Assembly (NCBI GenBank): GCA_963784785.1
Contig: CAWASW010000005.1
Span: 9,247 to 73,246, forward strand
Length of the DNA stretch: 64,000 bases
Direction: 5' to 3'
DNA from: Candidatus Woesebacteria bacterium
Lineage (GTDB): Bacteria > Patescibacteriota > Microgenomatia > UBA8517
In this document: in pieces, positions 1 through 64,000 of the stretch
Layout: every line of letters starts with the position of its first letter
How positions within the stretch are numbered: position 1 is the first letter of the stretch
Position numbers and translations under genes: made by a program
The notes under the pieces: generated by a model
Told to the model about the DNA's origin: nothing
The model's input: the letters and a program-made list of their open reading frames with translations, nothing else
The model's database searches: none

Positions 1-11
1 GTTTAAAAAAT

Positions 12-629
12 ATGCTTCCAGAAAGTGTTAGACCATTAGCTCGAGATGAGGAAAAAAGAATTGAGACTGTTATCAAAAACTTGACCAACATATCTGCAAA
101 GGCTGGCTTAGAAGGTGAACATTTAAATACTTCGTATGGTTATATTGGAGCAGAGCAACATTTAAAAAGATACCCAGGAGATATTATTGAAAATCATGGC
201 CCATATTATAAGAAAGACATTGCGCCAGGATTAGGTGCCTGGGGATATTTTTCAAAATCAAAGATTGAACTAAATTCATCCTTAATTGAAACTGAAAAAT
301 GGTATGCTGTGGTACAAACTTTATACTTACCAGATTGGTCACAAAGACAGCCTTATCTTCGAAATTGGTATAAATATAGAAAAGTTATGATTTTAAATAC
401 AAAAAATGGCAATGCTGTAGTTGCCGCCATTGCTGACGCTGGACCTGCAGCTTTTACAGGTAAGCATTTTGGAGGAAGTCCAGAAGTCATGGAATATCTT
501 GGAGGGTCTCGTTATAAAAAGGGAGCTGTTCTACTCTTCTTTGTTGATGACCCAGAAAATAAAGTGCCACTTGGTCCTATACAATATAATAAAGTAAACT
601 TACCTGAAGGGAGTTTGATTAATATATGA
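12..629 (+). CDS. hypothetical protein; 5' end may lie upstream of the window
   Basis: 205-aa ORF beginning at nt 12 with no in-frame stop upstream; no confident family match by eye. Confidence 0.35.
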   Translation: MLPESVRPLARDEEKRIETVIKNLTNISAKAGLEGEHLNTSYGYIGAEQHLKRYPGDIIENHGPYYKKDIAPGLGAWGYFSKSKIELNSSLIETEKWYAVVQTLYLPDWSQRQPYLRNWYKYRKVMILNTKNGNAVVAAIADAGPAAFTGKHFGGSPEVMEYLGGSRYKKGAVLLFFVDDPENKVPLGPIQYNKVNLPEGSLINI

Positions 630-940
630 GCACGTTATTTTTTGACCATTTAATTCTTGTGAATAATCTTGATAAAAAGATTAAAAAACATGCAGAGTCA
701 AATGATGAGATGCAAGAGCTATGGTCCTATGTCGAAGAAATAATCCATACGAGAGTATTAGAATGCTGTTTGGGAAATTTACCAGAAGAACATCATGAAG
801 AATTTTTGGACAAATTTCATAAAGCTCCACACGATAGGGGGCTCATTGATTATTTAAATCTAAAAATTGGAAAAGATGTCGAAAAGTTAATAAAAGTTGA
901 AATTAAAAAACTTTCCAAAGAATTACAATTATTAAAATAA
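626..940 (+). CDS. hypothetical small protein, possible partner of the downstream DUF4258-like gene
   Basis: 104-aa ORF with start/stop overlap coupling to flanking genes. Confidence 0.3.
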   Translation: MSTLFFDHLILVNNLDKKIKKHAESNDEMQELWSYVEEIIHTRVLECCLGNLPEEHHEEFLDKFHKAPHDRGLIDYLNLKIGKDVEKLIKVEIKKLSKELQLLK

Positions 941-1258
941 ATGGATCGTAATTACGGTGGAATAATATGGACCAATCATGCTTTGGCTAGGCTAACTGAA
1001 CGTGGAATTAAACAGGGTGATGCTTGGGCCGTGTGGAATAGACCAGATCAAAGTAGATATTCAAATGATAAGAACGCGTGGATTTACTATAGAACTTGGC
1101 ATGATACTAAAATTGAAGTCGTGGCAAAACAGAATGAAAAGAAAGAATGGATAATCTTATCTGTTTGGAGCAAAAAGGTTCAGATTTCAGATCACACCTC
1201 GTTATTGACAAGATTTATTAATTTGTTTAAAGTTAAATATGGCAGTAAAAAAAGTTAG
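941..1258 (+). CDS. DUF4258-like small protein (toxin-like fold)
   Basis: Motif WTNHALARLTERGI matches the H-A-x-x-R-x-x-E-R-G-I signature of DUF4258; about 100 aa. Confidence 0.5.
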   Translation: MDRNYGGIIWTNHALARLTERGIKQGDAWAVWNRPDQSRYSNDKNAWIYYRTWHDTKIEVVAKQNEKKEWIILSVWSKKVQISDHTSLLTRFINLFKVKYGSKKS

Positions 1259-1868
1259 TAAAAATCTTCTTCCTCTTCTTGCCATTACAGCATTATTTTT
1301 AAGCGTTAGCTTAGTTAACTACACACTAATCTCAGATTCGAAAGTTAAAAATACACAGAGTGTTTTGAGTGAATCTATCGAAAAAGAAGATAATATTGAA
1401 ACTAAAGATACAAAAAATGATGTTGCAAAACAAGAGGAACCTGAGAGAATTGAAGAACCAAAAAAAGTGGAGTCAAGCTCGGGCGAAATTGAAATTGAGA
1501 ATGAATCCGAAACAGCCTCAGCAGATGGAAAAATTAATAAATTCAAGTTAAAGATTAAATCAAAGACTGTAAATGGAAAAACTATTGTCGAGACCGCCTC
1601 GGGGGAGATGGAAATTGGAAATAAACCTGAAGACGCCGTAAATAATTTGGTCGACGACAACATTTTGGATACTCCAACTTCATTTGAAGCAAAGACAAGT
1701 GATAAAAATAAAGTGAAATATGAAATTCAGGGAATTGAAGTGAAAAAATTATTAGGTTTGTTTGAAATTAATTTGCCTAAGATAGTTACTGTCGATGCTG
1801 ATACGGGAGATGTCGTAAATTCTAGCCAAAGTATCTGGACAAAATTCTTAAGTCTCCTGTCAATTTAA
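1239..1868 (+). CDS. membrane-anchored acidic repeat protein, hypothetical
   Basis: N-terminal hydrophobic anchor followed by a Glu/Lys-rich low-complexity region. Confidence 0.35.
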   Translation: MAVKKVSKNLLPLLAITALFLSVSLVNYTLISDSKVKNTQSVLSESIEKEDNIETKDTKNDVAKQEEPERIEEPKKVESSSGEIEIENESETASADGKINKFKLKIKSKTVNGKTIVETASGEMEIGNKPEDAVNNLVDDNILDTPTSFEAKTSDKNKVKYEIQGIEVKKLLGLFEINLPKIVTVDADTGDVVNSSQSIWTKFLSLLSI

Positions 1869-2762
1869 ATGATTAATAATTTTTTGAGATGGTTACTGTC
1901 ATTGTTTGTCGCGACGTCTGTTGCAACTCCGTTACCAATTAATTATTTAAATTCTTTGCCATCAATGACCCCTGTAGCCACGTCAAGTCCAACAAATAGT
2001 CCTACTTCAAAACCAATTGCAACAATCAAACCTACCAGTAAACCGACTATTGTTCCTATTGTAAACAATGCTCCACCAAGTTCTGGTTATTCAAGACAAA
2101 GTGTAAAAACAGATGCTGGAATATTCATTGTAAATTTGGTTGCAGCCGATATAGGATCAACTAAAGTTATAGTCGATACTGTTTCCTCAGCAGACTGTTT
2201 TAATAATTGTCCTGCCTTGTCTCTTGGCGAGTACGTGACAAGAAATGGCGGTTGGGCGGGGGTAAATGGATCTTATTTTTGTCCGAAAGATTATCCAAGT
2301 TGTGTAGGAAAAGAAAACACATTTGATTTGCTTGTTATGAACAAGGACAAATATTATTTCAATTCTGCAAATAACATTTATAGTAATAACCCTGTAGTTG
2401 GTTTTAGAAGTGGATCAGTAAATTTTGTAACTGCTGGTAGTCAGTGGGGAAGAGATACTTCTCTAGATGGAGTACTAATGAATTATCCACTTTTGGTTTT
2501 TAATAATAATGTTGTTTTTGGTGGAGATGGCGATCCTAAAAAAGGAAGCCGTGGATCAAGAAGCTTTGTAGCCAATAAAGATAATAAGGTTTATATAGGC
2601 GTCACTCAAAATGTGACTGTTGCTGAAAATGCATTAGTAATGAAAGCTTTAGGTATGAATAACGCACTGAATCTTGATAGCGGAGATTCAACTGCATTAT
2701 GGCATGGAGGTTACAAAGTAGGTCCAGGACGAGGAATTCCTAACGCAATTATTTTTAAATGA
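1869..2762 (+). CDS. phosphodiester glycosidase (DUF2233)-like secreted protein
   Basis: Signal peptide, PT-rich linker, motifs GVNGSYF and LNLDSGDST resembling DUF2233 NGGFF / NLDGGGS. Confidence 0.5.
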   Translation: MINNFLRWLLSLFVATSVATPLPINYLNSLPSMTPVATSSPTNSPTSKPIATIKPTSKPTIVPIVNNAPPSSGYSRQSVKTDAGIFIVNLVAADIGSTKVIVDTVSSADCFNNCPALSLGEYVTRNGGWAGVNGSYFCPKDYPSCVGKENTFDLLVMNKDKYYFNSANNIYSNNPVVGFRSGSVNFVTAGSQWGRDTSLDGVLMNYPLLVFNNNVVFGGDGDPKKGSRGSRSFVANKDNKVYIGVTQNVTVAENALVMKALGMNNALNLDSGDSTALWHGGYKVGPGRGIPNAIIFK

Positions 2763-3969
2763 AGGTGATCGCTGTACCTTTTTTGTCTGCTCTTCCAGTT
2801 CTTCCAATTCTATGGACATAGGTTTCGTAATTTTCTGGTGCTTCATAATTAATGACATGGCTAACGTTTGGAATATCAAGTCCACGTGAGGCAACATCAG
2901 TTGCAATCAAGATATTAATATGACTTGATTTAAATTTATCTAGAGTTCTTAGCCTTTGGCTTTGCCTTTTGTTTCCATGAATTGCGTCTGCTTTGAATCC
3001 TCTTGCAATAAGCTCATCAGCAAGATGTTGAACACCATGTTTAGTTCTTGCAAAGATCAATACTTTATCAAACTCCTGTTGCTTCAATAAATCGTGTAAT
3101 TGTTCAATCTTTTTGTGTGGACTATCAACCTTGATAACTTCTTGCTTGACGTTTGCAGCTGTCTCTCTTGTTTTAACAGAAATTGTGACAGGATTATTAA
3201 CAAAGGCATTTAAAACAGATCTTACTTTTCCATCAATAGTGGCTGAGAAAAATAGAGATTGTCTTTTTTGTGGTAATAACGAAATCATGTATTGGATATC
3301 CTTTAAAAATCCAATATCAACCATATGGTCAGCTTCATCTAAGACGACTGAAGCACAATCATCAAGTCTTAAGGTTCTTGAATCTACGTGGTCCAAAAGT
3401 CTTCCTGGTGTACCAATTATAAAATTTGGATTTCTACGAAGTTCCTGTTTTTGTCTATTTATGTTTTCACCGCCAATACATAAAGCAGAATATATATTTA
3501 ATCCTTTTGAAAACAAATAAAATTCATCCCTAATTTGACTTGCAAGTTCTCTAGTGGGTGCAACTATAAGTACTTTTTCTGTTCTATTTTTTAACACTTT
3601 GTCTAGAAGTGGGATCAAGAACGCCGCTGTTTTACCTGTACCTGTATTTGCAATACCAATTAAATCTCTACCTTTTAAAATTTCTGGAATTGATTGATCT
3701 TGAATAGGGCTTGGGGATCCATAATGTCGATCCAATACATTGATCTGTAATTTTGCATCAATTTTAAAATCAGAAAAAGTGTGAGTTGGGATGTATGTTT
3801 CTGGAGCAATTGCTACATCTTCATTTTTTTGTGCATTAATTACACCAGTAGGGTCAAATGACTTAGCAATTCTGCCCCTTCCACCGGCACCAAAACGTCT
3901 ACCTATTGCACCATAATTGGTACGAGGTTTAAAACCGCCACGAGATCCTCCACTAAAATTTTTATACAT
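2755..3969 (-). CDS. DEAD-box ATP-dependent RNA helicase with RGG-rich tail
   Basis: Motifs GTGKTAAF, PTRELA, DEAD, SAT, HRIGRTGR; C-terminal RGG repeats. Confidence 0.9.
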   Translation of the reverse strand: MYKNFSGGSRGGFKPRTNYGAIGRRFGAGGRGRIAKSFDPTGVINAQKNEDVAIAPETYIPTHTFSDFKIDAKLQINVLDRHYGSPSPIQDQSIPEILKGRDLIGIANTGTGKTAAFLIPLLDKVLKNRTEKVLIVAPTRELASQIRDEFYLFSKGLNIYSALCIGGENINRQKQELRRNPNFIIGTPGRLLDHVDSRTLRLDDCASVVLDEADHMVDIGFLKDIQYMISLLPQKRQSLFFSATIDGKVRSVLNAFVNNPVTISVKTRETAANVKQEVIKVDSPHKKIEQLHDLLKQQEFDKVLIFARTKHGVQHLADELIARGFKADAIHGNKRQSQRLRTLDKFKSSHINILIATDVASRGLDIPNVSHVINYEAPENYETYVHRIGRTGRADKKGTAITFI

Positions 3970-4100
3970 AATTTTTTAAACTATAATAACTTGGGGAAAA
4001 ACCGAAGAAGTAATTTGTTTAGAACAGTTACAATCAGTCTTTCTTTAAATCAATATACGAATAATATCATCAATATTCTGAAATGTCAATCCCATAGTAC

Positions 4101-4358
4101 TTATTTGGTCTTTTTAACCTTCTTTGGAGCTTCTTTTTGATCCTGATTAAATAGGATATAAATAAGAGGTAAAATTCCCATAGAATTTACCAATAATAAA
4201 GCTACAAACCAGATAGATTGACCTTTCCTTGCAGATTTCCATAGAGCAAAACCTTTAAGTATTAAATTAAGAATGACTAATGGTAATAAAAATCTAAGCC
4301 ATCCACTCATCATTTGGGAGTTTCCGTAATAATTATTAAATCCACCTAAGTTCATCAT
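4101..4358 (-). CDS. small membrane protein, hypothetical
   Basis: 85 aa with two hydrophobic helices. Confidence 0.3.
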   Translation of the reverse strand: MMNLGGFNNYYGNSQMMSGWLRFLLPLVILNLILKGFALWKSARKGQSIWFVALLLVNSMGILPLIYILFNQDQKEAPKKVKKTK

Positions 4359-4363
4359 AAAAG

Positions 4364-4609
4364 TTATGTATTAATTAAACTCTCTTTGTTTTTTCTTGTC
4401 AATGACTTAATTTCTATCTCTCTTTTTAATGCTAGACTTTTGGTGTCGAAACTTTCGGTGTGAACTAATTCAAAGCTATCAAAAGATCTCATATATTTAG
4501 CAGACCTTTTGGTTTTTATCCTATGTTCATTTAGTCTTTTTTCTAAATTATTGGAAATTCCAGTATAAAGAGTGTTTCTCGATGTTCTTAAAATGTAAAC
4601 TGTATACAT
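4364..4609 (-). CDS. GIY-YIG nuclease family protein
   Basis: N-terminal VYILRT...LYTGIS...R...EH pattern typical of GIY-YIG. Confidence 0.65.
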   Translation of the reverse strand: MYTVYILRTSRNTLYTGISNNLEKRLNEHRIKTKRSAKYMRSFDSFELVHTESFDTKSLALKREIEIKSLTRKNKESLINT

Positions 4610-5535
4610 TATTTAAGTATTTGTAGAGCTTCCTTTATTGATTTTGTTTGCATAAGTGCTGCACGTAACTTGCTTGCTCCCTCAAAGTTATTGACATACA
4701 TTTTATAGAATTTTTTGATCTCGTCAGAATATTCGTTGTTACAAAGCTTTAAGTGCTTAATCAAAACTTTTTTTGATTCTTCAAATGTATGTATTTTGGC
4801 TTCTTTTTCAAAGACCCAAGGATTTAAAAAAATACCTCGCCCAATCATTACTCCGTCAACCTTGTACTGCTCATGTTTTTCTAATACCTCTTGGTAACTT
4901 TTGACATTGCCATTACCAATAATGATTGTACTGGGTGAAATTTTATTTTTTATTTCTACTGCTTTTGCAATTTCGTCCCAATGGACTTCACTTAATGATA
5001 ATTCCTTGGCAGTTCTTCCGTGAATAGATATTGCGCTAATATTTTGTTCGAGTAGAAAAGTGACCCAATCATCAGTAATTATTTTGTTTCTGCCTAATCT
5101 AGTCTTCACACTAATGGGTAACTTATTTGCTCCTTTTTTAGTTGATTTTATAATTTCTGAGACTAATAAACGATTGTCTATAAGTGCCGACCCCGCACCA
5201 ATTTTAATAACTGCCCGATCTGGACATCCTATGTTAATATCAATTCCGTCAAAACCTAAATCAGAGGCAATTTTTGCTGATTTCATAAAGTTTTCTGGAT
5301 TAGTACCCCAAATCTGTGCGACTATTGGTCTTTGCGATTTACTAAATTTAAACCTTGGAATGGTTTTTTCAAAACCACTTGAGTTTAGGGCATCTACATT
5401 TGTAAATTCAGTAAATAAGACATCGGGTTTTGGCAAATAATTTGCGACAACTTCACGAAATGCAAAATCAGTTACTCCCTCCATTGGAGCAAGGACTGTA
5501 AACGGTTTGGGTAACTTCTGCCAAAAATTACTCAT
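4609..5535 (-). CDS. dus: tRNA-dihydrouridine synthase
   Basis: LAPMEGVTDFAFR, IWG, DINIGCP motifs of the Dus TIM-barrel family. Confidence 0.85.
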   Translation of the reverse strand: MSNFWQKLPKPFTVLAPMEGVTDFAFREVVANYLPKPDVLFTEFTNVDALNSSGFEKTIPRFKFSKSQRPIVAQIWGTNPENFMKSAKIASDLGFDGIDINIGCPDRAVIKIGAGSALIDNRLLVSEIIKSTKKGANKLPISVKTRLGRNKIITDDWVTFLLEQNISAISIHGRTAKELSLSEVHWDEIAKAVEIKNKISPSTIIIGNGNVKSYQEVLEKHEQYKVDGVMIGRGIFLNPWVFEKEAKIHTFEESKKVLIKHLKLCNNEYSDEIKKFYKMYVNNFEGASKLRAALMQTKSIKEALQILK

Positions 5536-5813
5536 ATTCTGAAATGGTCATCAGTAGAAAAAAATACAAGACCTGTGACTTTCTCGTTTTCTTTGACTGA
5601 AAAAATTGTTGTAGATACAGTGATCCTTTCGGTACTTTCTTGTGGAGGTAGATGAGATTTTATAACAACACGGCTTCTATCTGAAAAAATAGGTGGGTCG
5701 GCAGGATAGGCATCGTTATAGAATTTTGACCCCTCGTCAGATAACAACACATTTTTTTTTCCTGATATGTAACTTCCAATAGTTCTAAATCCAAGTTGCT
5801 CAAGTGTTGCCAT
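5532..5813 (-). CDS. hypothetical protein
   Basis: 93-aa ORF with a stop/start overlap coupling it to dus. Confidence 0.3.
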   Translation of the reverse strand: MATLEQLGFRTIGSYISGKKNVLLSDEGSKFYNDAYPADPPIFSDRSRVVIKSHLPPQESTERITVSTTIFSVKENEKVTGLVFFSTDDHFRI

Positions 5814-5836
5814 GCCTAGATTATATAATTAATTAT

Positions 5837-6826
5837 CTAATTTAGATACTTTGTGATATTTGTCTTGTGCTCGGCATATGTTTTTGCACAATGAATTTGA
5901 CGGTTTGAGTCATGAAGATAAAAAATACAATCTGTTTCTTCAGGGTTTAATGCCGCTTCAATGAAATCAATATTTGGACTACAAATTGGAGTAGGTGGTA
6001 AATCTTCATTCTTATAACTGTTGTACGGTGAATCGCTTTGTTTTTGTTCTAAGCTTATATTTCCCCACCAACTACCATTCTCGTTTTTTCCAAGGGTGTA
6101 CTGCATTGTCGCGTCGATTTGAAGTCTCATGTCTTGATTTAACCTGTTCCAAATAATTCCTGATATTAATTTTGCATCTTCTCTTCCTGCGGCTTCTCTA
6201 GCAATTAATGATGCAATTTTTAAGCCTGTAGCCCACTTAATGTTTTTTGCTACATAGTCGCTTGCATAGGGTTCAAATTTCTCATTGAATCTATTTACAA
6301 ACCTTTGTGCAACAAATTCCACTGATTCATCAACTGGAATTAAATACGTGTCAGGATAAAACACTCCTTCATAATATTCTGTATCTTTAAACAAATTGTT
6401 CCATTTATCCAATTTGCTTTGATTCCAACCTAGTGTCGTAGCCAATTTTTCTCCAACCTGTTCTTTTCTTGGGCAATAATATATATTTACCCACTTTAAA
6501 TCTTCTTTACCTGTAATTTTTTGAATAATTTGCCAAGCATTCAGAGAAGATCTTAATTTGTACCCACCTGATTTTATCTCTTTGCCTTTAGAAAAATTAT
6601 TATATAAAAATTCGAATCCCTTTTTGTTTTTAATTATATTTTGTTGAAAAAGTGCATCCGAAAGTTTAAATGAATCTTTATCCTGAGGAATTATAAAAGT
6701 AATTATCTCTGAGGATTTATTAACTGGGCCTAAATAAGCCCAGGCAATACTCGCAGCAAAAAATAATATAGCAACAAATAAAATTAAAAATTTAACAAGT
6801 GTCTTCATTGAAGCCATATTATACAT
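5837..6826 (-). CDS. mltG: endolytic murein transglycosylase MltG (YceG-like)
   Basis: N-terminal TM anchor; conserved YceG-like C-terminal region (QIDATMQY, SPYNSY, LPPTPICSP). Confidence 0.8.
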   Translation of the reverse strand: MYNMASMKTLVKFLILFVAILFFAASIAWAYLGPVNKSSEIITFIIPQDKDSFKLSDALFQQNIIKNKKGFEFLYNNFSKGKEIKSGGYKLRSSLNAWQIIQKITGKEDLKWVNIYYCPRKEQVGEKLATTLGWNQSKLDKWNNLFKDTEYYEGVFYPDTYLIPVDESVEFVAQRFVNRFNEKFEPYASDYVAKNIKWATGLKIASLIAREAAGREDAKLISGIIWNRLNQDMRLQIDATMQYTLGKNENGSWWGNISLEQKQSDSPYNSYKNEDLPPTPICSPNIDFIEAALNPEETDCIFYLHDSNRQIHCAKTYAEHKTNITKYLN

Positions 6827-6828
6827 TG

Positions 6829-6958
6829 TCTCCGTATATATCTGCTTAAAATAAGTATTGTCCTAGAAGTGAAGATACAATTATAAATAAATTAAATTTG
6901 AGGTATCTATATCTTAAAAAACTTTGGTCTTAAAAATGTAAGCAGATGTATCCGGAGA
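6829..6958. repeat. about 130-bp unit bounded by about 20-bp inverted repeats upstream of mltG
   Basis: tctccgtatatatctgcttaaaat at 6829-6852 versus taagcagatgtatccggaga at 6938-6958 (about 18/20 complementary). Confidence 0.4.
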
Positions 6959-7142
6959 TAACTTGCGATATAAAGTATTATAACAGACAATCTTTGTTTG
7001 TCAAGACTATAGGAATTTTTTCGCTAATATCCGGCGCTCAAGAGTAAAATATAGACGTGTTAAATAACATTGCAATAAAATAATTGTAAAATAATCTTGA
7101 TGTTGGGGTTTCTAAAACTTGTACTGTAGATTTATTTAACAG

Positions 7143-7394
7143 TTATTTTCTGATTTTTATTAAAATATTTATGTAATCAATTACAAATATTACAGATATG
7201 TATACAACCGAATTTAACATCGCCACATAGATATAGTTAGGAAAAGTCATTACATATCCTATTCGTAGATGTATAGGAAACCCCATGTAGATTTGACCGC
7301 CCATAAATCCTATCGAGGTCATAGATCTTGAAAAGAGTGTAGTTATAAGTGCAATAAAAATTCCAATAATTATTTTTTTCGTGTTTTTATCCAT
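7143..7394 (-). CDS. small membrane protein, hypothetical
   Basis: 83 aa, hydrophobic. Confidence 0.3.
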   Translation of the reverse strand: MDKNTKKIIIGIFIALITTLFSRSMTSIGFMGGQIYMGFPIHLRIGYVMTFPNYIYVAMLNSVVYISVIFVIDYINILIKIRK

Positions 7395-7439
7395 ATTATT
7401 GACACCTTTGTTTAGTTGTTTTTTAGCTCGTATCTACGA

Positions 7440-8040
7440 TTTAGCTCGGACTTATTTTACAACAAATTTTTGATGTTTAGCGGAGCAACAAGGGAGGGGT
7501 TAAAGGGGAAGGAATTGTTGCGGAGCTCGGGTTCCCGCTCAGCTCCGCTACGCGGAGCCTCGCGAACACTGTATGGTCGGACTTCTCGCTCACCCCACTC
7601 CGTGGGGTTCGCTAACCCAATTGTCTAAGGAAAAGGGGGTTTGTAGTCAGTCGCTTGCGAGCGCCTGACGGAGTCCTTGCGGTATACCGCAGGGTACTCA
7701 GTGAATACCGCAAACTAGCCCTATTATAGGGCTTTTGTCCGCATTGCGGTCATGCGGTTGCGGGTGCGGTCACCGCAACGACCTAGAACTCCAAACTTGG
7801 ACATCAAACCTGTACATTTCAGTCGCAATTTGCCCTGTCGGGCAACTACCCAAGTGCTGAAAACAGAACAGGTGCTTTCGCACAGCACTTGGTTAGGAAG
7901 CTGCAGGCATAACAGAACAATTGCTCCTGAAATATCCCTTAACAGGGATCCTGCCCAACACAAAACACCCCAAAGCTACAGGGGTGTGGCTAACGCCATG
8001 TGCGTAGGCAGGAAAACAACACAAAAAAGTCATACCCTAT
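7440..8040 (+). ncRNA. candidate large structured ncRNA, class and strand unresolved
   Basis: About 600 nt with clearly higher GC than flanking DNA and no credible ORF. It holds many perfect short hairpins: GCGGAGCT..AGCTCCGC, CCCCAC-TCC-GTGGGG, AGCCCTA-TTA-TAGGGCT, GCGGTATACCGC, CCAAGTGCTG...CAGCACTTGG enclosing a UUCG-type loop, and ATCCCT-TAAC-AGGGAT. Confidence 0.3.
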
Positions 8041-8189
8041 AACCTTGACTAACTGATGAAATGATGCTAGTATTACGATACAAATTTTGAGAAATTAGAG
8101 TTCAATTTGCTACTTATAGTTTCTCAATGCTTGTTTTTTTAAGTTAGGTTTCTTGCACTTTAAAATTGCGGAATTGTTATATCCTTTTT

Positions 8190-8243
8190 AGGTGACTAAC
8201 ACTTTGGTTATTAAGACGACCTTAGTGTCCAAAGTGTTAGTCA
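8190..8243. promoter_or_regulatory. perfect 15-bp-stem hairpin (terminator/operator-like) upstream of the small membrane gene
   Basis: GTGACTAACACTTTGG ... CCAAAGTGTTAGTCAT. Confidence 0.35.
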
Positions 8244-8279
8244 TATTCAAATCATATTCAGGTTTAAAAAAGGAGAAAC

Positions 8280-8344
8280 AAAATGGTCAAGCAAAGCAAG
8301 GCATTACAAATGCATCATGATTACTACGTTCGTTTGTACAATCT
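8280..8344. repeat. 65-bp direct target duplication, left copy (IS1634-like copy 1)
   Basis: Identical to 9991..10055; contains the start codon and first 21 codons of the 108-aa gene. Confidence 0.85.
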
Positions 8345-9990
8345 CCTGACTTCGCCAATTAAGTGCCCTGAATAAAAGATAGAAGTTTGGTATTTTTAAG
8401 AAGTTGAAGTTGCTCTGTTGTTGGTTCTGTAAATTTTGATATTTCTTCATTTGAGATTTTGTCTTTGATAGTAATTTCTTTTAAGCTTGATAGAATTTGT
8501 AGTATCTTTTTTGTGCTTTTGTTGTTTTTAATTTCTGCATATCTTGTAATTGCAAGACTGGTAAAAACAATTAACATGTGGGTTAATATTTTTTCTTTGG
8601 CTGTATGAAATATTGGTCTAGCTTGGAGGTCTGATTTTGTGATTCTAAATGCCTTTTCAACTTGCCAGAGTTCTTGATATTTGGTAATTATTTCTGTGTT
8701 TGTTAATTCTAGTGCATTTGTAACATAACCTTTTAAGCCTTCAAGCTGTTCTGCTTTTTTAAGTTTAGCTTCATTTATTTTCCATTCTTTTTTAATTCCC
8801 TTTTCTTTTTTTAGAAATTTGTAGTTTTTAGTTAAGTTGCTTGGATTATTTAGTGCATAATTTGCTCTTTTTAATTGTTTTTCTCTGTCTGATTTGTCTT
8901 TTGATGCTCTTTTGACTGAGTAGTTGATAATTAAAAATTTAGTTTTTGTAAGTTCAAATCTTTCTGTAGAGCCATCTATTTTAGGTACACTAATTACTTT
9001 TTTAAAAATAGTTTTGTCTAAATTACCAAGTCTTGCTCCAACTATAAACTTTAAGTTTTCTTTTTCCAATTCATCTGTATTTTTCTCACTTAACATACCA
9101 GCATCTGCAACAAGAATAATGTCTTTCAAGGAATGCTTTTTGATGAGGTCTTTCATTACAGGAAGCATTGTGTGGCCTTCAAAAGTATTTCCTTCAAAAG
9201 CCTGCATATGAACAGGGAAACCTTGTTTTGTGACTGTTAAGGAAACAACTATTTGAGGTTGATTTGATTTTTTGTCTTTTGAAAAGCCATTTTTTCTAAA
9301 ATCATCTTCTGTAAAAGATTCATAATATAAAGTTGTGACATCAAAAAATAAAACTGAAATTACAGATGAAATATTTGTTTTGGCAAAATTAAATAACAAA
9401 TCCTCAACTATCTCTTTGTAGCCACCATCAAAGGCTTTTTTCATGCCTCTGTAGATTTCTGTAAGTGAGTATTTGTGATTTAATTTCTCTTCAAGATAAT
9501 TTCTAGTTTCAAGTTTTGAAGTTGGATTTAAAATTCTTGCAATAACAAGATCCTTAAAACAATTGTCTTTTAAGTCATTTAAACCTAAAAAATGATAGTA
9601 AAAATCAAAAAAATTGTAAGAGACAGTATCCATTACTTTGCCAAAAGTTACCTTTGAAAGTAGCTCTTTAAGTTCAGATTGATTAAATCTGTTGTCAAAA
9701 AGTGAAATTCTTCCTTCTTTGATACGACAATCATCAATGTATTTTAAGCCTAATTTTGTAAGTTCAATTAGCTCCAACTCATTTCTTGCAGTTCCAATGT
9801 GCTTCACTATTTTTCTTCTTCCTGAAACTTTTTGGGCAACTTGAACTGATGTATTAGATTTGTTTTTGACCTTTCTTAAGTACATTCAAACCTAATTTTA
9901 GCAAATAAAACAGTAAGTGCCCTAAAGTACATAAAAATACAAACAATTAGCCTCAAGAAGTTACATAAAAACTAGGTTGGCGAAGTCAGG
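8345..9990 (-). mobile_element. IS1634-family-like insertion sequence (IS4 superfamily), copy 1, 1646 bp
   Basis: 14-bp terminal inverted repeats CCTGACTTCGCCAA / TTGGCGAAGTCAGG; 508-aa transposase; long flanking direct repeat. Confidence 0.8.
8359..9885 (-). CDS. IS1634-family-like DDE transposase
   Basis: 508 aa; N-terminus MYLRKVKNKSNTSVQVAQKV...IVKHIGTA resembles IS1634-family transposase N-termini; three near-identical copies in the window (one K/E difference). Confidence 0.8.
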   Translation of the reverse strand: MYLRKVKNKSNTSVQVAQKVSGRRKIVKHIGTARNELELIELTKLGLKYIDDCRIKEGRISLFDNRFNQSELKELLSKVTFGKVMDTVSYNFFDFYYHFLGLNDLKDNCFKDLVIARILNPTSKLETRNYLEEKLNHKYSLTEIYRGMKKAFDGGYKEIVEDLLFNFAKTNISSVISVLFFDVTTLYYESFTEDDFRKNGFSKDKKSNQPQIVVSLTVTKQGFPVHMQAFEGNTFEGHTMLPVMKDLIKKHSLKDIILVADAGMLSEKNTDELEKENLKFIVGARLGNLDKTIFKKVISVPKIDGSTERFELTKTKFLIINYSVKRASKDKSDREKQLKRANYALNNPSNLTKNYKFLKKEKGIKKEWKINEAKLKKAEQLEGLKGYVTNALELTNTEIITKYQELWQVEKAFRITKSDLQARPIFHTAKEKILTHMLIVFTSLAITRYAEIKNNKSTKKILQILSSLKEITIKDKISNEEISKFTEPTTEQLQLLKNTKLLSFIQGT

Positions 9991-10055
9991 AAAATGGTCA
10001 AGCAAAGCAAGGCATTACAAATGCATCATGATTACTACGTTCGTTTGTACAATCT
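9991..10055. repeat. 65-bp direct target duplication, right copy (IS copy 1)
   Basis: Identical to 8280..8344. Confidence 0.85.
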
Positions 10056-10320
10056 GATGGAAGGTAATCTCTTACCTGCAGACAGAGAAAACTACAACGC
10101 GGCTATGATATGCGAACGTCAAGGACTTGTCAAACCGTTGCCACAGCCCTGGTATGTAAAAGCTGGGCTTTTGATCGGCATGACAATTGTCTTTTTCGGT
10201 TTGATGCTACTCACATCGCGCTTCGGCGGCTTTTTGGGAGGATTCCAAACACTTGCCTTCTCATTTGAAGGATTGCTTTGGCTTTTGACCTGCGCCGCCA
10301 TCGTGTTCAATCGCAATTAA
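9994..10320 (+). CDS. small two-TM membrane protein; GC-richer than the neighbourhood, probably acquired
   Basis: 108 aa; first 21 codons lie in the IS target duplication, so the ORF is intact but separated from its original upstream region. Confidence 0.5.
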   Translation: MVKQSKALQMHHDYYVRLYNLMEGNLLPADRENYNAAMICERQGLVKPLPQPWYVKAGLLIGMTIVFFGLMLLTSRFGGFLGGFQTLAFSFEGLLWLLTCAAIVFNRN

Positions 10321-10336
10321 ATTCTGCAATAAAGTT

Positions 10337-10395
10337 CAAGAAACACCCCTCGGTGATAATTAGCCAAAAGCTAAAAATCAAAATACCGAGGGTTG
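10337..10395 (+). terminator. long-stem hairpin downstream of the 108-aa gene
   Basis: GAAACACCCCTCGGT ... ACCGAGGGTTGTTTC. Confidence 0.35.
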
Positions 10396-10477
10396 TTTCA
10401 TTTATAAGGCTATTTTAAAAACTTCCATATAAATAATAGTTATTCTTTTAGCCTTTGTTGATTAATGCTAAAATCTC

Positions 10478-11221
10478 ATGGTGATGAACAAAAAGAGAAT
10501 ATATGTAATTGGACCATCAGGAAGTGGAAAAACGTATCTTGCTAAAGTAATCTCAAAGCATTTTAACATTCCACATACAAACCTGGATTATGTTTTTTTT
10601 GATCACAAAGTATCTAAAAGTCGTGATGAAGTATCAGATGAAGAGTGGATGAGAAGATTAAATAAGTTAATTGAAGAAGATGATTGGGTTATTGAAGATA
10701 CCGTTGCATAAACGGTCACTTGTTTAGCCTTAAATGATTTGTTGTTTTTCGTTAAAATAATAACACTTTCGTCCGATTACTCGGACAATGCTGAAATTGG
10801 TTGTAGAAGCGTTTACTTAGTGAAACTACCTTTTTAGGCCGAAAGTATAGTAAAATCAGTGTGTTTTAGGAGACCGAAATGTAACGGTCTCGTTATTGAA
10901 GGAGTCAATCCAATTAATGAAGTTTTTGAAATTGCAGATAGAATTATTTTTTTAAGACTAAATATAGTTGAAACGTTAATAAGCCAGTGGGGACGATATC
11001 TAACGGATGAGGTGCAACGCAGAGAACATGGTTTTATCAATAACTTAAAATTATCCAAATATCTTATTAGACAGCACGTAGAAGAAGAAAATTTATCAAA
11101 ATCGGAAGACCCTAAATATTTTAGAATAAGAAAAGTTGATAGAATTTTAAAAAAGTATTCAAACAAAACTGTGATTTTAAACAGCAGAAACGAAGTTAAT
11201 AAATTTATTGAAACTTTATAA
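10478..11221 (+). pseudogene. P-loop NTPase/kinase-like gene (adenylate-kinase-like fold) split by a 195-bp MITE
   Basis: N-part ends ...DWVIED-TVA-stop inside the MITE; C-part resumes ...EGVNPINEVFEIADRIIFL after the MITE; Walker A GPSGSGKT; 9-bp TSD GTTATTGAA on both sides. Confidence 0.65.
10697..10891 (+). mobile_element. 195-bp MITE, copy 1
   Basis: Termini GATACCGTTGCATAAACGGTCAC ... GGAGACCGAAATGTAACGGTCTC (imperfect TIRs, each a hairpin); 9-bp TSD GTTATTGAA at 10688-10696 and 10892-10900. Confidence 0.75.
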
Positions 11222-11223
11222 AT

Positions 11224-11724
11224 ATGGACACTGAAATTAAAGAGCAACTACTTCCTCAAATTGAACTGGTCCCATATAATTCTAACAATCATTTACAAAA
11301 ACTAACTAATTGGCTTCAGAACAAAGACTTAATGTATGGATGGGGAATGGATACTTTTGAAAACAGCGAGGAAGTAAATAAATGGGCAAGTGATTCAACA
11401 CGTGTGGTACTAATGGTGAAAGATTTTGAAAATGATGAAATTGTTGGTATGGTAAATTTTTACGATTGGGATAAAGAAAAGCAAACTGCAAGTAGAGGAA
11501 CTTTAATTGATCCTAAATTTCAGAATAGAGGTTATGGAAAAGCATCCATCTTGCTTTCCAATAACTATGCTTTTGATGAAATGAAACTTAAAAGAATTGA
11601 ACTCTATGTAGAAGGTTATAATGAGGCATCAAGGCATATAACTGAAAAGTTAGGTTACAAATTTGATAGATATAACCCTAAAAAAGATAGATACTACTAC
11701 TTTATGGATAGTCCAAAGCAATAA
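11224..11724 (+). CDS. GNAT family N-acetyltransferase
   Basis: Acetyl-CoA binding motif QNRGYGKAS; RimJ/RimL-like length. Confidence 0.65.
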   Translation: MDTEIKEQLLPQIELVPYNSNNHLQKLTNWLQNKDLMYGWGMDTFENSEEVNKWASDSTRVVLMVKDFENDEIVGMVNFYDWDKEKQTASRGTLIDPKFQNRGYGKASILLSNNYAFDEMKLKRIELYVEGYNEASRHITEKLGYKFDRYNPKKDRYYYFMDSPKQ

Positions 11725-11822
11725 TTTTATTTTACAGAGTCGTGTCTGACGCCCATGTGCATGGACAGGAGAACACCGCCTGCGGGCGTCTGGTACGAAT
11801 ATTTTAGCTTTAAATCCATTTA

Positions 11823-11917
11823 GCTGGCGGTTTACGAAAAATGTCGAACTTCACTTTGTTAGCTCGGCCTTCGGCCTCGCTTGCTCCAGCGCGGCTCCCC
11901 CACCCGCCGCGCCTCCG
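11823..11917. repeat. 95-bp GC-rich inverted repeat, left arm
   Basis: Exact reverse complement of 12968..13062. Confidence 0.85.
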
Positions 11918-11967
11918 CTATTTTTTGCGCGCGATTTTAGGATCAAATATTATAGGGGCGATAAAAT

Positions 11968-12828
11968 CTAATCAACATATTCTATTGTAGTCCAGGCACC
12001 ATTTGCAACAATGGTCGCTGTACCAGATGATCCAGCCCGATCACACATCACTTCGTAATACTCGTTGCTACTGGTTGTCTGAATAAAGACTATTGATGTA
12101 TTTGTTCCGTTGTCATCAGTGTCATTTCTCGAATAGGAATATGTCCCGCTCGGGGTATTATAAGTAGTTCCATTTAAACGCACTCTACAGAGAATATTAG
12201 CTCGCGTACCCGTATTATTGTCACTGCTTACGACGTATGTGAGTTTATACCATCCGGCATTTACTAAATAAACTCTTGAATTGTTCGTGGAAGTGCTATG
12301 AGTAAAATATGTGGTATTGACATAACTTTGTGAATCCCAGCTTATCGCAGTAGGAGTAACGGTATTGATGTCCACCCCCCCCGTAGAATCATAGACTTGT
12401 GTAAACTTTCTTGAAAAGTTGATGTCAGTACCACAAACCCAAGAAGAGCTGCTTGTACTCCATTTTAGGACTTGACCATCGGAACAAGTTGTTAAAAGTG
12501 ATACAGAACTTCCCGAATCCCCTTTGTCTCCCTTGTCACCCTTGTCACCTTTAGTACCAGAATCACCTTTAGCACCAGAATCACCTTTAGCACCAGAATC
12601 ACCTTTAGCACTCGTACTTCCCTTACTCCCTGTATTACCTGCAAGACCTGGAACTCCGGAGGCTTCTTGTATTGCTTGAGGTGTAGTTTTAGCAGTAGGC
12701 GTAGTTGATTCTGGTGATGTAGCTCCTTTTTTCATTGAAAAAAAACTCACTGAGGCGTATACGGCAACAAGCGACCCTAAAAGCAAAAGGATTAGACGGT
12801 ATTTATTCATGCTGTAAATAGTATACAA
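11968..12828 (-). CDS. collagen-like (G-x-y) triple-helix repeat surface protein with non-collagen C-terminal domain (BclA/C1q-like architecture)
   Basis: Signal/TM N-terminus, GDSGAKGDSGAKGDSGTKGDKGDKGDKGDSG repeats, about 170-aa Ser/Thr/Asn-rich C-terminal domain. Confidence 0.65.
   Translation of the reverse strand: MYTIYSMNKYRLILLLLGSLVAVYASVSFFSMKKGATSPESTTPTAKTTPQAIQEASGVPGLAGNTGSKGSTSAKGDSGAKGDSGAKGDSGTKGDKGDKGDKGDSGSSVSLLTTCSDGQVLKWSTSSSSWVCGTDINFSRKFTQVYDSTGGVDINTVTPTAISWDSQSYVNTTYFTHSTSTNNSRVYLVNAGWYKLTYVVSSDNNTGTRANILCRVRLNGTTYNTPSGTYSYSRNDTDDNGTNTSIVFIQTTSSNEYYEVMCDRAGSSGTATIVANGAWTTIEYVD
12530..12625. repeat. tandem 18-bp (6-codon GDSGAK) repeats inside the collagen-like gene
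   Basis: accagaatcacctttagc repeated about 3.5 times. Confidence 0.7.
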
Positions 12829-12967
12829 AAAAAGGGGGTAAATGTCATTGATTAAGCTCTAAGATACTAGTACAACCAGAGCGGCCATTTGAGGTTTAGT
12901 AAAAGTTCTTTAAAATTTTTGCGTTTTTTTATTCCGATTTCATCGGGATTGTTCGAGCCGACAGTTT

Positions 12968-13062
12968 CGGAGGCGCGGCGGGTGGGGGAGCCGCGCTGGA
13001 GCAAGCGAGGCCGAAGGCCGAGCTAACAAAGTGAAGTTCGACATTTTTCGTAAACCGCCAGC
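12968..13062. repeat. 95-bp GC-rich inverted repeat, right arm
   Basis: Exact reverse complement of 11823..11917. Confidence 0.85.
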
Positions 13063-13254
13063 CAGTAAGAATTGGAAAGAGGTCGGGAGGTAGCGCTTTC
13101 CGCGCCCGCCTCCGCGGAAAGCGCGTCAAATCCGCCTTTTTTGAAACTTGCGGACAGCCGCCGGAAAAAGAAGAAAAAAAACGCAAAAATTAGCCTTTCT
13201 CGAAAGAAAGGCACGAGCTACTGCTCGTTAAAGAACTTTTAGGAAAACAAAACA

Positions 13255-13410
13255 ATGATTAAATACATCGCATATTGCAGAAAATCTACTGATGAACCCG
13301 ACAGACAAATCTTGTCTATTGAGGCGCAAGTTGCGGAACTTGAAGAACACGCCGCAAAAGAAAACTTGAAGATAGTGTCTTTTATTACCGAAAGTAAAAC
13401 CGCCAAAGAG
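13255..13410 (+). pseudogene. serine recombinase (large-serine-recombinase-like) N-terminal remnant truncated by a MITE
   Basis: IKYIAYCRKSTDE...LSIEAQ matches the catalytic Ser/Arg motif of serine recombinases; ORF runs into the MITE after 52 codons. Confidence 0.6.
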
Positions 13411-13605
13411 GAGACCGTTACATTTCGGTCTCCTAAAACACACTGATTTTACTATACTTTCGGCCTAAAAAGGTAGTTTCACTAAGTAAACGCTTCTACA
13501 ACCAATTTCAGCATTGTCCGAGTAATCGGACGAAAGTGTTATTATTTTAACGAAAAACAACAAATCATTTAAGGCTAAACAAGTGACCGTTTATGCAACG
13601 GTATC
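13411..13605 (-). mobile_element. 195-bp MITE, copy 2 (inverted orientation)
   Basis: Same 195-bp element; truncates the recombinase gene; lies 6 nt from the 3' end of tRNA-Gln; no clear TSD. Confidence 0.7.
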
Positions 13606-13611
13606 CGTCGT

Positions 13612-13685
13612 TGGCTACGGGTCAGGGACTCGGACCCCGATAAGCAGATCCAGAATCTGCTGTCCTGCCATTAGACGAACCCGTA
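13612..13685 (-). tRNA. tRNA-Gln (anticodon CUG), CCA encoded
   Basis: Manual cloverleaf: acceptor TACGGGT/ACCCGTA with U1-A72 and G73, D-arm GTCT-AATGGCA-GGAC, anticodon arm GCAGA-TTCTGGA-TCTGC, T-arm CGGGG-TCCGAGT-CCCTG (unusual C at position 55). Confidence 0.6.
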
Positions 13686-13706
13686 ATATGGTATGATTAT
13701 ATCATT

Positions 13707-14255
13707 ATGTTTACTCTTCCTAAACTTCAATACAAATATGATGCACTTGAACCATTTATTGATGCTAAAACAATGGAGATTCATCATACAAAGCATCATC
13801 AGACATATGTAGATAAATTAAATGCCTTGGTTGAGATAAATCCAGAATTTAAGGACAAGACACTTGAGGAATTATGTTTAATTCCTGAGACTAAAAACAT
13901 GGCTGGTGGACATTTTAACCATAGTTTTTTTTGGGAAACTATTGGCCCAGCTACCAATACTGAGATTCCTAAACTATTTATAGATTTTAAAGAAAAATTA
14001 AATAATGAGGCTCTTAAGTTTTTTGGAAGCGGTTGGGTTTGGATGGTTACTAACAAAAACAGCCAAATTGACGTCATATCAACGTCAAATCAAGATTCTC
14101 CACTTTTAACAGGAAATATTCCTTTGTTAGGAATAGATCTCTGGGAACATGCTTATTATTTAAAATATCAAAATCGACGGGCTGAATATCTTGAATCCTT
14201 TTGGAATATTGTAAATTGGCAAAAAATTACAGAAAACTTCAAAAAGACCGATTAA
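13707..14255 (+). CDS. sodA: Fe/Mn superoxide dismutase
   Basis: LPKLQYKYDALEPFID, HHTKHHQTYV, DLWEHAYYL motifs. Confidence 0.9.
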   Translation: MFTLPKLQYKYDALEPFIDAKTMEIHHTKHHQTYVDKLNALVEINPEFKDKTLEELCLIPETKNMAGGHFNHSFFWETIGPATNTEIPKLFIDFKEKLNNEALKFFGSGWVWMVTNKNSQIDVISTSNQDSPLLTGNIPLLGIDLWEHAYYLKYQNRRAEYLESFWNIVNWQKITENFKKTD

Positions 14256-14283
14256 TCGACTATAATACATATATATAATATAT

Positions 14284-14949
14284 ATGATACGAAAGACTTC
14301 AAAAATTTTATCTAACTTAGAATATTTTGTAAAAGGTAATAACCCAAAACTTCTAATACATTGTGGTACTTATGGAGATGAATACGACGTTGTGAAACAC
14401 GTAGAGAATGCTGTCATAAAGTATGAGGAACAATTGCCAGATTTTGTTTTTGTGCCGATTGTTTCTCCGTCTGCTGTCAAATTGAGAACTCGAATTAACG
14501 ATAACGGAAAAGATTTGAATAGAATATTTTTCTCAGATTCAACTGATCCTGAGGTTTTGGCAAACATAGAAATTATCGGTGAAAACAAATATGACTTGTT
14601 TGTCAGTTTCCATGAGGATTTTGAATTTCCTGATTATTACATCTATGATGAGGGTTTTACTAATCTAAAACAGAATATGATTCTAAATCATAATTCACAA
14701 ATTTCAAAATTAGGATTTACTCTATTCAACGGCATAGATGACCCAATTCTGAATAACGTCTTTTTAAATGGGTACAAAAAAATAGTAATTAACAAAGATA
14801 CAAGAAATAATGGAATGATTACAAGTTGGATGTTATCTGAAGGAAAGGTACTTGATACATTAAATCCTGAAATACCTATGAATTTAGATTCAAATTCAAA
14901 GAAGAAAATTATAGATACATTTTTTGAAAATGTTTTGTGCTATTCTTAA
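14284..14949 (+). CDS. hypothetical protein (weak resemblance to M14/desuccinylase-like hydrolases)
   Basis: 221-aa ORF; HCGTYGDEYD loosely HGG-HGNE-like. Confidence 0.35.
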   Translation: MIRKTSKILSNLEYFVKGNNPKLLIHCGTYGDEYDVVKHVENAVIKYEEQLPDFVFVPIVSPSAVKLRTRINDNGKDLNRIFFSDSTDPEVLANIEIIGENKYDLFVSFHEDFEFPDYYIYDEGFTNLKQNMILNHNSQISKLGFTLFNGIDDPILNNVFLNGYKKIVINKDTRNNGMITSWMLSEGKVLDTLNPEIPMNLDSNSKKKIIDTFFENVLCYS

Positions 14950-15469
14950 ATCTTCTGCACATTAATCCCCAGCCTTTAGGCTGGTGGAGCAAGTATAGTT
15001 TGTGGCATACTTGAGGGAAATGTTAAAGTACTGGCATGGTGCACACACAAAGCACAGAATTATGATTCATTTGGTATTTTTACCAAAATACAGAAAAAGG
15101 ATATTACGTGGCAAAGTAGCTACAAGACTTAAAGACTTATTCTTCAAAGCATGTGAGGTTAACAACTGGTGGATTGAAGAAATTACAATATTGCATGATC
15201 ATGTACATATGCTTATACAAATCCAACCAAACTTGTCCATCTCAAAAGTTGTTAACCAACTGAAAGGTGGTTCATCAAGAATCTTAAGGAAAGAATTTCC
15301 AGAGTTAGAAGAATTTCTTTGGGGTGACTCATTCTGGTCTGATGGCTACTTTGCAGAATCAGTGGGTGCAACAAGTTTCATCCAGGTTAAAAAATACATT
15401 AAAAATCAAGTGGAAAGTATGCCACAGAAGGGGTAAAACCATGGCATTTATGCCATGTGTTTTTTATTG
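14949..15469 (+). mobile_element. IS200/IS605-family element (tnpA only), copy 1, 521 bp
   Basis: Subterminal hairpins CCAGCC-TTTA-GGCTGG (left) and CCATGGCAT-TT-ATGCCATGG (right); identical to copies at 26863 and 37072. Confidence 0.8.
15002..15436 (+). CDS. tnpA: IS200/IS605 family Y1 (HUH) transposase TnpA
   Basis: 144 aa; HuH motif HVHMLIQ and catalytic Tyr region SDGYFAESVG. Confidence 0.85.
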   Translation: MAYLREMLKYWHGAHTKHRIMIHLVFLPKYRKRILRGKVATRLKDLFFKACEVNNWWIEEITILHDHVHMLIQIQPNLSISKVVNQLKGGSSRILRKEFPELEEFLWGDSFWSDGYFAESVGATSFIQVKKYIKNQVESMPQKG

Positions 15470-16047
15470 AAGTGAACAAAATATTTGGTTTACTATTTGT
15501 ACTTTTTGTAATCGGGGGATTGGCTTTCTATGTTCTTAAAAATTATTTTCCTGAAATAATTCCTCCTAGTAAAGACATCAAACAATATTTACCATTGGAT
15601 GAAAATACTCTTTCTCCAATAAAAATTGAAAATGGTTATATTTTAAAATTATTTTATAATTTGAAAAATAATAAACCTTTGGCGTTATCCTTTGGTTCCA
15701 ACGGTGATTTACTAGTTCATCTCAAGTCAGGAAAAGTTATATCTTTATCTGATAAAAATATGGATATGATTGCTGATTCCGAATCGGATTCAGATGAAGT
15801 AATTGTTCTAGATAATGGGTTAACTGTGAATGACACGTCTGGAAATAGTTATTCAATAGAAGAGAACAAACTAGTTAAATATAAAACATTTGCTGGAAGC
15901 ATTAGCGACAAAACAACAATCTTGAGTGGTTTTACTCAAACAAGTGGAGAGATGATCGGTAATTTGAAGCACATCATTATGAATGATAATAATCTATTTA
16001 TTGCGGATGATAAAACAAACCTCATTTATATCTTAACTCAGGACTAA
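15457..16047 (+). CDS. membrane-anchored hypothetical protein (start uncertain; listed GTG start lies inside the IS right end)
   Basis: 196-aa ORF with N-terminal TM. Confidence 0.35.
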   Translation: MFFIEVNKIFGLLFVLFVIGGLAFYVLKNYFPEIIPPSKDIKQYLPLDENTLSPIKIENGYILKLFYNLKNNKPLALSFGSNGDLLVHLKSGKVISLSDKNMDMIADSESDSDEVIVLDNGLTVNDTSGNSYSIEENKLVKYKTFAGSISDKTTILSGFTQTSGEMIGNLKHIIMNDNNLFIADDKTNLIYILTQD

Positions 16048-16117
16048 TTATTTTTTCCACGAGCATCATGACATTGATTTTTCTTATCATTGCATAAACT
16101 TTGACACGTGGAGTCAT

Positions 16118-16711
16118 TCAAATAAATATCAGGACAACCAGAAACTTCAGGATTATGGTACACTTCGCGCAGCTTCCACTTGGTGAACATACATATTGCA
16201 AACGATCTTGAGTCGGGGCTGCTACAACATTTTCTTGACAAAAAGGATTTAATTTTTCGTTTGATGAAGAAACACCATAATTAAACTGACATTCAGGACC
16301 GCATCCGTTTCGACATCCAATTTTGTCAATTATTTTATCAGAAGAATATTCGAGGTTTGCATATAATTGGTATGACTTTGGGCAGTCACTTATCTCTGGA
16401 ACGTATGTGTATGACAAATTGTTTTTTGGATCGCAAGGAATTTTATCTAGTAAATTCAAGTTTCCGTTCAAAAAAGGATTTTTACACGAAGGTATCGTCT
16501 GTGGATAGCATTCATCATCTTGTTGATATTCCTCAATCGTCTTTTTAATTCTGTCAATTTGCCCTTTTCTAATGGCATCTCTGGCCTTTTGTAATTGAAC
16601 TGGACCAAAGACTACAGAGAAAATTGATAACAGGCCTAAAACCACTAATACCACAAGTATTTCTATTAGTGTAACTCCTCTATTTTTAGTTTTATTTCTT
16701 TTTTTTACCAC
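16118..16711 (-). CDS. prepilin-type N-terminal cleavage/methylation domain protein (type IV pilin / pseudopilin-like), Cys-rich C-terminus
   Basis: N-terminus KNRGVTLIEILVVLVVLG matches the class III signal peptide G|FTLIE. Confidence 0.7.
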   Translation of the reverse strand: MVKKRNKTKNRGVTLIEILVVLVVLGLLSIFSVVFGPVQLQKARDAIRKGQIDRIKKTIEEYQQDDECYPQTIPSCKNPFLNGNLNLLDKIPCDPKNNLSYTYVPEISDCPKSYQLYANLEYSSDKIIDKIGCRNGCGPECQFNYGVSSSNEKLNPFCQENVVAAPTQDRLQYVCSPSGSCAKCTIILKFLVVLIFI

Positions 16712-17070
16712 AATTTTGGCCCGAATAAAAATAACTCCGAGATAAGTGCAATTGATGCTCCGAAAAGAACAACTGCAGCAGATATGTCTTTAATTTGTCT
16801 GGCCTCTTCTGAAATTTCTTTAGAATGAAGATCTACAACTTTTTCTATGACAGTATTGATCAACTCCAGAGTAATTACTATTGAGATGATAATAAGTAAC
16901 GCTACAAATTCGAGATTGTTAAATTTTAAAATTTTCGCAATTACAATTGTTGCGAGCGCTGCAACAAAATGAAACCTTAAATTTGGTTCGCTTTTTAAAG
17001 CATCTTGTACTCCATTGATTGCATATTTAAAGCTTTTAAGCATCTCGTATTTAGTATAACATGTACTCAC
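16705..17070 (-). CDS. dgkA: diacylglycerol kinase (prokaryotic DgkA family)
   Basis: 121 aa, 3 TM, motif ELINTVIEKVVD. Confidence 0.7.
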   Translation of the reverse strand: MSTCYTKYEMLKSFKYAINGVQDALKSEPNLRFHFVAALATIVIAKILKFNNLEFVALLIIISIVITLELINTVIEKVVDLHSKEISEEARQIKDISAAVVLFGASIALISELFLFGPKLW

Positions 17071-17071
17071 T

Positions 17072-17527
17072 ATGATGATAACTTTTCTTGCAAGTGCCTT
17101 AATTTGGCTTATGTTTTTTGGATTAATTGTTTTGTGGGTGATTGATGGAAAAATTAAAAGGGAGACTGTAATTCATGCTGTTTTTTCATTCTTTGTTGCA
17201 TGGACTGTATCAGAGCTGATTAAATATATTTTTCCTACACTCCGTCCCTTTCAAGTTCAAGATCTGATACCTTTAACTGCTACAATTCCTGGAGATGGGG
17301 CATTCCCTTCAAGTCATACTGCCGTAGCCTTTGCCTTATCAGTAACTATACTTAAACATGATAAGAAAGTTGGTGTTTTGTACCTTATTATGGCTGGTTT
17401 AGTCGGTATTGCCAGAATTATGGCACATGTTCATTATCCTATAGATATTGTAGGTGGAGCTATTTTAGGAACTGTAATTTCGCGATTGACATCTGGCAAA
17501 CACTTTGTTAGACTGCTAAATCGATGA
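17072..17527 (+). CDS. PAP2 family phosphatase (undecaprenyl-diphosphatase-like)
   Basis: PSSHTA and HYPIDIVGG motifs. Confidence 0.7.
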   Translation: MMITFLASALIWLMFFGLIVLWVIDGKIKRETVIHAVFSFFVAWTVSELIKYIFPTLRPFQVQDLIPLTATIPGDGAFPSSHTAVAFALSVTILKHDKKVGVLYLIMAGLVGIARIMAHVHYPIDIVGGAILGTVISRLTSGKHFVRLLNR

Positions 17528-19887
17528 GAAGCGTACCAATAATACCAATACGGGGTTCAGTTGTTTTTCCAAATACGGATACACTACTTTCATTCACTAG
17601 ACCAAACTCTGTTTCCGCTGCTGATTCTGCTTTTCAAAAAGATAGACTTGTTGCAATATTTACTCAAAAAGATGCAAGGATTAATGACCCAGAAAAGTCT
17701 GATCTGTTCGAGATCGGTACTTTAGTAACAATTACCCAAATGATGTCGGTCGATGATGGGGTACATGCTCTTGTTCGTGGGCAGGTAAGGGTAAGACTTT
17801 CTGATATCGTATCTCAAAGTCCATATCTAGTAGGATCTGTCGAAGAAATTCCTGATGTGATAGACGATTCAACAGAAGTGTTAGCTCTTGCAAAGAACCT
17901 GTCAGAAACATTTAAAAAGGCATTAACACTAGGAAAAACTGTTGAGGTTTTATCTGTTGTTAAATTAATCATCGACAATTCAAATCCTTCAGAAATTACC
18001 GATCAAATTGCAACAGTTTTAGATATCAAACCGTATGAAAAACAGATGCTTCTAGAGACCTTTCCATTAATAGACAGAATGAAAAGAGTTCAAGAACTTC
18101 TCGCTAAAGAGATTACTGTTTTAGAAATTGAGAAAACCATATCTTCAAATACTCAAGCCCAGTTTGATGACATTATGAAGAAAAATATATTAAGAGAAAG
18201 GAAAAAGGCGATTGATAAAGAGCTTGGTGCAATTGAAAATAAAGAAGATGGAGACGGTGAAGTTGGGTCAGAAGAAGTCAAAGAATATAAGAAAAAAATT
18301 GCTGACGCTAAAATGCCAAAAGAGGTGGAAGAAAAGGCTTTAAAAGAATTAGCTAAACTTTCAAAAATGTCTTCATTTAATCCTGAATCAGGTTTCCTTA
18401 GGAATTACCTTGATTGGCTTTGTGATGTTCCGTGGAGTGTGGTAACCCCCAATAACGTGTCAATTGTAAAGGCTGGAAAAACGATGAATAAAAGGCATTA
18501 TGGTTTGAAAAAAACCAAAGAAAGAATTTTGGAATATCTTTCTGTAATGAAACTCTTAGAAGAAAGAAAACAAAAAGGTAAAGACGATAAATATCAACCA
18601 ACTATTCTGTGTTTTATAGGTCCACCTGGTGTTGGTAAGACTTCAATCGGTAAAGCAATAGCTGAGGCAATGGGCAGAAAATTTGCACGTATCTCTCTTG
18701 GTGGAATTCGTGATGAAGCAGAAATAAGAGGACACAGAAGAACCTACGTTGGGGCTCTTCCGGGAAGAATTATCCAAGGAATTAAAACTGCAGGAACTAG
18801 AAATCCTGTTTTTATGCTTGATGAAATTGATAAAGTTGGAGCAGATTTTAGAGGAGATCCATCTTCAGCACTTTTGGAGGCATTAGATCCAGAACAAAAT
18901 AAAGAATTCTCCGATCATTATCTTGAAGTTCCGTTTGATTTGTCCGAAGTCTTTTTTATAGCAACTGGAAATGTGATGGAAACAATTCCATCAGCTCTTC
19001 GAGATAGAATGGAAATAATTCAATTTGCTGGTTACACAGAAGAAGAGAAGTTTGAAATAGGAAAGACTTTTATCTGGCCAAAACAAATTAAAAATCATGG
19101 ATTAGATGACCGTGGTATAACAATTACAGACAAAGCATTGAAGTTAGTCATCTCAAAGTACACCAGAGAGTCTGGAGTTCGTAACTTGGAAAGAAACTTA
19201 TCAACTGCTATCCGAAAGGTGGCAAAGTTGGTCGCTGAAGGAAAGAAATATCCAAAAACAATTAAAGAAGTAAACATTAGGGAATACCTTGGGACATTTA
19301 AGTACTCATCATTAATTGCTGAAAAGAAAAACGAAGTAGGTATGTCGACAGGCTTAGCAGTTACTTCAGTCGGTGGAGAAATATTATTTATTGAAGTTTC
19401 CTTAATGCCAGGACGTGGAAGGTTAACTCTTACAGGTCAATTGGGAGATGTTATGAAAGAATCTGCTCAAGCAGCTCTTACATGGACAAGATCAAATTAC
19501 AAACTTTTAGGTTTAAAACCTGATTTTTCATCTAAACTCGATATCCATATTCATGTTCCAGATGGTGCAGTTCCAAAGGATGGTCCTTCAGCAGGAACAT
19601 CAATTACTACGGCTCTAGTGTCTGCTTTAACAAAGATTCCAACAAGAAGAGATACTGGTATGACAGGTGAGATAACACTTCGTGGAAAAGTTACAGAAAT
19701 AGGTGGATTAAAAGAAAAATCAATTGCAGGGCACAGAGCAGGACTTAAAACTATAATTTGTCCAAAAGAAAATGAAAAGGATATGGAAGATATGCCAGAA
19801 AAAGTTAAAAAAGATATCAAGTTTGTCTTTGCAGAAAAACTTGAAGATGTTTTGTCAGTCGCCCTCACCAAATGGCCAATTGTTTAA
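17524..19887 (+). CDS. lon: ATP-dependent Lon protease
   Basis: N-domain, AAA+ Walker A GPPGVGKTS, protease Ser-Lys dyad PKDGPSAGTS ... K. Confidence 0.95.
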   Translation: MRSVPIIPIRGSVVFPNTDTLLSFTRPNSVSAADSAFQKDRLVAIFTQKDARINDPEKSDLFEIGTLVTITQMMSVDDGVHALVRGQVRVRLSDIVSQSPYLVGSVEEIPDVIDDSTEVLALAKNLSETFKKALTLGKTVEVLSVVKLIIDNSNPSEITDQIATVLDIKPYEKQMLLETFPLIDRMKRVQELLAKEITVLEIEKTISSNTQAQFDDIMKKNILRERKKAIDKELGAIENKEDGDGEVGSEEVKEYKKKIADAKMPKEVEEKALKELAKLSKMSSFNPESGFLRNYLDWLCDVPWSVVTPNNVSIVKAGKTMNKRHYGLKKTKERILEYLSVMKLLEERKQKGKDDKYQPTILCFIGPPGVGKTSIGKAIAEAMGRKFARISLGGIRDEAEIRGHRRTYVGALPGRIIQGIKTAGTRNPVFMLDEIDKVGADFRGDPSSALLEALDPEQNKEFSDHYLEVPFDLSEVFFIATGNVMETIPSALRDRMEIIQFAGYTEEEKFEIGKTFIWPKQIKNHGLDDRGITITDKALKLVISKYTRESGVRNLERNLSTAIRKVAKLVAEGKKYPKTIKEVNIREYLGTFKYSSLIAEKKNEVGMSTGLAVTSVGGEILFIEVSLMPGRGRLTLTGQLGDVMKESAQAALTWTRSNYKLLGLKPDFSSKLDIHIHVPDGAVPKDGPSAGTSITTALVSALTKIPTRRDTGMTGEITLRGKVTEIGGLKEKSIAGHRAGLKTIICPKENEKDMEDMPEKVKKDIKFVFAEKLEDVLSVALTKWPIV

Positions 19888-19945
19888 TTTTTTGTCCTTT
19901 GTGACGCTTTAGTCGTAGTCTCAAGCGGAGCTAAGCGAAGCGAAG

Positions 19946-21133
19946 GAGACCGTTCTATTTCGGTCACCTAAAATGAATTGTTTATCTCCTATTTTCAATC
20001 AAAAAAGGTAGTTTCACTCAGTGAACTTGTAGTTAAAATGAGGTATGATTCACGCATGAAAAAAGAGAAAGAGTTTATAGTTGTCCAAAATGTGGGAGTA
20101 TTCACACAATCAGAAAAGGAGTTAGGAGAGGAAAAATTAAGTATTTTTGCAAAATATGTGGAGCTTGGTTTCAGTTAAACAGAAGGCCAAAATTAAACAG
20201 TTCTTCTTTGGTTACAGACCATTTTTTAGGTTTATCATTTAGATCCCTAGGTTCAAAATCAGATGTTTTAGGAAGCACAGCTTACAGAAGATATCAATCT
20301 CAGATTGAAAACAAGTTGCAATGTATTGATATCACAAGACTTTATTGTTCTAAATTTTGTGGAATACTTTTAGTTGATGGAAAATATATCAAAGTTAAAG
20401 GATACGAAAGAAAAATACCAGTTATCTATGGAATTGATTATCTCACACACGACATTGTACATTTTGTGCTTGGTCCATCTGAAAATTACAGATTATTACT
20501 TAAGTTTTTCTCTTCACTAAAGTTATCAAATTATCCACTTCAAGCAATTGTTTCAGATGACAATCAGAACACGCCACAGGCGTGTTTAAAGGTTTATCCT
20601 ACTGCAATCTGGCAACTTTGCCAGAATCACTACAAACAAAATATTAGAGGTACTTTAGGACTTTACAAAGACCTATCACACCTTAAATTTATGAATGAAA
20701 TTGAAGTTCTTTTTTCAAGAAAAATGGAAACAGGAGAATTCAAAAAACTAGCTTCAAAAATATATGACAGATACAAGGGAAACAAACTAGAAACACAAAT
20801 TATGCTTGATATTGCAAAAAGATCTCCTGATCTTTTTGCATATACAAAGGTTCATCATGTTCCTAGAACAAACAACTTAATTGAAAGCTTCAACTCACAT
20901 CTTGAAGGGAGATTAAAAACAATTAAAGGATTTGAAAACTTCAAAACGGCAAAACTCTGGTTAAACCAATATTTTATTAAAAGAAGAACAAAAAAGTTTA
21001 CAGACTGCACAAAACATTTCAAGAATTTAAATGGAAAATGCTCGTTAGAAGTTACCTTAAAAGACCCCTATATTTTAAAAGATGTTTTGAAGCTAATTAA
21101 TTAAAATCAGGTGACCGTTTATGCAACGGTATC
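19946..21133 (+). mobile_element. IS1595-family-like insertion sequence (1188 bp) with TIRs related to the 195-bp MITE
   Basis: IRL GAGACCGTTCTATTTCGGTCACC, IRR GGTGACCGTTTATGCAACGGTATC; encodes a Zn-ribbon plus DDE transposase. Confidence 0.65.
20056..21104 (+). pseudogene. IS1595-family transposase, frameshifted near the 5' end
   Basis: ATG at 20056 followed by an A6 run; Zn-ribbon CPKCGSIHT...CKICGAWF lies in a different frame, continuous with the 298-aa DDE domain ORF (DGKY, SDDN, TNNLIESFNSHLEGRLK motifs). Confidence 0.6.
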
Positions 21134-21143
21134 CAGCGAAGTG

Positions 21144-21338
21144 GAGACCGTTACATTTCGGTCTCCTAAAACACACTGATTTTACTATACTTTCGGCCTA
21201 AAAAGGTAGTTTCACTAAGTAAACGCTTCTACAACCAATTTCAGCATTGTCCGAGTAATCGGACGAAAGTGTTATTATTTTAACGAAAAACAACAAATCA
21301 TTTAAGGCTAAACAAGTGACCGTTTATGCAACGGTATC
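21144..21338 (-). mobile_element. 195-bp MITE, copy 3
   Basis: Complete copy with 9-bp TSD AGCGAAGTG (21135-21143 and 21339-21347); abuts the IS1595-like right end and the tRNA-Glu 3' end. Confidence 0.75.
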
Positions 21339-21346
21339 AGCGAAGT

Positions 21347-21417
21347 GACGCTTATGAGAGTCGGACTCATATTTCTTGGATGAGAACCAAGTGTCCTAGC
21401 CGTTAGACGAAAGCGCC
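21347..21417 (-). tRNA. tRNA-Glu (anticodon CUC)
   Basis: Manual cloverleaf: acceptor GGCGCTT/AAGCGTC (one G-U), D-arm GTCT-AACGGCTA-GGAC, anticodon arm CTTGG-TTCTCAT-CCAAG, T-arm ATGAG-TCCGACT-CTCAT (C55); MITE TSD overlaps the discriminator. Confidence 0.5.
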
Positions 21418-21471
21418 GTAATTCATAGTATACCAAAAATTATCGATTTCAGTTTGATATACTCTGATTCA

Positions 21472-21499
21472 TTGACAGAGTTGACAAGTAGGGTATAAT
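21472..21499 (+). promoter_or_regulatory. near-consensus sigma70-type promoter upstream of greA
   Basis: TTGACA, 16-bp spacer, TATAAT. Confidence 0.5.
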
Positions 21500-21520
21500 T
21501 ACAACATATGAATTTTAATT

Positions 21521-21615
21521 CCAACAAATTTACTAAGTACTGCCTAATTAAGGCCGACTAATTTGTTGGAGGGAAAAGACATATCTCTCCACAGAATGGG
21601 GGGATTTTTTATTTT
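21521..21615 (+). promoter_or_regulatory. greA leader with a 10-bp-stem hairpin followed by a GC stem and T-run (terminator-like attenuator)
   Basis: CCAACAAATT...AATTTGTTGG, then CTCC..GGGGGG, then TTTTTTATTTT. Confidence 0.35.
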
Positions 21616-21626
21616 AATAAACATAC

Positions 21627-22088
21627 ATGACTAAAAAAATACAACTAACAGCAAAAGGACTTGAGGCTCTTAAAAACGAGCTTAAAGAGTTAATTGAAGT
21701 CAAACGACCATTTTTGGTTGATAGACTTTCTAATGCCCGTTCTCAGGGTGATTTATCTGAAAATTCTGATTACCAAAATGCCAAAGAAGAATTAGGCTTC
21801 TTGGAAGGAAGAATTGATGAACTCACTGATGTCATTAATAATGCAAAAGTAGTCAAAGACTCTGGAAACTCAAACTTGGTAGGAATGGGTACAAAAGTTA
21901 CTGTTAGGGTTAATGGAGTCAAAACAACCTTTGAAATAGTAGGTGAATGGGAAGCTGATATGTTAAAGAAAAAAATTAGCCACACTTCACCTCTTGGATC
22001 TTCGCTTGTTGGTAAAAAAGTTGGAGAAAAAATTGAAGTAGAAGCACCTGTTGGTAAGATACTATACGAGGTTGTAGCAATTGATTAA
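21627..22088 (+). CDS. greA: transcription elongation factor GreA
   Basis: N-terminal coiled-coil with SENSDYQNAKEE acidic tip; C-terminal FKBP-like domain. Confidence 0.9.
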   Translation: MTKKIQLTAKGLEALKNELKELIEVKRPFLVDRLSNARSQGDLSENSDYQNAKEELGFLEGRIDELTDVINNAKVVKDSGNSNLVGMGTKVTVRVNGVKTTFEIVGEWEADMLKKKISHTSPLGSSLVGKKVGEKIEVEAPVGKILYEVVAID

Positions 22089-23727
22089 AAAACAAATCAA
22101 TTTTAAATTACAACCTCCTAAATTAGGAGGTTTTTTAATATATAATGTAATTATGCACTGGGCAGATAAAATAGCGACCGAAATTATAAAATCTGGAAAA
22201 TATACGCCTTACTGGGCCGATGATATGAAGACTCCATCTGGATATGCTCATATCGGTTCAATGCTGGGGCCTGTTGTGCACAGTGCAATTTATAGAGCCT
22301 TAAAAGATCAAGGAAAAGAAACGGTATTAACTTATGTATTTAACGATTTTGATCCTGCAGATGAATTTCCTTCAATTTTAAAAGAAGCTCTTGAGGGTCA
22401 TCAAGGAAAAGCTTTAAAAATGTGTCCTTCACCTTCTCCAGAATTTGATAACTTGGCCGATTTCTTGGCAGATGATTTAAAGAAATCAATTGAATATTTA
22501 GGATTTGAAGCAAAATATATTTCAAGTTGGGATTTATATAAAGCCGGAAAATTTGATGGTGTAATTAAAATGGCACTCGATAATTCTGAAAAAATTCAAG
22601 ATATTTACCAAAAAATTTCTGGAAGTCAGAAAAAGAAAGGTGGTTGGTTACCTTTTCAAACGGTATGTGAAAAATGTGGAAAATTGGGTACAACCAGAGT
22701 ATATGAATGGGATGGAGAAAAAGTTACCTATAAATGTGAACCAAAACTTGTTACATGGGCAGAGGGGTGTGGGTATGAAGGAAAAGTAACTCCATTTGGT
22801 GGAACAGGAAAATTGCCATGGAAAATTGATTGGGCAGCTCACTGGGCTGTAATTGGAGTAACTATTGAAGGAGCTGGCAAAGATCATGCAAGTAAGGGTG
22901 GAAGTTATGACATTGCAATGACAATTTGCAAAGAAATCTTTAAATATCCAATGCCATATAAATTACCAATCGAATTTTTACTTATTGGAGGTAAAAAAAT
23001 GTCTTCTTCAAAGGGAGTTGGCTTAAAAGCTCATGATTTGGTAAAGATATTACCAGCAGAAGTAGCAAGATTCCTGTTTATAAACAAAGACATAAATAAA
23101 CAAAGCAACTTTGATCCATATGCAACAATGGCAATTCCTGATTTATTTGATGAATATGATAAATGTTGGGAAAGCTATACAAAAAATACAGACGAAGATT
23201 TGGCACGAACTTTTGTGTTGTCTCAAATAAATACAATACCAGAAAAAGAAAAGGGATTTTTTGCACCGAGATTTAGAGATATCGCAAATTATTTATCACA
23301 AGGATTAACGGATAATGAAGTCTTGGCAAAAATTACAGACATTAAAAAAGGCAAGGTTGATGATTCGGAACTTTCGGTTTTCGAAAAACGATTAAAATAT
23401 GCAAAAATTTGGCTTAAAGACTTTGCTCCAGATGAATATAGATTTGAATTAACTTCTGAAATTCACGAAAAGGCAAAAAACTTAAGTGAGTTACAGAAAA
23501 AATATTTATCAGAAATTATTAAAATTTATAACAATGATGAAACTGCCGAGTCGTTGCAGATTTCTCTTTATGAACTTACTAAAAGTATGGGCATTCCAAC
23601 AAAAGATGGATTTGCTGCTATTTATTTATCGCTAATCGGCAAAACTCACGGACCACGTGCAGGCGCACTACTTATAAATATTGGTAAAGAAAAAGTTATT
23701 GAAAGATTTAGGTCTTTACTTAAATAA
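22081..23727 (+). CDS. class I lysyl-tRNA synthetase (archaeal-type LysRS); true start probably at MHWADK, about nt 22155
   Basis: HWADKIA, TPSGYAHIG (HIGH-like), Zn-binding C-x2-C ... C, and KMSSSKG (KMSKS) motifs in the class I LysRS arrangement. Confidence 0.8.
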   Translation: MIKKQINFKLQPPKLGGFLIYNVIMHWADKIATEIIKSGKYTPYWADDMKTPSGYAHIGSMLGPVVHSAIYRALKDQGKETVLTYVFNDFDPADEFPSILKEALEGHQGKALKMCPSPSPEFDNLADFLADDLKKSIEYLGFEAKYISSWDLYKAGKFDGVIKMALDNSEKIQDIYQKISGSQKKKGGWLPFQTVCEKCGKLGTTRVYEWDGEKVTYKCEPKLVTWAEGCGYEGKVTPFGGTGKLPWKIDWAAHWAVIGVTIEGAGKDHASKGGSYDIAMTICKEIFKYPMPYKLPIEFLLIGGKKMSSSKGVGLKAHDLVKILPAEVARFLFINKDINKQSNFDPYATMAIPDLFDEYDKCWESYTKNTDEDLARTFVLSQINTIPEKEKGFFAPRFRDIANYLSQGLTDNEVLAKITDIKKGKVDDSELSVFEKRLKYAKIWLKDFAPDEYRFELTSEIHEKAKNLSELQKKYLSEIIKIYNNDETAESLQISLYELTKSMGIPTKDGFAAIYLSLIGKTHGPRAGALLINIGKEKVIERFRSLLK

Positions 23728-24139
23728 AAAAGGTTGTAAATTACAAACATATAAACATATGGCAAAAGCAGTTAAGAAAGTAACAAAAGCAGTAAAAGAA
23801 GTTAAAGTTGTTAAGCAAACCAAAACTTTAAAAGAAATTTTGTCAAAGTTTGATATAAAATTATCTCCAGAACAAATGAAAGAAAAGATTTTAATGTTAA
23901 GAACTGACATGTCACAAGCAATTAATCTTTCAACTTCGACATCTATTCTTGCACTTTTGTTATTTATTGGTGCACCATCAGTATTTCCTGAAATAATTAA
24001 TCCTTATTTGCCATCTTCATTAAAAATAATGCAGGCAATTGTAATAGTTCCATCATTTTTTTGGATATTAACAATTTTAGGAAATATGGCAAAATTTGTG
24101 ATGATAGTAAGACTTCAGAAAAAACTTTCATCTAAGTAA
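23681..24139 (+). CDS. membrane protein, hypothetical (start uncertain)
   Basis: Lys-rich N-terminus followed by TM helices. Confidence 0.35.
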   Translation: MVKKKLLKDLGLYLNKKGCKLQTYKHMAKAVKKVTKAVKEVKVVKQTKTLKEILSKFDIKLSPEQMKEKILMLRTDMSQAINLSTSTSILALLLFIGAPSVFPEIINPYLPSSLKIMQAIVIVPSFFWILTILGNMAKFVMIVRLQKKLSSK

Positions 24140-24696
24140 TGATATCTCGCGAAGAAGCACTCAAATTAGTTACCACTTGGACAGAAAACAGAAATTTAAT
24201 TAAACACATGCTGGCTGTTGAAGCTGCAATGGGAGGACTCGCCAAACATTTTGATGGAAACGAAAATATGTGGAAAATTGCAGGGCTGTTGCATGATGCA
24301 GACTATGACAAATATCCAAAAGAGCATCCAAATAAAATAATTGAAGAACTAGAAAAAAGAAACGAACCAACAGAAATTATAGATGCAATTAAAGCACACA
24401 CATGGGAATATCGAGAAGGTTTCCCTGAACCAAAAAATAATCTTGAATGGAGTCTTTACTGCTGTGATGAATTAACGGGATTAATTGTTGCTGTTGCGCT
24501 TGTGAGACCAGAAAGAAAACTATCAGTTGTAACTGTAGAAAATGTTTTGTCTAAATGGAAAAAGTTAGACTTTGCAAAAGGAGTGGATAGAAAAAATATA
24601 GAAATGTGTGAAGAAAAATTAGGAATTAAGTTACCTGAATTTATTGAAATAGTTTTGAAATCAATGAAGAATATTTCTGGTGATTTGGGATTATAA
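24139..24696 (+). CDS. HD domain phosphohydrolase
   Basis: H...HD motif (LLHDADYDKY) and downstream conserved D. Confidence 0.65.
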   Translation: MISREEALKLVTTWTENRNLIKHMLAVEAAMGGLAKHFDGNENMWKIAGLLHDADYDKYPKEHPNKIIEELEKRNEPTEIIDAIKAHTWEYREGFPEPKNNLEWSLYCCDELTGLIVAVALVRPERKLSVVTVENVLSKWKKLDFAKGVDRKNIEMCEEKLGIKLPEFIEIVLKSMKNISGDLGL

Positions 24697-24722
24697 AATG
24701 GAGCTGTAGTAGTATAGAGATA

Positions 24723-25697
24723 TCAATAAACGTCAGAATCTGTAATAGATAAAGCACCGAGTAATTCTTTTTTTGAAAGTAAACCTTTACTAAAATCTGA
24801 CATTAGTCTCCTTTCTTGCATAGCAATTGCTTCCGTTTTTTCTTTAGATGCCTCAAGTGTTTTTTTAAGATGCTCGATATTTAAACTTGGATCGTTTACT
24901 TCATATTTTAATATTGACTGAATACGCTTTATTCGAAACTGATTTTTTAAAGAACCTATGCCCAATGTTAAGTCGAGAGGGTGATGGACAAGAGCCAGCC
25001 GTAATCTCTTTGAACATCCTTCCCAAAAACTATCCCATTCTTCATACATAGTTTCAGCAAGGTTACTAAAAGTAAACCATTTAATGTTTGGTAAATTTAT
25101 TGGTTCTGCTGAAGATAAATGATATGTGGCCATGGCTGTAAGTTGTCTGCCATGATTATTGCTAAAAAAAAGGAATCTGTTTTCGGTTAATTGAGCTGAC
25201 ACATCTGTAGTAACCCAAAATAGATTAAAGCGACCGGGTTGGGTCTCTAACTCAGTTTCTTCTTTAGCTTCTCTTGTCAAACTTTTGAATATCCCATTAA
25301 TTGAGAATTTTTGACTTGGTATATCATCTTCTCCTATGTGTCCAATTACTGGCAAGTCTAATAGCTGCTGATCTTCCCATTGTCTAATTTGAAGACCTAT
25401 TTGCGGTTCAGCCCCCGCACCTATACTTGAAAGTGGATCAGTCGCAAGCAGCATACCTGCAGATAATTTATAAGCCTGTTGATTTTTTCCGTACGTATCC
25501 ATAAAGTCTGGTCTGTTGCAATATCTGACCTCCTTAATTAACTTTCTAGGTTCTACATAACTATATATTTCACCGGACTCTAATTTTGTTGGTTGAATAT
25601 CTTTATCTTTATTATTTATTATGGCGACAGCCACAGATTCATCAGGTTCTTTTTCGTGAAATTTATACAATTCGTTTCGCTGTCGATTTTCAGCCAT
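24723..25697 (-). CDS. hypothetical protein
   Basis: 324-aa ORF; a REAKEETELE stretch weakly resembles a Nudix box but the rest does not clearly fit. Confidence 0.35.
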   Translation of the reverse strand: MAENRQRNELYKFHEKEPDESVAVAIINNKDKDIQPTKLESGEIYSYVEPRKLIKEVRYCNRPDFMDTYGKNQQAYKLSAGMLLATDPLSSIGAGAEPQIGLQIRQWEDQQLLDLPVIGHIGEDDIPSQKFSINGIFKSLTREAKEETELETQPGRFNLFWVTTDVSAQLTENRFLFFSNNHGRQLTAMATYHLSSAEPINLPNIKWFTFSNLAETMYEEWDSFWEGCSKRLRLALVHHPLDLTLGIGSLKNQFRIKRIQSILKYEVNDPSLNIEHLKKTLEASKEKTEAIAMQERRLMSDFSKGLLSKKELLGALSITDSDVY

Positions 25698-25811
25698 ATC
25701 TATATTATAGACTATCTGTGCCTGCTTTGTGTTTTTAGAACTACCTCTGATTAATAATAATTACAAATTGTTTTAAAATTTGATGCATGATATATTAGAT
25801 GAATTAAATTT

Positions 25812-26690
25812 ATGAACAAATTTATTGACCTACAAGAAATTAAATCGGATGAACTGGTTAACAGTATTCTTGCTGAATTGATTGATTATCCGAAATATAA
25901 AAGTCTGGTGGCAATGTGGGCATCAGGTTTACCTGTTCCAAAGACTATTATTATAGGGAATGTCGACGAAAGTACAGAGAAACTGTGCAATAAAGTGTTA
26001 CGTAAATGGAAAACAAACGAAGTTGTAGTTAGAACCGATGTTGCTGGTGGTGCTGTTCAAGCACCAAGTGTACAAGGGTGCAAAATCGATGAGGCTTGGG
26101 TCAACATAAAAAATTTTTTCAAAATGGGTTATCTTCCAATGGTCATTTCGACCGGAGATATTTTCCATAATGCTTTTTCTACGAATGTTTTAGTTGACCC
26201 ATGTGATACTAAAAGTTTTTATATTGAGGCAGTCGGAGCTGGTTTTTGTGCTACTGACATTAACAAAAGAGATATTATTACTGAAAGCGGAATCATGATT
26301 AATGATAGCGGTACTATTAAGTTGATTAACTATCAGGTTGTAGATAGTATGTGTTATAAAAAATATGTAAATAAGGTGAAAGAGAATCAAATAAATAAAG
26401 AGGTCGTTAAACGGGGTAAACCATTTGATAGTAAAAATGAAGCTAAGTTGTGGGTTGATGATTTTTTGAGTAAAAATAATGCCTTGTTATTAAATAGTCC
26501 TAAATATAAGCCAGTAGCTCCAAACTACATTCATAAAATATCTAGTTTTGTTCCGTCAATGATAAAAGCTGGAAAAATTATGAATTTTGAAAACGAAAAA
26601 TTTATCGTATCCTTGGCTTTTGTGTTGGAAAATGGTAAGGAAAATCCATACTTTTTTGATATACATCCATTTAATGGTTACAAAAAATGA
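25812..26690 (+). CDS. hypothetical protein
   Basis: 292-aa ORF with no recognisable motifs. Confidence 0.35.
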   Translation: MNKFIDLQEIKSDELVNSILAELIDYPKYKSLVAMWASGLPVPKTIIIGNVDESTEKLCNKVLRKWKTNEVVVRTDVAGGAVQAPSVQGCKIDEAWVNIKNFFKMGYLPMVISTGDIFHNAFSTNVLVDPCDTKSFYIEAVGAGFCATDINKRDIITESGIMINDSGTIKLINYQVVDSMCYKKYVNKVKENQINKEVVKRGKPFDSKNEAKLWVDDFLSKNNALLLNSPKYKPVAPNYIHKISSFVPSMIKAGKIMNFENEKFIVSLAFVLENGKENPYFFDIHPFNGYKK

Positions 26691-26862
26691 CCTGATGAAT
26701 AAAAAAATATTGTTTGAAAATCTTGTTATAGTGAGAAAATTGAATTTGCTGTCGTCGATAGAAAAAGCAAAAGACGCGAGAGACAATGCTCCGGATGCAA
26801 CTGAAAGTCATTCTGATACTAGGAGAAATCAGGCAGAAAAACTTGTGGTTGCGTTAGAAATT

Positions 26863-27384
26863 GAATCTTCTGCACATTAATCCCCAGCCTTTAGGCTGGT
26901 GGAGCAAGTATAGTTTGTGGCATACTTGAGGGAAATGTTAAAGTACTGGCATGGTGCACACACAAAGCACAGAATTATGATTCATTTGGTATTTTTACCA
27001 AAATACAGAAAAAGGATATTACGTGGCAAAGTAGCTACAAGACTTAAAGACTTATTCTTCAAAGCATGTGAGGTTAACAACTGGTGGATTGAAGAAATTA
27101 CAATATTGCATGATCATGTACATATGCTTATACAAATCCAACCAAACTTGTCCATCTCAAAAGTTGTTAACCAACTGAAAGGTGGTTCATCAAGAATCTT
27201 AAGGAAAGAATTTCCAGAGTTAGAAGAATTTCTTTGGGGTGACTCATTCTGGTCTGATGGCTACTTTGCAGAATCAGTGGGTGCAACAAGTTTCATCCAG
27301 GTTAAAAAATACATTAAAAATCAAGTGGAAAGTATGCCACAGAAGGGGTAAAACCATGGCATTTATGCCATGTGTTTTTTATTT
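26863..27384 (+). mobile_element. IS200/IS605-family element, copy 2 (identical to copy 1)
   Basis: Same 521-bp sequence and terminal hairpins. Confidence 0.8.
26917..27351 (+). CDS. tnpA: IS200/IS605 family transposase TnpA
   Basis: Identical 144-aa protein. Confidence 0.85.
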   Translation: MAYLREMLKYWHGAHTKHRIMIHLVFLPKYRKRILRGKVATRLKDLFFKACEVNNWWIEEITILHDHVHMLIQIQPNLSISKVVNQLKGGSSRILRKEFPELEEFLWGDSFWSDGYFAESVGATSFIQVKKYIKNQVESMPQKG

Positions 27385-27657
27385 ATATGCATTAATGAAA
27401 ATTGAGAAAAAGATTGCTGACACGAAGTTGGTATATATTGAGATACAAATTAATTCTGAATTCAAAAAGCTTTTAGTTGTTCCTGTAGGAATGGGTGGAT
27501 CAGAACTGAATAATATTCGCTTTGTCTCGATTGATACCCCTCTTGGTAGTCTGCTTGCGCAAAAGGGAGTAGGAGACGTGTTTGAATTCAATAGCCAAAA
27601 TATTAAGGTCTTAAAAATTGAATAGCATTTTTGTAAACTTAGATTTATACTTACACT

Positions 27658-28893
27658 ATGCTTGACATAAAATTCATTCGAGAAAATGCAGAGTTTGTAA
27701 AAAAGGCCACCAAGGATAAAGGCTTTGATGAAACTGTTATAGACAAACTTCTTGTTGTTGATAAAGAGAGGAGAGAGTTCATAGGAAAGAGTGAAGAGAT
27801 AAGAGCCAAGAAAAACAAATTAGGAAGAGATGATGTTGAAGAAGGCAAAAAGTTAAAAGTTGAGTTAAAAGAAATTGAAGAGAAGTTAAAAATAAAAGAA
27901 GAAGAATTTGACTCAATAATAATTAAAATTCCAAATGTCTCTGCAACTGACGTTAAAATTGGTTCTGAAAAAGACAACGAAGTAATTAGAAAAGTTGGAA
28001 CTCCAAGGGAATTTTCGTTTAATGTACGAGATCATGTTGATATTGGCCAGATTACAGATTCTATTGATCTCGAAAGAGGAACAAAAGTTGCACAATCTGG
28101 CTTTTATTATTTTAAAAATGATGCAGTACTTTTAGAGTTAGCAATTGAGCATTACGCATTTGAGAAATTAATGTCTAAAGGTTTTACCCCTGTAATTACC
28201 CCAAACGTTGCAAAAGAAAGAAATATTGTAGGCTGTGGATTCCAAGCAAGAAGTGATAATGAAAGACAGATATATCATTTAGAAGGTGAAGACTTAGATT
28301 TAATAGCAACAGCTGAAATTACCTTGATGGGAATGCATATGGATGAAGTGGTGGACTCTAAAAAGTTACCAATTAAATACGTAGGACTTTCAAGTTGTTA
28401 CAGAAAAGAAATTGGAAGTTATGGAAAAGACGTTAGGGGAATACTGCGAGTCCATGAATTTAAAAAGATAGAAATGGTTGTTTTATGTCTTGCTGATGAT
28501 TCAGATAAAATTCATGAAGAACTGCTCTCAATTGAAGAGGAAATTTATCAAGAACTTGGAATTCCTTACCAAGTTATTAAAATGGCAACAGGTGATTTGG
28601 GAAATGCAGCATCAAGAAAATATGATCTTGAGGCTTGGATGCCTTCACAGAATAAATATAGAGAAATAACGTCAGCAAGTAACACTACTGATTTTCAAGC
28701 TAGAAGACTTAATATAAAAGCAAAAGTTGGAAATGAAAACATTTATGTTCATAGTTTAAATGGAACCGTAGCAACCACGTCGAGAACTGTAATTGCGATT
28801 TTGGAAAATTATCAAAATGAAGACGGATCAGTCAATGTCCCGCTAGCCCTTCAAAAATGGATGGGCAAGGAAAAAATCGAAATTAGAGTTTAA
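27658..28893 (+). CDS. serS: seryl-tRNA synthetase
   Basis: N-terminal coiled-coil arm plus class II core motifs. Confidence 0.9.
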   Translation: MLDIKFIRENAEFVKKATKDKGFDETVIDKLLVVDKERREFIGKSEEIRAKKNKLGRDDVEEGKKLKVELKEIEEKLKIKEEEFDSIIIKIPNVSATDVKIGSEKDNEVIRKVGTPREFSFNVRDHVDIGQITDSIDLERGTKVAQSGFYYFKNDAVLLELAIEHYAFEKLMSKGFTPVITPNVAKERNIVGCGFQARSDNERQIYHLEGEDLDLIATAEITLMGMHMDEVVDSKKLPIKYVGLSSCYRKEIGSYGKDVRGILRVHEFKKIEMVVLCLADDSDKIHEELLSIEEEIYQELGIPYQVIKMATGDLGNAASRKYDLEAWMPSQNKYREITSASNTTDFQARRLNIKAKVGNENIYVHSLNGTVATTSRTVIAILENYQNEDGSVNVPLALQKWMGKEKIEIRV

Positions 28894-29947
28894 AATATTT
28901 TTTATTCTTCAGTTTTTCTGGCAATTCACCTAATTTTATTGGAAGATTGCCAAAAGTTTCCACATCTTTTGTGGCTAGATCTAAGGCATTGTAACTTGAT
29001 CTATCTTTATTTGCATTCGATAGATAGACGACTCCATGGGCGAGGTTAATGCGGCATTCTGGAAGACCAATTATTTCACAGGCTCTAAATACGCTATTTG
29101 CAACAACCAATGCAGTAGGCTGGGCTATACCAATATCTTCTGATGCAAATATAACCATCCTTCTGGCAATATAGAGTGGATCTTGGCCGGCTGTTATCAT
29201 TCTGGCAAGATAATAAAGGGCAGCATCAGTATTTGATGCTCTTATTGATTTTATAAATGCTGAAATAGTGTCATAAAAATTGTCACCATTTTTGTCAAAA
29301 CTTAGAGCTCTTTTTTGCATTGCTTCCTCTATTTCTTCAACACTTAAATTTATACCTCTACTTAAACTTGCTGCTATCTCTAAAGTGTTTATAAGTATCC
29401 TTGCATCACCGTTTGAAGCAGTTATCAAGAAAGCGCAAGCTTTCTTATTAATTTTAATATTTAAATGTTTTGTAACTTTTTTTGCAATTTCTTTTAAATT
29501 TTCTTCACTAAGTTGTTTTAGAACTAAAACTCTACATCTTGATAAAAGAGGTGAGATAACTTCAAAAGATGGATTTTCAGTTGTTGCACCAATTAAAATA
29601 ATATCTCCATTTTCTACGTGTGGAAGAAGCTTATCTTGTTGAGCTTTATTAAATCTGTGTATTTCGTCTAAAAATATAATAGGTCTTTCAGACAAAACTG
29701 CTTCGATATCTTTCACTTTTGTATTAACTGCGGAGAATTCATAAAACTTTCTACTGAGTTCTTTAGCAATAATTCTTGCTAGTGTAGTTTTTCCTACTCC
29801 TGAAGGACCATGAAGAATCATAGATGGTAGATTAGCAGATTTGCTGATTAGAAGCTTAGTAATAAAACCATTAGGACCTACTAAATGTTCTTGACCAATA
29901 AAATCAGATAATTTTGAAGGTCTTAATATTTCTGCAAGAGGTTGCAT
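28883..29947 (-). CDS. rarA: replication-associated recombination protein A (RarA/MgsA-like AAA+ ATPase)
   Basis: LAEILRP..L.DFIGQEHLVGPNG, Walker A GPSGVGKTT, Walker B IIFLDEIHR. Confidence 0.7.
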   Translation of the reverse strand: MQPLAEILRPSKLSDFIGQEHLVGPNGFITKLLISKSANLPSMILHGPSGVGKTTLARIIAKELSRKFYEFSAVNTKVKDIEAVLSERPIIFLDEIHRFNKAQQDKLLPHVENGDIILIGATTENPSFEVISPLLSRCRVLVLKQLSEENLKEIAKKVTKHLNIKINKKACAFLITASNGDARILINTLEIAASLSRGINLSVEEIEEAMQKRALSFDKNGDNFYDTISAFIKSIRASNTDAALYYLARMITAGQDPLYIARRMVIFASEDIGIAQPTALVVANSVFRACEIIGLPECRINLAHGVVYLSNANKDRSSYNALDLATKDVETFGNLPIKLGELPEKLKNKKYFKL

Positions 29948-30249
29948 TAATTTGGTTTTTTTGGAACAAATCCTATTTTAGTAACTACTGTCAAATCATC
30001 ATTTGTTTGAAGATTCTCTTTATCATCGTGATTGCCATTTTGAACTCGTACTTCGTGTGAAATCATTTCCAATGCACCTGTTCTATTCATTGTCTGACGA
30101 ATGTATCCTCTTGTTTTTTTAACTAATTCAGCCATTTCGTCTAATAATGTTCTTTCTCTTCCACTCATATTATTGGTAGTGTAGTACAATTTATCAATGA
30201 TTGGAACGACAGTATTGGAAGAGAGAGAATCTAAATACAATGGACACAT
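29947..30249 (-). CDS. hypothetical small protein
   Basis: 100-aa ORF; start uncertain. Confidence 0.3.
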   Translation of the reverse strand: MCPLYLDSLSSNTVVPIIDKLYYTTNNMSGRERTLLDEMAELVKKTRGYIRQTMNRTGALEMISHEVRVQNGNHDDKENLQTNDDLTVVTKIGFVPKKPN

Positions 30250-30836
30250 AAAAGTTGTTCGTACGTGGGGTATGGGAACATATATTCAAGCAGGAGGATT
30301 TAATCCGATTCAATCGGGGCTGACACAATCTGGTGGAATTGTTGAAAGTATCTGGAATTCTACTTTAAAACAAATTCACAGTTCACAGTTGACCATTCAC
30401 AGTATTCTGGTTTTAGGTCTAGGAGGAGGGACTTTGGCAAAGTTGCTTCGAAAAAAATATCCAGATGCAAAAATTACTGGTGTCGAAATCGATCCAATCA
30501 TGATTGAACTTGGTAAAAAGTATTTAGATCTAGATAAATATAATATCGATATCAAAATTGCAGACGCCAACAACTTTAACCTAAACGCTATACTCTATTG
30601 ACCTAATTATCGTAGATATGTATGCAGGTGATAATTTTCCACAAGAATTTGAGAGTAAAGAATTTTTGAATAAACTAAAAAAAAATCCTTTAGTTATTAT
30701 AAACAGACTTTATTACGGCGAAAAACGACCTGATACTGTAAGGTTCGGTAATAGATTAGAAAAGATTTTTAAAAAGGTTACATGGTTCTACCCCGAAGCA
30801 AATTTAATGTTTCTTTGTGAAAATCAATTGAAATAG
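30197..30836 (+). pseudogene. spermidine-synthase-like (PABS family) aminopropyl/methyltransferase with an internal frameshift
   Basis: GxGxG SAM-binding (VLGLGGGTLA) in one frame; characteristic LYSIDLIIVDMYAGD (DxIIxD) continues in another frame from about 30585. Confidence 0.5.
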
Positions 30837-30878
30837 TATCTTGTACTTCTTTCTGTAAAGAAAAATTGAGGGACTTCA

Positions 30879-30886
30879 TAATTTTT
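30879..30886. repeat. 8-bp TSD TAATTTTT, left copy (IS1595-like element 2)
   Basis: Same octamer at 32018-32025. Confidence 0.7.
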
Positions 30887-32017
30887 GGCTTAATGGAACT
30901 AATGTGTTGTTTTTCTAATCCTGTTTTGTTTTATTATCGGCCTTCATTTTTTCAAAGTTGTAATAATATACAAACCATTTAAGGTAACTTTCCCAACGAG
31001 TCTTTTTAAGGCCTTTATGTCTTAACCATCTTTGTCCTATATGCCCAAATGTAGCTTCAATTTCATTTGTTGTTTTTGGCATAGTTGGGTGGTCTAAAAA
31101 CTTGAATGAGGTTTTTGGAAGTTTAATTAGGATCCTGACAGCTTTTCTCACACCTTTATGAATATACCAACTGTGGCCAGAATCATCTGTCCTCATCTCT
31201 TTCAGAAAGAAGAAATTAGCCTTAACCCAATCTTTTAAGATTGTTTCCCAGTATTTCAAAGCTTCATGACTTTCTATGAACCAAATGTGGTTTGCAATTT
31301 TTATTAATTCTTCAATTCTTCTATCTTTTGAGTGTCTACCAAGTGCATTTACAATATCTCTATGCATATGAGCAAGACATATCTGATGTGGAGAGTGGGG
31401 GATACACTTCATCAACCGCAGAACAAATGGCAGTTCCTCCATCTGTTACAGAGCCTGAAAATGTGTATTTTAATTCCTCCTTTATGAACCTCAAATCCTT
31501 AACTATTTTTGTTGAAGCCTCTCTACCAGCAATAGATACATGCAAAAGGTACAAAGTTCCACTTTGTCTATACAGCATCAAGACAAACCATCTTCCAAAC
31601 CAAAGCCCATCAATCAAAAGATATGCAGTATCAATTCTTCCAGACAAAGTTTGATCAAATCTAGGAAGTTTTGGAGGATCAAGAAGCAATAACTTATGAA
31701 ATTCACCCTCCAAATATCTTACAGACAAACCTGAGACAGAAGACAGCATTTCATATGTCAAACCCCACAAAATATACTGTCTGAAAAGATCAACTACTTT
31801 AAAATCTTTCTTTTTATTGTGGTAAATTCTTGAAGTTTTACAAACTTTACAAAACCATCTTTTCTTTCCAGTTCCAGTCTTTCCCCACAGAAACATTTTA
31901 CTATTACAGGATATGCACAAAAGTGTTCTTTGACCCATTGAATACTATTCAAACTCAAAATGAGGCGTATTATCAACTATATCTTTCTGTTATATCAACA
32001 CACTATGCTATTAAGCC
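30887..32017 (-). mobile_element. IS1595-family-like insertion sequence 2 (1131 bp) with frameshifted transposase
   Basis: TIRs GGCTTAATGGAACTAATGTGTTG / CAACACACTATGCTATTAAGCC; 8-bp TSD; Zn-ribbon plus DDE transposase split across two overlapping ORFs. Confidence 0.75.
30915..31938 (-). pseudogene. IS1595-family transposase split into two overlapping ORFs (31360-31938 and 30915-31442)
   Basis: N-terminal C-x2-C...C-x2-C Zn ribbon; DDE region with LIDGLWFG, TDGGTA, KTTNEIEATFGHIGQRWLRHKGL. Confidence 0.65.
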
Positions 32018-32589
32018 TAATTTTTTCTAGGAAGTGGAATTGGATTTACAAACGGTAGAGAAAATCCAGTAACCTTTGCGACTATTAGCAAAAATATAAC
32101 TGAATTAATTACTCCAGCAATAATATTTCCCAAAGTAGATTTACCAAAAATGACATCAATTCCTACGAAAATAATAAGTACTGGCCAGTAGGAAAATAAA
32201 TTTTGCCAAAATTTCCAGATATTGTGAAATACATAAAAACCTAGGTTCTCAAGTAAAAAAGAAGCTCCTAAAAGTACTAATAATACCCCTCCAAATATTC
32301 TTCCGTTTCCATTTTTAACTGCATCTTGAGACTTTGTTTTAATTTCTTCAACGTTTTCCTTAATGTAATCTTCTGATTTTTTACCAAGTGTCGATTTTGA
32401 TGGAATTACTATCCAGAGAATAATATAGATCAATAGTCCAGATCCACCAAAAATAGTTATTAAAACTAAAATAATACGTAGGATTACTGGGTCGATATCA
32501 AAGTATTCTCCAAGACCACCACAAACACCAGCAATAACTTTATTGTTTTCGCTTCTATACAGTTTTGATAGATCGTTTTTGCTAGCCAT
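32017..32589 (-). CDS. PspC domain-containing membrane protein
   Basis: N-terminal VIAGVCGGLGEYFDIDPVILRIILVLITIFGG; last codons and stop lie in the IS TSD. Confidence 0.65.
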   Translation of the reverse strand: MASKNDLSKLYRSENNKVIAGVCGGLGEYFDIDPVILRIILVLITIFGGSGLLIYIILWIVIPSKSTLGKKSEDYIKENVEEIKTKSQDAVKNGNGRIFGGVLLVLLGASFLLENLGFYVFHNIWKFWQNLFSYWPVLIIFVGIDVIFGKSTLGNIIAGVINSVIFLLIVAKVTGFSLPFVNPIPLPRKN

Positions 32590-32629
32590 ATAAAAACAAG
32601 TATAATTCTGTTAGAATTACATTTCAAGC

Positions 32630-35290
32630 ATGTTTAAAAATTTATTCAAGTTCTTAGATCTAAACCAAAGAGAGGTAGATAAACTAGGAAAAACTGTAGC
32701 ATCGGTGAATGCTTCTGAAAATAAATACAAAAAGATAAAGACCGAGGATTTTGTTAAAGAGACCCAAAAATTAAAAAAATTAGTGACCAACGACCAATCT
32801 CTAACGACTGTCCTGCCATCCGCCTTTGCTCTTGCTCGTGAAGCATCGCTTAGAATTTTGGGACAAAGACACTATGACGTTCAGTTAATGGCGGCAACTG
32901 CCCTATTTGAAGGAAAAATTGTGGAACAAAAAACGGGAGAGGGTAAAACTTTATCCGCTGTCCCCGCTTTATATTTAAGATCTTTGACAGGGAAAGGTGT
33001 TCACCTTGTTACAGTCAATGACTTTTTGGCTCGCCTTGGGGCTGGCTGGAATGCCCCAGTCTTTGCACTTTTGGGTATGTCGGTTGGGGTAATCGTTCAG
33101 GAAAATAAATCCTTTGTCTATGATCCTAACTTCCGTGATGATAGCCATGGCGACGAGAGACTTGCTCATTTAAAACCTTGTTCTAGAAAAGAAGCCTATG
33201 CATGCGATATTACTTATGGTACAAACAATGAATTTGGATTTGATTATTTGAGGGATAATATGGTTCAAAGTTTAGATGAAATGGTGCAACGAGAACATTA
33301 CTTTGCAATTGTTGATGAGGTTGATTCGATTTTAATTGATGAAGCTAGAACCCCACTTATTATTTCAGCACCTGATACTGAGCCAACTCAAAAATATTAT
33401 CAATTCGCTCAAATTGTAGATAAATTACAACTAGATTCAGATTATAAGGTCGACGAAAAGTCTAAGAGCGCATCGTTAACTGAAACTGGTATTAATAAAG
33501 TAGAAAAAATATTGGGAGTCGATAACTTATACGAAAAAGATTTTGAAAGTATTCATCATATTGAAAATGCACTACGAGCAAGAAGTCTGTACCTTAAGGA
33601 TAGGGATTATGTTGTAAATGACGCAGGAGTAACAATTGTCGATGAATTTACAGGTAGATTAATGACTGGTAGAAGGTGGTCAGATGGACTTCATCAAGCA
33701 GTTGAAGCAAAGGAAGGCGTTGTCATCCAACAAGAGAGTAAAACACTTGCAACGATCTCTTTCCAGAATTATTTCAGAATGTATACGCATCTCTCCGGTA
33801 TGACAGGTACTGCAGTAACTGAAGCAGAAGAATTTAAGAAGATTTACAAACTTGATGTTGTTGCAATTCCAACTCATCGAGACAATGTTAGAATTGATGA
33901 AGGAGACTCTATTTACAAAACTCTTTCAGGAAAATATGGTGCAATCGCTGCAGAGGTTGAGGAAAGATATAAAAACGGCCAGCCAGTTTTGATAGGAACT
34001 ACTTCAATTGACAAAAATGTAATTATTTCTGATTTGCTAAAAAGAAGAAAAATTCCTCACAATGTACTAAACGCCAAAAATCACGAAAGAGAAGCAGAGA
34101 TTATTGCAAATGCCGGAAAGCTTAAGGCCATAACAGTTGCTACCAATATGGCAGGCCGAGGAGTTGATATTATTTTAGGTGGTGCAAAACCCGATGATAA
34201 TGCAACTAAAAAAGAAATAGAAACTTGGGAAAGAGCACATAAAGATGTTACAAATGTTGGAGGACTCCATGTCATTGGAACTGAGAGGCATGAATCAAGA
34301 AGAATAGACAATCAGTTAAGAGGAAGAGCAGGAAGACAGGGAGATCCGGGGTCTTCTAAATTTTATCTTTCACTAGAGGATGATTTGATGAGGATTTTTG
34401 GTGGGGATCAAATAAAATCTCTGATGGATAAACTTGCAATACCTGACGATCAGCCAATAGAAAATGCGTTAGTAAGTCGTGCTATTGAACAATCACAAGT
34501 TAAAGTTGAAGGCTTCCATTTTGATACTAGAAAAAGGCTTGTTGAATTTGACGACGTTGCTAATCAACAAAGAGAAATTATCTATAAATTAAGAAGAAAA
34601 GTTTTGGAGAGTAAAAATTTAGAGGATGAGGTTTTGGAAAAGCTTGGTATTCATGCAGGTAGAATTTCACAAAGTGCAGCCATGCCTGCCGGAGAGGCAG
34701 GGAGTATGGATTACGATGAAATCGTTGCCGGATTTTTGGAAGTAGTTCCTTTTGATCCACAGTCTACAAAACAATTTAAGAAAGAACTTGAGAAAAGAGA
34801 TAATCCACAGGCAATAGAAGAATTTTTAGAAGCAGTTTTTACTGATATGTATAAATCAAGGGAAGCGCAAGTTGGTGAGGAAACAATGCGCCAAGTTGAA
34901 AAGTATGCATATTTAGGAAGTATTGATCATCATTGGATTGATCACATTGATGCAATTGATGATCTTCGAAATGCTATTGGACTTCGCGCATATGGTCAAC
35001 GTGATCCTCTTATTGAATTTAAAGGTGAAGCATATGAAATGTTTGAAGGACTTTTGGTACGAATCGATGAAGAGATCGCTAGAAGAATATTCAGAATTGG
35101 AGTTAACATTCCACAATCAGAAATTCCTACAAACATCACAACAACGGCTGTTGGCGATTCGTCGTTAGATAAAGACCAAAATCCTAAATCAAAAATCTTA
35201 AATCCTAAATCTAAGTTAGGTCGTAACGATCCTTGTTGGTGTGGTTCGGGCAAAAAATTTAAAAAATGCCACTTTCCAAAAGTTGGATAA
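32630..35290 (+). CDS. secA: preprotein translocase ATPase SecA
   Basis: DEAD-like motor domains and C-terminal Zn finger CWCGSGKKFKKCH. Confidence 0.95.
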   Translation: MFKNLFKFLDLNQREVDKLGKTVASVNASENKYKKIKTEDFVKETQKLKKLVTNDQSLTTVLPSAFALAREASLRILGQRHYDVQLMAATALFEGKIVEQKTGEGKTLSAVPALYLRSLTGKGVHLVTVNDFLARLGAGWNAPVFALLGMSVGVIVQENKSFVYDPNFRDDSHGDERLAHLKPCSRKEAYACDITYGTNNEFGFDYLRDNMVQSLDEMVQREHYFAIVDEVDSILIDEARTPLIISAPDTEPTQKYYQFAQIVDKLQLDSDYKVDEKSKSASLTETGINKVEKILGVDNLYEKDFESIHHIENALRARSLYLKDRDYVVNDAGVTIVDEFTGRLMTGRRWSDGLHQAVEAKEGVVIQQESKTLATISFQNYFRMYTHLSGMTGTAVTEAEEFKKIYKLDVVAIPTHRDNVRIDEGDSIYKTLSGKYGAIAAEVEERYKNGQPVLIGTTSIDKNVIISDLLKRRKIPHNVLNAKNHEREAEIIANAGKLKAITVATNMAGRGVDIILGGAKPDDNATKKEIETWERAHKDVTNVGGLHVIGTERHESRRIDNQLRGRAGRQGDPGSSKFYLSLEDDLMRIFGGDQIKSLMDKLAIPDDQPIENALVSRAIEQSQVKVEGFHFDTRKRLVEFDDVANQQREIIYKLRRKVLESKNLEDEVLEKLGIHAGRISQSAAMPAGEAGSMDYDEIVAGFLEVVPFDPQSTKQFKKELEKRDNPQAIEEFLEAVFTDMYKSREAQVGEETMRQVEKYAYLGSIDHHWIDHIDAIDDLRNAIGLRAYGQRDPLIEFKGEAYEMFEGLLVRIDEEIARRIFRIGVNIPQSEIPTNITTTAVGDSSLDKDQNPKSKILNPKSKLGRNDPCWCGSGKKFKKCHFPKVG

Positions 35291-35308
35291 TCAGTATATT
35301 GTTAAATA

Positions 35309-35659
35309 ATGGCAAAACAACAAGAACTATCATACGATACTAAATTAGTTTTGACTTTAGTCTTACTATTTTTGCTTTATCCTGCTGGATTAATTTTAAT
35401 GTTTAAATGGATGAACTGGCCGAAATGGCTTAAGTGGGTGCTAACTTCGCCTGTAATAATTTTTATATTGGCAATTATTGCCACAATTATTATTGGATTT
35501 ATGACCGCCTTTAGTCCTAAAGGCTCAACTGAAAAAGCAGAAGATCGATTTAATGACGTAACATATGAAAATACTTGTACAAAAGAATGTGCCAGTATTG
35601 CAACAGATAATACAATGGATTTTTGTATTCAAAAATGTGTGAGTGAACTAAAAAAGTAA
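35309..35659 (+). CDS. small membrane protein with Cys-containing C-terminal tail, hypothetical
   Basis: 116 aa, two TM helices. Confidence 0.35.
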   Translation: MAKQQELSYDTKLVLTLVLLFLLYPAGLILMFKWMNWPKWLKWVLTSPVIIFILAIIATIIIGFMTAFSPKGSTEKAEDRFNDVTYENTCTKECASIATDNTMDFCIQKCVSELKK

Positions 35660-35772
35660 TAACTAAAACTTCTTGACTTCGGTAATGATTCGTATTAAGT
35701 TCAAGTAGAAGATCAATTGTTTCTAATAAAAACTTCATATCAAACAAGAAACAAATAGGATAGAATTAAGCG

Positions 35773-36345
35773 ATGATTAAATTTGTATATTTTGATGTTG
35801 GAGGTGTGGCGCTTCAAGATTTTACTGGAAGAAATTATATTGAAGAAATTTCAACAAAAATAAAACTTGGTAAATTTGGTAGTTTGTATCATCTTTGGAA
35901 TGTTTTACACAAAAAGTTTCGAACCATGTTTCCTCAAATTTACGAAAAATATATCTTAGGTAGAGTTAAAAAACTTGCTCAGAACAAATCAATTTGGTCA
36001 GTTATCGATAAGTTTGGCAAAACTTCTAAAATTGGATTACTCACAAATATGTATCCAGATTTACTTGATGCTATAAAAAAAGCAGGCTTGTTACCTAACA
36101 ACAATTGGAATGCTGTTGTTGACTCAAGTGTAGAAGGTTTTGAAAAACCAGAAATGAGAATATATGAAATTGCAGAAAAAAAGAGTGGATTTAAAGGTAA
36201 AGAAATATTATTTATTGACAACACTAAACAAAATATCGATGCTGCAATCAAATTTGGTTGGAATGGTTTCTTATATAATCCAAATAATTGCCAAATTTCG
36301 AGTAAAAGGTTGTTTGAATATTATAAAAAAATATATGAAGATTAA
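35773..36345 (+). CDS. HAD superfamily hydrolase
   Basis: N-terminal DxG motif FDVGGV and overall HAD-like pattern. Confidence 0.5.
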   Translation: MIKFVYFDVGGVALQDFTGRNYIEEISTKIKLGKFGSLYHLWNVLHKKFRTMFPQIYEKYILGRVKKLAQNKSIWSVIDKFGKTSKIGLLTNMYPDLLDAIKKAGLLPNNNWNAVVDSSVEGFEKPEMRIYEIAEKKSGFKGKEILFIDNTKQNIDAAIKFGWNGFLYNPNNCQISSKRLFEYYKKIYED

Positions 36346-37071
36346 ATTCACTAAAGAATTAATAATAGTTTTTTTAATATGTGTTTTGGCTTTTTGTTTA
36401 AGAATTTATAAAATAAACACAGATCTTTTGTATCATAGAGATCAAGGTTTGGTCGCCATGGATATATACAAGATTTGGCATGATAAAAAAGTGTCTTTGC
36501 TTGGGGCACCTACCGACGTAGATGGCCTATTTCACTCCCCTGTGTATTATTGGATTTTAACCCCATTTTACGCACTTGGTCGCGGGGATATCGTTTATCC
36601 TGCTATTTTTCAGATCCTGATTGAAATATTGTCTCTACCTTTTTTGTATCTTGCGGTCAAAAAACTATTTAGCAAAGAAATAGCCTTTACTACATTAATA
36701 TTTTATGCTGTGTCATATGGTTTAATATCATACAGCCGTTGGTTTATTACTGTTCCGTTTATTTTGCCTCTTACTAACATACTTCTGTACACTTTAGTTT
36801 TTGAAAAGGGAATTTTTATTAATTCATTAATCATTGGAATGATATCCCAAACTAATGCTGCTGTTGGTATTTTTTATTTGCCATTTTTGCTGTTTACTTT
36901 TAGGAAAAATTTAAATTTTAAAAATATTTTACTTTTGTTGATTGGATTTTTAATCCCTGCTATACCACTAGTGCTATTTCAATTTAGACATGATTTTATA
37001 ACCATCAAGACGATTCTTAACTATTCAGGCAGCTCTTCTGCTGGTTTAGGTTTTTCAGTAGATGTTATTTT

Positions 37072-37593
37072 AAATCTTCTGCACATTAATCCCCAGCCTT
37101 TAGGCTGGTGGAGCAAGTATAGTTTGTGGCATACTTGAGGGAAATGTTAAAGTACTGGCATGGTGCACACACAAAGCACAGAATTATGATTCATTTGGTA
37201 TTTTTACCAAAATACAGAAAAAGGATATTACGTGGCAAAGTAGCTACAAGACTTAAAGACTTATTCTTCAAAGCATGTGAGGTTAACAACTGGTGGATTG
37301 AAGAAATTACAATATTGCATGATCATGTACATATGCTTATACAAATCCAACCAAACTTGTCCATCTCAAAAGTTGTTAACCAACTGAAAGGTGGTTCATC
37401 AAGAATCTTAAGGAAAGAATTTCCAGAGTTAGAAGAATTTCTTTGGGGTGACTCATTCTGGTCTGATGGCTACTTTGCAGAATCAGTGGGTGCAACAAGT
37501 TTCATCCAGGTTAAAAAATACATTAAAAATCAAGTGGAAAGTATGCCACAGAAGGGGTAAAACCATGGCATTTATGCCATGTGTTTTTTATTA
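37072..37593 (+). mobile_element. IS200/IS605-family element, copy 3 (identical)
   Basis: Same 521-bp sequence. Confidence 0.8.
37126..37560 (+). CDS. tnpA: IS200/IS605 family transposase TnpA
   Basis: Identical 144-aa protein. Confidence 0.85.
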   Translation: MAYLREMLKYWHGAHTKHRIMIHLVFLPKYRKRILRGKVATRLKDLFFKACEVNNWWIEEITILHDHVHMLIQIQPNLSISKVVNQLKGGSSRILRKEFPELEEFLWGDSFWSDGYFAESVGATSFIQVKKYIKNQVESMPQKG

Positions 37594-38310
37594 ATCTAAA
37601 AATTTTATTTAGAGAAATCAATCATTTGATTTTGTTTCCATATTCTATTTTTACTACATTATTATTTTTTGCTGGTTTGTTTCAATTGAAAAAATATAAA
37701 AAGTTAGTTATTTCATTTTTATTAATACCATTTATCTTTTTGTCTTTTTATCAAAGGGGAGCGATAAGCTTCTTTTTTATTGCTGCCCTACCTCTGTCAT
37801 CGGCAATACTTGTTAATGGAATTAGTTTTTTTTTCAAAATTAATTAGGTACACTTTTATAGTGGTGGTAGTTCTATTAAATATTTTATTACTTAAGAACA
37901 TCTATGAACCAAACAATGCATTAATACCAATTGGAGATAAAAATATAATTACGATTGATGATAGAAAGAAAATAATTGACTGGATGTATTTACAAGCGAA
38001 TGGCCAGGGATTTTCTGTATGGATTTATACAATACCCTATTTCCAAGATTATCCTTGGGAATATTTATTTTTAACTTATGCAAAAGACAAATATGGATAC
38101 CAACCTGAAAGGACTGGTTCATTTTCCAAAAATGATCTTAATAGTTCTAAATACTTTTTTAATATTTACGAATTAGATGATGATAATCCTTCGAGACAGA
38201 GTACATGGTTTGAACAAATTGAAAAAAGCTTTGGTCTTAGCAAAGGATATTTTAATTCTCATGATGTACATGTTGAGTTAAGAGAAAAAGTCAGTTAATA
38301 TGTCTATATT

Positions 38311-38823
38311 ATGTATGAAAATAAAGTTAACTGGTTTAGCCTTGTGGGCTACGTTATTTTAACTGTAGTTGTTGCCTCAGGAATTTTTTATATATTAAAA
38401 TCGATGGATGAGCCAAAAATTAATGCTAAACCTAGTCAAAAAGTAGCAGTTGCAGAAAGCTCTCCTAAAAGAGATAATAGTAAAATGCAACAAGATGTGA
38501 AGGAACTAAAAATTGAAGATTTAGTAGTAGGTACCGGTGCAGAAGCTGTTTCAGGAAAAGAAATAACTGTTAATTATACGGGAACCTTGGTAGATGGTAC
38601 TAAATTTGATTCATCTCTAAACCCAGGTAGAACTCCATTTGAATTTACATTAGGTGCTGGGCAAGTAATAGAAGGTTGGGATAAAGGCTTTAGTGGCATG
38701 AAGATTGGTGGTAAGAGAAGACTAACGATTCCCTCAAGTATGGGATATGGTGCTCAAGGAACTGGACCAATTCCTGGAAATGCCACTTTAATTTTTGAAG
38801 TTGAACTTCTTGGAGTTAAATAA
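38311..38823 (+). CDS. FKBP-type peptidyl-prolyl cis-trans isomerase, membrane anchored
   Basis: YTGTLVDGTKFDSS, FTLGAGQVIEGWDKG, ATLIFEVELL motifs. Confidence 0.85.
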   Translation: MYENKVNWFSLVGYVILTVVVASGIFYILKSMDEPKINAKPSQKVAVAESSPKRDNSKMQQDVKELKIEDLVVGTGAEAVSGKEITVNYTGTLVDGTKFDSSLNPGRTPFEFTLGAGQVIEGWDKGFSGMKIGGKRRLTIPSSMGYGAQGTGPIPGNATLIFEVELLGVK

Positions 38824-38846
38824 CATTATTGTGATATCATCATAAT

Positions 38847-39185
38847 ATGAAGTACTTTGATTCTCCTTTGTCTCTTAGTGATGTTGATATTGTTCATGAA
38901 ACATACGGTGAATATGTAAAAATTACAGCTGATTTGGAAAATAATAGAATTGTTGTTGGGTGTGAACTTCATGCGGATGGTGAAAAAATTCTTTTAGAAA
39001 AAGGCGGTAATGACGATAATATCTGGGGTGGGGGAATTGATTTTATAATTAAGGACATAACTGCAACTGCGATGTTAAATTTGAGACCCAGATTAAATAA
39101 CGATAGCATGGAAATTTTGGATCCAGCGAGAAGGTCTGATTTTATCGAATTGGTTAGAAAATATTTTAAAAAGCTATGGCTATAG
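38847..39185 (+). CDS. hypothetical protein
   Basis: 112-aa ORF. Confidence 0.35.
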   Translation: MKYFDSPLSLSDVDIVHETYGEYVKITADLENNRIVVGCELHADGEKILLEKGGNDDNIWGGGIDFIIKDITATAMLNLRPRLNNDSMEILDPARRSDFIELVRKYFKKLWL

Positions 39186-39397
39186 ATACACGTTCAAAAG
39201 AAGCAGACAAATTAGCAAATTTGTATCGTGCGGCTTTTTATATCGCAAAAGGAGCCGAAAAAATTGGGTTAGATTTTATTAAGAAAACTGATGAGGAATT
39301 TCCAGAAATGGATTTCTCAACCGATATTAAAAGGATGTATTGGGCAGAAAAAGTTTTTGATAGGTACGTTTTGTTAAAAATTAACATAAGTAAATGA
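39176..39397 (+). CDS. hypothetical small protein
   Basis: 73-aa ORF overlapping its neighbours by a few nt. Confidence 0.3.
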   Translation: MAIDTRSKEADKLANLYRAAFYIAKGAEKIGLDFIKKTDEEFPEMDFSTDIKRMYWAEKVFDRYVLLKINISK

Positions 39398-39723
39398 AAA
39401 TAAAAGTCATTGTAAATGACATGATGCAAAAGGGCTATGAATATCACTTAACTTCTTCGATCGGTAAAGATTTTGACCCTAATTTCACTCCTGAATTAAC
39501 ACCGAAAGAAATGTTAGAACTTGGTGTTTTTGGTGGTAAATACATGACAGATTGCAAAGATGAATTTCCAAAAGATTGGTATAAAAATGCAAAATTATGT
39601 CATGAATTTCATAATCCAAAATTAAATTTTTTCAAAATTAGTGCAAGTGAGTTTCTTTCTGTTTGGAGACAAAAAGGATGGATATTTGATGAAGATCCGA
39701 GAGGATGGGATACCGTTGCATAA
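39394..39723 (+). pseudogene. hypothetical gene interrupted by a MITE and then an IS1634-like element; C-terminal part resumes at 41795-41882
   Basis: Removing the MITE gives an in-frame read-through ...DEDPRGW-FQWYCRYYMGRRNE..., which is the ORF found after the IS (41649-41882). Confidence 0.6.
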
Positions 39724-39903
39724 ACGGTCACTTGTTTAGCCTTAAATGATTTGTTGTTTTTCGTTAAAATAATAACACTTTCGTCCGATTACTCGGACAA
39801 TGCTGAAATTGGTTGTAGAAGCGTTTACTTAGTGAAACTACCTTTTTAGGCCGAAAGTATAGTAAAATCAGTGTGTTTTAGGAGACCGAAATGTAACGGT
39901 CTC
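39709..39903 (+). mobile_element. 195-bp MITE, copy 4
   Basis: 9-bp TSD AGAGGATGG at 39700-39708 and 39904-39912. Confidence 0.75.
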
Positions 39904-40016
39904 AGAGGATGGTTCCAATGGTATTGTAGATATTATATGGGTAGGAGAAATGAAAAAATAGATCAAATTCAGATCGAAAGGTGGAAGTCAATGAAAAGAC
40001 ATATTGCACAACTAGT
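39885..40016. repeat. 132-bp direct target duplication, left copy (IS copy 2); includes the last 19 bp of the MITE
   Basis: Identical to 41663..41794. Confidence 0.85.
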
Positions 40017-41662
40017 CCTGACTTCGCCAACCTAGTTTTTATGTAACTTCTTGAGGCTAATTGTTTGTATTTTTATGTACTTTAGGGCACTTACTGTTTT
40101 ATTTGCTAAAATTAGGTTTGAATGTACTTAAGAAAGGTCAAAAACAAATCTAATACATCAGTTCAAGTTGCCCAAAAAGTTTCAGGAAGAAGAAAAATAG
40201 TGAAGCACATTGGAACTGCAAGAAATGAGTTGGAGCTAATTGAACTTACAAAATTAGGCTTAAAATACATTGATGATTGTCGTATCAAAGAAGGAAGAAT
40301 TTCACTTTTTGACAACAGATTTAATCAATCTGAACTTAAAGAGCTACTTTCAAAGGTAACTTTTGGCAAAGTAATGGATACTGTCTCTTACAATTTTTTT
40401 GATTTTTACTATCATTTTTTAGGTTTAAATGACTTAAAAGACAATTGTTTTAAGGATCTTGTTATTGCAAGAATTTTAAATCCAACTTCAAAACTTGAAA
40501 CTAGAAATTATCTTGAAGAGAAATTAAATCACAAATACTCACTTACAGAAATCTACAGAGGCATGAAAAAAGCCTTTGATGGTGGCTACAAAGAGATAGT
40601 TGAGGATTTGTTATTTAATTTTGCCAAAACAAATATTTCATCTGTAATTTCAGTTTTATTTTTTGATGTCACAACTTTATATTATGAATCTTTTACAGAA
40701 GATGATTTTAGAAAAAATGGCTTTTCAAAAGACAAAAAATCAAATCAACCTCAAATAGTTGTTTCCTTAACAGTCACAAAACAAGGTTTCCCTGTTCATA
40801 TGCAGGCTTTTGAAGGAAATACTTTTGAAGGCCACACAATGCTTCCTGTAATGAAAGACCTCATCAAAAAGCATTCCTTGAAAGACATTATTCTTGTTGC
40901 AGATGCTGGTATGTTAAGTGAGAAAAATACAGATGAATTGGAAAAAGAAAACTTAAAGTTTATAGTTGGAGCAAGACTTGGTAATTTAGACAAAACTATT
41001 TTTGAAAAAGTAATTAGTGTACCTAAAATAGATGGCTCTACAGAAAGATTTGAACTTACAAAAACTAAATTTTTAATTATCAACTACTCAGTCAAAAGAG
41101 CATCAAAAGACAAATCAGACAGAGAAAAACAATTAAAAAGAGCAAATTATGCACTAAATAATCCAAGCAACTTAACTAAAAACTACAAATTTCTAAAAAA
41201 AGAAAAGGGAATTAAAAAAGAATGGAAAATAAATGAAGCTAAACTTAAAAAAGCAGAACAGCTTGAAGGCTTAAAAGGTTATGTTACAAATGCACTAGAA
41301 TTAACAAACACAGAAATAATTACCAAATATCAAGAACTCTGGCAAGTTGAAAAGGCATTTAGAATCACAAAATCAGACCTCCAAGCTAGACCAATATTTC
41401 ATACAGCCAAAGAAAAAATATTAACCCACATGTTAATTGTTTTTACCAGTCTTGCAATTACAAGATATGCAGAAATTAAAAACAACAAAAGCACAAAAAA
41501 GATACTACAAATTCTATCAAGCTTAAAAGAAATTACTATCAAAGACAAAATCTCAAATGAAGAAATATCAAAATTTACAGAACCAACAACAGAGCAACTT
41601 CAACTTCTTAAAAATACCAAACTTCTATCTTTTATTCAGGGCACTTAATTGGCGAAGTCAGG
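40017..41662 (+). mobile_element. IS1634-family-like insertion sequence, copy 2
   Basis: Same 1646-bp element and TIRs as copy 1. Confidence 0.8.
40122..41648 (+). CDS. IS1634-family-like DDE transposase
   Basis: 508 aa, identical to copy 3. Confidence 0.8.
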   Translation: MYLRKVKNKSNTSVQVAQKVSGRRKIVKHIGTARNELELIELTKLGLKYIDDCRIKEGRISLFDNRFNQSELKELLSKVTFGKVMDTVSYNFFDFYYHFLGLNDLKDNCFKDLVIARILNPTSKLETRNYLEEKLNHKYSLTEIYRGMKKAFDGGYKEIVEDLLFNFAKTNISSVISVLFFDVTTLYYESFTEDDFRKNGFSKDKKSNQPQIVVSLTVTKQGFPVHMQAFEGNTFEGHTMLPVMKDLIKKHSLKDIILVADAGMLSEKNTDELEKENLKFIVGARLGNLDKTIFEKVISVPKIDGSTERFELTKTKFLIINYSVKRASKDKSDREKQLKRANYALNNPSNLTKNYKFLKKEKGIKKEWKINEAKLKKAEQLEGLKGYVTNALELTNTEIITKYQELWQVEKAFRITKSDLQARPIFHTAKEKILTHMLIVFTSLAITRYAEIKNNKSTKKILQILSSLKEITIKDKISNEEISKFTEPTTEQLQLLKNTKLLSFIQGT

Positions 41663-41794
41663 ACCGAAATGTAACGGTCTCAGAGGATGGTTCCAATGGT
41701 ATTGTAGATATTATATGGGTAGGAGAAATGAAAAAATAGATCAAATTCAGATCGAAAGGTGGAAGTCAATGAAAAGACATATTGCACAACTAGT
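41663..41794. repeat. 132-bp direct target duplication, right copy
   Basis: Identical to 39885..40016. Confidence 0.85.
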
Positions 41795-41899
41795 CAAAAA
41801 TTGTTTACCCGAAGACTGGAATTGCAGAAGAAGGCAAAGACAGGCACTGTTGCATTGGGCATATGACACAAGAAAGATTTAATGTGATATTATATATAT

Positions 41900-42556
41900 A
41901 TGCCAAAAGATTTAAAGGAAGAAGTAAGAGAAAGTAAAAAGAAAATGGTTGTTGTTGAAGAAGTTGCTGAGGTCGAGGAAGCGAAGAAGGAGGAAATAAG
42001 TGATGAGTCTCAAGCCCCCAAAGTAGTAGAGGTAGCGGAAGTTTCACCAGTCGTCACTGAAGTTACTGTTGATGAAGAAGAAGTTGAAAAGTCAAATTAC
42101 CTTTGGATAATTATTCCCACAGCATTACTCATTGGTGCTTTAGTTGGTGGGCTAATAACCTATTTTTCGGGAATATCTAGACTTGCTGAATTAAGTCCTA
42201 CTTCAACTCCTGTTCCTACTTCTGCACCAGTTGTGCAACCAACTCCTACGACAGAATCTAAATCTACTTTTGATCGAAGTATTGTCAAAATTCAGGTATT
42301 AAATGGTAGTGGAATTTCAGGTTTGGCTAGCAAAGCAAAGATTTATCTAGAGGGTCTTGGTTATAAAGAAGTTGCAACGGGAAATGCTTCAGTTTCAAAT
42401 CTTGTTGAGACAAAAATTTCTGCAAAAGATTCTAAAAGTGAGGTATTAAATAATGTCATCTCTGACGTATCTAAAAATTACAAAGTTGCCGAAAAAACTG
42501 AAGTTCTTGCTGCCTCAAGTAAATATGATTTTGTAATCATTCTTGGTAGCAAATGA
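41900..42556 (+). CDS. LytR_C (LytR/CpsA/Psr C-terminal) domain membrane protein
   Basis: Acidic N-terminus, TM, then IKIQVLNGSGISGLASKAKIYLEGLGY typical of the LytR_C domain. Confidence 0.55.
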   Translation: MPKDLKEEVRESKKKMVVVEEVAEVEEAKKEEISDESQAPKVVEVAEVSPVVTEVTVDEEEVEKSNYLWIIIPTALLIGALVGGLITYFSGISRLAELSPTSTPVPTSAPVVQPTPTTESKSTFDRSIVKIQVLNGSGISGLASKAKIYLEGLGYKEVATGNASVSNLVETKISAKDSKSEVLNNVISDVSKNYKVAEKTEVLAASSKYDFVIILGSK

Positions 42557-43593
42557 AATTACCACCTCTCCCTGTTTTTTTTCCGGATGCCACTCGTGGA
42601 TTAATTAGATCACTTGATACTACCGATATCGAAAACACCAAGATTAATGGTATTTTAGTTAATACATACCACCTATTTAAAGACCTTGGAATTGAATACA
42701 TAAAAGAACGTGGAGGAATAAAGAAGTTTATGAATTGGAAGGGATTTGTTATTTCTGACTCAGGTGGATTTCAAGTAGGTAGTCTTATTAAGATGAATCC
42801 TTCGTCGGGGTTTGTAAATGATAAAGGAGCTACATTTAAACCTGTTGGTGAAAAGGTTGTTAAATTAACACCCGAAAAATCAGTTGAATTTCAACTGGAA
42901 TTGGGTAGTGATATGGTAGTAGTACTGGATGATTTTACAGATCCAAAAGCAACTTACGAAGAAGCAAAAGTATCTGTTGAACGAACTATAAAATGGGCAA
43001 AAAGAAGTAAAGCCGAGTTCTTGCGTATAGCTAAAGACAAACAGCTAACGGCTAAAGACTGTCCTTTGTTGCTTGGTGTTGTTCAAGGTGGCTATTATCA
43101 AGATTTACGAAAATATTGTGTAGAGGAATTGGTAAAAATTGGTTTTGATGGATTAGGATATGGTGGTTGGCCAATGACAATTGATAATAAATTTGATTTA
43201 GAATCTGCAAAAACGATTGCTGATAACACACCTAAAGATTATTTATTATATGGACTAGGAGTTGGAATGCCACAAGATATCGTTGCCTTATCTGAACTCA
43301 GATATAACATATTCGATTGTGTCTTGCCTACAAGAGACGCAAGACATGGAAGGGCATATGTTTTTACTGGTGTTGGAACAGAACATAAATTTGTCGACTT
43401 AACAAAAGGAAGAATGATGGGAGATGATTCAAAACTTAGTGACAATTGTGATTGTTTAGCTTGTACTAGATATACGAAAAGTTATTTGGCTCATCTGTTT
43501 AAAACTGGCGATTCTACCGCTGGTAGACTTTTGACAATTCATAATCTTCGTTTTTATTCTATATTAATGGATAAATTGCGATCAAAGGGTTGA
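42553..43593 (+). CDS. tgt: queuine/archaeosine-type tRNA-guanine transglycosylase (TGT family)
   Basis: TGT-like core (ISDSGGFQV, LVLDDFTDP) and Zn site CDCLAC...H. Confidence 0.75.
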   Translation: MKLPPLPVFFPDATRGLIRSLDTTDIENTKINGILVNTYHLFKDLGIEYIKERGGIKKFMNWKGFVISDSGGFQVGSLIKMNPSSGFVNDKGATFKPVGEKVVKLTPEKSVEFQLELGSDMVVVLDDFTDPKATYEEAKVSVERTIKWAKRSKAEFLRIAKDKQLTAKDCPLLLGVVQGGYYQDLRKYCVEELVKIGFDGLGYGGWPMTIDNKFDLESAKTIADNTPKDYLLYGLGVGMPQDIVALSELRYNIFDCVLPTRDARHGRAYVFTGVGTEHKFVDLTKGRMMGDDSKLSDNCDCLACTRYTKSYLAHLFKTGDSTAGRLLTIHNLRFYSILMDKLRSKG

Positions 43594-43630
43594 CAACGAC
43601 CCTAAGTTTTAGGTATACTGCGCCACAGAC

Positions 43631-44272
43631 ATGGAAGAGACACAATCCCAAGATCAAATAGCACAGCAAGGTCCATTACAGACCTCAGGTTTCAACCAAC
43701 CTAAAGCAAAAAATAGTAATTCGAAGTGGATTGTAATTTTCATTGTGTTATTGATATTAGGTGGTGCTGGAATATTTTTCTTTACTAGCAATGCAAACAA
43801 ACCAATTCCAACACCTACACCTTCATTTGGAGTAGTTCCAATAGAAAATAAAACAACACCAACTCCTGTAGCGACTGCTTCAGCCACACCTATTAAGAAA
43901 GATACGATTACAATTGAAATTCAGAATGGAACAGGTATAACAGGAGAAGCAAAATTGTTGCAGGATAAATTAAAAGCATTAGGTTATACAGAAATTACAG
44001 TTGGTAATGCAGACACTACAGATAATACAGAAACCAACGTTACATTTAAAAAGACACTTGCACAGTCAGCACAAGACGAACTTAAAAAAGAATTAGAATT
44101 ATTCTATAAAACCGTTAATGTAAAAACGTCTTCTACACAAAAAACAGACGTTTTAATAGTAACTGGTTTAAGAAATCAGACAGCTAAAATAGTAAGTTCT
44201 GCTACTCCAAAATCATCTGCTGTTGCTACTTCTTCAGCTTCTCCTAAGGCTAGTGCTACACCTTTAAACTAA
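43631..44272 (+). CDS. LytR_C domain membrane protein (paralog)
   Basis: TIEIQNGTGITGEAKLLQDKLKALGY. Confidence 0.5.
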   Translation: MEETQSQDQIAQQGPLQTSGFNQPKAKNSNSKWIVIFIVLLILGGAGIFFFTSNANKPIPTPTPSFGVVPIENKTTPTPVATASATPIKKDTITIEIQNGTGITGEAKLLQDKLKALGYTEITVGNADTTDNTETNVTFKKTLAQSAQDELKKELELFYKTVNVKTSSTQKTDVLIVTGLRNQTAKIVSSATPKSSAVATSSASPKASATPLN

Positions 44273-44294
44273 AAAATTAGTATATAATTAGACT

Positions 44295-44738
44295 ATGCAA
44301 AGTATTCAATTTTTGATACAAAAAATAACTGTTTTTTTTCAAAGTTTTTCAGTTGCGCCTACATATATTCAAGCTGGATCTATCGTGGTTTTACTTTTCT
44401 TACTTATTGTAAGTCTTGCCCAATTTAGGCAACATTTTGTTAAATGGTCATTTAAGGGAGGGTTGATAGGTCTATTTTTTGGATTTTTATTAACTATATT
44501 GCTTGAAGGTTTTTTGCTCTTGAGTGGGCATACAGTTATAACTGGTTTATTAGGTTGGAAAAATGCACCAAAACCTTTTAGCACTGCATTAGATCTGGGT
44601 AAAAATAAATTAATAAATGTATTGGGAGTTTCCACCTCGAACGTCACAGCCACTTCAGCAACTGATGCGATTTCTGTTCTTCAAACTTTAAATCCTGATG
44701 AAATAAAAAAAATAAAAGCTATAATATGCACTCCTTAA
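44295..44738 (+). CDS. membrane protein, hypothetical
   Basis: 147 aa with 3 TM helices. Confidence 0.35.
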   Translation: MQSIQFLIQKITVFFQSFSVAPTYIQAGSIVVLLFLLIVSLAQFRQHFVKWSFKGGLIGLFFGFLLTILLEGFLLLSGHTVITGLLGWKNAPKPFSTALDLGKNKLINVLGVSTSNVTATSATDAISVLQTLNPDEIKKIKAIICTP

Positions 44739-44739
44739 C

Positions 44740-45777
44740 ATGAACGAAGAATTAAATCAAAAATTAGCAAAACTAAAAGAAGTACTAGATATTCCAAAGA
44801 AAGAAGAAGAGCTAAAACAACTTGAGGTTCTTTCTCTTGATCCTCACCTTTGGGATGATCAAAATAATGCAAAATCAGTTTTGCAAAATATATCAAGCCT
44901 GACAGAAGAACTTGCTGAAATAAAAGATGTTTCTGATACTTTGGAAATTTTAAATGAAGTTCAAGATGAGGAAGAACTCAAAAAGTTATCCAGACAAATT
45001 GCAAAATTAGAACTTAAGTCATATCTATCTGGCCCATATGACAATAAAAATACGATAGTGACAATTCATGCAGGACAAGGCGGAACTGAAGCCATGGATT
45101 GGTCAGCAATGCTTTTTAGAATGTATATCAGGTATTGTGAAAGAAAAGGTTTTTCAACTGAAATATTAGAAAACACTCAAGGTGAAGAGGCGGGAATTAA
45201 AAGTGTTACCTTCCAAATTAAAGGTCGTTATGCCTATGGTTATATGAAAGGCGAAGCGGGAACTCATAGACTAGTTAGGCAGTCTCCATTTAATGCTAAT
45301 GATTTAAGGCAGACTTCGTTTGCATTGGTTGAAGTATTGCCTGATTTAGAGGCTTCAGATCTTCCTGATATTCAAATTAAGGATGAAGAACTTGATTGGC
45401 AATTTACAAGGGCAGGTGGTCATGGTGGACAAAATGTTAATAAAGTTTCAACTGCAGTAAGACTTACTCATTTACCTACGGGGATTGTAATTACAGCTAG
45501 AACCGAGAGGTTTCAAGAGCAGAACAGAAAGATTGCATTAGGTCTTTTGCGTGCGAAACTTTGGTTAAGACAACAGGAAATGGAAAAGAATCATTTAAAA
45601 GATATCAAAGGTGATTACAAACCAGCAAGCTGGGGTAACCAGATACGTTCTTACGTTCTTCATCCTTATAAGATGGTCAAGGACTTAAGGACTGAGGTGG
45701 AATCAGGTAATCCTGATGCAGTCTTGGACGGCGAAATGGACGAATTCATCGAGGCAGAGTTGAAACTTAAATTGTAA
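44740..45777 (+). CDS. prfB: peptide chain release factor 2 (single uninterrupted ORF)
   Basis: SPF tripeptide (RF2-specific) and GGQ motif; no in-frame UGA. Confidence 0.9.
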   Translation: MNEELNQKLAKLKEVLDIPKKEEELKQLEVLSLDPHLWDDQNNAKSVLQNISSLTEELAEIKDVSDTLEILNEVQDEEELKKLSRQIAKLELKSYLSGPYDNKNTIVTIHAGQGGTEAMDWSAMLFRMYIRYCERKGFSTEILENTQGEEAGIKSVTFQIKGRYAYGYMKGEAGTHRLVRQSPFNANDLRQTSFALVEVLPDLEASDLPDIQIKDEELDWQFTRAGGHGGQNVNKVSTAVRLTHLPTGIVITARTERFQEQNRKIALGLLRAKLWLRQQEMEKNHLKDIKGDYKPASWGNQIRSYVLHPYKMVKDLRTEVESGNPDAVLDGEMDEFIEAELKLKL

Positions 45778-45786
45778 AATAACAAC

Positions 45787-46370
45787 ATGGATGGAGCAAT
45801 AAATAAACTAAAAAATAAGATAATTGAACTTGCAGGTAAAGAGTCCTTTATTCATCACAAATGGTTTGTTAAATATCATCAATTAGTTGTCGAAAAGATA
45901 TCTACTGAATTGTGTGATATCTACAACGACGCAGATAAAGATATTGTTATGGCATTATTGTGGGTGCATGATATCGGGAAAATAATGTCTCTTACTGAAG
46001 AACAATCTATTGAAAAAATTAAAAGTTTGATGTTGGAATCTGGATATGAATTAGTTTTAATAAATAAGACTATCGAATATTACAATTTAATGGAAAAAAG
46101 ATGGAGATTGATCTAAATGAGTCTCCGATTGAAGTTAGAATAGTTTCATCTGCAGATGGAGCATCTCATTTTATTGGACCATTTTATTACACATATTTTC
46201 ATGAAAATTCTGGCATGAATTTAGGCGATATCTTTGAATCAAATGTAAAAAAAGCAAATAAAGACTGGAATAGAAAAATAGTCTTGCCAGAGGTCAAAGC
46301 AGCTTTGCAAGATAGGTACAAGTTTACTTTAGAAAATAATGGCCAATTTCCAGACAAATTTATTGGGTAG
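45787..46370 (+). CDS. HD-domain protein, probably one gene with a frameshift at an A6 run near 46100
   Basis: LLWVHDIGK (HD motif) in the first ORF; the second ORF overlaps by 16 nt in another frame. Confidence 0.4.
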
Positions 46371-46784
46371 AATTAAAACTAAAGTTATGAGGACTTATAA
46401 GGTTTGACCTTTAAAGGTAGTATCAAAACATATCACGTATATGGATAATAAATTATATTGGGCGGATAAACATAAAAAGTATTCAACACAGGATTGGATT
46501 GATAAACCAACCATCTTTTCACAATTTGCAGTTAGTTATTTTCCAAAAATAGGTAGACTTTTGGATCTTGGTGCTGGCCAAGGACAAGACTCAAGATTTT
46601 TTGCGGATAATGGTTATGAAGTAACTGCCACTGAATATTCTGAAGTCGCTATAGAATTAGCAACAAAAAATAAACCAGAGTTAAACATAAAATATTTAGC
46701 TCATGATTTGAGCGATTGACAGGTACCCCTTAAAATACACACAGTTTCTCTTATAATTGAGAAATTGTTTGGAGGTGAATTTAT

Positions 46785-47042
46785 TTGACTACAAAATTAA
46801 TTACAAAAGAATTAAAGGATGAAATCTTGGGAAAAGTTAAGCTTGGAGAAAGTGTGGCTTCATTATCAAGACATTACGATATGTTTGACAAAACAATATA
46901 TAGATGGCTTAAAGAGGGAGTTTTAAAAGATATCAGTGTATATGAATACACAAGATTAAGAAGGGAAAATCAGCAATTAAAGGAAGTTGTTGGAGTTTTA
47001 TCTCTTGAACTTTCTAAGTTAAAAAAAAAGACAAATCATTGA
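46785..47042 (+). CDS. IS3-family transposase OrfA (HTH)
   Basis: 85 aa, HTH plus leucine-zipper-like C-terminus, ends just after the slippery A9G. Confidence 0.75.
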   Translation: MTTKLITKELKDEILGKVKLGESVASLSRHYDMFDKTIYRWLKEGVLKDISVYEYTRLRRENQQLKEVVGVLSLELSKLKKKTNH

Positions 47043-47874
47043 CCTAGTAATTTCAAAAGTTTCTGGTCTAACAAAAACTTTTCTATCAAATTTGTTCTCA
47101 GTTTCAAGAAAATCTTTATACTTAAAATCAGACAAACAACTATTAAAAGATGAGTTCACTAAAGAAAAGATTTTGAATTGTTTAGACACAAATCCTGCAT
47201 ATGGCCACAGAAGGTTATCAATGGCTTTAAAATTCAACAAGAAAAGAGTTAAGAGGGTTATGAATCTAAATGGTATCAAACCTTACAAAAGAAGAAGACT
47301 ATACAGAAAAGTTGAAGATTATGGCAAACCAGAATCAAAATATCAAAATTTAATTAAAAACATTTGTCCAATAGCTCCAAATGTTATCTTTGCAGGAGAT
47401 TTTACGTTTTTAAAATACAATGGAAAGTTTTTATATCTTGCTACATTTTTAGATCAATTTACAAGAGAAATTGTAGGTTGGAGTATTTCTGCAACACACA
47501 CAAAAATACTTACAATTAATGCACTTCTTGATGCAATCAAAACTCATGGCAAACCAGAATTTATCCATACAGATCAAGGTTCAGAATATAACTCTCTAGA
47601 ATTCACAACCTTTGCAGAAAAGTTTGGAATTAAAGTATCAATGTCTAAAAAAGGTTCACCTTGGGAAAATGGATATCAAGAAAGTTACTATGGCAAATTT
47701 AAATTAGACCTTGGTCTAGAATTTGAAAGATTTACCACCTTAGGAGAATTTGTTGAAGCAGTTCACAAAACCATTAATTACTACAACACCACAAGAATAC
47801 ACAGAAATTTAAAAATGTCAGTTTCGCAGTACAAACAAAACTACATTCAAAAGTTGTTACTGCAAAAGGATTAA
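47023..47874 (+). CDS. IS3-family transposase OrfB (rve integrase core), -1 frame relative to orfA
   Basis: DDE catalytic core with HTDQGSEY and SPWENGYQESYYG motifs. Confidence 0.75.
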   Translation, partial: KKRQIIDLVISKVSGLTKTFLSNLFSVSRKSLYLKSDKQLLKDEFTKEKILNCLDTNPAYGHRRLSMALKFNKKRVKRVMNLNGIKPYKRRRLYRKVEDYGKPESKYQNLIKNICPIAPNVIFAGDFTFLKYNGKFLYLATFLDQFTREIVGWSISATHTKILTINALLDAIKTHGKPEFIHTDQGSEYNSLEFTTFAEKFGIKVSMSKKGSPWENGYQESYYGKFKLDLGLEFERFTTLGEFVEAVHKTINYYNTTRIHRNLKMSVSQYKQNYIQKLLLQKD

Positions 47875-48309
47875 AATTCAAAATTAAACCTGCCCGTTTA
47901 TGAACGAGAATAACTGTGTACTAATTGGGGTACTTGACACGATAGCTTTCCGTTTGAAAATGAATATTTTGATATCGTTTACTCTCACCTTTCCATACAA
48001 TTTTTTAATAATGAAACTACTGAAAAGGTATTTAAAGAAATTAGCCGAGTTCTCAAAAAAGATGGAATGATTGCAATTATGGTTAACACAAAAAGTGACC
48101 CGGAAATATCTCAATCTAAATTAATTTCTGAAGATTTATATGAAACTCCAAGCGGATTGATTAAAAGATTTTTCGATGAAGATTCACTGTTAAAATTCAC
48201 CTCAAATAAATTTGAAACTATTTTGCTTGATTCAAAAGGGGAAACGTACAAAGACGAGATAAAAACACTAATTAGATATATTGGTAAAAAAATATGATAA
48301 TATTTATTT

Positions 48310-48723
48310 ATGCAAGAAAATAATGTTATTAATCAAATGAATCAGCCAATCAGTAATCCAGTTCCAACTAACGACCAACGACCAAAGGTCAACAGTTTTC
48401 TTGTGATTTTACTATCTATTTTGTTATTCATCTCAGTTTCAATTGCCGGTTTTTTTGCTTTTCAAACACAAAAACTAGTAAAAGAATTTACAAATTTAAA
48501 AAATCAGTCAACTGCAACACCTGTTGCTAGTATTGAGCCGACAATTGAACCAATTTCAACAAATAGTACCACCACAGATCCAACTGCAAATTGGGAGATA
48601 TATATAAGTACAAAGACTGGCTATAGCGTAAAATATCCAAAATCGATTCCCATCGAATCGCTATCTGGTAATTTCAACTGTACAACTTGTATAGAAGAGC
48701 TTCGTTTAACCTTCCTCACTTAA
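48310..48723 (+). CDS. secreted/TM-anchored hypothetical protein, probably the N-terminal part of a gene split by an IS200/IS605 element (C-part 49250-49584)
   Basis: Stop codon immediately precedes the IS left hairpin. Confidence 0.4.
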   Translation: MQENNVINQMNQPISNPVPTNDQRPKVNSFLVILLSILLFISVSIAGFFAFQTQKLVKEFTNLKNQSTATPVASIEPTIEPISTNSTTTDPTANWEIYISTKTGYSVKYPKSIPIESLSGNFNCTTCIEELRLTFLT

Positions 48724-49247
48724 ATCCCCGACCGTAAGGTCGTGGGATGGAGTTACCCCTGCAGCTTTTTTGGTTGTAAAATATATGTATGGACTTTATT
48801 TACATATCACACTGCGTGTACCAATGTGATTACCACATAGTCATAGCCACTAAGTACAGAAAGAACATTTTTAATGAAGGAATTTTTGCATACTTTGATA
48901 TTAAGTTGGCGGAAATTAAGGAACATTACCCAATGATAAATATTAAGGAAGTAAATCATGACAAAGATCATTTACACCTTCTTGTTTCCATTCCGCCAAC
49001 TATTGCAGTTGGTAAAGTTGTAGGAATTATTAAACAAAATACAGCTAGGTTCTTAAAACAAAAATTCCCATTCCTTAAAAATGTGTACTGGGGGACTGAA
49101 TCAATATGGTCTGAAGGCTACTTTGTATCAACTGTGGGAATAAACAAAAGTGTGATAGAGAGGTACATAGAAAACCAAGGTAAAAAAGATGCAGGGCAAA
49201 CTCTGTTTGTGTTCTAATGAAACCCCGACCGTCAGGTCGTGGGTCTA
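48724..49247 (+). mobile_element. second IS200/IS605-family element type (tnpA only)
   Basis: Subterminal hairpins CCCCGACCGTAAGGTCGTGGG (48727-48746) and CCCCGACCGTCAGGTCGTGGG (49223-49243); boundaries approximate. Confidence 0.6.
48789..49217 (+). CDS. tnpA: IS200/IS605 family Y1 transposase TnpA (distinct from the 144-aa type)
   Basis: 142 aa, HuH motif HLHLLV, Tyr region SEGYFVSTVG. Confidence 0.8.
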   Translation: MDFIYISHCVYQCDYHIVIATKYRKNIFNEGIFAYFDIKLAEIKEHYPMINIKEVNHDKDHLHLLVSIPPTIAVGKVVGIIKQNTARFLKQKFPFLKNVYWGTESIWSEGYFVSTVGINKSVIERYIENQGKKDAGQTLFVF

Positions 49248-49584
49248 TTCATCACCAAGTCCAGCTAATGGAAGTTCCAGCATAGCTGTTGTTTTAGTAT
49301 TTAAAGATAACAGAATTAAAACAATTGAAGATTATAAAAACGTAATAATAAAAGGTGATTCATCGATTATAGATGTTAAAAACACAAAGATTGGTGGTTT
49401 TAATGCTGTTTCGTATAAACTTTCTGGTGGTATTCCACCACTTCCATTAATTGAATACGTAGTGGTTCATAATAATTATTATTATGTTGTAAGATTGATC
49501 GATAGTGAGGAAACAAACAAAGATTTAATTGGTAACAAAAAAATATTTGACCAAATTCTTTCCTCCTTCAAATTTACTAACTAA
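49189..49584 (+). CDS. hypothetical; likely the C-terminal part of the IS-split secreted protein (real coding begins after about 49247)
   Basis: The ORF N-terminus lies inside the IS right end. Confidence 0.35.
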   Translation: MQGKLCLCSNETPTVRSWVYSSPSPANGSSSIAVVLVFKDNRIKTIEDYKNVIIKGDSSIIDVKNTKIGGFNAVSYKLSGGIPPLPLIEYVVVHNNYYYVVRLIDSEETNKDLIGNKKIFDQILSSFKFTN

Positions 49585-49592
49585 TTTCTCCC

Positions 49593-50117
49593 TTGTTTGA
49601 TAGTGTTAACTGTGGTAATTTTATATGTATGAGATTCAACGATGACGTTATGGAAACTACTCTAAATCCAATCAAACCTACAGTTGTTAGAAAAATTGAT
49701 ACTTCATTAAGTTTAAAGAAAAATATTGTTTTAGGATTAATTTCAGTTGTTGTGGTTTTGGCTGGAATTGGTGCTGGATATTTATTTTCTGGCGTAGGTA
49801 AAAGTACAGGTTCTTCAACCGGAAATGCTTCTGGAAAATCTGTTACGGCTTCTGATACTGAAGCTGGTGCAAAAGATGAATCAAAGTTTTCAACTACAAC
49901 TGATGGTGAACTAGCAGAAGGTGGAATTGGTGGAGAGGGGAACTTTCATTTAATAAGAGGATCAGGTCCTTCACAATATGCGTATTTGACCTCAAGTTCA
50001 GTTGATTTAACTCCTTTTATAGGTAAAAAAGTGCAAATTTGGGGTGAAACCATGTCAGGTAAAAAGGCCGGCTGGTTAATTGATGTCGGTAAAATCAAAG
50101 TAATGGAGGGAGAGTAA
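49593..50117 (+). CDS. membrane-anchored hypothetical protein upstream of ftsE (probable start METT... near 49650)
   Basis: TM helix plus Gly/Ser-rich region. Confidence 0.35.
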   Translation: MFDSVNCGNFICMRFNDDVMETTLNPIKPTVVRKIDTSLSLKKNIVLGLISVVVVLAGIGAGYLFSGVGKSTGSSTGNASGKSVTASDTEAGAKDESKFSTTTDGELAEGGIGGEGNFHLIRGSGPSQYAYLTSSSVDLTPFIGKKVQIWGETMSGKKAGWLIDVGKIKVMEGE

Positions 50118-50770
50118 TGATCTCTTTTCATAACGTAACAAAAAACTTTGGCTCCATAAATGCATTAGACAACGTTAGCTTTGATATTAAAGAGGGTGAA
50201 TTTGTGTTTCTAACTGGACCATCTGGTGCAGGCAAAACCACAATTTTAAAGATGATTCTTCGCGAAATGCTTCCAGATAGCGGTACAGTTCTTTTTGATA
50301 ACGTTGATGTTACTAAATTGTCAGAAAGTGATATACCAAAATTGAGACAACAAATGGGAATTGTTTTCCAGGATTTTAAGGTCTTGCAAGAAAGAACAGT
50401 AACTGAAAACGTTGAAGTTGCTTTGGCTGTTTCAAATGTCCCCCAAAATGAATGGAATAGTAGAGTAAATCATGTACTGAAATTAGTAGGTTTATCGAAT
50501 AGGTCAAGGTTGTTTCCTTCACAACTTTCAGGAGGAGAACTCCAGAGAGCTTCTTTAGCCCGTGCCTTAGTCATTAATCCAAAATTAATTCTTGCTGATG
50601 AACCTACTGGTAACTTGGATTGGAAAACCGCAGAAGGAATAATGGAGTTATTGGAAAAAATTAACAAAGAAGGCAAAACAATAATAATGGCAACTCACCA
50701 TGAAGGAATAATTAAACATGCAAAACATAGAGTGGTAGAATTAGTAGACGGGAAAATTACAAAACAATGA
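50117..50770 (+). CDS. ftsE: cell division ABC transporter ATP-binding protein FtsE
   Basis: Walker A GPSGAGKTT, ABC signature LSGGELQR, Walker B ILADEPT. Confidence 0.9.
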   Translation: MISFHNVTKNFGSINALDNVSFDIKEGEFVFLTGPSGAGKTTILKMILREMLPDSGTVLFDNVDVTKLSESDIPKLRQQMGIVFQDFKVLQERTVTENVEVALAVSNVPQNEWNSRVNHVLKLVGLSNRSRLFPSQLSGGELQRASLARALVINPKLILADEPTGNLDWKTAEGIMELLEKINKEGKTIIMATHHEGIIKHAKHRVVELVDGKITKQ

Positions 50771-51684
50771 GCATCCATACAAAAACGGCAACCGACGCAA
50801 TCAAAAGGTCTCCTTTTCAGGCAATTTCAGCAATTTTTGTTTTAGCACTTACCTTTTTCGTATCAACTACAGTTGCTGTTTTAGTAATTGCATCTGGTAA
50901 TGCACTTTCCTATTTTGAAACTAGACCTCAAATTATTACTTTCTTGAAAAATAATTCCACTGCTGAGACTGTTACTGCCTTACAAAATAAACTTGTTTCT
51001 GATTCAAGGATAAAGGATGTAAAATATGTGGCTAAAGAGGAAGCTCTGGAAATTTACAAAAAGGCTACAGAAGATAACCCACTTTTGTCTGAACTTGTTA
51101 GTCCATCTATTTTTCCTGCTTCTTTGGAATTTTCGGTCAATGACCTAAAACTTGCTGAAGTCGTGATTAAAGAAGTAAAAAATGAAGCAATTGTTGAGCA
51201 AGTAGGTTTCACTGCTAACATTGGTGGTGAAAAATCTCTTGGAGATGTAGTTGGAAGACTTAAAACAATAAGTACATATATTAGGATTGGAGGGATTTCA
51301 TTTGTTGGAGTTTTAGCTTTCACTTCATTTTTGGTTTTAATGACAATAATTAGCATGAGAATGACTTCAAGAAAAGGCGAAATCGAAATCCTGAGTTTAA
51401 TTGGTGCAACACCATCCTTTGTTAGGGGTCCAATTGTGATTGAAGGAATTATATATTCTGTTCTGGGGGTATTTATTGGTTGGACTGTTTCATTTATTGG
51501 GTGGCTATATATAACACCTAACATACTTTCTTATTTTGGAAATATTGAGATATTGCCAAAAGATCCAATAAGATTTTTTGTACTATTCTTGGCCATATTG
51601 TGTTCCGAATTGTTAATTGGCTTTTTAATTGCCTTGATTGGGAGTCTTATTGCCGTAAATAGGTCTCTTAAAAAAGCAAGATGA
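50767..51684 (+). CDS. ftsX: cell division permease FtsX
   Basis: Four TM helices with periplasmic loop; translationally coupled to ftsE. Confidence 0.85.
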   Translation: MSIHTKTATDAIKRSPFQAISAIFVLALTFFVSTTVAVLVIASGNALSYFETRPQIITFLKNNSTAETVTALQNKLVSDSRIKDVKYVAKEEALEIYKKATEDNPLLSELVSPSIFPASLEFSVNDLKLAEVVIKEVKNEAIVEQVGFTANIGGEKSLGDVVGRLKTISTYIRIGGISFVGVLAFTSFLVLMTIISMRMTSRKGEIEILSLIGATPSFVRGPIVIEGIIYSVLGVFIGWTVSFIGWLYITPNILSYFGNIEILPKDPIRFFVLFLAILCSELLIGFLIALIGSLIAVNRSLKKAR

Positions 51685-52778
51685 TAGCTAAGATATTAAC
51701 AGTCTTCATTTCAATCTTTCTAATTTTCGCGTATCAAGTAAAAGCTGAAGAATGTAACGGAAGTATTGAAGAAAGAATAACTTGTTACGCGGATAACATT
51801 GCAAAACTTCAAGTTTCTGGAAAAACTTTGTCTAGTCAAATTATGCAATTTGATTCACAGATAAAATTGACAAGTCTGAAAATTCAAAAAACAGAAGAAC
51901 AGATAAATCTGTTATCAGGCCGTATTGTCCAAATAGATGGATCTTTGGATTCGCTGGCAAAAGCATTTTCTGAAAGAGCAGTTGAGACTTACAAGATGGC
52001 CCGAGTTGATGATCCTTTTTTACTTTTAGTTTCATCAGATAATTTAAATGAAGCTTTTGAAAGATTTTCATATCTCAAGAAAATTCAAGAAGGCGATAAA
52101 TTATTGTTAGATATGTTACAAAAAGCTCAAACAACCTATGTAGAAGAAAAAAGTAGTCAAGAAGATTTACAAAAACAATTAGAGACTCAAAAAAATCAAA
52201 TAAACGTTCAGAAATTGGCTAAAAAAAGTTTACTTGATCAAACAAAAAATGATGAAAAAAAATATCAGCTACTTTTGTCCCAAGCTCTGGCAGAAAAAGC
52301 AGCTATTGAAAAGGCACTTGTTTCAGGGACTAAAGTTGGACCTGTTAAGGCAGGAGACCCCATTGCTTTAATAGGTAATTCTGGCTACCCTAGCTGTTCC
52401 ACAGGAAAACATCTTCATTTTGAAATAAGAAAAAATAATATCTGGACAGATCCAGCGCCTTTTATGCAAAGTAAAACACTTAACGATGAAGAAAAAGGCG
52501 GGACAACAAATATTGGTTCTGGGTCATGGCAATGGCCAATTCAAGATACGATAAGACTTACACAACATTATGGGCATACACCTTGGTCATGGAGATATTC
52601 ATATTCTGGTGGTATTCATACAGGTCTTGATATGGTGTCAACAGGATCTGATGTTATCAAAGCTCCGGCTGATGGAAATTTGTTCAAATCGTCAGAAAGA
52701 TGCGGAAGTAGTACTATAAATATAGTTTATATAGAACACGGTAATGGGGTTATAAGTTTTTACTTACATGTGCAGTAA
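51681..52778 (+). CDS. M23 family metallopeptidase with N-terminal coiled-coil (EnvC-like FtsEX partner)
   Basis: Coiled-coil half, then HxxxD and GNSGYPSCSTGKHLHFEI M23 motifs. Confidence 0.8.
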   Translation: MIAKILTVFISIFLIFAYQVKAEECNGSIEERITCYADNIAKLQVSGKTLSSQIMQFDSQIKLTSLKIQKTEEQINLLSGRIVQIDGSLDSLAKAFSERAVETYKMARVDDPFLLLVSSDNLNEAFERFSYLKKIQEGDKLLLDMLQKAQTTYVEEKSSQEDLQKQLETQKNQINVQKLAKKSLLDQTKNDEKKYQLLLSQALAEKAAIEKALVSGTKVGPVKAGDPIALIGNSGYPSCSTGKHLHFEIRKNNIWTDPAPFMQSKTLNDEEKGGTTNIGSGSWQWPIQDTIRLTQHYGHTPWSWRYSYSGGIHTGLDMVSTGSDVIKAPADGNLFKSSERCGSSTINIVYIEHGNGVISFYLHVQ

Positions 52779-53544
52779 TTGGAAAATTATATCGTTATCA
52801 ATTATTATCTTATTTACGTTCCCTCAAAAGGTTAATGCAGCCTTTAACTTCAATATTTCAAGCCCAAGCGCAACACTTATAAATTCTGGCGCGCAAGAAA
52901 TTGAAGTTTTTCTAAATATCACTGAACTACCAAGTGAATCATATTTTAGACTTTCGTTACAGAAAGAAAGTGGTGGATCTTATTATGGATATGTCCAAAA
53001 TAATAACAATGAATGGGCAAAGATACAAACTCTAAGCGGGGATTGCACAAGTTATTTTAAAATTACTGATTTGAAGACTTCGCTTGTTATTCTTAAATAT
53101 AAAATTGGTGACGATTTGTCATTAGACAATGGAAATTATTTTTTGAAAGCTCACAAATTTACAAAGACTTGTAGTTCATATACTGATGGATTAAATGCAA
53201 TTTCAGTTACCGTAAGTTTGCCTACGCCAACTCCATCTCCAACTCCTATAAATACCCCTACTGAAGCACCTACTGCAAATCCAACAGTTAAGCCTACGCC
53301 TACGTATTCTTCGACACCAAAGCCTACTTTAAAACCAACTTCTACTCCAACACCGACTCCTAATGTCTTGGAGCCACAAGTTTTAAGTCTAAGTACCACT
53401 GTCAGTAGTCCTATAACTCAAATCAATACAAACAAAAAGTCTCCGGTGCTTGCAGTTGTATTAATATCTTTAGGTATTGGTTTTTTAGGATATGGAGGGT
53501 ATTTGCTATATAATATGAGGAATGCAAACAAGGAAATTAGTTAG
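52768..53544 (+). CDS. secreted protein with Pro/Thr-rich linker and C-terminal TM anchor, hypothetical
   Basis: Signal peptide, PTPTPSPTP linker, C-terminal hydrophobic segment. Confidence 0.4.
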   Translation: MCSNWKIISLSIIILFTFPQKVNAAFNFNISSPSATLINSGAQEIEVFLNITELPSESYFRLSLQKESGGSYYGYVQNNNNEWAKIQTLSGDCTSYFKITDLKTSLVILKYKIGDDLSLDNGNYFLKAHKFTKTCSSYTDGLNAISVTVSLPTPTPSPTPINTPTEAPTANPTVKPTPTYSSTPKPTLKPTSTPTPTPNVLEPQVLSLSTTVSSPITQINTNKKSPVLAVVLISLGIGFLGYGGYLLYNMRNANKEIS

Positions 53545-53938
53545 TCTTTGGTTACCAGTAATTGTTTGGGCTGGTATTATTTTTACTTTTTCAAGTTTCC
53601 CCACAATCGTTACAGTAGATTTTTATCTAGGAGATTTTTTATTTAAAAAAACCGCACATTTAATGGAATATGGTATTTTTGCAACTTTAATTTATAGAGG
53701 TTTAATCAATTCAAAAATTGAAAAGAAACGGGCTATGATGTATTCTGTTTTGGCAGCATTTTTGTACGGTGCAAGTGATGAGTTTCATCAGTCATTTGTT
53801 TCAGGCAGAACATCTACATTAAGGGATGTTTTAATTGATACAACTGGTGCAACAATTTTTATCTACGGTCTAGTAAATAACATTTCAAAAATGCCAAAGA
53901 ATATAATAAACTTGTTTGCTAAAATTAATTTAAATTAA
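53522..53938 (+). CDS. VanZ-like family membrane protein
   Basis: KTAHLMEYGIFA and GASDEFHQSF motifs. Confidence 0.6.
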   Translation: MQTRKLVSLWLPVIVWAGIIFTFSSFPTIVTVDFYLGDFLFKKTAHLMEYGIFATLIYRGLINSKIEKKRAMMYSVLAAFLYGASDEFHQSFVSGRTSTLRDVLIDTTGATIFIYGLVNNISKMPKNIINLFAKINLN

Positions 53939-54922
53939 ATGAAAGTACTTGTAACAGGTGGGGCAGGATATATAGGTTCCTTCATGATTAGAGAGCTGAA
54001 ATCTAAAGGACATGATGTTGTCATTTTAGACAATTTATCAAATGGCCATACAGAAGCAGTTCAGGAGTTCCCTTTAGAAAAAATAGATTTAGTAAGCGAA
54101 AAGCAAAAACTTCAGGAATTATTTGTTCAAAAAAAATTTGACGCAGTTGTTCATATGGCCTCGTTTATTCAAATGGGTGAATCCTTCAATAACCCTTCAA
54201 AATATTATCATAATAATGTTGAAGGATTTTTAAATTTATTGGATGCTATGAAAGATAATAATTGTATGAAGTTAATTATTTCTTCATCAGCTGGAGTGTA
54301 TGGTAATCCCGTTCGATTGCCAATTGAAGAAGACGACCTTAAAAATCCACTAAATCCATATGGTGAAACAAAATATATGTTAGAGCGAATTGCTGACGAT
54401 TTTGATTTAGCTTACGGAATTAAATATGTATCTTTTAGGTATTTTAATGCAGCAGGAGCTGCTCTTGATGGGTCAATCGGTGAGGCTCATATTGAAGAAA
54501 GTCATTTAATTCCAAATATTATTTCAAAGGCTCTAAAAGGCGAGGAAGTTGTTATTTTTGGAAATGATTATGAAACTCCTGATGGGACATGTGTCAGAGA
54601 CTATATTCATGTTTTGGATTTGGTTGAAGCGCATGCCTTGGGATTAGAATATTTAGGTAAAAATAATACAAGTAATATTTATAACATTGGAATTGGTAAG
54701 GGTTATTCAAATAACGAAGTTATTAAGATGATCGAAAAGTTAGGAAATCTTAAGATAAATATAAAATATGGGTCAAGAAGAGAAGGGGACGCAAATTCTT
54801 TATATGCCTCAACTGAAAAAATAAAAAGGGATATGAACTGGATTCCTAAATATGACTTAGATAAGATCGTGGAATCGGCATTACTTTGGCACAAACTTCA
54901 TCCTACAGGATATTCCTCTTGA
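53939..54922 (+). CDS. galE: UDP-glucose 4-epimerase
   Basis: VLVTGGAGYIGS Rossmann motif, SSSAGVYG, YGETK (YxxxK). Confidence 0.9.
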   Translation: MKVLVTGGAGYIGSFMIRELKSKGHDVVILDNLSNGHTEAVQEFPLEKIDLVSEKQKLQELFVQKKFDAVVHMASFIQMGESFNNPSKYYHNNVEGFLNLLDAMKDNNCMKLIISSSAGVYGNPVRLPIEEDDLKNPLNPYGETKYMLERIADDFDLAYGIKYVSFRYFNAAGAALDGSIGEAHIEESHLIPNIISKALKGEEVVIFGNDYETPDGTCVRDYIHVLDLVEAHALGLEYLGKNNTSNIYNIGIGKGYSNNEVIKMIEKLGNLKINIKYGSRREGDANSLYASTEKIKRDMNWIPKYDLDKIVESALLWHKLHPTGYSS

Positions 54923-54960
54923 CAACAAAAATATCCTGATCTAAAATCGCCAATAATCAT

Positions 54961-56214
54961 ATGAAAAGGAATTTATCTTTAATTTTTGTCTCAGTATTTG
55001 CATTTTTAAGTTTTGCATCAATTGTATATGCTGATCACTATAATGTTTGGGAAAAAGATGGTAATGAAGTAAGTGACAGTAATTATGGTGAATGTCATCC
55101 TACTGCTTCATGTGGAGTAACTACTGGATTAAGGCACAAAAAACAAGAATGGGAGTGTAAAGAAAAGAATGGTAATAAAAGTGATGAATGTTCTCCTAAA
55201 GGATCGAAAGAATTTAGAGAATCAAACCCCACCTTTGATTGTGTTGTCCCGTTTGTCAAATGTGTTCCGTATGAAATAATATGTCATCATAACCCAGCAC
55301 AGAATATAACCCATGAATTTGCTAATGAACAATCATACAATGGTCATTTAGGCACTCCTCACAATGGACAAACATATGATACTGATGGAGCATGTACATC
55401 TGATCATGATCCAATTGCTTGTGTCTGGTCAGATTGGAGTGTTTGCACTCAGTCTTGTGGTGAAGAGACACAAACAAGAACTCATTCTGTAGAATCAAAT
55501 TATGGAGGAGCTTCTTGTATAGGAGATTTCTCAAGATCCTGTAATCTTCCAGCCTGTTATGTTCCAAGATGTGGAAATGAAAAGGTTGATGAAGGCGAAC
55601 AATGTGATGACGGAAATACTGTAAGTCATGATAGATGCTCTGCTACTTGTCAAAATGAAACTCCTGTATGTAATGACGAAATTGCAAACAATTATCAATC
55701 AGTTGACGATGGCGAATATGCAGATATGGAATCTTGTTCGTATTCATCTCATCGATGGTGTGTATTGCAAGATGATGAAAGCTATATTGCTAGGGCTATT
55801 CCAAATAACCAAGAAAATCCAACAGGCAAGCCATGGGAAACTGGAATGGACAAAAATTGTGAATTTCAAAAAGAGGAACCAACACCAACTCCAACTGCTA
55901 CACCAAACAATGGTGATGTCTGTGCAAACATAGAGGGAATTCAATTATCATTACCTGATGATTCGTATCACTTTGATAATGATAGAAAAAATTGTTTACA
56001 ATTTTCTGTTCCAGGAGCACCAACACCACCTCCTGCAATTGGTGGAGCACAGGTTTTGGGTGCTTCTACGATAAATGGTGGAGGAAAAGTATTAGGCACA
56101 TCAACAATGGCAAAGACAGGTGCAGTAGAAGATGCCATATTTAATTCGATATTTACATTAGGTTCTCTTCTAACTTCATTTGGTATAATGAAGAATGGCA
56201 AAAAAAGAGCCTAA
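54961..56214 (+). CDS. Cys-rich secreted protein with a thrombospondin type-1-like repeat and a C-terminal sorting-signal-like tail
   Basis: Signal peptide; CVWSDWSVCTQSCGEETQTRTHS...C fits WSxWSxCSxTCGxGxxxRxR; CGNEKVDEGEQCDDGN Cys-rich repeat; C-terminus has motif, hydrophobic stretch, then KNGKKRA. Confidence 0.55.
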   Translation: MKRNLSLIFVSVFAFLSFASIVYADHYNVWEKDGNEVSDSNYGECHPTASCGVTTGLRHKKQEWECKEKNGNKSDECSPKGSKEFRESNPTFDCVVPFVKCVPYEIICHHNPAQNITHEFANEQSYNGHLGTPHNGQTYDTDGACTSDHDPIACVWSDWSVCTQSCGEETQTRTHSVESNYGGASCIGDFSRSCNLPACYVPRCGNEKVDEGEQCDDGNTVSHDRCSATCQNETPVCNDEIANNYQSVDDGEYADMESCSYSSHRWCVLQDDESYIARAIPNNQENPTGKPWETGMDKNCEFQKEEPTPTPTATPNNGDVCANIEGIQLSLPDDSYHFDNDRKNCLQFSVPGAPTPPPAIGGAQVLGASTINGGGKVLGTSTMAKTGAVEDAIFNSIFTLGSLLTSFGIMKNGKKRA

Positions 56215-56716
56215 ATCAAATTTAAATCTCCCGCTAATTCTTGGTCTTACTTTAATTTTTATTTTTTTTGTATGGAGATATCATCAAGCACAGATTCTAT
56301 CCTTTAATACAAAAGAAGTTGCAAAGATCAGTGCTTCAATTGTAAAACCAATTCACATTAAAGCGTATCCTGTGGGTGTTGATGTTGATATACAGCCTGC
56401 AGTTATTGCAAATGGTGTCTGGCCAGTATTTTCAAATATGGCTGGTTTCGTTGAGAATGATAAAAATCAAATTATTTATGGTCACAATAAAGATAATATA
56501 TTGGGCCCAATTAGATATATAAAAATTGGAGCGATTATAGAAATTTTAAGTAGTGATAATAAAACTTATAAATATGAAGTTATTAAAACTGATACAGTGG
56601 ACCCAAATAACTTAGAATATGTAAAATCTTTTGATTCTGAAATTTTAACTTTATATACATGCACTGGATTTTTAGATTCAAAAAGGTTTGTTGTAGTGGC
56701 TGTATTAAAAAAGTAA
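56195..56716 (+). CDS. sortase family transpeptidase
   Basis: N-terminal TM, catalytic His (YGHN), Cys in TLYTC motif, downstream Arg (KRFVV). Confidence 0.7.
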   Translation: MAKKEPKSNLNLPLILGLTLIFIFFVWRYHQAQILSFNTKEVAKISASIVKPIHIKAYPVGVDVDIQPAVIANGVWPVFSNMAGFVENDKNQIIYGHNKDNILGPIRYIKIGAIIEILSSDNKTYKYEVIKTDTVDPNNLEYVKSFDSEILTLYTCTGFLDSKRFVVVAVLKK

Positions 56717-56741
56717 TGCATATCTGATATGATGAATATGT

Positions 56742-57665
56742 ATGAAACTTTTGGAGAAAATAATTCATTTTCTAATTCCTAGAGAAAGTAATAATCATAA
56801 GGCAAAGATACTGCACCCTTCAAGCCTTGTTGTGATTTCTGTATTAATGATAGTTTCCCAAAATTTTATTGGTTATATATCTAGAATTAGACCTGATATA
56901 TTAGGTTACGCCTCAAACATTTCGATTCAAGAAGTCGTTAATCTCACAAATAAAAAACGTTCTGAGGCCGGTTTGTCAGCATTAACTTTAAACCAAACAC
57001 TTTCAGGCGCTGCATATACAAAAGGACAGGACATGATTGCAAGGGATTATTGGGCACATGTTGCGCCAGATGGAACTCAACCGTGGAAGTTTTTTAATGA
57101 TTTTGGTTATAAATACAGATACGCTGGCGAAAATTTAGCAAGAGACTTCAGTAATGCTTCAGCTGCTGTTGATGCGTGGATGAATTCACCGACCCATAGA
57201 GAAAATATACTTAATCCCAAATATAAAGAGATTGGGATTGGGGTAGTAGAGGGAGATTTAGCGGGAAGTGATACAACTATAATAGTCCAATTTTTTGGAG
57301 CAACATATGCGGATAAAGTAGTTCAGCCTTTAGCAGAAGCACAAAATGTAGAAAATGTATCAAAAGTATCAGAGGTACCAAAAGCTGAACAAACAGCAGC
57401 ACCGATTGCCACGTCACTTACTGTTCCTCGCAATGACACAGTTTTGTCAAAGTTAGATCAGCAAGTATTAATTTCACCATTTACTACAACCAAGAGTGTT
57501 TCTCTTGCTGTGGTAGGATTACTATTTATCGTATTTATCGTTGATGCTATTCTGGTTTCTCGTAGAAAGATCACAAGGATTGCAGGTAGGACTTTTTCTC
57601 ATGTGGCATTTTTATTAATGATATTGGCGATTATAATGATACTTAAATCAGGAAAGATAATATAA
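56742..57665 (+). CDS. CAP/SCP (PR-1-like, YkwD-type) domain protein with C-terminal TM anchor
   Basis: ARDYWAHVAPDG and GENLA...AAVDAWMNSPTHRENIL motifs. Confidence 0.7.
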   Translation: MKLLEKIIHFLIPRESNNHKAKILHPSSLVVISVLMIVSQNFIGYISRIRPDILGYASNISIQEVVNLTNKKRSEAGLSALTLNQTLSGAAYTKGQDMIARDYWAHVAPDGTQPWKFFNDFGYKYRYAGENLARDFSNASAAVDAWMNSPTHRENILNPKYKEIGIGVVEGDLAGSDTTIIVQFFGATYADKVVQPLAEAQNVENVSKVSEVPKAEQTAAPIATSLTVPRNDTVLSKLDQQVLISPFTTTKSVSLAVVGLLFIVFIVDAILVSRRKITRIAGRTFSHVAFLLMILAIIMILKSGKII

Positions 57666-57666
57666 A

Positions 57667-57927
57667 ATGGAAAGTTTAAAAAAACATTTGCCACACTACA
57701 TAAGTTTGATTAGTATTTTTATTGCCGGTTTAATAGGTTTTTATCTATTTTCATATGATCGTTTTTTTCAAATAGGAATAGTAGTTGCTGTATCTTTTTC
57801 GTATATTTCGTGGGGGGTAATTCATCACACTATACATAAAGACATTTGTTTATCTATTGTGATAGAATACATTACTGTCGCCATTCTAGGCATGGTAATA
57901 GCCTTAAGTTTGATTTATAGAATATGA
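57667..57927 (+). CDS. small membrane protein
   Basis: 86 aa, hydrophobic. Confidence 0.3.
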   Translation: MESLKKHLPHYISLISIFIAGLIGFYLFSYDRFFQIGIVVAVSFSYISWGVIHHTIHKDICLSIVIEYITVAILGMVIALSLIYRI

Positions 57928-58805
57928 TCAAAAAGATAACTAAAGCAGTCATTCCAGCGGCAGGATTTGGTACCCGTTTTCTTCCTCAAACAAAGGCAAT
58001 GCCTAAAGAAATGCTCCCAATTGTAGACAAACCTGTAATTCAATATGTTGTAGAAGAGGCAGTAGAAAGTGGCATCAAAGACATTGTAATCGTCACAGGA
58101 TCATCTAAAAGGGCAATAGAAGATCATTTTGATATGCCAAATGCAGATTTGGTTAATAATTTAATTCAAGGTGGAAAGGAAAAACTTTTGGAAGAAGTAA
58201 GAAGGATCGCAGAGATGGCCAATTTTATATATGTTAGGCAAAAAGGATTGTATGGAAATGGAACGCCAGTATTATCTGCTGAATCAGTAATTGGAAATGA
58301 AAGTTTTGCTGTTCTTTGGGGCGATGAATTTATAAGTTCTAATCCTCCACGACTTGCTCAGATGATGAAAGTCTATGAAAAATATGGTGGAGTAGTTATT
58401 TCAGGAGTTAGAATTGAATCAAAAGATAGATTATCAAGGTATGGAATTGCAGATTTAACTCCAGTTGAAGATAAGGTATTTAAAATAAATAAAATTGTAG
58501 AAAAACCACTTCCTGAAGAAGCTCCGTCAAATTTGGCTACGCATGGTGCTTATATCTTGCCTCCAGAAGTATTTCCTGCACTTCGAGGTCTTAAACCTAC
58601 TAAAGGTGGAGAAATTTGGTTAACAGATGCTATAAATGTATTAAGAGAACAGGGAGTGCCAGTTTATGCTTGTGAGATAGAAAATGGAACATATTATGAT
58701 ACAGGTAATAAAATTGAATATTTAAAAACTGTCATTGAATTTGCCCTTAGACACAAAGATTTAAATGGTGAATTTAGGGAATACCTCAAAAGTCTAAAAA
58801 TATAA
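57924..58805 (+). CDS. galU: UTP--glucose-1-phosphate uridylyltransferase
   Basis: AVIPAAGFGTRFLP ... KEMLPIVDKP. Confidence 0.9.
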   Translation: MIKKITKAVIPAAGFGTRFLPQTKAMPKEMLPIVDKPVIQYVVEEAVESGIKDIVIVTGSSKRAIEDHFDMPNADLVNNLIQGGKEKLLEEVRRIAEMANFIYVRQKGLYGNGTPVLSAESVIGNESFAVLWGDEFISSNPPRLAQMMKVYEKYGGVVISGVRIESKDRLSRYGIADLTPVEDKVFKINKIVEKPLPEEAPSNLATHGAYILPPEVFPALRGLKPTKGGEIWLTDAINVLREQGVPVYACEIENGTYYDTGNKIEYLKTVIEFALRHKDLNGEFREYLKSLKI

Positions 58806-59980
58806 TGCAACGCAATAAGCGGTTGATGTTCACCACAAGGTTTTTTATAGAACTTAAATCGCTCTATGCAGTTGTCCAACTTTTTTATTTATCTAGGGGA
58901 CTTAATGCTTCAGAAATAATTTATTTAAGTTTGATTTGGAGTGCTACTACACTTCTAGGAGATTTACCGTCAAGCATCGTTGCTGACAGATTTGGCAGAA
59001 AAAAGACAATAATGTTAGGTATCTTTTTAACCGCAATTTCGACCTTTATTCTATTTTTTGCAAAAGGTTTTTGGCAAATTATTCCGGTGCATATAATTGG
59101 AGCTCTCGGAGTTTCATTTTTCTCCGGTGCGGATCAAGCGCTTTTGTATGATTCTGTTAAACAATTGGGTCAGGAGAAATCTATGAGTAGAATTGCAGGT
59201 AAATATTTCTCTAGCGCTAGTTTACCAAAAATTGTAGTCCCCCTTTTGGGTAGCTTAATTGCTAGAAATTTGTTACCACAACAATTTTTAGTTTTGATAA
59301 TCATAGATTTTGTAGGAATGATAATTGCTTTAATAACCTCAATGTTCTTAACAGAACCAAAAATAAAACATAAATTTAACAATAACATGGAATATTTAAA
59401 AACGGGATTGGAATTAATTTCAAAAGATAAGATACTTTTGAAACTCGCTTTAAATAAAATTATGGTTCTGCAAGCTGCCTTTGTATATTGGAGAATATAC
59501 CAAATCCTACTTCAAAATGCTCAGATGCCAATTATCTACTTAGGTCTTGTCTATACTGTTTTTCAGGGGATTACTTTTCTTACACATTGGAATACAGAAA
59601 AGGTGCAAAAGTTTTTTGGTCCTGTGAACTTTGCAATACTTCCCCAAATATTAGGTTTTATTGGAATAGCCTTTTCACTATTAAGCACTAATCTTGTAGT
59701 TATTTTTATTTCTTGTGTTGTAGTTATATTGGTAGGGACATTTAGGGATCCATTCTTTATGACCCAAATGCAGGCAAGAATTCCATCAAGTAACAGGGCA
59801 ACTGCAACTTCTGCCCTAAACACAATCAAAAATAGTAGCGATATTCCAATACTACTATTAATCGGATACCTAGCGAGTATAAACATAAACTATGTTTTAG
59901 TAGTCTCAGGCATAATGTTTCTCTCCTCAATTATATTTTTAAGAATTAAAAAAGAAGACCTCCAGTTGGCTTCAGACTAA
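58805..59980 (+). CDS. MFS transporter
   Basis: About 12 TM helices; D-R-x-G-R-K-K loop motif (DRFGRKK). Confidence 0.6.
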   Translation: MQRNKRLMFTTRFFIELKSLYAVVQLFYLSRGLNASEIIYLSLIWSATTLLGDLPSSIVADRFGRKKTIMLGIFLTAISTFILFFAKGFWQIIPVHIIGALGVSFFSGADQALLYDSVKQLGQEKSMSRIAGKYFSSASLPKIVVPLLGSLIARNLLPQQFLVLIIIDFVGMIIALITSMFLTEPKIKHKFNNNMEYLKTGLELISKDKILLKLALNKIMVLQAAFVYWRIYQILLQNAQMPIIYLGLVYTVFQGITFLTHWNTEKVQKFFGPVNFAILPQILGFIGIAFSLLSTNLVVIFISCVVVILVGTFRDPFFMTQMQARIPSSNRATATSALNTIKNSSDIPILLLIGYLASININYVLVVSGIMFLSSIIFLRIKKEDLQLASD

Positions 59981-60165
59981 ACCCATAAGCAGAGCTTGTC
60001 GTAACCGATAGTATTGACATTTATCCTCAGACATGATATTCTGTTTTAAGTTAAAAAGTCTGTTTGCACTTTAAAATTTCCCTCAAATTTGCACCCTTTT
60101 AATTAAGAGGTGCCCAAACAAATTGTGTTTTTCAAAATTCATATTAGTTATAAGGAGATTAAATC

Positions 60166-60897
60166 ATGGATACCAATACTATTTTAACACCACATGGTAC
60201 TATTCTCGTATCAGTACCTGAAGGAAAGCAACGTTTTCAGTTCACCCTTAACGGTCAGCTGATCACCGAGCCTGTTCACAGCCTCGTGGCTACACTCAAA
60301 ACCGCACGCGCAGATTTCCAGTATGTGTACGGCATGGGACCGGACGGTTGGGATGACATCACTCGTCGTGAGACTGGTGGTGGTGGTGTCGGTGATGTCG
60401 TATTCTCGATCATCAAGCGTGATCTTTGGATTGGCTTGGTCGAGCAAACGCGCGCCTATCAATCGATTGACCCGATTAAGAACATCCTTCGCGGTTACCT
60501 CGTTTCGGGCGAAACTCGTGAACAACGCGCAGTATCAACGGCTAAAACAGACGGCGGTATGGATCAGTTTTTGATCTTCCCTCTGCCTGGCGCGCCGCAA
60601 AACACCAATAACGCGTTTAACGAAACTTGGCAAAACGGCGGTGATGGCATAACCGACTGCGGCATATTCGTTCCGAGCAAGCATCTTGTTGCAAAAGATG
60701 ATACATATGTATTTAAGCCCAATGTAATCAATCCTCCTAGTGATCAAACACGCAAGATCCTTGGATGTCATTTCATCCACTGGGCAGACTCTGCTCGGCT
60801 TGGTGATATGATGACCACATCCGGCGGTTATCGTCTCATGGCTTTCTTGCATGAAATTGGTGTTATGAAAGCCTCTTTCAGCAGGTTCGATTCGTAA
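60166..60897 (+). CDS. hypothetical protein encoded in a strongly GC-rich (foreign-looking) segment
   Basis: 243-aa ORF with own RBS AAGGAG; GC visibly far above the flanks (many GCG/CGC/GGC codons). Confidence 0.5.
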   Translation: MDTNTILTPHGTILVSVPEGKQRFQFTLNGQLITEPVHSLVATLKTARADFQYVYGMGPDGWDDITRRETGGGGVGDVVFSIIKRDLWIGLVEQTRAYQSIDPIKNILRGYLVSGETREQRAVSTAKTDGGMDQFLIFPLPGAPQNTNNAFNETWQNGGDGITDCGIFVPSKHLVAKDDTYVFKPNVINPPSDQTRKILGCHFIHWADSARLGDMMTTSGGYRLMAFLHEIGVMKASFSRFDS

Positions 60898-60924
60898 TAA
60901 AATTTGTTTGGGCGCTCTCTAATG

Positions 60925-60987
60925 TTCCTCACGGTCTCGTAAAAGTTTGATGGCAATTGCTGCTGTTGAATTTGAGATCGTGAGGGA
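60925..60987 (+). terminator. long-range hairpin downstream of the GC-rich gene
   Basis: CCTCACGGTCTC ... GAGATCGTGAGG. Confidence 0.3.
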
Positions 60988-60996
60988 TTTTTAGAA

Positions 60997-61162
60997 AGTT
61001 TTGCCTGTGTGGTATTTGTAAATAAAAGTTTGAATTAAAAAATCAAATAATAAAAAACAATACCGCACGGCAAGAACAAATTCTCCAAAAAGGACTATTT
61101 TGATACTTGACTTTATGTTTAGCCCTGCTAATATACAAATATGTATATAAAAAGGTCTGTTT
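60997..61162. repeat. 166-bp direct target duplication, left copy (IS copy 3)
   Basis: Identical to 62809..62974; contains the promoter region and first 7 codons of the downstream AAA ATPase gene. Confidence 0.85.
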
Positions 61163-62808
61163 CCTGACTTCGCCAATTAAGTGCCCTGAATAAAAGATAG
61201 AAGTTTGGTATTTTTAAGAAGTTGAAGTTGCTCTGTTGTTGGTTCTGTAAATTTTGATATTTCTTCATTTGAGATTTTGTCTTTGATAGTAATTTCTTTT
61301 AAGCTTGATAGAATTTGTAGTATCTTTTTTGTGCTTTTGTTGTTTTTAATTTCTGCATATCTTGTAATTGCAAGACTGGTAAAAACAATTAACATGTGGG
61401 TTAATATTTTTTCTTTGGCTGTATGAAATATTGGTCTAGCTTGGAGGTCTGATTTTGTGATTCTAAATGCCTTTTCAACTTGCCAGAGTTCTTGATATTT
61501 GGTAATTATTTCTGTGTTTGTTAATTCTAGTGCATTTGTAACATAACCTTTTAAGCCTTCAAGCTGTTCTGCTTTTTTAAGTTTAGCTTCATTTATTTTC
61601 CATTCTTTTTTAATTCCCTTTTCTTTTTTTAGAAATTTGTAGTTTTTAGTTAAGTTGCTTGGATTATTTAGTGCATAATTTGCTCTTTTTAATTGTTTTT
61701 CTCTGTCTGATTTGTCTTTTGATGCTCTTTTGACTGAGTAGTTGATAATTAAAAATTTAGTTTTTGTAAGTTCAAATCTTTCTGTAGAGCCATCTATTTT
61801 AGGTACACTAATTACTTTTTCAAAAATAGTTTTGTCTAAATTACCAAGTCTTGCTCCAACTATAAACTTTAAGTTTTCTTTTTCCAATTCATCTGTATTT
61901 TTCTCACTTAACATACCAGCATCTGCAACAAGAATAATGTCTTTCAAGGAATGCTTTTTGATGAGGTCTTTCATTACAGGAAGCATTGTGTGGCCTTCAA
62001 AAGTATTTCCTTCAAAAGCCTGCATATGAACAGGGAAACCTTGTTTTGTGACTGTTAAGGAAACAACTATTTGAGGTTGATTTGATTTTTTGTCTTTTGA
62101 AAAGCCATTTTTTCTAAAATCATCTTCTGTAAAAGATTCATAATATAAAGTTGTGACATCAAAAAATAAAACTGAAATTACAGATGAAATATTTGTTTTG
62201 GCAAAATTAAATAACAAATCCTCAACTATCTCTTTGTAGCCACCATCAAAGGCTTTTTTCATGCCTCTGTAGATTTCTGTAAGTGAGTATTTGTGATTTA
62301 ATTTCTCTTCAAGATAATTTCTAGTTTCAAGTTTTGAAGTTGGATTTAAAATTCTTGCAATAACAAGATCCTTAAAACAATTGTCTTTTAAGTCATTTAA
62401 ACCTAAAAAATGATAGTAAAAATCAAAAAAATTGTAAGAGACAGTATCCATTACTTTGCCAAAAGTTACCTTTGAAAGTAGCTCTTTAAGTTCAGATTGA
62501 TTAAATCTGTTGTCAAAAAGTGAAATTCTTCCTTCTTTGATACGACAATCATCAATGTATTTTAAGCCTAATTTTGTAAGTTCAATTAGCTCCAACTCAT
62601 TTCTTGCAGTTCCAATGTGCTTCACTATTTTTCTTCTTCCTGAAACTTTTTGGGCAACTTGAACTGATGTATTAGATTTGTTTTTGACCTTTCTTAAGTA
62701 CATTCAAACCTAATTTTAGCAAATAAAACAGTAAGTGCCCTAAAGTACATAAAAATACAAACAATTAGCCTCAAGAAGTTACATAAAAACTAGGTTGGCG
62801 AAGTCAGG
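61163..62808 (-). mobile_element. IS1634-family-like insertion sequence, copy 3
   Basis: Same 1646-bp element and TIRs. Confidence 0.8.
61177..62703 (-). CDS. IS1634-family-like DDE transposase
   Basis: 508 aa, identical to copy 2. Confidence 0.8.
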   Translation of the reverse strand: MYLRKVKNKSNTSVQVAQKVSGRRKIVKHIGTARNELELIELTKLGLKYIDDCRIKEGRISLFDNRFNQSELKELLSKVTFGKVMDTVSYNFFDFYYHFLGLNDLKDNCFKDLVIARILNPTSKLETRNYLEEKLNHKYSLTEIYRGMKKAFDGGYKEIVEDLLFNFAKTNISSVISVLFFDVTTLYYESFTEDDFRKNGFSKDKKSNQPQIVVSLTVTKQGFPVHMQAFEGNTFEGHTMLPVMKDLIKKHSLKDIILVADAGMLSEKNTDELEKENLKFIVGARLGNLDKTIFEKVISVPKIDGSTERFELTKTKFLIINYSVKRASKDKSDREKQLKRANYALNNPSNLTKNYKFLKKEKGIKKEWKINEAKLKKAEQLEGLKGYVTNALELTNTEIITKYQELWQVEKAFRITKSDLQARPIFHTAKEKILTHMLIVFTSLAITRYAEIKNNKSTKKILQILSSLKEITIKDKISNEEISKFTEPTTEQLQLLKNTKLLSFIQGT

Positions 62809-62974
62809 AGTTTTGCCTGTGTGGTATTTGTAAATAAAAGTTTGAATTAAAAAATCAAATAATAAAAAACAATACCGCACGGCAAGAACAAATTCTCCAA
62901 AAAGGACTATTTTGATACTTGACTTTATGTTTAGCCCTGCTAATATACAAATATGTATATAAAAAGGTCTGTTT
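62809..62974. repeat. 166-bp direct target duplication, right copy
   Basis: Identical to 60997..61162. Confidence 0.85.
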
Positions 62975-64000
62975 TACCCAGTTTAATCGGGCACCTCGAT
63001 AATGATGAAATCTCTCTTTTGGTGGGTCCAAGGCAATCTGGCAAAACCACTTTGATGCTTGAGCTGATAGAGAAACTTAAAAGTGAGGGTAAAAAATATA
63101 TCTATCTTAATTTGGATATTGAAAAAGATAATATTTATTTTGTATCACAATCTAAACTACTTGAAAAAATTAAATCAATATTAGGAAACGAAAAAGGATA
63201 TGTTTTTATCGATGAAATTCAAAAGAAAGAAAATGCCGGTATATTCCTCAAAGGAATATATGACATGAAACTCCCTTATAAGTTTGTTGTTACTGGGTCA
63301 GGTTCTATAGAATTAAAGGAAAAAATATATGAATCTTTAGCGGGAAGAAAAAGAGTTTTTGAGATCTCTCCATTGTCTTTTGAGGAATTTGTTAATTATA
63401 AAACTGAATATTTATATGAAGGAAAATTAGATGAGTTTTTTAGAATTAATGAGTCTACTGGTATTGAATTGTTAAATGAATATATGATGTTTGGTGGCTA
63501 CCCTAAAGTTGTGATAAATGATACTTTTGAAGAGAAAAGACTAGTTTTGGAAGATATTTTTAAGAGTTTTATAGAAAAAGACATACAAGTACTTTTGAAA
63601 GTTGAAAAAAGTGATGTTTTAATAAATTTGCTAAAAATTTTAGGTAGTCAAAACGGAAGATTAACTAATTTTAACGAATTATCAAACACTTTAAATATTT
63701 CAGTACAAACAGTCAAAAAATACATATGGTATTTAGAAGAAACTTATATTCTTAATAAGTCTTTACCATTTTTTAAGAATGTCAGAAAAGAAATTACAAA
63801 ATCTCCTATTTATTATTTTGTTGATTTAGGTCTTAGGAACTATCTTTTGGATGTTCATATGTTCGATTCAATTATTGATAAAGGTTTTCTATTTCAAAAT
63901 TTTGTTTTTAATGAAGTCAAAAAAATTTATAGTATTTCTGTGTCTCCAATTAAGTTTTGGAGAACAAAACAAGGTGCTGAGGTGGACATCGTAATTGATG
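62953..64000 (+). CDS. AAA-family ATPase with DUF4143-type C-terminal region (3' end beyond window)
   Basis: Frame-1 translation from ATG 62953 gives MYIKRSVLPSLIGHLDNDEISLLVGPRQSGKTTLMLE... with Walker A and later FIDEIQ; ORF runs off the window end and is absent from the supplied ORF table. Confidence 0.7.
   Translation, partial: MYIKRSVLPSLIGHLDNDEISLLVGPRQSGKTTLMLELIEKLKSEGKKYIYLNLDIEKDNIYFVSQSKLLEKIKSILGNEKGYVFIDEIQKKENAGIFLKGIYDMKLPYKFVVTGSGSIELKEKIYESLAGRKRVFEISPLSFEEFVNYKTEYLYEGKLDEFFRINESTGIELLNEYMMFGGYPKVVINDTFEEKRLVLEDIFKSFIEKDIQVLLKVEKSDVLINLLKILGSQNGRLTNFNELSNTLNISVQTVKKYIWYLEETYILNKSLPFFKNVRKEITKSPIYYFVDLGLRNYLLDVHMFDSIIDKGFLFQNFVFNEVKKIYSISVSPIKFWRTKQGAEVDIVID

Follow-up and report, generated by a model that had tools for sequence, protein, structure and literature searches.

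We report here a GC-rich, non-coding block at positions 7469 to ~8030 of the window (the whole 64-kb stretch of DNA analysed) that makes a credible candidate, as yet unproven, for a large structured RNA of a new kind. The excess of structure in the block is real and statistically robust, and its function is unproven. The explanation that we favor, tentatively and stopping somewhat short of calling it probable, is that of a structured RNA of a mobile island, made from the minus strand, which either stands alone or acts as the fold-back leader of an adjacent gene for an 83-residue membrane protein. The stronger proposals, that this is the first known member of a new class of ~600-nt mobile-element RNAs of the CPR, made from the minus strand and with a function analogous to that of ROOL and GOLLD, or else a fold-back leader of unprecedented length that shuts off translation of the small membrane protein, are in our estimation unlikely.

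Large structured RNAs are rare in bacteria, and OLE, ROOL, and GOLLD have no clear function so far. To our knowledge, no class of large structured RNA is known from the CPR (Patescibacteria), and their mobile elements are poorly explored. If the block is a transcribed, conserved RNA, it would represent a new large RNA class with ties to the mobile DNA of bacteria that live as episymbionts; if it is inert foreign DNA, then a GC island with perfect hairpins in an AT-rich genome is insufficient for recognizing an RNA gene within a GC-rich island.

Limits, coding content, and structure of the block

The GC content of 7410-8049 is 0.505, with 200-nt tiles of up to 0.585, compared with 0.336 for the 64-kb window, and the first-pass annotation was right in seeing a non-coding, GC-rich block here, with all of the helices that it quoted present. 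It had placed the block at 7440-8040, beside IS copy 1; the block itself stands, its limits are corrected to 7469-~8030, and the IS is ~310 nt away. On the left, a 20.4-kb contig that was assembled independently (Logan, ERR12037365) matches window positions 1-7468 with 100% identity and stops exactly there. On the right, homology to the module of a 108-aa gene from the Hainich starts at ~8031. The two edges together set the block at 7469 to ~8030 and separate it from the 108-aa module, whose conserved promoter and leader, together with 62 nt from the start of the gene, occupy the ~310 nt between block and IS. We also note that extra copies or strain variation could lie behind the contig break at 7468; within the 64-kb window a check for REP and MITE elements found the block to be single-copy, with weak end similarities only. 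The core can be summarized as follows.

7469-8030, minus strand favored: core block, candidate structured RNA, GC 0.50-0.58, with a hairpin excess and extreme folding z-scores and without coding content

The ORFs inside the block (70, 96, 79, 41, and 46 aa) had been judged spurious, and this is upheld. All six frames are interrupted, and a Pfam scan of the two longest ORFs gave no match. Six-frame peptides of at least 22 aa, joined as one query, had no match at E<=10 among 5.8 billion proteins, in a search that is blind where gene callers predict no ORF, as is the case on the source contig of the block. In exact-protein look-ups, the block ORFs and most of the neighbouring genes were absent from the record.

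The block is rich in short helices, of which the following were located.

7520-7549: helix GCGGAGCT/AGCTCCGC
7593-7607: helix CCCCAC-TCC-GTGGGG
7679-7690: self-complementary GCGGTATACCGC
7717-7733: helix AGCCCTA-TTA-TAGGGCT
7850-7892: helix CCAAGTGCTG/CAGCACTTGG
7934-7949: helix ATCCCT-TAAC-AGGGAT
7965-7987: helix ACACCCC/GGGGTGT

One helix had been credited with a UUCG-type loop; the helix is present, with 10 bp, and its loop reads UUUC in the plus-strand sequence and GAAA in that of the minus strand. Hairpins were counted in a 552-nt core (7469-8020) with loops of 3-9 nt and compared with 120 dinucleotide-preserving shuffles. There are eight perfect Watson-Crick hairpins of at least 6 bp (shuffled mean 0.9, maximum 4), and 12 of at least 5 bp compared with 3.2 expected. 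The folding energies agree: for 7396-8040, 120 shuffles give MFE z-scores of -5.4 (plus strand) and -8.5 (minus strand), and 20 shuffles give -6.6 and -11.2, respectively. When the whole window is divided into 170 tiles of 250 nt, the most extreme is a tile of the block, whose minus-strand z-score is -7.0 where the background is -0.4 +/- 1.5. The GC-rich coding islands at 10080-10329, 11726-12649, and 60170-60889 have folding z-scores from -2.3 to +4.5, and because they show no folding excess, GC content alone cannot account for the signal of the block. Other parts of the surrounding island are also GC-rich (0.40-0.49), above the host, and part of the GC signal may thus reflect foreign origin, the whole island being GC-richer than its host. 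Nearly all of the local stems are perfect Watson-Crick pairs, which suits DNA-level palindromes as well as RNA helices. The palindromes all differ in sequence, however, and do not form iterons, a REP-like family, or tandem repeats.

Strand preference and the predicted minus-strand fold

Several signals distinguish the two strands. The energy difference E(-) minus E(+) is -16 kcal/mol, compared with a null of -0.2 +/- 6.9, and one of the 120 shuffles was as extreme. Centroid and MFE lie close together on the minus strand (-245 and -254 kcal/mol), which thus has a well-defined ensemble, whereas that of the plus strand is diffuse (-167 and -239 kcal/mol, respectively). Half of the perfect hairpins (6/12) have loops that are closed by G...A on the minus strand (GUA, GGA, GACA, GUUA, GACCGCA, and GUGCGAA, the last containing the GAAA tetraloop hairpin of that strand); with a probability of 0.076 per loop, the binomial p is ~1e-4, or 2e-4 for either strand, values that are somewhat optimistic because some of the hairpins overlap. 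A pure cluster of DNA-level palindromes should be strand-symmetric, and the energy, ensemble, and loop signals therefore favor a minus-strand RNA. Together with the hairpin excess and the folding z-scores, these strand-specific signals also support the initial impression of a structured-RNA-like signature in an AT-rich genome.

The RNA that we infer would be transcribed from the minus strand, run roughly from 8035-8057 to ~7400 with a length of ~600-640 nt, and fold into a closed multi-domain structure in which a helix, P1, would join the 5' end to the stretch carrying the RBS of the 83-aa gene. The predicted elements and the features next to them, all on the minus strand, are these.

8064-8093: candidate promoter TTCTCA-18-TAGCAT, weak (8/12), found in a relaxed scan only and failing a stricter one
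8014-8032: 5' strand of P1, paired with 7400-7421 in both the MFE and centroid structures (mean pair probability 0.95-0.97)
7949-8013: 5' domain, a 14-bp helix around the hairpins GGC-GUUA-GCC and ACACCCC...GGGGUGU, followed by a terminator-like U-rich tract
7983-7968: terminator-like site from the terminator scan
7947-7936: small GUUA hairpin of the predicted fold
7814-7935: long irregular arm of ~45 bp with six G-U pairs, capped near the GAAA tetraloop hairpin
7469-7808: multi-branched domain, with the 8-bp helix 7808-7801/7469-7476 as its closing stem (P = 0.85)
7783-7765/7691-7672: 18-bp helix within the multi-branched domain (P = 0.84)
7400-7421: 3' strand of P1, holding the Shine-Dalgarno sequence AAAGGUG of the 83-aa ORF and reading ...ACAAAGGTGTCAATAATATG
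7143-7394: gene for a small membrane protein of 83 aa, directly downstream of the block, with its ATG at 7394

P1 is predicted to be an AU-rich closing helix of 18 bp between the 5' end of the RNA and the RBS of the downstream gene. Among control pairs of window segments with equal spacing, 1.3% reach its duplex energy of -16.9 kcal/mol, a percentage that is uncorrected for the choice of helix boundaries. In the long arm, helices 1 and 2 (7935-7927/7822-7814 and 7924-7911/7839-7825) and helices 3 and 4 (7904-7899/7847-7842 and 7892-7884/7858-7850) all have pair probabilities within 0.90-0.97, and the innermost helix (7879-7873/7865-7859) has a pair probability of 0.55. Promoter scans of both strands gave no convincing promoter for the block, and the stretch that separates the block from the 83-aa gene showed no intrinsic terminator.

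The 83-aa ORF represents a real gene family, with homologues of the same length at 33-42% identity, and its product has several hydrophobic segments. At the one homologue locus examined, the upstream region is unrelated. The contig stop at 7468 points to a recent insertion that joined the block to the 83-aa gene, rather than to co-evolution of the two, and such an insertion would argue against a co-evolved leader. The favored minus-strand RNA could take either of two forms, a large mobile-element RNA that stands alone, in a context like that of ROOL and GOLLD, or a giant leader that would hold the 83-aa membrane protein untranslated until processing or refolding.

The island and the search for relatives of the block

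The host belongs to the Microgenomates/Woesebacteria part of the CPR. The distance from tRNA-Gln to yceG is 6 nt in one relative, 1.5 kb in a second, and 6.3 kb, filled with different genes, in a third; in the window it is 6.8 kb (6827-13611). A gap that varies in both size and content marks the site between tRNA-Gln and yceG as an integration hotspot. The island in the window is degraded and prophage-like, and the block is at the end farthest from the tRNA, where it may represent a lineage-specific structured element. The following genes belong to the island.

Island: collagen-repeat protein, tail-fibre-like (phrog_366, E = 6e-14), with perfect inverted repeats of 95 nt on its two sides
Island: N-terminal fragment of a serine recombinase (resolvase; PF00239, E = 3e-6)
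Island: GNAT gene
Island: kinase-like gene, interrupted by a MITE-like repeat of 200 nt
9994-10320: ORF of the 108-aa gene, separated from its promoter by the IS

Mobile elements are abundant nearby, including IS copies, MITE-like repeats, and an IS200-like TnpA. No repeat of the tRNA-Gln end (att) was found at the block edges, and no relaxase, Rep, or terminase gene was found near the block among the ORFs scanned. The 108-aa ORF has one homologue in the protein collection, with 64% identity, on short groundwater contigs from the Hainich. These contigs align with the window from ~8031 through a conserved promoter (TTGAC-17-TGnTAGTAT, 8045-8073), a leader of ~210 nt, and the 108-aa ORF; upstream of ~8031, the place of the block is taken in the Hainich contig by a tRNA-Pro(CGG), which is on the opposite strand, and by sequence unrelated to the window.

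Relatives of the block itself were not retrieved. BLASTN with a word size of 11 gave no match to plasmids and, among phages, only a 48-nt chance match that lies outside the block. Exact-word scans, with five words in viral contigs and one word in JGI metagenome contigs, yielded nothing beyond chance 18-21-mers, around which the similarity did not extend. None of the 24 syntenic CPR loci that were retrieved through YceG (44-74% amino-acid identity) contains the block, and the similarity of the block to other GC-rich non-coding pieces of the island is not significant. These searches were narrow, relying on exact words or gene calls, and the term orphan as used here means not found rather than proven absent. 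The failure of these searches to retrieve a homologue, like that of the promoter scans, weakens the RNA reading.

Known RNA families were compared using cmscan with all 4227 Rfam families, applied to 7300-8200 (901 nt) at gathering thresholds and also at E<=10 with relaxed filters. At gathering thresholds, the window contains two tRNAs only; at E<=10, the 901-nt segment yields noise (mir-3, PVT1, and similar, at 14-20 bits), with no match to 6S, Intron_gpI, Intron_gpII, or group-II-D1D4. Three identities that had been floated for the block, a divergent rnpB, an RNA resembling SRP domain IV, and one of the OLE/GOLLD/ROOL kind, find no counterpart here, since neither RNaseP_bact_a/b, SRP, nor the three large families match even at E<=10, and the recommended comparison with RNase P, SRP, tmRNA, OLE, GOLLD, ROOL, HEARO, and raiA returned no family. 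ARAGORN found no tRNA or tmRNA in the block, and only tRNA-Gln (13612-13685) and tRNA-Glu (21345-21417) elsewhere. Given that no Rfam family matches, we regard the RNase P- and SRP-like strings ACAGAAC, GGAAAAG, and GGAAGCUGC as chance resemblances; ACAGAAC occurs twice, and GGAAGCTGC at 7896-7904 stands alone, with no match to the SRP model. Nor does the block behave like a housekeeping gene such as that for RNase P RNA, there being no similarity to the block in the 24 related CPR loci (~20 kb each), which include the syntenic site.

Alternative explanations and comparison with known systems

There are several alternatives to a minus-strand RNA. It is possible, although we think it rather doubtful, that the block is foreign non-coding DNA with no RNA function, either a palindrome-rich region for control, recombination, packaging, or replication of the decayed prophage-like element, or the decaying DNA of a mobile element. 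A GC-richer donor would be consistent with the raised GC content of the rest of the island, the block is absent at the same locus in relatives and is an orphan in all searches made, and its hairpins are short, perfect, and locally symmetric; moreover, the area is full of IS copies, MITE-like repeats, and the IS200-like TnpA, and an otherwise identical contig breaks at its left edge. However, neither the strand asymmetry of the folding energy nor the G...A loop bias is expected of DNA-level palindromes, the palindromes do not form iterons, a REP-like family, or tandem repeats, and no relaxase, Rep, or terminase gene is nearby. A second alternative, which we consider quite unlikely, is that one or two RNAs are made from the plus strand. 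The first might be an sRNA of ~270 nt that terminates with the hairpin 7717-7733 and UUUUG, and the second an RNA at 7745-8020. The plus strand has a perfect -35 sequence TTGACA at 7399-7404, although with no matching -10 element, and an sRNA model matches, in its terminator part, the hairpin at 7717-7741, although the T-run of this hairpin failed the terminator scan. The earlier idea of two adjacent RNAs has this weak terminator-like hairpin as its sole basis. The U-G pair of helix 7675-7694 exists on the plus strand only, and that strand also folds well (z = -5.4), but its ensemble is the diffuse one, and the energy asymmetry and loop bias point to the minus strand. We note that the second plus-strand RNA would be located upstream of the 108-aa gene promoter.

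The remaining alternatives appear more remote. Open frames of 70-107 codons in a GC-rich stretch could be those of a decayed protein-coding gene, or the block could be a remnant of an rRNA or tRNA, but we find this very improbable, given that all six frames are interrupted, that there is no Pfam, protein, rRNA, or tRNA match, and that GC-rich DNA in the window that does code has no excess folding. To a divergent housekeeping RNA (RNase P, SRP, tmRNA, or 6S) or a member of a known large class (OLE, GOLLD, ROOL, HEARO, raiA, or a group I or II intron) we give next to no credence: short strings only (ACAGAAC twice, GGAAAAG, and GGAAGCTGC) speak for it, whereas the 901-nt query has no Rfam match at gathering score or at E<=10, ARAGORN reports no tmRNA or tRNA, and 24/24 relatives lack the block at the syntenic locus, unlike what is expected of a housekeeping gene. 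Only slightly more credible, and still extremely improbable, is a TIGR stem-loop array or other RNA-guided system. TIGR systems occur in CPR bacteria and in phages, and their stem-loop arrays are variable yet consistently palindromic (PMC12045711), and the block is similar in presenting a series of differing palindromes in a CPR or phage context. A TIGR array, however, consists of tandem units with two spacers of 8-12 nt and flanking boxes of the C/D type, whereas the block has no tandem or periodic units, no repeated box C/D-like motifs, and loops that are mostly of 3-4 nt rather than dual-spacer loops, and we rejected it as such an array. Pfam scans of 27 of the larger ORFs (1-~26,700) and of the 243-aa ORF at 60166-60897, several of which had no Pfam match at all, likewise revealed no Nop/Tas, Cas, IscB, TnpB, or RT gene.

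The favored minus-strand RNA can be compared with three further groups of known elements. GC-rich intergenic regions in AT-rich genomes are an indicator of ncRNAs, an approach that underlies PMC5737381. Like the candidates found in this manner, the block lies in a non-coding gap, is predicted to be strongly structured, and stands out as a sharp GC island (0.50-0.58 compared with 0.34). Acceptance of such a candidate normally requires covariation across homologues, and homologues of the block were not found; furthermore, because the neighbouring genes of the island are also GC-rich, GC content alone is not diagnostic for the block.

In type I toxin mRNAs, the 5' end folds back to pair with the RBS, as in the fbi element of hok/Sok and in tisB, zorO, and aapA1. 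The block is similar in that the predicted helix P1 pairs the 5' end with the Shine-Dalgarno sequence of a gene for a small hydrophobic membrane protein. It differs in that the protein is 83 aa long with several hydrophobic segments, and in that the homologue examined lacks such a leader; nor was an sRNA antitoxin identified. At ~640 nt, the leader would be several times longer than any fold-back example that we know of.

Lastly, ROOL RNAs average 581 nt, and both GOLLD and ROOL are often situated near tRNAs and in prophages (PMC5737381). The block departs from both in giving no match to their covariance models even at E<=10, and in its host, which belongs to the CPR rather than to the Firmicutes or Fusobacteria. 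What it has in common with them is a length of ~560-640 nt, close to that of ROOL, a non-coding sequence whose predicted fold has many helices and multi-stem junctions, and a location in a prophage-like region near a tRNA gene, a likeness that is one of context and size only and not of membership.

The tRNA-Gln/yceG site and the left junction of the GC-rich block

In related Microgenomates genomes tRNA-Gln and yceG are separated by as little as 6 nt or as much as 6.8 kb, the cargo in the gap is unrelated from one genome to the next, and this site is an integration hotspot.

Gap between tRNA-Gln and yceG in the window and in loci of related CPR genomes retrieved through YceG
6827-13611, window
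3666-10000, locus L001
8516-10000, locus L003
5620-5625, locus L004

An independently assembled Logan contig from ERR12037365 (L031) has 100% identity to window 1-7468, and its end coincides exactly with the left boundary of the GC-rich block. The Logan ERR12037365 collection has no record of any island gene lying right of 7468. Together these two observations suggest strain heterogeneity or extra copies at the 7468 junction. We also note that the 8-mer TTAGCTCG occurs six times (at 36, 7423, 7441, 11859, 12197 and, on the minus strand, 13019) against 0.84 expected, a count reached in 0 of 100 shuffles, and that five of the six lie inside the island or at its edge.

The 108-aa gene and its groundwater homologue

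The 108-aa protein is predicted to have two transmembrane segments, and a single homologue was found among 5.8 billion proteins, in Hainich groundwater contigs (L025 and L026).

Parts of the 108-aa gene module and associated tRNA-like sequences
8045-8344 and 9991-10400, window, 108-aa gene module
330-900, L026, counterpart of the module
1-47 and 1071-1125, L025, tRNA-Pro(CGG)-like sequence
45-119, L026, tRNA-Pro(CGG)-like sequence

The gene shares with its homologue a canonical promoter of the extended -10 type and ~210 nt of leader. In the window a leader hairpin (8192-8243) directly precedes the RBS, and L026 has a different inverted repeat in the same position. In the window, the IS at 8344-9991 lies between the intact 108-aa ORF and its promoter and leader. 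L025 has one half of a tRNA-Pro(CGG)-like gene at its start and the other at its end, with a terminal overlap of 29 nt, and the 1-kb module carrying the homologue may therefore have a tRNA-Pro copy on either side, or may be circular or tandemly arranged. Compensatory changes in the anticodon stem and the T stem distinguish the tRNA of L025 from that of L026. A terminator-like motif, CGCCTCCGCT-ATTTTTT...GCGATTTT, is common to L026 and window 11900-11935.

Repeats and transposase genes

For a small CPR genome, this is a very heavy load of mobile elements.

Repeats and transposase fragment
10697-10898, 13404-13605, 21139-21338 and 39709-39903, MITE-like repeat of ~200 nt
19944-20026, diverged copy of the MITE-like repeat
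14946-15245, 26861-27160 and 37070-37369, three identical 300-nt repeats overlapping 144-aa ORFs
20208-21104, Mutator-family transposase fragment

The MITE-like repeat has a hairpin at each end and target duplications of 9-10 bp (GTTATTGAAG; AGAGGATGG). One copy interrupts a kinase/AAA-like gene (10478-11221), and two others lie downstream of tRNA genes, one after tRNA-Gln and one after tRNA-Glu, each exactly 6 nt from the tRNA's 3' end. The one 144-aa ORF scanned is an IS200-like Y1 transposase (PF01797, E = 9e-41).

An invertible-segment layout and an IS with long direct repeats

Tail-fibre-like segment and copies of the 1648-nt IS
11968-12828, collagen-repeat, tail-fibre-like gene (phrog_366, E = 6e-14)
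11823-11917 / 12968-13062, 95-nt perfect inverted repeats enclosing it
11823-13062 and 13255-13405, the two stretches holding these features and the truncated serine recombinase N-terminus
8344-9991, IS; direct repeats 8280-8344 / 9991-10055 (65 nt)
40016-41663, IS, inverted; direct repeats 39884-40017 / 41662-41795 (134 nt)
61162-62809, IS; direct repeats 60997-61162 / 62809-62974 (166 nt)

The stretch 60751-61000 ranks second among the folding outliers of the window (z+ = -5.3). In it a T-run follows a 12-bp hairpin (CCTCACGGTCTC...GAGATCGTGAGGG ATTTTT), and it is probably the terminator of a GC-rich 243-aa orphan ORF (60166-60897) immediately left of the third IS copy.

The tail-fibre-like gene, its inverted repeats and an adjoining truncated serine recombinase N-terminus (PF00239) are arranged as in Gin/Hin-type systems, and the segment has the layout of such an invertible segment whose invertase was destroyed by the MITE. 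The three IS copies are 100% identical to one another, encode a 508-aa DDE_Tnp_1 transposase, and each have on either side a direct repeat of unusual length, which differs by copy. For IS1634 and IS1549, target duplications are reported to be long and to vary between 8 and 514 bp (PMC2266710), and the 1648-nt IS looks like an active element of this kind in a CPR genome.

Follow-up and report, generated by a model that had tools for sequence, protein, structure and literature searches.

A 1999 title by Vilei reportedly names long, variable direct repeats for the insertion sequence (IS) IS1634. Tn5 (IS50), of the IS4 family, makes a fixed 9-bp duplication and has a rigid dimeric synaptic complex. 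The IS1634 family comprises elements of 1500–2000 bp whose terminal inverted repeats follow the consensus C-----YT and whose transposases carry a variant of the YREK signature that lacks the arginine and place the E far from the second D (PMC2266710). Members of the ISGka5 and ISTth3 type make AT-rich duplications of 5–6 bp (PMC2266710; PMC6352166), with 6 bp given for ISGka5 (PMC8024623). IS1634 and IS1549 are flanked by long, variable direct repeats of 8–514 bp, a variability for which no mechanistic model exists (De Palmenaer 2008, PMC2266710). Long and variable target duplications, from tens to hundreds of bp, also accompany the insertion of restriction-modification units (Furuta et al. 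2010, PMC2853133).

Here, we analysed a 64-kb stretch of DNA (the window) with three copies of one IS, each standing between two exact direct repeats that abut its ends (Table 1). Direct comparison of the copies and their flanks reproduced exactly the coordinates, the 1646-bp size, the 14-bp terminal inverted repeats and the 65-, 132- and 166-bp repeats given in the initial annotation. The terminal inverted repeats are perfect in all three copies (CCTGACTTCGCCAA). Copy 2 lies in the opposite orientation to copies 1 and 3; as reverse complements, copies 2 and 3 are identical, and copy 1 differs from both by a single base at position 659 (T vs C), which accounts for its one deviating residue. 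A fourth copy, 100% identical, stands at the end of a separate contig (CAVZPH010000002.1, L003), and a Logan short-read contig (L001) consists of the IS plus one base on either side. Every duplicated segment occurs twice in the window, both times bordering the IS. Repeats this long and exact, abutting both ends of three insertions, make a chance origin untenable. An Rfam scan of the window returned two tRNAs only, none of them inside the IS, and a scan of copy 2 for consensus promoters and terminators gave no excess over shuffled sequence.

Table 1. Positions of the IS copies, their flanking duplications and their target genes in the 64-kb window.
Feature	Position	Strand	Details
IS copy 1	8345–9990	−	1646 bp; terminal inverted repeats 8345–8358 and 9977–9990; by direct sequence comparison
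Transposase gene, copy 1	8359–9885	−	508 aa; K instead of E (copies 2, 3) at one residue
Left 65-bp duplication, copy 1	8280–8344		Holds the start of the 108-aa ORF (ATG, first 62 nt), truncated there by the IS
Right 65-bp duplication, copy 1	9991–10055		
Target gene of copy 1	9994–10320	+	108-aa predicted membrane protein, no Pfam match; frame complete on right side
IS copy 2	40017–41662	+	1646 bp; terminal inverted repeats 40017–40030 and 41649–41662
Transposase gene, copy 2	40122–41648	+	
Left 132-bp duplication, copy 2	39885–40016		Last 19 nt of the MITE and 113 nt of the 168-aa gene
Right 132-bp duplication, copy 2	41663–41794		
Target gene of copy 2	39394–41882	+	Three pieces: 39394–39708, 39913–40016, 41795–41882
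IS copy 3	61163–62808	−	1646 bp
Transposase gene, copy 3	61177–62703	−	
Left 166-bp duplication, copy 3	60997–61162		
Right 166-bp duplication, copy 3	62809–62974		Promoter-like site, read directly from the sequence: TTGACT (62919–62924), 16-nt spacer, TAATAT (62941–62946); initial 22 nt of the ATPase gene, from its ATG at 62953
Target gene of copy 3	62953–64000	+	AAA_14 / DUF4143 ATPase, runs off the window; right side intact with 144 bp upstream

Judged from its sequence, the element is a member of the IS1634 family, and its transposase is a predicted DDE enzyme from the IS4/Tn5 superfamily. The 508-aa transposase matches the IS1634-family model NF033559 at 320.4 bits (cutoff 100; residues 23–498, profile positions 2–478 of 483), as the initial annotation had proposed from the N-terminus. 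The models of the sister families IS4, IS1182, IS1380 and IS701 all scored below 26 bits and under their own cutoffs, the next best being IS4 (NF033592, 25.8 bits, cutoff 115). Pfam DDE_Tnp_1 matches at 8.9e-15. In an alignment with 20 homologues, D182, D261 and E410 are invariant, as are Y403, L406 and K417; the resulting signature, Y403-x2-L406-x3-E410-x6-K417, has L in place of the R of YREK, and 149 aa separate D261 from E410. The size of 1646 bp, the single 508-aa ORF and the ends CCTGACTT, which have C first and T-T at positions 7–8, agree with the family description. In place of the family-typical AT-rich duplication of 5–6 bp, the window copies carry 65, 132 and 166 bp; this is no ground for exclusion from the family, because IS1634 and IS1549 are documented exceptions. 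The IS4 family proper fits poorly on two counts, the missing arginine (L406) and duplications of 65–166 bp vs ~8–13 bp.

How does the window IS compare with its described relatives? IS1634 and its near-twin ISMbov3 share with it the NF033559 family, a single ORF of ~500 aa, a length of 1.5–2.0 kb, short terminal inverted repeats that begin with C, long variable repeats and a multi-copy state in a small AT-rich genome; they differ in host (Mycoplasmatota, vs a Microgenomates-type genome of the candidate phyla radiation, CPR, for the window), and the likeness is one of described features. The IS1634-family elements on Mycobacterium plasmids (L089, L092) have transposases 31–33% identical to that of the window; they end in CCTGAGTT, and duplications of 45 and 608 bp abut them exactly. 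Termini and long repeats in common with the window IS hint that the latter may be closer to the IS1634/IS1549 type than to short-repeat members. The plasmid elements are annotated 'IS1634 family transposase', and we assume that they resemble IS1549 of M. smegmatis; unlike the window IS, they are longer (1765–1779 bp) and, in the few high-GC cases, have no preference for A as the first duplicated base. ISGka5 (Geobacillus) and ISTth3 (Thermus) share the transposase family, the arginine-less YREK and the long D-to-E spacer (PMC2266710). The AlphaFold model of the window transposase (pLDDT 81) finds its best PDB fold match in the Tn5 transposase (4dm0_A, E 2.2e-8, probability 1.0, TM-score ~0.4), and the family profile, searched against PDB sequences, detected no similarity to any chain. 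Both transposases have the DDE triad and, after the catalytic E, a Y..E......K signature; Tn5 differs in its fixed duplication length and in the R of YREK, where the window IS has L406. Restriction-modification units insert without a transposase or terminal inverted repeats, whereas the window IS has a DDE transposase and defined ends.

Are long duplications peculiar to the window? The initial annotation overstated one point in calling the set of three insertions unusual: relatives that combine the same ends with long duplications are common in public genomes. We scored 33 flush duplications, made up of 29 in a motif set (3 from the window and 26 from relatives) and four that are plasmid-borne; with five variant loci, the number rises to 38. 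The surveyed hosts are CPR bacteria, Bacteroidota, Actinomycetota and Campylobacterota, and the shared ends read CCYGA(C/G)TT. In the motif set, the lengths range from 18 to 1761 bp (n = 29), with a median of ~85 bp and a tail above 500 bp; the plasmid-borne duplications, from Mycobacterium, Persicobacter and Aliarcobacter, measure 45, 33, 608 and 680 bp. None of the ~49 relatives surveyed had a 5–6 bp duplication. The length also varies between copies of one element, as the three lengths on near-identical window copies show; one element in the MAG STL-BAC18 has repeats of 88, 260, 430 and 107 bp (L058, L060–L062). A test for helical phasing of the lengths (periods of 9.5–11.5 bp) gave no signal (best Rayleigh R 0.23–0.28 vs a 95% null of 0.45). 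About 15 of the ~49 relatives with adequate flanks (~30%) had no duplication, which could reflect later rearrangement or insertions of opposite stagger that deleted target DNA. Such deletion of target DNA is not predicted by a simple stagger model.

Furthermore, the outer edges of the duplications share a sequence preference. In the CPR/Bacteroidota set, the first duplicated base (+1) is A in 53 of 58 half-sites, against a background of 0.31 (p = 5e-22), and both ends show this equally (27/29 and 26/29). Position +2 is a purine in 49/58 and position −1 is T in just 3/58, so that V|AR with A-rich bases after it is the preferred half-site. Among high-GC or plasmid examples, the four that were checked lacked the +1 preference. 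Five half-sites have a base other than A at +1, and this base is duplicated as well; the boundary of the element is thereby fixed at CC...GG. We considered a boundary that takes a T...A pair into the IS (1648 bp, with repeats 2 bp shorter) and rejected it, since bases other than T/A are duplicated too when they stand beside CC/GG (L006, L026, L049, L058, L060).

The target genes allow the state before insertion to be reconstructed. Removal of the IS, one copy of the repeat and an unrelated 195-nt MITE from the copy-2 locus restores a 507-nt ORF of 168 aa, whose joined pieces are colinear with syntenic orthologues in two related genomes. The ORF aligns without gaps to both (L086 and L088:7001–7507) at 78–82% nucleotide identity, and the gene order SecA..FKBP-[168 aa]-LytR_C-TGT-LytR_C-x-RF2 is conserved with them. 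Since the reconstructed gene aligns gap-free to syntenic orthologues, the duplicated segment was single originally. Judged from these alignments, the copy-2 target was, at the level of orthologues, a single-copy site before insertion, and the possibility that the initial annotation had named as fatal to its own reading, segments already repeated at empty sites, is contradicted here. Copy 2 also adjoins a repeated MITE. The nearest long-contig relative by RF2 (L083, 92% aa identity) was tried as an empty site and set aside, the 168-aa gene being absent at that position. No strain-level empty site turned up for copies 1 and 3: exact-protein look-ups drew a blank with the 243-aa protein to the left of copy 3, with the 108-aa ORF hit by copy 1 and with that copy's transposase variant, and two metagenome scans that used the 108-aa and 243-aa proteins as queries yielded no relative. 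The sole sample found to contain the source organism was Logan ERR12037365, whose assembly is fragmented at every repeat.

Could the repeats have arisen otherwise than at insertion? It is extremely improbable that they pre-existed and that the IS landed between copies of a tandem or dispersed repeat. The repeated MITE beside copy 2 recalls such a setting without lending it specific support; the segments are confined to two places around the IS in 64 kb, more than 30 independent insertions elsewhere are flush in the same way as the three in the window, and the copy-2 orthologues carry the segment once. Repeats 1 and 3 would moreover call for partial duplications of gene starts ending exactly at the IS. 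That a long-read assembler doubled the flanks while bridging a multi-copy repeat is hardly credible either. Assemblers do err at repeats, and the closest public record, L003, is a MAG from long reads; however, the independent short-read Logan contig L002 (ERR12037365) begins at window position 41766, 29 nt before the right 132-bp repeat ends. Such a start is expected of a true duplication: with k about 31, a de Bruijn graph splits where a segment has two continuations. Isolate genomes and complete plasmids (L041, L063, L089, L090, L092, L093), as well as short-read MAGs, have the same repeat-IS-repeat architecture.

Another explanation holds that insertion left an ordinary short duplication and that recombination or replication slippage around the IS made the long repeats later. 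Duplications and rearrangements driven by IS copies do occur, in Mycoplasma mycoides for instance (PMC3053259), and the ~30% of relatives without any repeat would agree with later change. Nevertheless, we consider a later origin very unlikely: no repeat of 2–12 bp is nested at the junctions of any surveyed insertion, the long repeats meet the terminal CC/GG to the base, and a secondary rearrangement would not yield the sequence preference seen at the outer repeat edges, away from the IS. It is also conceivable, if unlikely, that the IS entered a pre-existing single-stranded gap or melted region (a replication fork or promoter bubble), whose size set the length of the repeat. Compared with their flanks, the duplicated segments are richer in AT (0.33 vs 0.39, p 2.5e-4), only 4 of 26 duplications lie within a single long ORF vs 15.3 expected (by crude ORF calling), and the copy-3 duplication contains the promoter-like site. 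On the other hand, purifying selection against gene disruption, or the A-rich half-site preference, would give the same pattern, and duplications of 430–1761 bp are too long for a transcription bubble.

The window very probably holds a recently active IS of the IS1634 family, of an IS1549/IS1634-like lineage with CCYGA(C/G)TT termini, whose repeats are target-site duplications that arose at insertion, by a proposed mechanism of staggered joints and gap repair. Each IS end would be linked through its 3'-OH to one strand of the target, 5' of an A, the two ends using opposite strands, and the two joints would be 5'-staggered at a loosely constrained distance (at least ~18 bp, median ~85 bp, tail above 500 bp). 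Repair synthesis would then fill both single-stranded gaps and so duplicate the whole interval. This model of uncoupled ends is our own inference, as are the strand-transfer chemistry, the loose coupling and the gap repair. Where the duplication covers a gene start (copy 1) or a promoter and start (copy 3), a complete frame is left beside the IS.

A wider reading, possible though somewhat doubtful, is that long variable duplication is the rule for a very large CCYGA(C/G)TT lineage in CPR bacteria, Bacteroidota, Actinomycetota and Campylobacterota. The duplications would come from two loosely coupled single-end transfers 5' of A-purine half-sites, at least ~18 bp apart and unphased, and the insertions retained would preferentially straddle gene boundaries, with one intact gene copy surviving. 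If true, this would provide a testable model for the unexplained mechanism and would give an IS a means of persisting in streamlined genomes dense in genes.

The long-duplication trait itself is already documented for the family. The initial annotation had drawn on this trait, and the published 8–514 bp for IS1634 and IS1549 (PMC2266710) bear it out; the window IS is a clean new example in a new host, not a new kind of element. The Patescibacteria-type host that had been suspected agrees with the best named matches of the window RF2, which lie in Microgenomates, Patescibacteria and Woesebacteria. Our literature search found no paper naming both IS1634 and Patescibacteria, although NCBI annotation of Patescibacteria MAGs already includes transposases of the IS1634 family. 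The window and the more than 30 insertions from elsewhere supply constraints that a mechanistic model, or a system set up in vitro, would need, namely a base-exact boundary, a length distribution, the lack of phasing and a symmetric half-site. For CPR biology, it presents a small genome with at least three recently active mobile elements in 64 kb. Long duplications can leave the target frame complete, as at copy 1, where the duplication includes its start codon, or a gene with its upstream region, as at copy 3. In annotation, duplicated gene starts beside such an IS should not become separate genes or pseudogenes.

Direct sequence comparison showed that copies 2 and 3 of the IS are identical and that copy 1 differs from them by one base. 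The termini form a perfect 14-bp inverted repeat (CCTGACTTCGCCAA), and exact direct repeats of flanking DNA abut both ends of every copy. Each repeated segment occurs twice in the 64-kb window and no more. The coordinates, repeat lengths, and inverted-repeat sequence in the initial annotation, which had claimed long target duplications made by an IS1634-like element, were all correct, and that interpretation is supported.

Positions of the IS copies, direct repeats, and other mobile elements in the window
Feature	Position	Description
IS copy 1	8345-9990	1646 bp
IS copy 2	40017-41662	1646 bp, inverted relative to copies 1 and 3
IS copy 3	61163-62808	1646 bp
Copy 1 direct repeat	8280-8344 = 9991-10055	65 bp
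Copy 2 direct repeat	39885-40016 = 41663-41794	132 bp
Copy 3 direct repeat	60997-61162 = 62809-62974	166 bp
195-nt element	10697-10891	+ strand
195-nt element	13411-13605	- strand
195-nt element	21144-21338	- strand
195-nt element	39709-39903	+ strand
195-nt element remnant	19946-20026	diverged partial copy
195-nt element remnant	21104-21133	fragment
IS200-like element	about 14946-15468	~525 bp
IS200-like element	about 26861-27383	~525 bp
IS200-like element	about 37063-37592	~525 bp

The sole long ORF of the IS encodes a 508-aa protein that matched Pfam DDE_Tnp_1 (8.9e-15) and, end to end, the NCBIfam model NF033559, "IS1634 family transposase" (320.4 bits; curated cutoff 100), while the IS4, IS1182, IS1380, and IS701 models each scored <26 bits. 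In an alignment with 19 homologues, D182, D261, and E410 were invariant, and the signature around the catalytic E read Y403-x2-L406-x3-E410-x6-K417. The arginine-less YREK variant and the long D-to-E spacer, both seen here, are the criteria by which De Palmenaer et al. separated IS1634 from IS4 (PMC2266710), and the termini agree with the family consensus C-----YT (PMC2266710). The element is, therefore, a DDE insertion sequence of the IS4 superfamily, IS1634 family, as initially assigned. A PDB search by sequence with the family profile detected no chain; the AlphaFold model of the transposase (pLDDT 81) has Tn5 transposase as the best predicted fold match (E 2e-8, probability 1.0, TM about 0.4).

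Did the repeats arise by duplication at insertion? For copy 2, we reconstructed the target by deleting 39709-39912, which comprises the 195-nt element and one of its two 9-bp duplicates, and 40017-41794, which comprises the IS and one of the two 132-bp repeats. The product is an unbroken 507-nt ORF for a 168-aa protein with thousands of full-length homologues (167-168 aa, up to 85% identity). A syntenic orthologue is present in two related genomes, GCA_049301455.1 (L086) and JGI 3300042876 (L088), in the order SecA .. FKBP - (168 aa) - LytR_C - TGT - LytR_C - x - RF2, and the reconstruction aligns with these gap-free over all 507 nt, at 78% and 82% identity; the IS ends and the 195-nt element are both absent from the two loci. 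A motif search found the duplicated segment once in L086 (a further sequence, L087, also matched) and missed L088, which differs at the motif and in which the single copy is given by the gap-free alignment. This empty-site comparison, which had been named as decisive beforehand, supports the origin of the copy 2 repeat by duplication at insertion. Exact-protein look-ups and two metagenome scans found no related sequence for copies 1 and 3.

A short-read assembly of run ERR12037365, in which the same organism is present, provided independent data. One contig (L001) is the IS plus one base on either side; another (L002) starts at window position 41766, 29 nt short of where the right 132-bp repeat ends. 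Since a de Bruijn graph breaks there only if two different sequences follow the segment, the duplication cannot be put down to an error in a single assembly. Another IS copy, the fourth, is 100% identical, has different flanks, and is found at the end of contig CAVZPH010000002.1 (L003, 93740-99277), which also carries the IS200-like repeat. That record is titled "uncultured Actinomycetota bacterium MFD02832.bin.3.209", whereas the closest named relatives of the window RF2 gene (44740-45777) are "Microgenomates group", "Patescibacteria group", and Woesebacteria MAGs, and the closest homologues of the transposase (50-90% identity) lie overwhelmingly on metagenome contigs of Patescibacteria type that are about 1.6 kb long, as is usual when a multi-copy IS collapses during assembly. 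Because of this conflict, the record is probably mislabelled or its bin mixed.

In the literature searched, long repeats are on record for IS1634 and IS1549 only, and a 5-6 bp duplication is given as typical of the IS1634 family (PMC2266710; PMC8024623; PMC6352166). We scanned one genome per species and examined the best 80 of 484 loci encoding relatives of the transposase. Almost all of these 80 have the termini CC[T/C]GACTT...AAGTC[A/G]GG; exact repeats of 18-507 bp abut CC/GG at 21 of them, and at another 4 the repeats (56-248 bp) contain one mismatch. In a Bacteroidales MAG (L046, DAINPM010000008.1; IS at 3894-5497), a flush direct repeat with two mismatches extends to 1761 bp and, if it is a target duplication, far exceeds the 514-bp maximum quoted in the literature. 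It begins with A and ends with T, as the shorter repeats do. Of five variant loci beyond these, L048 (65 bp) has a mismatch at the terminus, L027 (about 98 bp) a repeat that has diverged, and L072 (at least 382 bp) a repeat limited by the contig; in L070 and L018, DNA intervenes between repeat and IS. In L018 (JADJGB01, Sphingobacteriales MAG), a 148-bp repeat abuts the IS on the right, whereas its other copy lies 1397 bp left of the left end; L019, also from JADJGB01, has the same left-hand sequence, and the layout points to either a nested element or a larger mobile unit. Among the 80, about 15 loci with adequate flanks had no repeat whatever, and none had a 5-6 bp repeat. Copies without repeats could reflect later rearrangements or opposite-stagger events deleting target DNA. 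A Rhodococcus plasmid locus (L091) carries the left terminal repeat twice, 170 bp apart, and lacks a flanking duplication.

Among the hosts with flush repeats are CPR bacteria (82 bp in Gottesmanbacteria, 53 bp in Berkelbacteria), many Bacteroidota, and cultured Sphingobacterium and Pedobacter isolates. On complete plasmids, IS1634-family elements that are 31-35% identical, with ends CCTGAGTT or CCTGTCTT, also have flush repeats: 45 bp in Mycobacterium sp. SMC-8, 608 bp in M. riyadhense, 33 bp in Persicobacter, and 680 bp in Aliarcobacter, the last taking in part of a Crp/Fnr gene. In sequence data, long-repeat behaviour is widespread within this lineage, and the window IS is, therefore, one more, previously undescribed, member of the known IS1634/IS1549 long-duplication type, in a CPR host. 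Neither the mechanism nor the family is new; the value of the element lies in what it adds to a larger clean data set constraining an unexplained transposition geometry.

To describe the cuts, we pooled 29 flush insertions, giving 58 half-sites (edges of the duplicated interval), read 5'->3' on the strand joined to the element 3' end. The first duplicated base (+1) was A in 53/58 (p = 5e-22 against a background A of 0.31), equally at the transposase-proximal (27/29) and distal (26/29) ends; +2 was a purine in 49 and T once, the next three positions were A-rich, and T stood just outside the duplication in only 3. All six window half-sites start with A, the IS ending in ...CAGG and the target mostly beginning A-purine, and the +1 preference was absent in four high-GC or plasmid cases. 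In the five half-sites with another +1 base, that base is still duplicated, which places the element boundary at CC...GG, makes the frequent T/CC...GG/A context a target preference, and rules out the flanking T...A as part of the element. This preference, like the lineage-wide pattern, comes from the survey and is provisional. The shortest repeat is 18 bp and the median about 85 bp; the length distribution has a long tail and shows no 10-11 bp periodicity.

What events could leave such products? The geometry is directly visible, and the steps are inferred from established DDE chemistry (Tn5, retroviral-integrase-type strand transfer): the 3'-OH of each end would attack the target 5' of the preferred A-purine, the two attacks would hit opposite strands with a 5' stagger left unfixed by the transposase complex, and the interval would then be copied through gap repair. 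A minimum close to two helical turns, together with the long tail and the absence of phasing, suggests that the two end complexes are loosely tethered, unlike the rigid two-active-site dimer of Tn5. Alternatively, the IS might insert into pre-melted or single-stranded regions, as the duplicated segments are richer in AT than their flanks (0.33 vs. 0.39, p 2.5e-4) and 4/26 duplications lie wholly within one long ORF, compared with 15.3 expected from random placement (crude ORF calls). However, this pattern would also arise from selection against gene disruption or from the A-rich half-site.

The copy 1 duplication begins 3 nt before the start codon of a 108-aa ORF and extends to codon 21; as it includes the start, the right-hand ORF is complete (9994-10320), retaining only 3 nt of native upstream sequence. 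The copy 3 duplication holds a near-consensus promoter-like site (TTGACT-16 nt-TAATAT) and, 7 nt further on, the ATG (62953) and first 22 nt of an AAA_14/DUF4143 ATPase gene, so that the right-side gene keeps 144 bp upstream. Copy 2 sits in a gene already broken by the 195-nt element. Hence, if the right-hand copies are still expressed, all three insertions may have occurred without the loss of a working gene. All the junctions (9985-9996 and the five others) read CAGG/AR, an outward-pointing Shine-Dalgarno-like AGGA(R); at copy 1, it lies 3 nt ahead of the start codon of the intact ORF, where the native AAGGAG is gone, and is a candidate ribosome-binding site. A 243-aa ORF (60166-60897) adjoining copy 3 on the left had no Pfam match and no relative in the metagenome scan or exact look-up; the GC of its 2-kb bin (60001-62000) is 0.367, within the 0.28-0.41 of the window bins and, therefore, not compositionally exceptional.

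The non-coding 195-nt element, whose four copies are 100% identical, has imperfect inverted ends of ~23 nt (GATACCGTTGCATAAACGGTC / GAGACCGTTACATTTCGGTC), each of which can form a hairpin, and 9-bp target duplications at 3/4 copies (GTTATTGAA, AGAGGATGG, and CACTTCGCT). It has the appearance of a recently active MITE, for which no autonomous partner was identified; neither of its ends is related to the IS1634-type termini. It breaks two reading frames, and two copies directly adjoin tRNA-Gln (13612-13685) and tRNA-Glu (21345-21417). The three copies of the IS200-like element (99.6-100% identical) encode a 144-aa IS200-type Y1 transposase (Pfam Y1_Tnp, 9e-41), and the IS1634-type, MITE, and IS200-type elements make three recently active mobile elements in 64 kb of a CPR-type genome.

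Follow-up and report, generated by a model that had tools for sequence, protein, structure and literature searches.

A 195-bp MITE, its zinc-ribbon IS256-type relatives and an oriented preference for tRNA 3' flanks

A family of bacterial insertion sequences and MITEs has a strong, oriented preference for the 3' flanks of tRNA genes, with a geometry that is not random. Most simple bacterial IS are loose in their choice of target. The smallest member of the family described here is a 195-bp repeat, which occurs four times (c1 to c4, Table 1) in the window, that is, the whole 64,000-nt stretch of DNA that was analysed. The repeat is a non-coding, mobile MITE. This is clear from its TIRs and TSDs, the identity of its copies, the restoration of ORFs when it is excised and the existence of a cognate IS. 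Probably, it is a non-autonomous MITE of a zinc-ribbon branch of the IS256 type, mobilised in trans and integrating in two modes, with the tRNA 3' flank as the preferred site.

The preliminary description of this DNA had reported four nearly identical copies. In fact, the four match at all 195 positions once c2 and c3 are reverse-complemented. The strands in Table 1 follow the orientation of the IS, from a GAGACC left end to a GATACC right end. The shared end motif has 10 occurrences in the window (eight MITE ends and two IS ends) versus none in 100 shuffles. The termini had been quoted correctly as imperfect TIRs, each end of which can form a hairpin: they match at 16 of 23 positions and are both built around the palindrome ACCG-N-CGGT, with a perfect 7+8+7 palindrome at the GAGACC end and a stem of 6 bp at the GATACC end. 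Perfect 9-bp TSDs flank three of the four copies in the window, again as first described. They are GTTATTGAA at c1 (10688-10696 and 10892-10900), AGCGAAGTG at c3 (21135-21143 and 21339-21347) and AGAGGATGG at c4. No TSD was found when the flanks of c2 were checked. The MITE has no ORF of its own. Exact-match scans with its ends returned one genome match and two metagenome matches (L001-L003). One of these contigs, L001, is a 379-kb MAG contig of another assembly and holds a fifth copy, 195/195 identical, in an unrelated context and flanked by a repeat of just 7-8 bp. Exact-match scans of viral contigs gave no match, and blastn of the MITE against plasmids found nothing.

Table 1. Coordinates of the MITE copies, the resident IS and associated features in the window
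Feature	Position	Strand	Remarks
MITE c1	10697..10891	-	within P-loop kinase gene
Serine recombinase N-terminal stub	13255..13410	+	Pfam Resolvase, 3e-06; cut by MITE c2
MITE c2	13411..13605	+	GATACC right end 9 nt past tRNA-Gln discriminator; without TSD
tRNA-Gln(ctg)	13612..13685	-	ARAGORN; Rfam 51.1 bits; 3' end faces right end of c2
Resident autonomous-type IS, 1188 bp	19946..21133	+	IS256 superfamily, zinc-ribbon N-terminus
Transposase gene	20056..21104	+	ATG 20056; A6 run 20059-20064; zinc-ribbon and DDE frame 20058-21104, one base off the ATG
MITE c3	21144..21338	+	between resident IS and tRNA-Glu; 7 nt past discriminator
tRNA-Glu(ctc)	21345..21417	-	ARAGORN; Rfam 55.8 bits; 3' end faces right end of c3
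MITE c4	39709..39903	-	within gene of unknown function
20-nt MITE left-terminus copy	41662..41681	-	part of 134-nt target repeat of IS1634-type element 40016-41663

The effect of the MITE on genes corroborates its mobility. In-silico removal of c1 and one TSD yields an intact 179-aa P-loop kinase ORF. At c4 a 169-aa ORF appears when the MITE and its TSD are removed together with a later IS1634 insertion and the 134-nt repeat of the latter. This repeat gives the order of events: it includes the final 20 nt of c4, which shows that the MITE was there before the IS1634 element. Both ORFs truncated by the MITE finish in ...DTVA*, which agrees with the claim that two copies cut genes short and donate the same C-terminus. 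A third copy had been said to truncate a serine recombinase. This holds for c2, which interrupts a Resolvase-domain ORF after about 51 residues.

Other mobile elements are present in the window. Three identical 1648-bp IS1634-family elements (8344-9991, 40016-41663 and 61162-62809) encode a 508-aa transposase (NCBIfam, 2.3e-95) and have unusually long flanking direct repeats of 65, 134 and 166 nt, respectively. An IS200/IS605-type element with a Y1 transposase (Pfam Y1_Tnp, 9e-41) also occurs three times, at 14946-15468, 37070-37592 and approximately 26861-27351; two of its copies are identical over 523 bp. Finally, a 1132-bp IS with the TIR GGCTTAATGG... is found at 30886-32017 and, 100% identical between the assemblies, at 855-1986 of L001. 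Its TSD is 8 bp long (TAATTTTT in the window and CGAAAACT in L001), and its two overlapping ORFs have an N-terminal CxxC...CxxC motif and a weak match, below the cut-off, to the IS66-type DDE domain.

What if the repeat was copied by means other than transposition, as a gene for a structured RNA or as a terminator module linked to tRNA genes? Its folds are more stable than those of shuffled sequences (z = -3.0 and -2.85) and include two terminator-like hairpins, one of which is positioned to stop read-through from a tRNA gene. However, the folding signal comes mostly from pairing of one TIR with the other, Rfam has no match to the MITE at E<=1 and a promoter scan of it gave no promoter-like site. 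The TSDs, the TIRs, the gene-disrupting copies and the cognate transposase-encoding IS all point to transposition, and an origin as an RNA or terminator module is scarcely credible. The narrower idea that the MITE is an intrinsic terminator of tRNA read-through was also considered. A candidate was flagged (ACCGTTGCATAAACGGT+CACTTGTTTA), but its T-rich tail is not conserved in the right ends of family IS, in which this stretch codes for the transposase C-terminus. Terminator activity of the MITE is a side effect at most.

The missing TSD of c2 has a likely explanation. Its left flank is the serine recombinase stub and its right flank is tRNA-Gln, so that c2 looks like a hybrid produced by recombination between two copies. 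Similar events are visible elsewhere in the family. Locus L009 is an intact insertion at a tRNA-Ser gene with the TSD TCTGCGGAG, and L011 and L015 have reciprocal combinations of the flanks of this site and those of a tRNA-Pro site (TSD GGTTGGTCG). Reciprocal flanks indicate recombination between family copies. The flanks of L028 and L030 behave in the same way. Recombination of the L011/L015 kind explains both the flanks of c2 and its lack of a TSD. A separate observation concerns the DNA next to the serine recombinase stub, which adjoins a segment in which a perfect 95-nt inverted repeat (11823-11917 and 12968-13062) surrounds a collagen-repeat gene (11968-12828, minus strand). The segment may be invertible, with its recombinase now lost.

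The probable source of the MITE's mobility is to be sought in the family of the resident IS, the ends of which are GAGACCGTTCTATTTCGGTCACC and GGTGACCGTTTATGCAACGGTATC. Independent support for the boundaries of this IS comes from the public contig L004, which is exactly 1188 bp long and identical to it. Its ends had been described as closely related to those of the MITE, and the alignment confirms this with 23/23 matches at the right end and 20/23 at the left. The internal block reported to be shared is the 17-nt sequence AAAAAGGTAGTTTCACT, which is exact in both elements. Beyond the ends, nt 1-81 of the MITE align to the left arm of the IS at about 78% and the last 29 nt match at 27 positions. 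Alignment found no counterpart in the resident IS for the central ~85 nt of the MITE. The MITE right end is also 90-97% identical to the right ends of other family IS over 32-34 nt. For the ends of the family as a whole, the consensus is GAKACCGTT-N5-6-YGGTCWC on the left and ACCGTT-N4-5-AACGGT on the right. The MITE had been proposed to be an internal-deletion derivative of the resident IS that is mobilised in trans. One half of this proposal stands, as the TIRs match those of the IS and mobilisation in trans is therefore plausible. The other half needs revision, because an element of which only nt 1-81 and the last 29 nt align is not a simple deletion. Judged from these alignments, the MITE is not a recent deletion of the resident copy, and its parent was another member of the same family.

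A difference between the 9-bp TSD of the MITE and an 8-bp TSD of the IS had been regarded as a puzzle. It falls away, as relatives of the resident IS give 9-bp TSDs. Duplications of this length are found at ten insertions, namely c1, c3, c4 and the IS copies L005, L009, L020, L025, L026, L027 and L028. The resident IS itself lies at a site that was hit twice, between AAGCGAAG and CAGCGAAG, which form an imperfect 7-of-8 repeat. The best reconstruction of this tRNA-Glu site is that the IS inserted first, 8 nt past the discriminator base, and that the MITE then inserted between the IS and the tRNA gene, duplicating CACTTCGCT; this leaves one base mismatched. A/T-rich TSDs of 8 bp have been described for ISCth4 and IS256 (PMC7780238). 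In L026 (approximately 2550-2610) a degenerate family right end in inverted orientation (ACACCGTTTCGGAAC) lies beyond the IS right end and its 9-bp TSD, which suggests an insertion beside an older remnant.

To which family does the resident IS belong? It had been called IS1595-like, a designation that does not survive closer analysis. The transposase matches Pfam Transposase_mut (PF00872) with 41.8 bits against a cut-off of 21. The NCBIfam matches are weaker, with 69.4 bits for transpos_IS256, 47.2 for IS256_Zn_var and 34.7 for IS1249 (cut-offs 150, 150 and 300, respectively). Since these scores lie below the curated IS256 cut-offs, membership is at the superfamily level and the element is a divergent branch. 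At the N-terminus a CxxC...CxxC zinc ribbon precedes helices, and none of the 41 aligned homologs deviates at the DDE triad D107, D168 and E276. An AlphaFold model of the protein (pLDDT 89.4) has ISCth4 for all of its five best fold matches in the PDB (best E 1.7e-11, TM 0.55-0.60), and phmmer against PDB sequences found nothing. The Pfam domain, the weak NCBIfam matches and the fold match together place the MITE and the resident IS in an uncharacterised zinc-ribbon branch of the IS256/Mutator-type DDE family, one without a name in the databases searched. The branch is abundant. There are 771 transposase homologs at E<=1e-10, mostly on contigs of about 1.2 kb, which predominate because a multi-copy repeat breaks short-read assemblies. 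Many of the related contigs come from groundwater metagenomes. A tblastn search with the transposase found no relatives in the plasmid and phage collections.

The view that the MITE is an internal-deletion derivative of a resident IS1595-family element draws on the related TIRs of MITE and IS and on the N-terminal zinc ribbon, which matches NCBIfam IS1_IS1595_Zn with 32 bits, a model common to IS1 and IS1595. What does not fit is the rest of the evidence. Pfam and NCBIfam searches of the transposase found no IS1595 DDE domain and the protein instead has the Transposase_mut match and the ISCth4-like fold. The TSD is 9 bp, not the 8 bp of the IS1595 type, and the centre of the MITE as well as 22% of its left arm differ from the resident IS. 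This derivation is very improbable. A further feature of the IS is a conserved palindrome, TTCACnnnGTGAA, about 65 nt inside the left end (20013-20025). It is also present in L009, L020 and L027, its two halves co-vary in L009 (TCAACTAGGTTGA) and it is degenerate in the MITE. The palindrome may be an operator or part of a promoter.

The transposase of the resident IS had been described as frameshifted. This is correct in that the gene has a single defect, one A too few in an A-run at codons 2-3, and adding one A gives a 349-aa ORF that begins MKKRERVYSCPKCGS. The implication of decay is less certain, as the same defect recurs in the family. A run of A6 or A7 directly follows the start codon in nine copies (the resident IS, L005, L019, L020, L025, L027, L028, L033 and L002). 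Of these nine, with their ATG or GTG and A-run start, eight are out of frame in the recovered DNA, five needing one additional base and three needing one fewer. The exception is L002, an 87% identical copy with an in-frame A7. In addition, many database homologs are annotated without the zinc ribbon. The recurrent frame offset, as read from these sequences, may reflect regulated slippage or phase variation rather than decay.

The association with tRNA genes is apparent in the window itself. Rfam found no tRNA in the 64 kb besides tRNA-Gln and tRNA-Glu, and both of them have a MITE at the 3' end. Two copies had been placed within 6-9 nt of these 3' ends, and ARAGORN and Rfam agree: the 3' ends given by ARAGORN each lie 6 nt from the MITE end (distances from the discriminator base are in Table 1). 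The right end of the resident IS lies 10 nt beyond MITE c3 at tRNA-Glu. That two of the four copies in the window lie at its only two tRNA genes has P = 7e-8. A 9-nt match to the 3' end of tRNA-Glu, GTGACGCTT at 19901-19909, was judged compatible with chance.

The tendency had been proposed for the MITE, and it proves to be family-wide and stronger than was claimed. Insertions of the family were sampled regardless of tRNA genes, either by exact matches to the ends (L001-L003) or from homolog-encoding contigs picked by length or number and not by content. This small sample, made up of metagenome contigs, has 23 independent right-end junctions, and at 11 of them the discriminator base of a tRNA gene is followed by the element after 4-9 nt. 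The tRNA genes concerned are Gln (c2), Glu (c3), Met (L001 and L022), a class II tRNA (L003), Ser-gga (L009), Pro-cgg (L011), Pro-ggg (L020), Ser-gct (L025), Val (L034) and Ile (L035), with nine anticodon types among them. The gaps between discriminator and element are 4, 5, 5, 6, 6, 7, 7, 7, 8, 9 and 9 nt. The orientation is the same in all eleven, with the tRNA reading toward the IS right end, the end that follows the transposase stop codon. None of the left ends in the sampled junctions abuts a tRNA gene. The transposases at the tRNA-adjacent sites are mutually 52-70% identical. The resident IS at tRNA-Glu is a twelfth case, outside the eleven of 23. Double hits are seen at two tRNA genes, at tRNA-Glu with the IS preceding the MITE and at tRNA-Ile as the tandem or junction form of L039 and L040. 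The tRNA gene is intact in these insertions, its terminus lying within or right beside the 9-bp duplication. At c3, for example, the TSD covers positions 72-73 of tRNA-Glu, which means that the tRNA end is regenerated. For none of the tRNA-adjacent copies was an allele with an empty site recovered.

Two further arrangements were seen at tRNA genes. At 2161-2770 of L003, a solo 39-nt IS right end lies 5 nt past the tRNA discriminator (4 nt past the ARAGORN 3' end), and directly next to it, in the place of the transposase, is an HNH-endonuclease-like ORF. L039 and L040 are cyclic contigs of 1211 nt from two samples, in which the IS right end is joined to the left end through 12 nt, ACCATCGGTGGG. 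This bridge is the flank on the tRNA-Ile side, and the contigs represent either a circle junction or tandem copies.

Could the pattern have arisen without any targeting? In this scenario insertion is random and only harmless sites, such as the short trailer of a tRNA gene, persist in gene-dense genomes. The genomes are indeed compact, half of the sites are away from tRNA genes, and c1 and c4, which disrupt genes, are young, given their 100% identity to the other copies. However, survivorship accounts neither for a window only 6 nt wide nor for the fact that all 11 cases share one orientation and that some tRNA genes were hit more than once. If chance would give 1e-3 per site, a generous rate, at least 11 in 23 has a probability of 1e-27, and the value is still 6e-20 when only intergenic DNA is allowed (chance rate 5e-3). 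Survivorship on its own is improbable as the explanation.

The preference for tRNA flanks is nevertheless partial, as 12 of the 23 junctions are not tRNA-adjacent and two of the four copies in the window are within genes. A permissive Rfam scan of ten non-tRNA loci for hidden tRNA remnants found only non-adjacent tRNAs. The spread of the gaps over 4-9 nt argues against a mechanism that reads sequence rigidly. Moreover, with so many tRNA types among the targets, the cue would have to be a feature that tRNA genes share and not a specific sequence. What if this feature is simply a stem? The element might insert 5-10 nt 3' of the base of any stable stem, tRNA genes being merely the commonest such structure and terminator hairpins and the element's own ends being others. 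At six non-tRNA loci (L005, L021, L026, L028, L030 and L033) a strong hairpin does end 1-11 nt before the element, four of the 12 non-tRNA sites are beyond the 5th percentile of random controls and the element's own termini are hairpins. The overall comparison of folded non-tRNA flanks with 150 random controls gives a Mann-Whitney p of 0.11 and is confounded by GC differences between loci. In addition, c1, c4 and L002 have no convincing stem. A general preference for stems seems to us on the unlikely side.

The reading preferred here, a trans-mobilised MITE with a favoured site at tRNA 3' flanks, suggests the following sequence of events. The MITE keeps both of its putative transposase-binding termini and about 80 nt of left subterminal sequence, and encodes nothing. 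A transposase of the family would move it in trans. By analogy with ISCth4 and IS256, the route would be copy-out/paste-in by way of an end-to-end junction, and integration would follow a 9-bp staggered cut. In the preferred mode, which would account for about half of the sites seen, the right end would be placed 4-9 nt past the tRNA discriminator with the tRNA reading toward the element. The 9-bp duplication would then regenerate the tRNA 3' terminus and keep the tRNA gene intact. In the fallback mode, insertion would occur elsewhere, including in genes, as at c1 and c4. The tRNA bias presumably reflects an active choice of target.

A bolder version can be formulated, to which we give an even chance. 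An IS256-type DDE lineage and its MITEs would actively and directionally target the 3' boundary of tRNA genes through a common feature, as a protein-only prokaryotic counterpart of the 'safe haven' of eukaryotic retroelements, and a slippage switch at the A-run would keep the transposase mostly off. If the family does land reliably and without damage just past tRNA genes, it would add a new case to the DDE transposases that select their target site. Testing this would be easy, as every organism has tRNA genes and mutated versions can be placed on a target plasmid. The persistence of a mutagenic element in the very small, gene-dense genomes of uncultivated bacteria would then have an explanation, and a compact protein-only system for insertion at safe sites would be suggested. 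For annotation, an abundant family with 771 homologs matters because its edges cause breaks in metagenome assemblies and its copies give rise to rearrangements with one another (c2, L011/L015 and L028/L030).

How does this family compare with known systems? A literature search yielded no account of a bacterial IS that targets tRNA 3' ends, which is not proof of novelty. IS-derived MITEs of bacteria, for example RUP from IS630-Spn1 and the Correia elements, are short and non-coding, have TIRs, TSDs and near-identical copies, and can truncate or extend ORFs. The 195-bp MITE resembles them in being non-coding, in its TIRs and TSDs and in having ends in common with a transposase-encoding IS. It differs in its IS256-like parent family and its oriented association with tRNA 3' ends.

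Genes for tRNA are also the targets of tyrosine-integrase islands and phages (tRNA 3' halves), type V-K CAST (which home close to tRNA genes), and the eukaryotic elements Ty3 and Dictyostelium TRE. The cofactors of Ty3 and TRE are the Pol III factors TFIIIB and TFIIIC, which are absent from bacteria. Common to all of these and the present family is the use of tRNA genes as safe landing sites with the gene preserved. However, the present family consists of simple DDE IS whose 9-bp TSD varies in sequence and which lack an integrase, att-core identity and a guide RNA. Integrase-mediated integration at tRNA sites was rejected on similar grounds, as no integrase is encoded and the 9-bp duplications are of unrelated sequence at nine anticodon types.

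With IS256 and ISCth4 the family shares the Transposase_mut domain, a similarly spaced DDE triad and the best fold match, to ISCth4. It also has a single ORF, a length of about 1.2 kb, imperfect TIRs and a TSD within the 8-9 bp of that family. The end-to-end junctions of L039/L040 fit a circle or tandem intermediate. The preference for tRNA 3' flanks is, to our knowledge, unreported for either IS256 or ISCth4. Other differences are the scores below the NCBIfam IS256 cut-offs, the N-terminal CxxC...CxxC zinc ribbon and the palindromic hairpin termini. The TSD is 9 bp as opposed to 8 bp in ISCth4 and IS256 (PMC7780238). ISCth4 is the IS256-family transposase with a solved structure, and ISCth4 and IS256 use a copy-out/paste-in mechanism (PMC7780238).

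The nearest analogues of the tRNA targeting itself are found in other families. Elements of the IS1202 group adjoin dif/pdif sites (PMC10132070), and some IS insert into REP sequences (PMC1525189). Like the present family, these are DDE elements that are found again and again near a functional chromosomal site that itself recurs, with the short distance and the orientation both fixed. The landmark of the present family, in contrast, is neither a REP palindrome nor a site bound by a recombinase but the 3' boundary of tRNA genes of varied sequence.

Follow-up and report, generated by a model that had tools for sequence, protein, structure and literature searches.

A GC-rich inverted repeat around a collagen-like gene probably marks the remnant of a small serine-recombinase integrative element widespread in Patescibacteria

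Perfect inverted repeats that bracket a collagen-like gene in a Candidatus Woesebacteria contig probably belong to one decayed copy of a small integrative element that inserts site-specifically and is found widely among Microgenomates/Patescibacteria. The copy occupies positions 11823–13403 of the 64-kb stretch of DNA that we analysed (the window). The original prediction had read this locus as an invertible or cassette-like module, with the relic of an integrative element carrying a fibre gene as a second option. The second option agrees with a conserved architecture at tRNA-Gln genes in related loci, and modules of cassette type linked with a large serine recombinase likewise recur among them. 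Our literature search found no description of this element in CPR bacteria, where the family is apparently undescribed. The features of the window copy are collected in Table 1.

Table 1. Positions of the element remnant and its associated features in the window
Feature	Position	Strand	Remarks
Distal arm a (positions 1 to 95)	11823–11917	+	left element end; exact inverted copy of 12968–13062
B remnant	11918–11938	+	at inner end of arm; antisense of recombinase codons KIARAKNS, includes a T-run
Cargo gene, collagen-like	11968–12828	−	likely start ATG at 12810
18-bp in-frame tandem repeat	12545–12611	−	GDSGAK collagen units; TRF: period 18, 3.7 copies, 97% matches
Sigma-70-like promoter candidate for cargo gene	12820–12848	−	ATGACA-17-TATACT, 10/12 matches; consensus match only
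Module U	12883–12967	+	inverted partial copy of recombinase 5' leader (s')
Proximal arm a'	12968–13062	−	with 13063 onward, predicted attP sequence (arm/C)
Region C (1–101)	13063–13163	+	inverted duplicate of recombinase 3' end and tRNA-side element end (P' half-site)
Recombinase leader s'	13164–13254	+	two small predicted hairpins; conserved upstream of recombinase ATG
Large serine recombinase, first ~50 codons	13255–13403	+	catalytic serine motif YCRKS
MITE copy	13404–13605	+	replaces recombinase aa ~53–502 and the tRNA-side C copy
tRNA-Gln(CTG)	13612–13685	−	ARAGORN and Rfam; presumed original integration target

The two 95-nt arms are 100% complementary and lie 1,050 nt apart, as originally described, and are the only two copies in the window. 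An arm 28-mer has no exact match in three public collections (viral, genome and metagenome), as would be expected if the repeat were a chance, misassembled or private recent inverted duplication, and an arm 33-mer also has none. However, none of 100 dinucleotide-preserving shuffles gave such a match, and 95-nt arm pairs at 84–96% identity turn up, in the same arrangement, in assemblies produced independently by many studies. These arm pairs across related loci refute an artefact or private duplication, whose probability we put at practically nil. The original prediction had held that arms dispersed elsewhere would count against it; they do form a family across genomes, but always in the same architecture, which reframes the prediction and does not refute it.

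GC-rich sequence extends outside both arms, as had been noted, but the two sides differ and only the right one (13063–13254) is part of the conserved element. The left flank (11727–11822), another GC-rich block at 7470–8010 and the MITE have no counterpart in 162 related loci, and the GC-rich parts gave no Rfam match, whether at gathering or at E-value thresholds. As RNA, the left flank and arm fold no better than shuffles (z = 0.1), and positions 12890–13260 fold strongly (z about −6.5 versus shuffles) because of their nested inverted repeats. We also weighed an alternative genetic code (table 25) and rejected it.

The right arm, the adjoining 13063–13254 and the start of the recombinase gene match more than 100 contigs from many Microgenomates/Patescibacteria lineages at 80–100% DNA identity (82–86% for positions 12883–13409 against loci L005 and L007), and the proximal arm is 82–96% identical to the arm that adjoins region C in dozens of loci. 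A search with a 22-mer of region C found it in 35 GTDB genomes, nearly all of them Patescibacteria, and in over 120 metagenome contigs, where it often forms an inverted pair with a spacing of about 1.5 kb; it is absent from viral contigs. In related loci, inverted-repeat pairs of 95–97 nt adjoin pairs of 102–137 nt that flank the recombinase, and a module map of 162 loci revealed the same order in at least 30 of them: arm, 0.8–2.7 kb of variable cargo, inverted arm, region C, a 502-aa recombinase, an inverted copy of C (101 nt) and the 3' end of tRNA-Gln. Viewed in the orientation of the window, the cargo gene or genes of intact copies read leftwards and the leader and recombinase read rightwards.

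Intact elements measure 3.5–5 kb and contain the recombinase, which is about 90% identical across loci, and one to three cargo genes. This cargo is diverse and of host-like GC content, mostly enzymes and transporters but also secreted proteins. Some derivatives lack the recombinase and others are miniatures of ~235 nt; both kinds retain the same ends as the element. After the distal arm, the same 16–21 nt are found in L044, L045, L104, L029 and L150 as in the B remnant of the window, a sequence that falls within the 3' coding region of the recombinase. Module U, in which 12895–12941 forms an inverted repeat with 13164–13246, is conserved beside the recombinase-proximal arm in about 30 loci; its last 17 nt (12951–12967) are antisense of recombinase codons KTVGSN, and it holds a second promoter-like site facing the recombinase (consensus match only).

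The recombinase in the window is truncated. Its ORF (13255–13446) matches Pfam Resolvase over aa 5–52, and aa 1–52 are 98% identical by tblastn to the full-length 502-aa large serine recombinase of L018. As the original prediction had it, the gene is cut by a MITE, a ~200-nt repeat that interrupts it at 13404 after about 50 codons, and we found no second recombinase copy in the window. The proposed large-serine-recombinase type is confirmed by full-length relatives (e.g. L018 4934–6442), in which PF00239 Resolvase, PF07508 Recombinase and PF13408 Zn_ribbon_recom make up the catalytic, recombinase and zinc-ribbon domains of a large-serine-recombinase element. Searches of NCBIfam gave weak similarity to XisF and CcrA/B/C, with all scores far below the family cut-offs. 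In the relatives, the recombinase ORF crosses the att site and stops within the antisense tRNA, and the reverse strand of region C encodes the recombinase tail (aa 466–500, 97% identity). No candidate gene for a recombination directionality factor was found in the elements, and the additional ORFs of L018 and L007 resemble cargo.

The window contains four near-identical copies of the MITE, three of which have 9-bp target duplications. The copy at the recombinase has none, suggesting recombination between two MITE copies. A MITE-associated deletion probably took away the tRNA-side end and the greater part of the recombinase, and as a result the window copy, dead because its recombinase is cut off, would be immobile unless served in trans.

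We examined where intact relatives end. Their second, inverted C copy abuts a tRNA 3' end in most loci. Of the 45 loci in which ARAGORN called a tRNA, about 40 have tRNA-Gln, which shares 2 nt with C. A junction census yielded 35 arm/C junctions leading into the recombinase 5' end and 52 tRNA/C junctions leading into its 3' end. At the other end of the element, the 60 distinct arm homologues found across loci end abruptly on their outer side, beyond which the host DNA varies. The related loci thus have the one specific insertion site and sharp element-host junctions of a large-serine-recombinase element, with the tRNA side lost in the window. There the tRNA-Gln gene agrees in strand and position with intact elements such as L018, but it is followed by ACGACGG and then the MITE instead of C, so that only its position and orientation point to integration at this tRNA.

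The same junctions bear on whether the unit could be a transposon or an IS-like element that transposes to many sites, its 95-bp arms serving as terminal inverted repeats around a passenger gene. Such a unit would be in keeping with long terminal inverted repeats around a gene and with the abundance of IS elements and MITEs in the genome. However, the arm ends lack a target-site duplication, and no arm-bounded unit standing alone in host DNA was found in the 162 related loci. One arm abuts region C and the composite abuts tRNA-Gln, which makes insertion site-specific. With neither the target duplications nor the many unrelated insertion sites of IS elements and MITEs, a transposon is a very improbable explanation.

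Comparison of the two junction types suggests how the integrative element would recombine. The arm ends in AAGTTCGACATTTTTCGTAAACCGCCAGC at the junction and the tRNA in GGTTCGAATCC....GCAGC, with a TTCGA motif 26 nt from the junction in arms versus 21 nt in tRNA-Gln flanks, or 5 bp further out in the arm. In serine integrases, a zinc-ribbon-domain motif shared by attP and attB half-sites is shifted by 5 bp (PMC3783163), a rule that the offset between arm and tRNA sequences matches. Based on these sequences, we predict that the arm/C junction is the attP of the element and that the outer end of the distal arm, which mimics a tRNA 3' end, is the P-type half of attR.

From the observed architecture, tRNA-Gln junction, sharp distal boundary, recombinase domains and cargo variability, we infer that the recombinase integrates a circular form through attP (the a'/C junction) into the 3' end of tRNA-Gln (attB), which would generate attL (tRNA/C) and attR (a'/host). 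The integrated element would also carry an internal, inverted and intact copy of its own attP sequence, such that inverted arms enclose the cargo module and inverted C copies enclose the recombinase module; the collagen-like fibre protein of the window would be the cargo. A point against this scheme is that the serine integrases described so far are not known to recombine an attP with either attL or attR. We also tried to derive the internal inverted attP from tandem or nested integrations, and no scheme fitted.

Within an element, both repeats show concerted evolution of their two copies, with a mean arm identity of 97.7% within elements versus 91.3% between elements and a median identity of C copies of 98% within versus 89% between, which implies occasional recombination between copies. 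The perfect identity of the arms, which the original prediction had stressed as a sign of copying or homogenisation, is not special to the window, as arm pairs are 100% identical in 6 of 18 elements.

Concerted evolution of the arms would also fit the proposal that the 1,050-bp segment is an active phase-variable switch, in which the serine recombinase or homologous recombination flips the fibre gene on and off. The window has the perfect inverted repeats around a surface-protein gene and the adjoining serine recombinase of such a switch, and inverted repeats around a segment next to or containing a recombinase gene are the layout of invertons. Rare variants in the family appear flipped: the recombinase module has the opposite orientation in L022, L043 and L045; on the cargo side, L029 and L150 carry B-type sequence beside the C-proximal arm; and several L032-type derivatives belong to the same group. 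Yet the cargo has one orientation at about 31 of 33 C-proximal arms and the recombinase at 87 of 90 junctions, where an inverton would be found both ways, and the exceptions are mostly deletion derivatives. This stability, a fixed orientation in roughly 30 intact elements, argues against a fast switch. In addition, the promoter candidate of the cargo gene sits inside the arm-bounded segment, so that flipping might leave cargo expression unchanged, the cargo of relatives is mostly enzymes and transporters and not phase-variable antigens, and the only recombinase in the window is truncated. Active inversion, one of the proposals of the original prediction, is not borne out and in our estimate has a small chance of being correct.

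A different role for the arms, compatible with an integrative element, would be as cassette recombination sites of an integron-like system based on a serine recombinase, with a'/a palindromes comparable to attC and a'/C to attI. Excision, insertion and exchange of cargo cassettes would then be independent of the element as a whole. As in integrons, the recombinase is divergent from a single adjacent slot, at a fixed place, of unrelated exchangeable genes; palindromic, structure-conserving sequences lie at the cassette borders; and short arrays occur occasionally. Two-cassette arrays are present in L005, L045 and L150, split by a collapsed arm palindrome (L005 and L045) or by an a'/C junction. 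In the central hairpin of the arm, sequence variation is compensatory, with 13 and 6 double changes at two pairs. A flank plus arm of 618 nt is 100% identical between L047 and L110 and is followed by unrelated cargo, although this could be an assembly join at a 122-nt repeat. Against an integron-like system, most elements have a single cassette, a full a'/a palindrome or free cassette circle was not seen, and two attP-type sites are not recombined by known serine integrases (PMC3783163).

The elements also differ from integrons in that their sole conserved gene encodes a serine recombinase and not an IntI tyrosine recombinase, their cassettes have their own leader/promoter module, and the whole platform is a tRNA-integrating mobile element. 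We consider integron-like cassette exchange unlikely, although less so than active inversion. We are similarly doubtful of a broader idea, in which the element is a CPR-specific serine-recombinase gene-cassette platform whose inverted att arms make the recombinase and cargo modules recombination-competent units that can be inverted, exchanged or stacked. If this were true, streamlined episymbionts could exchange individual accessory genes at tRNA-Gln in a way that differs mechanistically from both integrons and ordinary serine-integrase prophages.

The preferred reading, a site-specific integrative element, places the family closest to serine-integrase elements and prophages (phiC31, Bxb1, A118/LI, SPbeta, SCCmec Ccr, XisF), with which it shares a single recombinase with Resolvase, Recombinase and zinc-ribbon domains, site-specific insertion, a recombinase gene at one end and a 5-bp-offset att motif. 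Unlike them, it is tiny (3.5–5 kb, with a recombinase and one to three cargo genes only), carries within it a second, inverted set of both att arms (95 and 101 nt), has a recombinase ORF that crosses the att site into the antisense tRNA, and has no directionality factor that we could find. Its target, a tRNA gene 3' end, is atypical for serine integrases and usual for tyrosine integrases.

Prochlorococcus tycheposons combine a lineage-specific tyrosine recombinase with replication modules in 10–20 kb, and a minority use a large serine recombinase (bioRxiv 10.1101/2020.12.28.424599). Tycheposons resemble the elements described here in being small, cargo-carrying and tRNA-integrating in streamlined genomes, with variable adaptive cargo at a defined position, but they lack long duplicated inverted arms, and we found no tyrosine integrase or replication module in any element. 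Similar to the yeast 2-micron plasmid and Hin/Gin segments, two long inverted repeats split the predicted circle into two arcs, one of which encodes the recombinase, with repeats homogenised within the element and rare flipped isomers. In contrast to those systems, frequent flipping is not seen in relatives, there is no replication function, and the recombinase is neither a small serine invertase (Hin/Gin) nor a FLP-type tyrosine enzyme.

Patescibacteria form a huge radiation, most of it uncultured, in which few mobile elements have been described and genetic tools are almost absent. A compact CPR element, about 90% conserved across lineages and with a defined recombinase, predicted attP and universal tRNA-Gln target, offers a concrete route for accessory gene gain in reduced genomes. 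It is also a candidate integration system for CPR genetics and could add another orthogonal serine integrase for genome engineering. The internal inverted attP, the ORF ending in the antisense tRNA and the 235-nt miniatures are unlike known serine-integrase elements, and this unusual architecture may reveal a new way of regulating or using serine integrases. For the window, an integrative element would explain the odd GC-rich inverted repeat and would mark the collagen-like fibre gene as horizontally acquired cargo.

The cargo gene matches Pfam Collagen (E = 4e-8), in agreement with its original description, and encodes an N-terminal hydrophobic stretch (a putative anchor), a collagen-repeat region and a C-terminal domain of ~145 aa. 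The in-frame 18-bp tandem repeats are present but cover less than the 12530–12625 first proposed (Table 1). Exact-protein look-ups with the collagen protein (both starts) and the neighbouring SOD gave no match, nor did a plasmid collection match the island, and phage records match it only via the collagen repeat. We modelled the C-terminal domain as the original prediction suggested, using AlphaFold with a 4-sequence alignment (pLDDT 64, pTM 0.59). Foldseek matched the model to 4-1BBL, F-BclA (9h38), ExsFA (7r1m) and Bdellovibrio fibre tips (E 1e-4 to 1e-5), with TM scores of 0.55–0.69 for F-BclA 9h38 and 0.45–0.69 for TNF-family ligands and BclA-family domains, indicating with modest confidence a TNF/BclA-like jelly roll. 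Consistent with BclA and C1q/TNF-like collagen fibre proteins, G-X-Y repeats are followed by a C-terminal domain modelled as an all-beta jelly roll, although sequence identity to BclA/TNF-like structures is only 10–20%. Unlike those fibres, the domain family (690 cluster representatives) is otherwise often found in giant multidomain proteins of uncultured bacteria.

The two arms in the window (11823-11917, arm a, and 12968-13062, arm a') are 95 nt each, perfect complements and spaced 1050 nt apart. A match of this kind arose in 0 of 100 dinucleotide-preserving shuffles, and the whole 64-kb window holds no other arm copies. Repeat, shuffle and Pfam analyses bear out the original prediction of inverted arms, a collagen-like gene and a cut recombinase, the last disrupted at 13404 by a ~200-nt repeat (MITE) with four copies in the window. 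A weaker second inverted repeat pairs 12895-12941, upstream of the collagen gene, with 13164-13246, upstream of the recombinase.

Neither the exact proteins nor the arm sequence had a match in any collection searched. The recombinase fragment has dozens of near-identical short relatives from CPR metagenomes, and two of the contigs that carry them (L005 and L007; L-numbers denote such related loci) are 82-86% identical in DNA sequence to window positions 12883-13409, a homology that spans non-coding DNA too: the right arm, the GC-rich stretch to its right (C, 13063-13254) and the recombinase start. A 22-mer of C (TTGAAACTTGCGGACAGCCGCC) matched 35 GTDB genomes, nearly all from the Microgenomates group of Patescibacteria (Roizman-, Woese-, Ames-, Levy-, Gottesman-, Collier-, Daviesbacteria and others), and more than 120 metagenome contigs; in genomes and contigs alike it was frequently paired, inverted, at ~1.5 kb spacing.

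By mapping the window modules onto 162 loci and running tblastn with a full-length recombinase, we identified a recurrent order: arm a (1 to 95), cargo, U (the module inside a') and arm a' (95 to 1), joined to C (1 to ~192), recombinase and C' (the inverted copy of C, 101 to 1), with a cargo span of 0.8-2.7 kb between arms across the family. An independent repeat search found 95-97-nt arm pairs adjoining 102-137-nt C pairs at L024, L008 and L021. U is the recombinase leader copied in inverted orientation; together with the C and arm copies, this means that the cargo and recombinase modules each consist of repeat, leader, gene and inverted repeat, and the two are arranged head to head.

The family recombinase is 502-509 aa long and ~90% identical across loci, and its Resolvase, Recombinase and Zn_ribbon_recom domains identify it as a large serine recombinase. 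In NCBIfam it falls distantly near XisF and Ccr, with scores far under their cut-offs, and a PDB sequence search returned a single match, to a catalytic-domain fragment. The inverted C copy encodes its C-terminal tail, and the reverse strand of the window's C codes for the same tail at 97% identity. Several loci also have, close to the element, a second large serine recombinase gene that is divergent (31-52% identical), and several such elements may be collecting around tRNA-Gln.

On the outer side of the recombinase-distal C copy, most loci have a tRNA 3' end (...GGTTCGAATCC....GCAGC/CAGTAAG, with the slash marking the junction). ARAGORN called tRNA-Gln (CTG or TTG), which overlaps C by 2 nt, in about 40 of the 45 loci with a tRNA call, and tRNA-Trp once. 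The other end of the element lies at arm position 1, beyond which comes unrelated host DNA; no target duplication was found at the distal arm end across the loci compared. The element thus ends in C on the tRNA side and in the arm on the distal side, and therefore the attP of a circular form would have to be arm/C. The sequence of this predicted attP is exactly that at window positions 12968-13062/13063 onward, and it lies, inverted, inside every integrated element. The outer end of the arm (AAGTTCGACATTTTTCGTAAACCGCCAGC/) resembles the tRNA end, and the two have in common a TTCGA motif, whose distance from the junction is 26 nt for the arm and 21 nt for the tRNA; in serine integrases the zinc-ribbon-domain motif lies, as a rule, 5 bp further out in attP than in attB (PMC3783163). 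The recombinase ORF runs across the att junction and terminates in ...YW/LPG-stop within the antisense tRNA; if arm-adjacent instead, it would read ...YW/LAVYEKCRTSLC-stop.

The window's tRNA-Gln has the position and orientation expected for the element, and the tRNA/C junction is lost. Because the MITE copy at 13404 is without the 9-bp target duplication present at the other three copies (TTCAATAAC, AGCGAAGTG and CCATCCTCT), the sequence suggests that MITE x MITE recombination deleted aa ~53-502 of the recombinase along with the C copy on the tRNA side.

Across 18 elements that retain two intact arms, the cargo is different nearly every time. Its reading direction is from U toward the distal arm, and its GC content is host-like. 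Pfam assignments include cupin, peptide deformylase, family-3 glycosyltransferase, HD domain, EamA transporter, SAM hydroxide adenosyltransferase, RmlD-like epimerase, Asp/Glu racemase and beta-lactamase fold; further cargo includes several secreted or membrane proteins without an assigned family. The cargo of the window element is the collagen-like protein, whose gene has a promoter-like site within the arm-bounded segment. Its closest homologues lie in CPR-like gene neighbourhoods where the element is absent, and its C-terminal domain (~145 aa) has 690 cluster representatives, frequently within giant multidomain proteins. The AlphaFold model of this domain, built from a four-sequence alignment, is all-beta (pLDDT 64, pTM 0.59). 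With TM scores of 0.45-0.69 and E-values of 1e-4 to 1e-5 it matches TNF-family ligands, the exosporium domains F-BclA and ExsFA, Bdellovibrio fibre tips and the knob of a phage spike, supporting with modest confidence the BclA/C1q-like fold first guessed for it. Some elements have an extra ORF between leader and recombinase, which amounts to a second cargo slot.

On the inner side of the distal arm, ~21 nt (B) are antisense to recombinase codons KIARAKNS, and on that of the proximal arm the 17-nt U tail is antisense to codons KTVGSN; in the recombinase gene these stretches lie either side of a 24-nt mini-palindrome. The borders of the cassettes therefore share homology with the 3' region of the recombinase. 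The arm is strongly conserved from end to end, and its central hairpin has three variants, each with pairing kept. Gene-less ~235-nt miniatures sit at tRNA-Gln at five loci (L039 2052-2352, L062, L093, L105 and L014); in each, C(1-101) is joined to the arm through a ~15-nt linker and the 17-nt U tail. Other elements are recombinase-less (L009 type: tRNA/C-leader-cargo-arm) or carry two cassettes (L005 and L045). On contigs from sibling samples, L047 1232-1849 and L110 1-618 share 618 nt of host flank plus distal arm at 100% identity, beyond which the cargo is unrelated and the recombinase modules are 87% identical (13% divergent); either a cassette or element has really been swapped, or the assembly was joined at a 122-nt repeat. 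L157 is a further rearranged variant, with a collapsed C'/C palindrome (1119-1219) 3' of the recombinase at the expected tRNA position.

Arm identity is 97.7% within elements versus 91.3% between them (6 of 18 pairs are perfect), and C copies have median identities of 98% and 89%, respectively; both repeats evolve in concert. In 35 distinct copies arm/C leads to the 5' end of the recombinase, and in 52 tRNA/C leads to its 3' end, with three exceptions (L022, L043 and L045). U adjoins the C-proximal arm in ~31 cases; the two loci that depart from this (L029 and L150) resemble tandem or rearranged arrays. Several deletion derivatives (L022 and the L032/L033/L117/L147/L148 type) are derivable solely from flipped states and, with the rare exceptions, indicate that inversion occurred on evolutionary time scales. 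Nothing in the compared loci suggests a fast inversion switch, and the invertible reading of the original prediction is not supported, module orientation being nearly constant across related elements. Its alternative, a cassette module or integrative-element relic, finds support and is considerably extended by the family.

Judged by enzyme and site logic, the element belongs with the serine-integrase integrative elements. What sets it apart from the described members of that class is its tRNA-gene target, its very small size, the second, inverted copies of both att arms in its interior, and its miniature and recombinase-less derivatives. It resembles tycheposons as a tRNA-targeting cargo shuttle in streamlined genomes (bioRxiv 10.1101/2020.12.28.424599) and integrons in its divergently oriented recombinase beside a variable slot, but the defining features of each are absent. 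Full-text literature searches returned no description of the family.

Features of the window and of related loci (L-numbers)
Feature	Position	Strand	Remarks
Collagen-like ORF	11968-12828	minus	between arms; Pfam Collagen E=4e-8
18-bp in-frame tandem repeat	12545-12611		inside collagen-like ORF
Recombinase remnant ORF	13255-13446		right of arms; Resolvase catalytic domain match, aa 5-52
tRNA-Gln(CTG)	13612-13685	minus	right of recombinase remnant
MITE	10697-10898, 13404-13605, 21139-21338, 39708-39903		~196 nt, hairpin at either end
Solo MITE end	21105-21134		
DDE (IS4-like) element	8344-9991, 40016-41663, 61162-62809		1648 nt; 3 copies, 100% identical
IS200-type Y1 transposase element	14946-15436, 26861-, 37070-		3 identical copies
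Extra ORF	L018 4422-4937		171-aa P-loop kinase-like protein
Extra ORF	L007 294-980		228 aa
Second large serine recombinase genes	L047 229-1704, L091 7268-8740, L023 3005-4375, L061 244-1701, L136 12941-14374		

Elsewhere in the window, two MITE copies lie 6 nt from tRNA 3' ends (tRNA-Gln and tRNA-Glu), and the first in the table interrupts a P-loop kinase-like gene (AAA_18, 10478-11221) whose frame resumes beyond it. The first IS4-like copy sits between 65-nt direct repeats (8280-8344 and 9991-10055) that duplicate the start of ORF 9994-10320. An ORF of 243 aa and ~50% GC (60166-60897), which adjoins an IS copy and matched nothing in Pfam, is probably foreign. Between the GNAT gene and the left arm lie 96 nt of GC-rich sequence that include a long hairpin (11727-11822); this stretch has a counterpart in none of the 162 related loci and therefore lies outside the element family. 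An apparently non-coding GC-rich block of ~540 nt (7470-8010, ~55% against a genome GC of 33%) matched nothing in Rfam, and its right end (7983-8020) is similar to 11738-11777, immediately left of the left arm.
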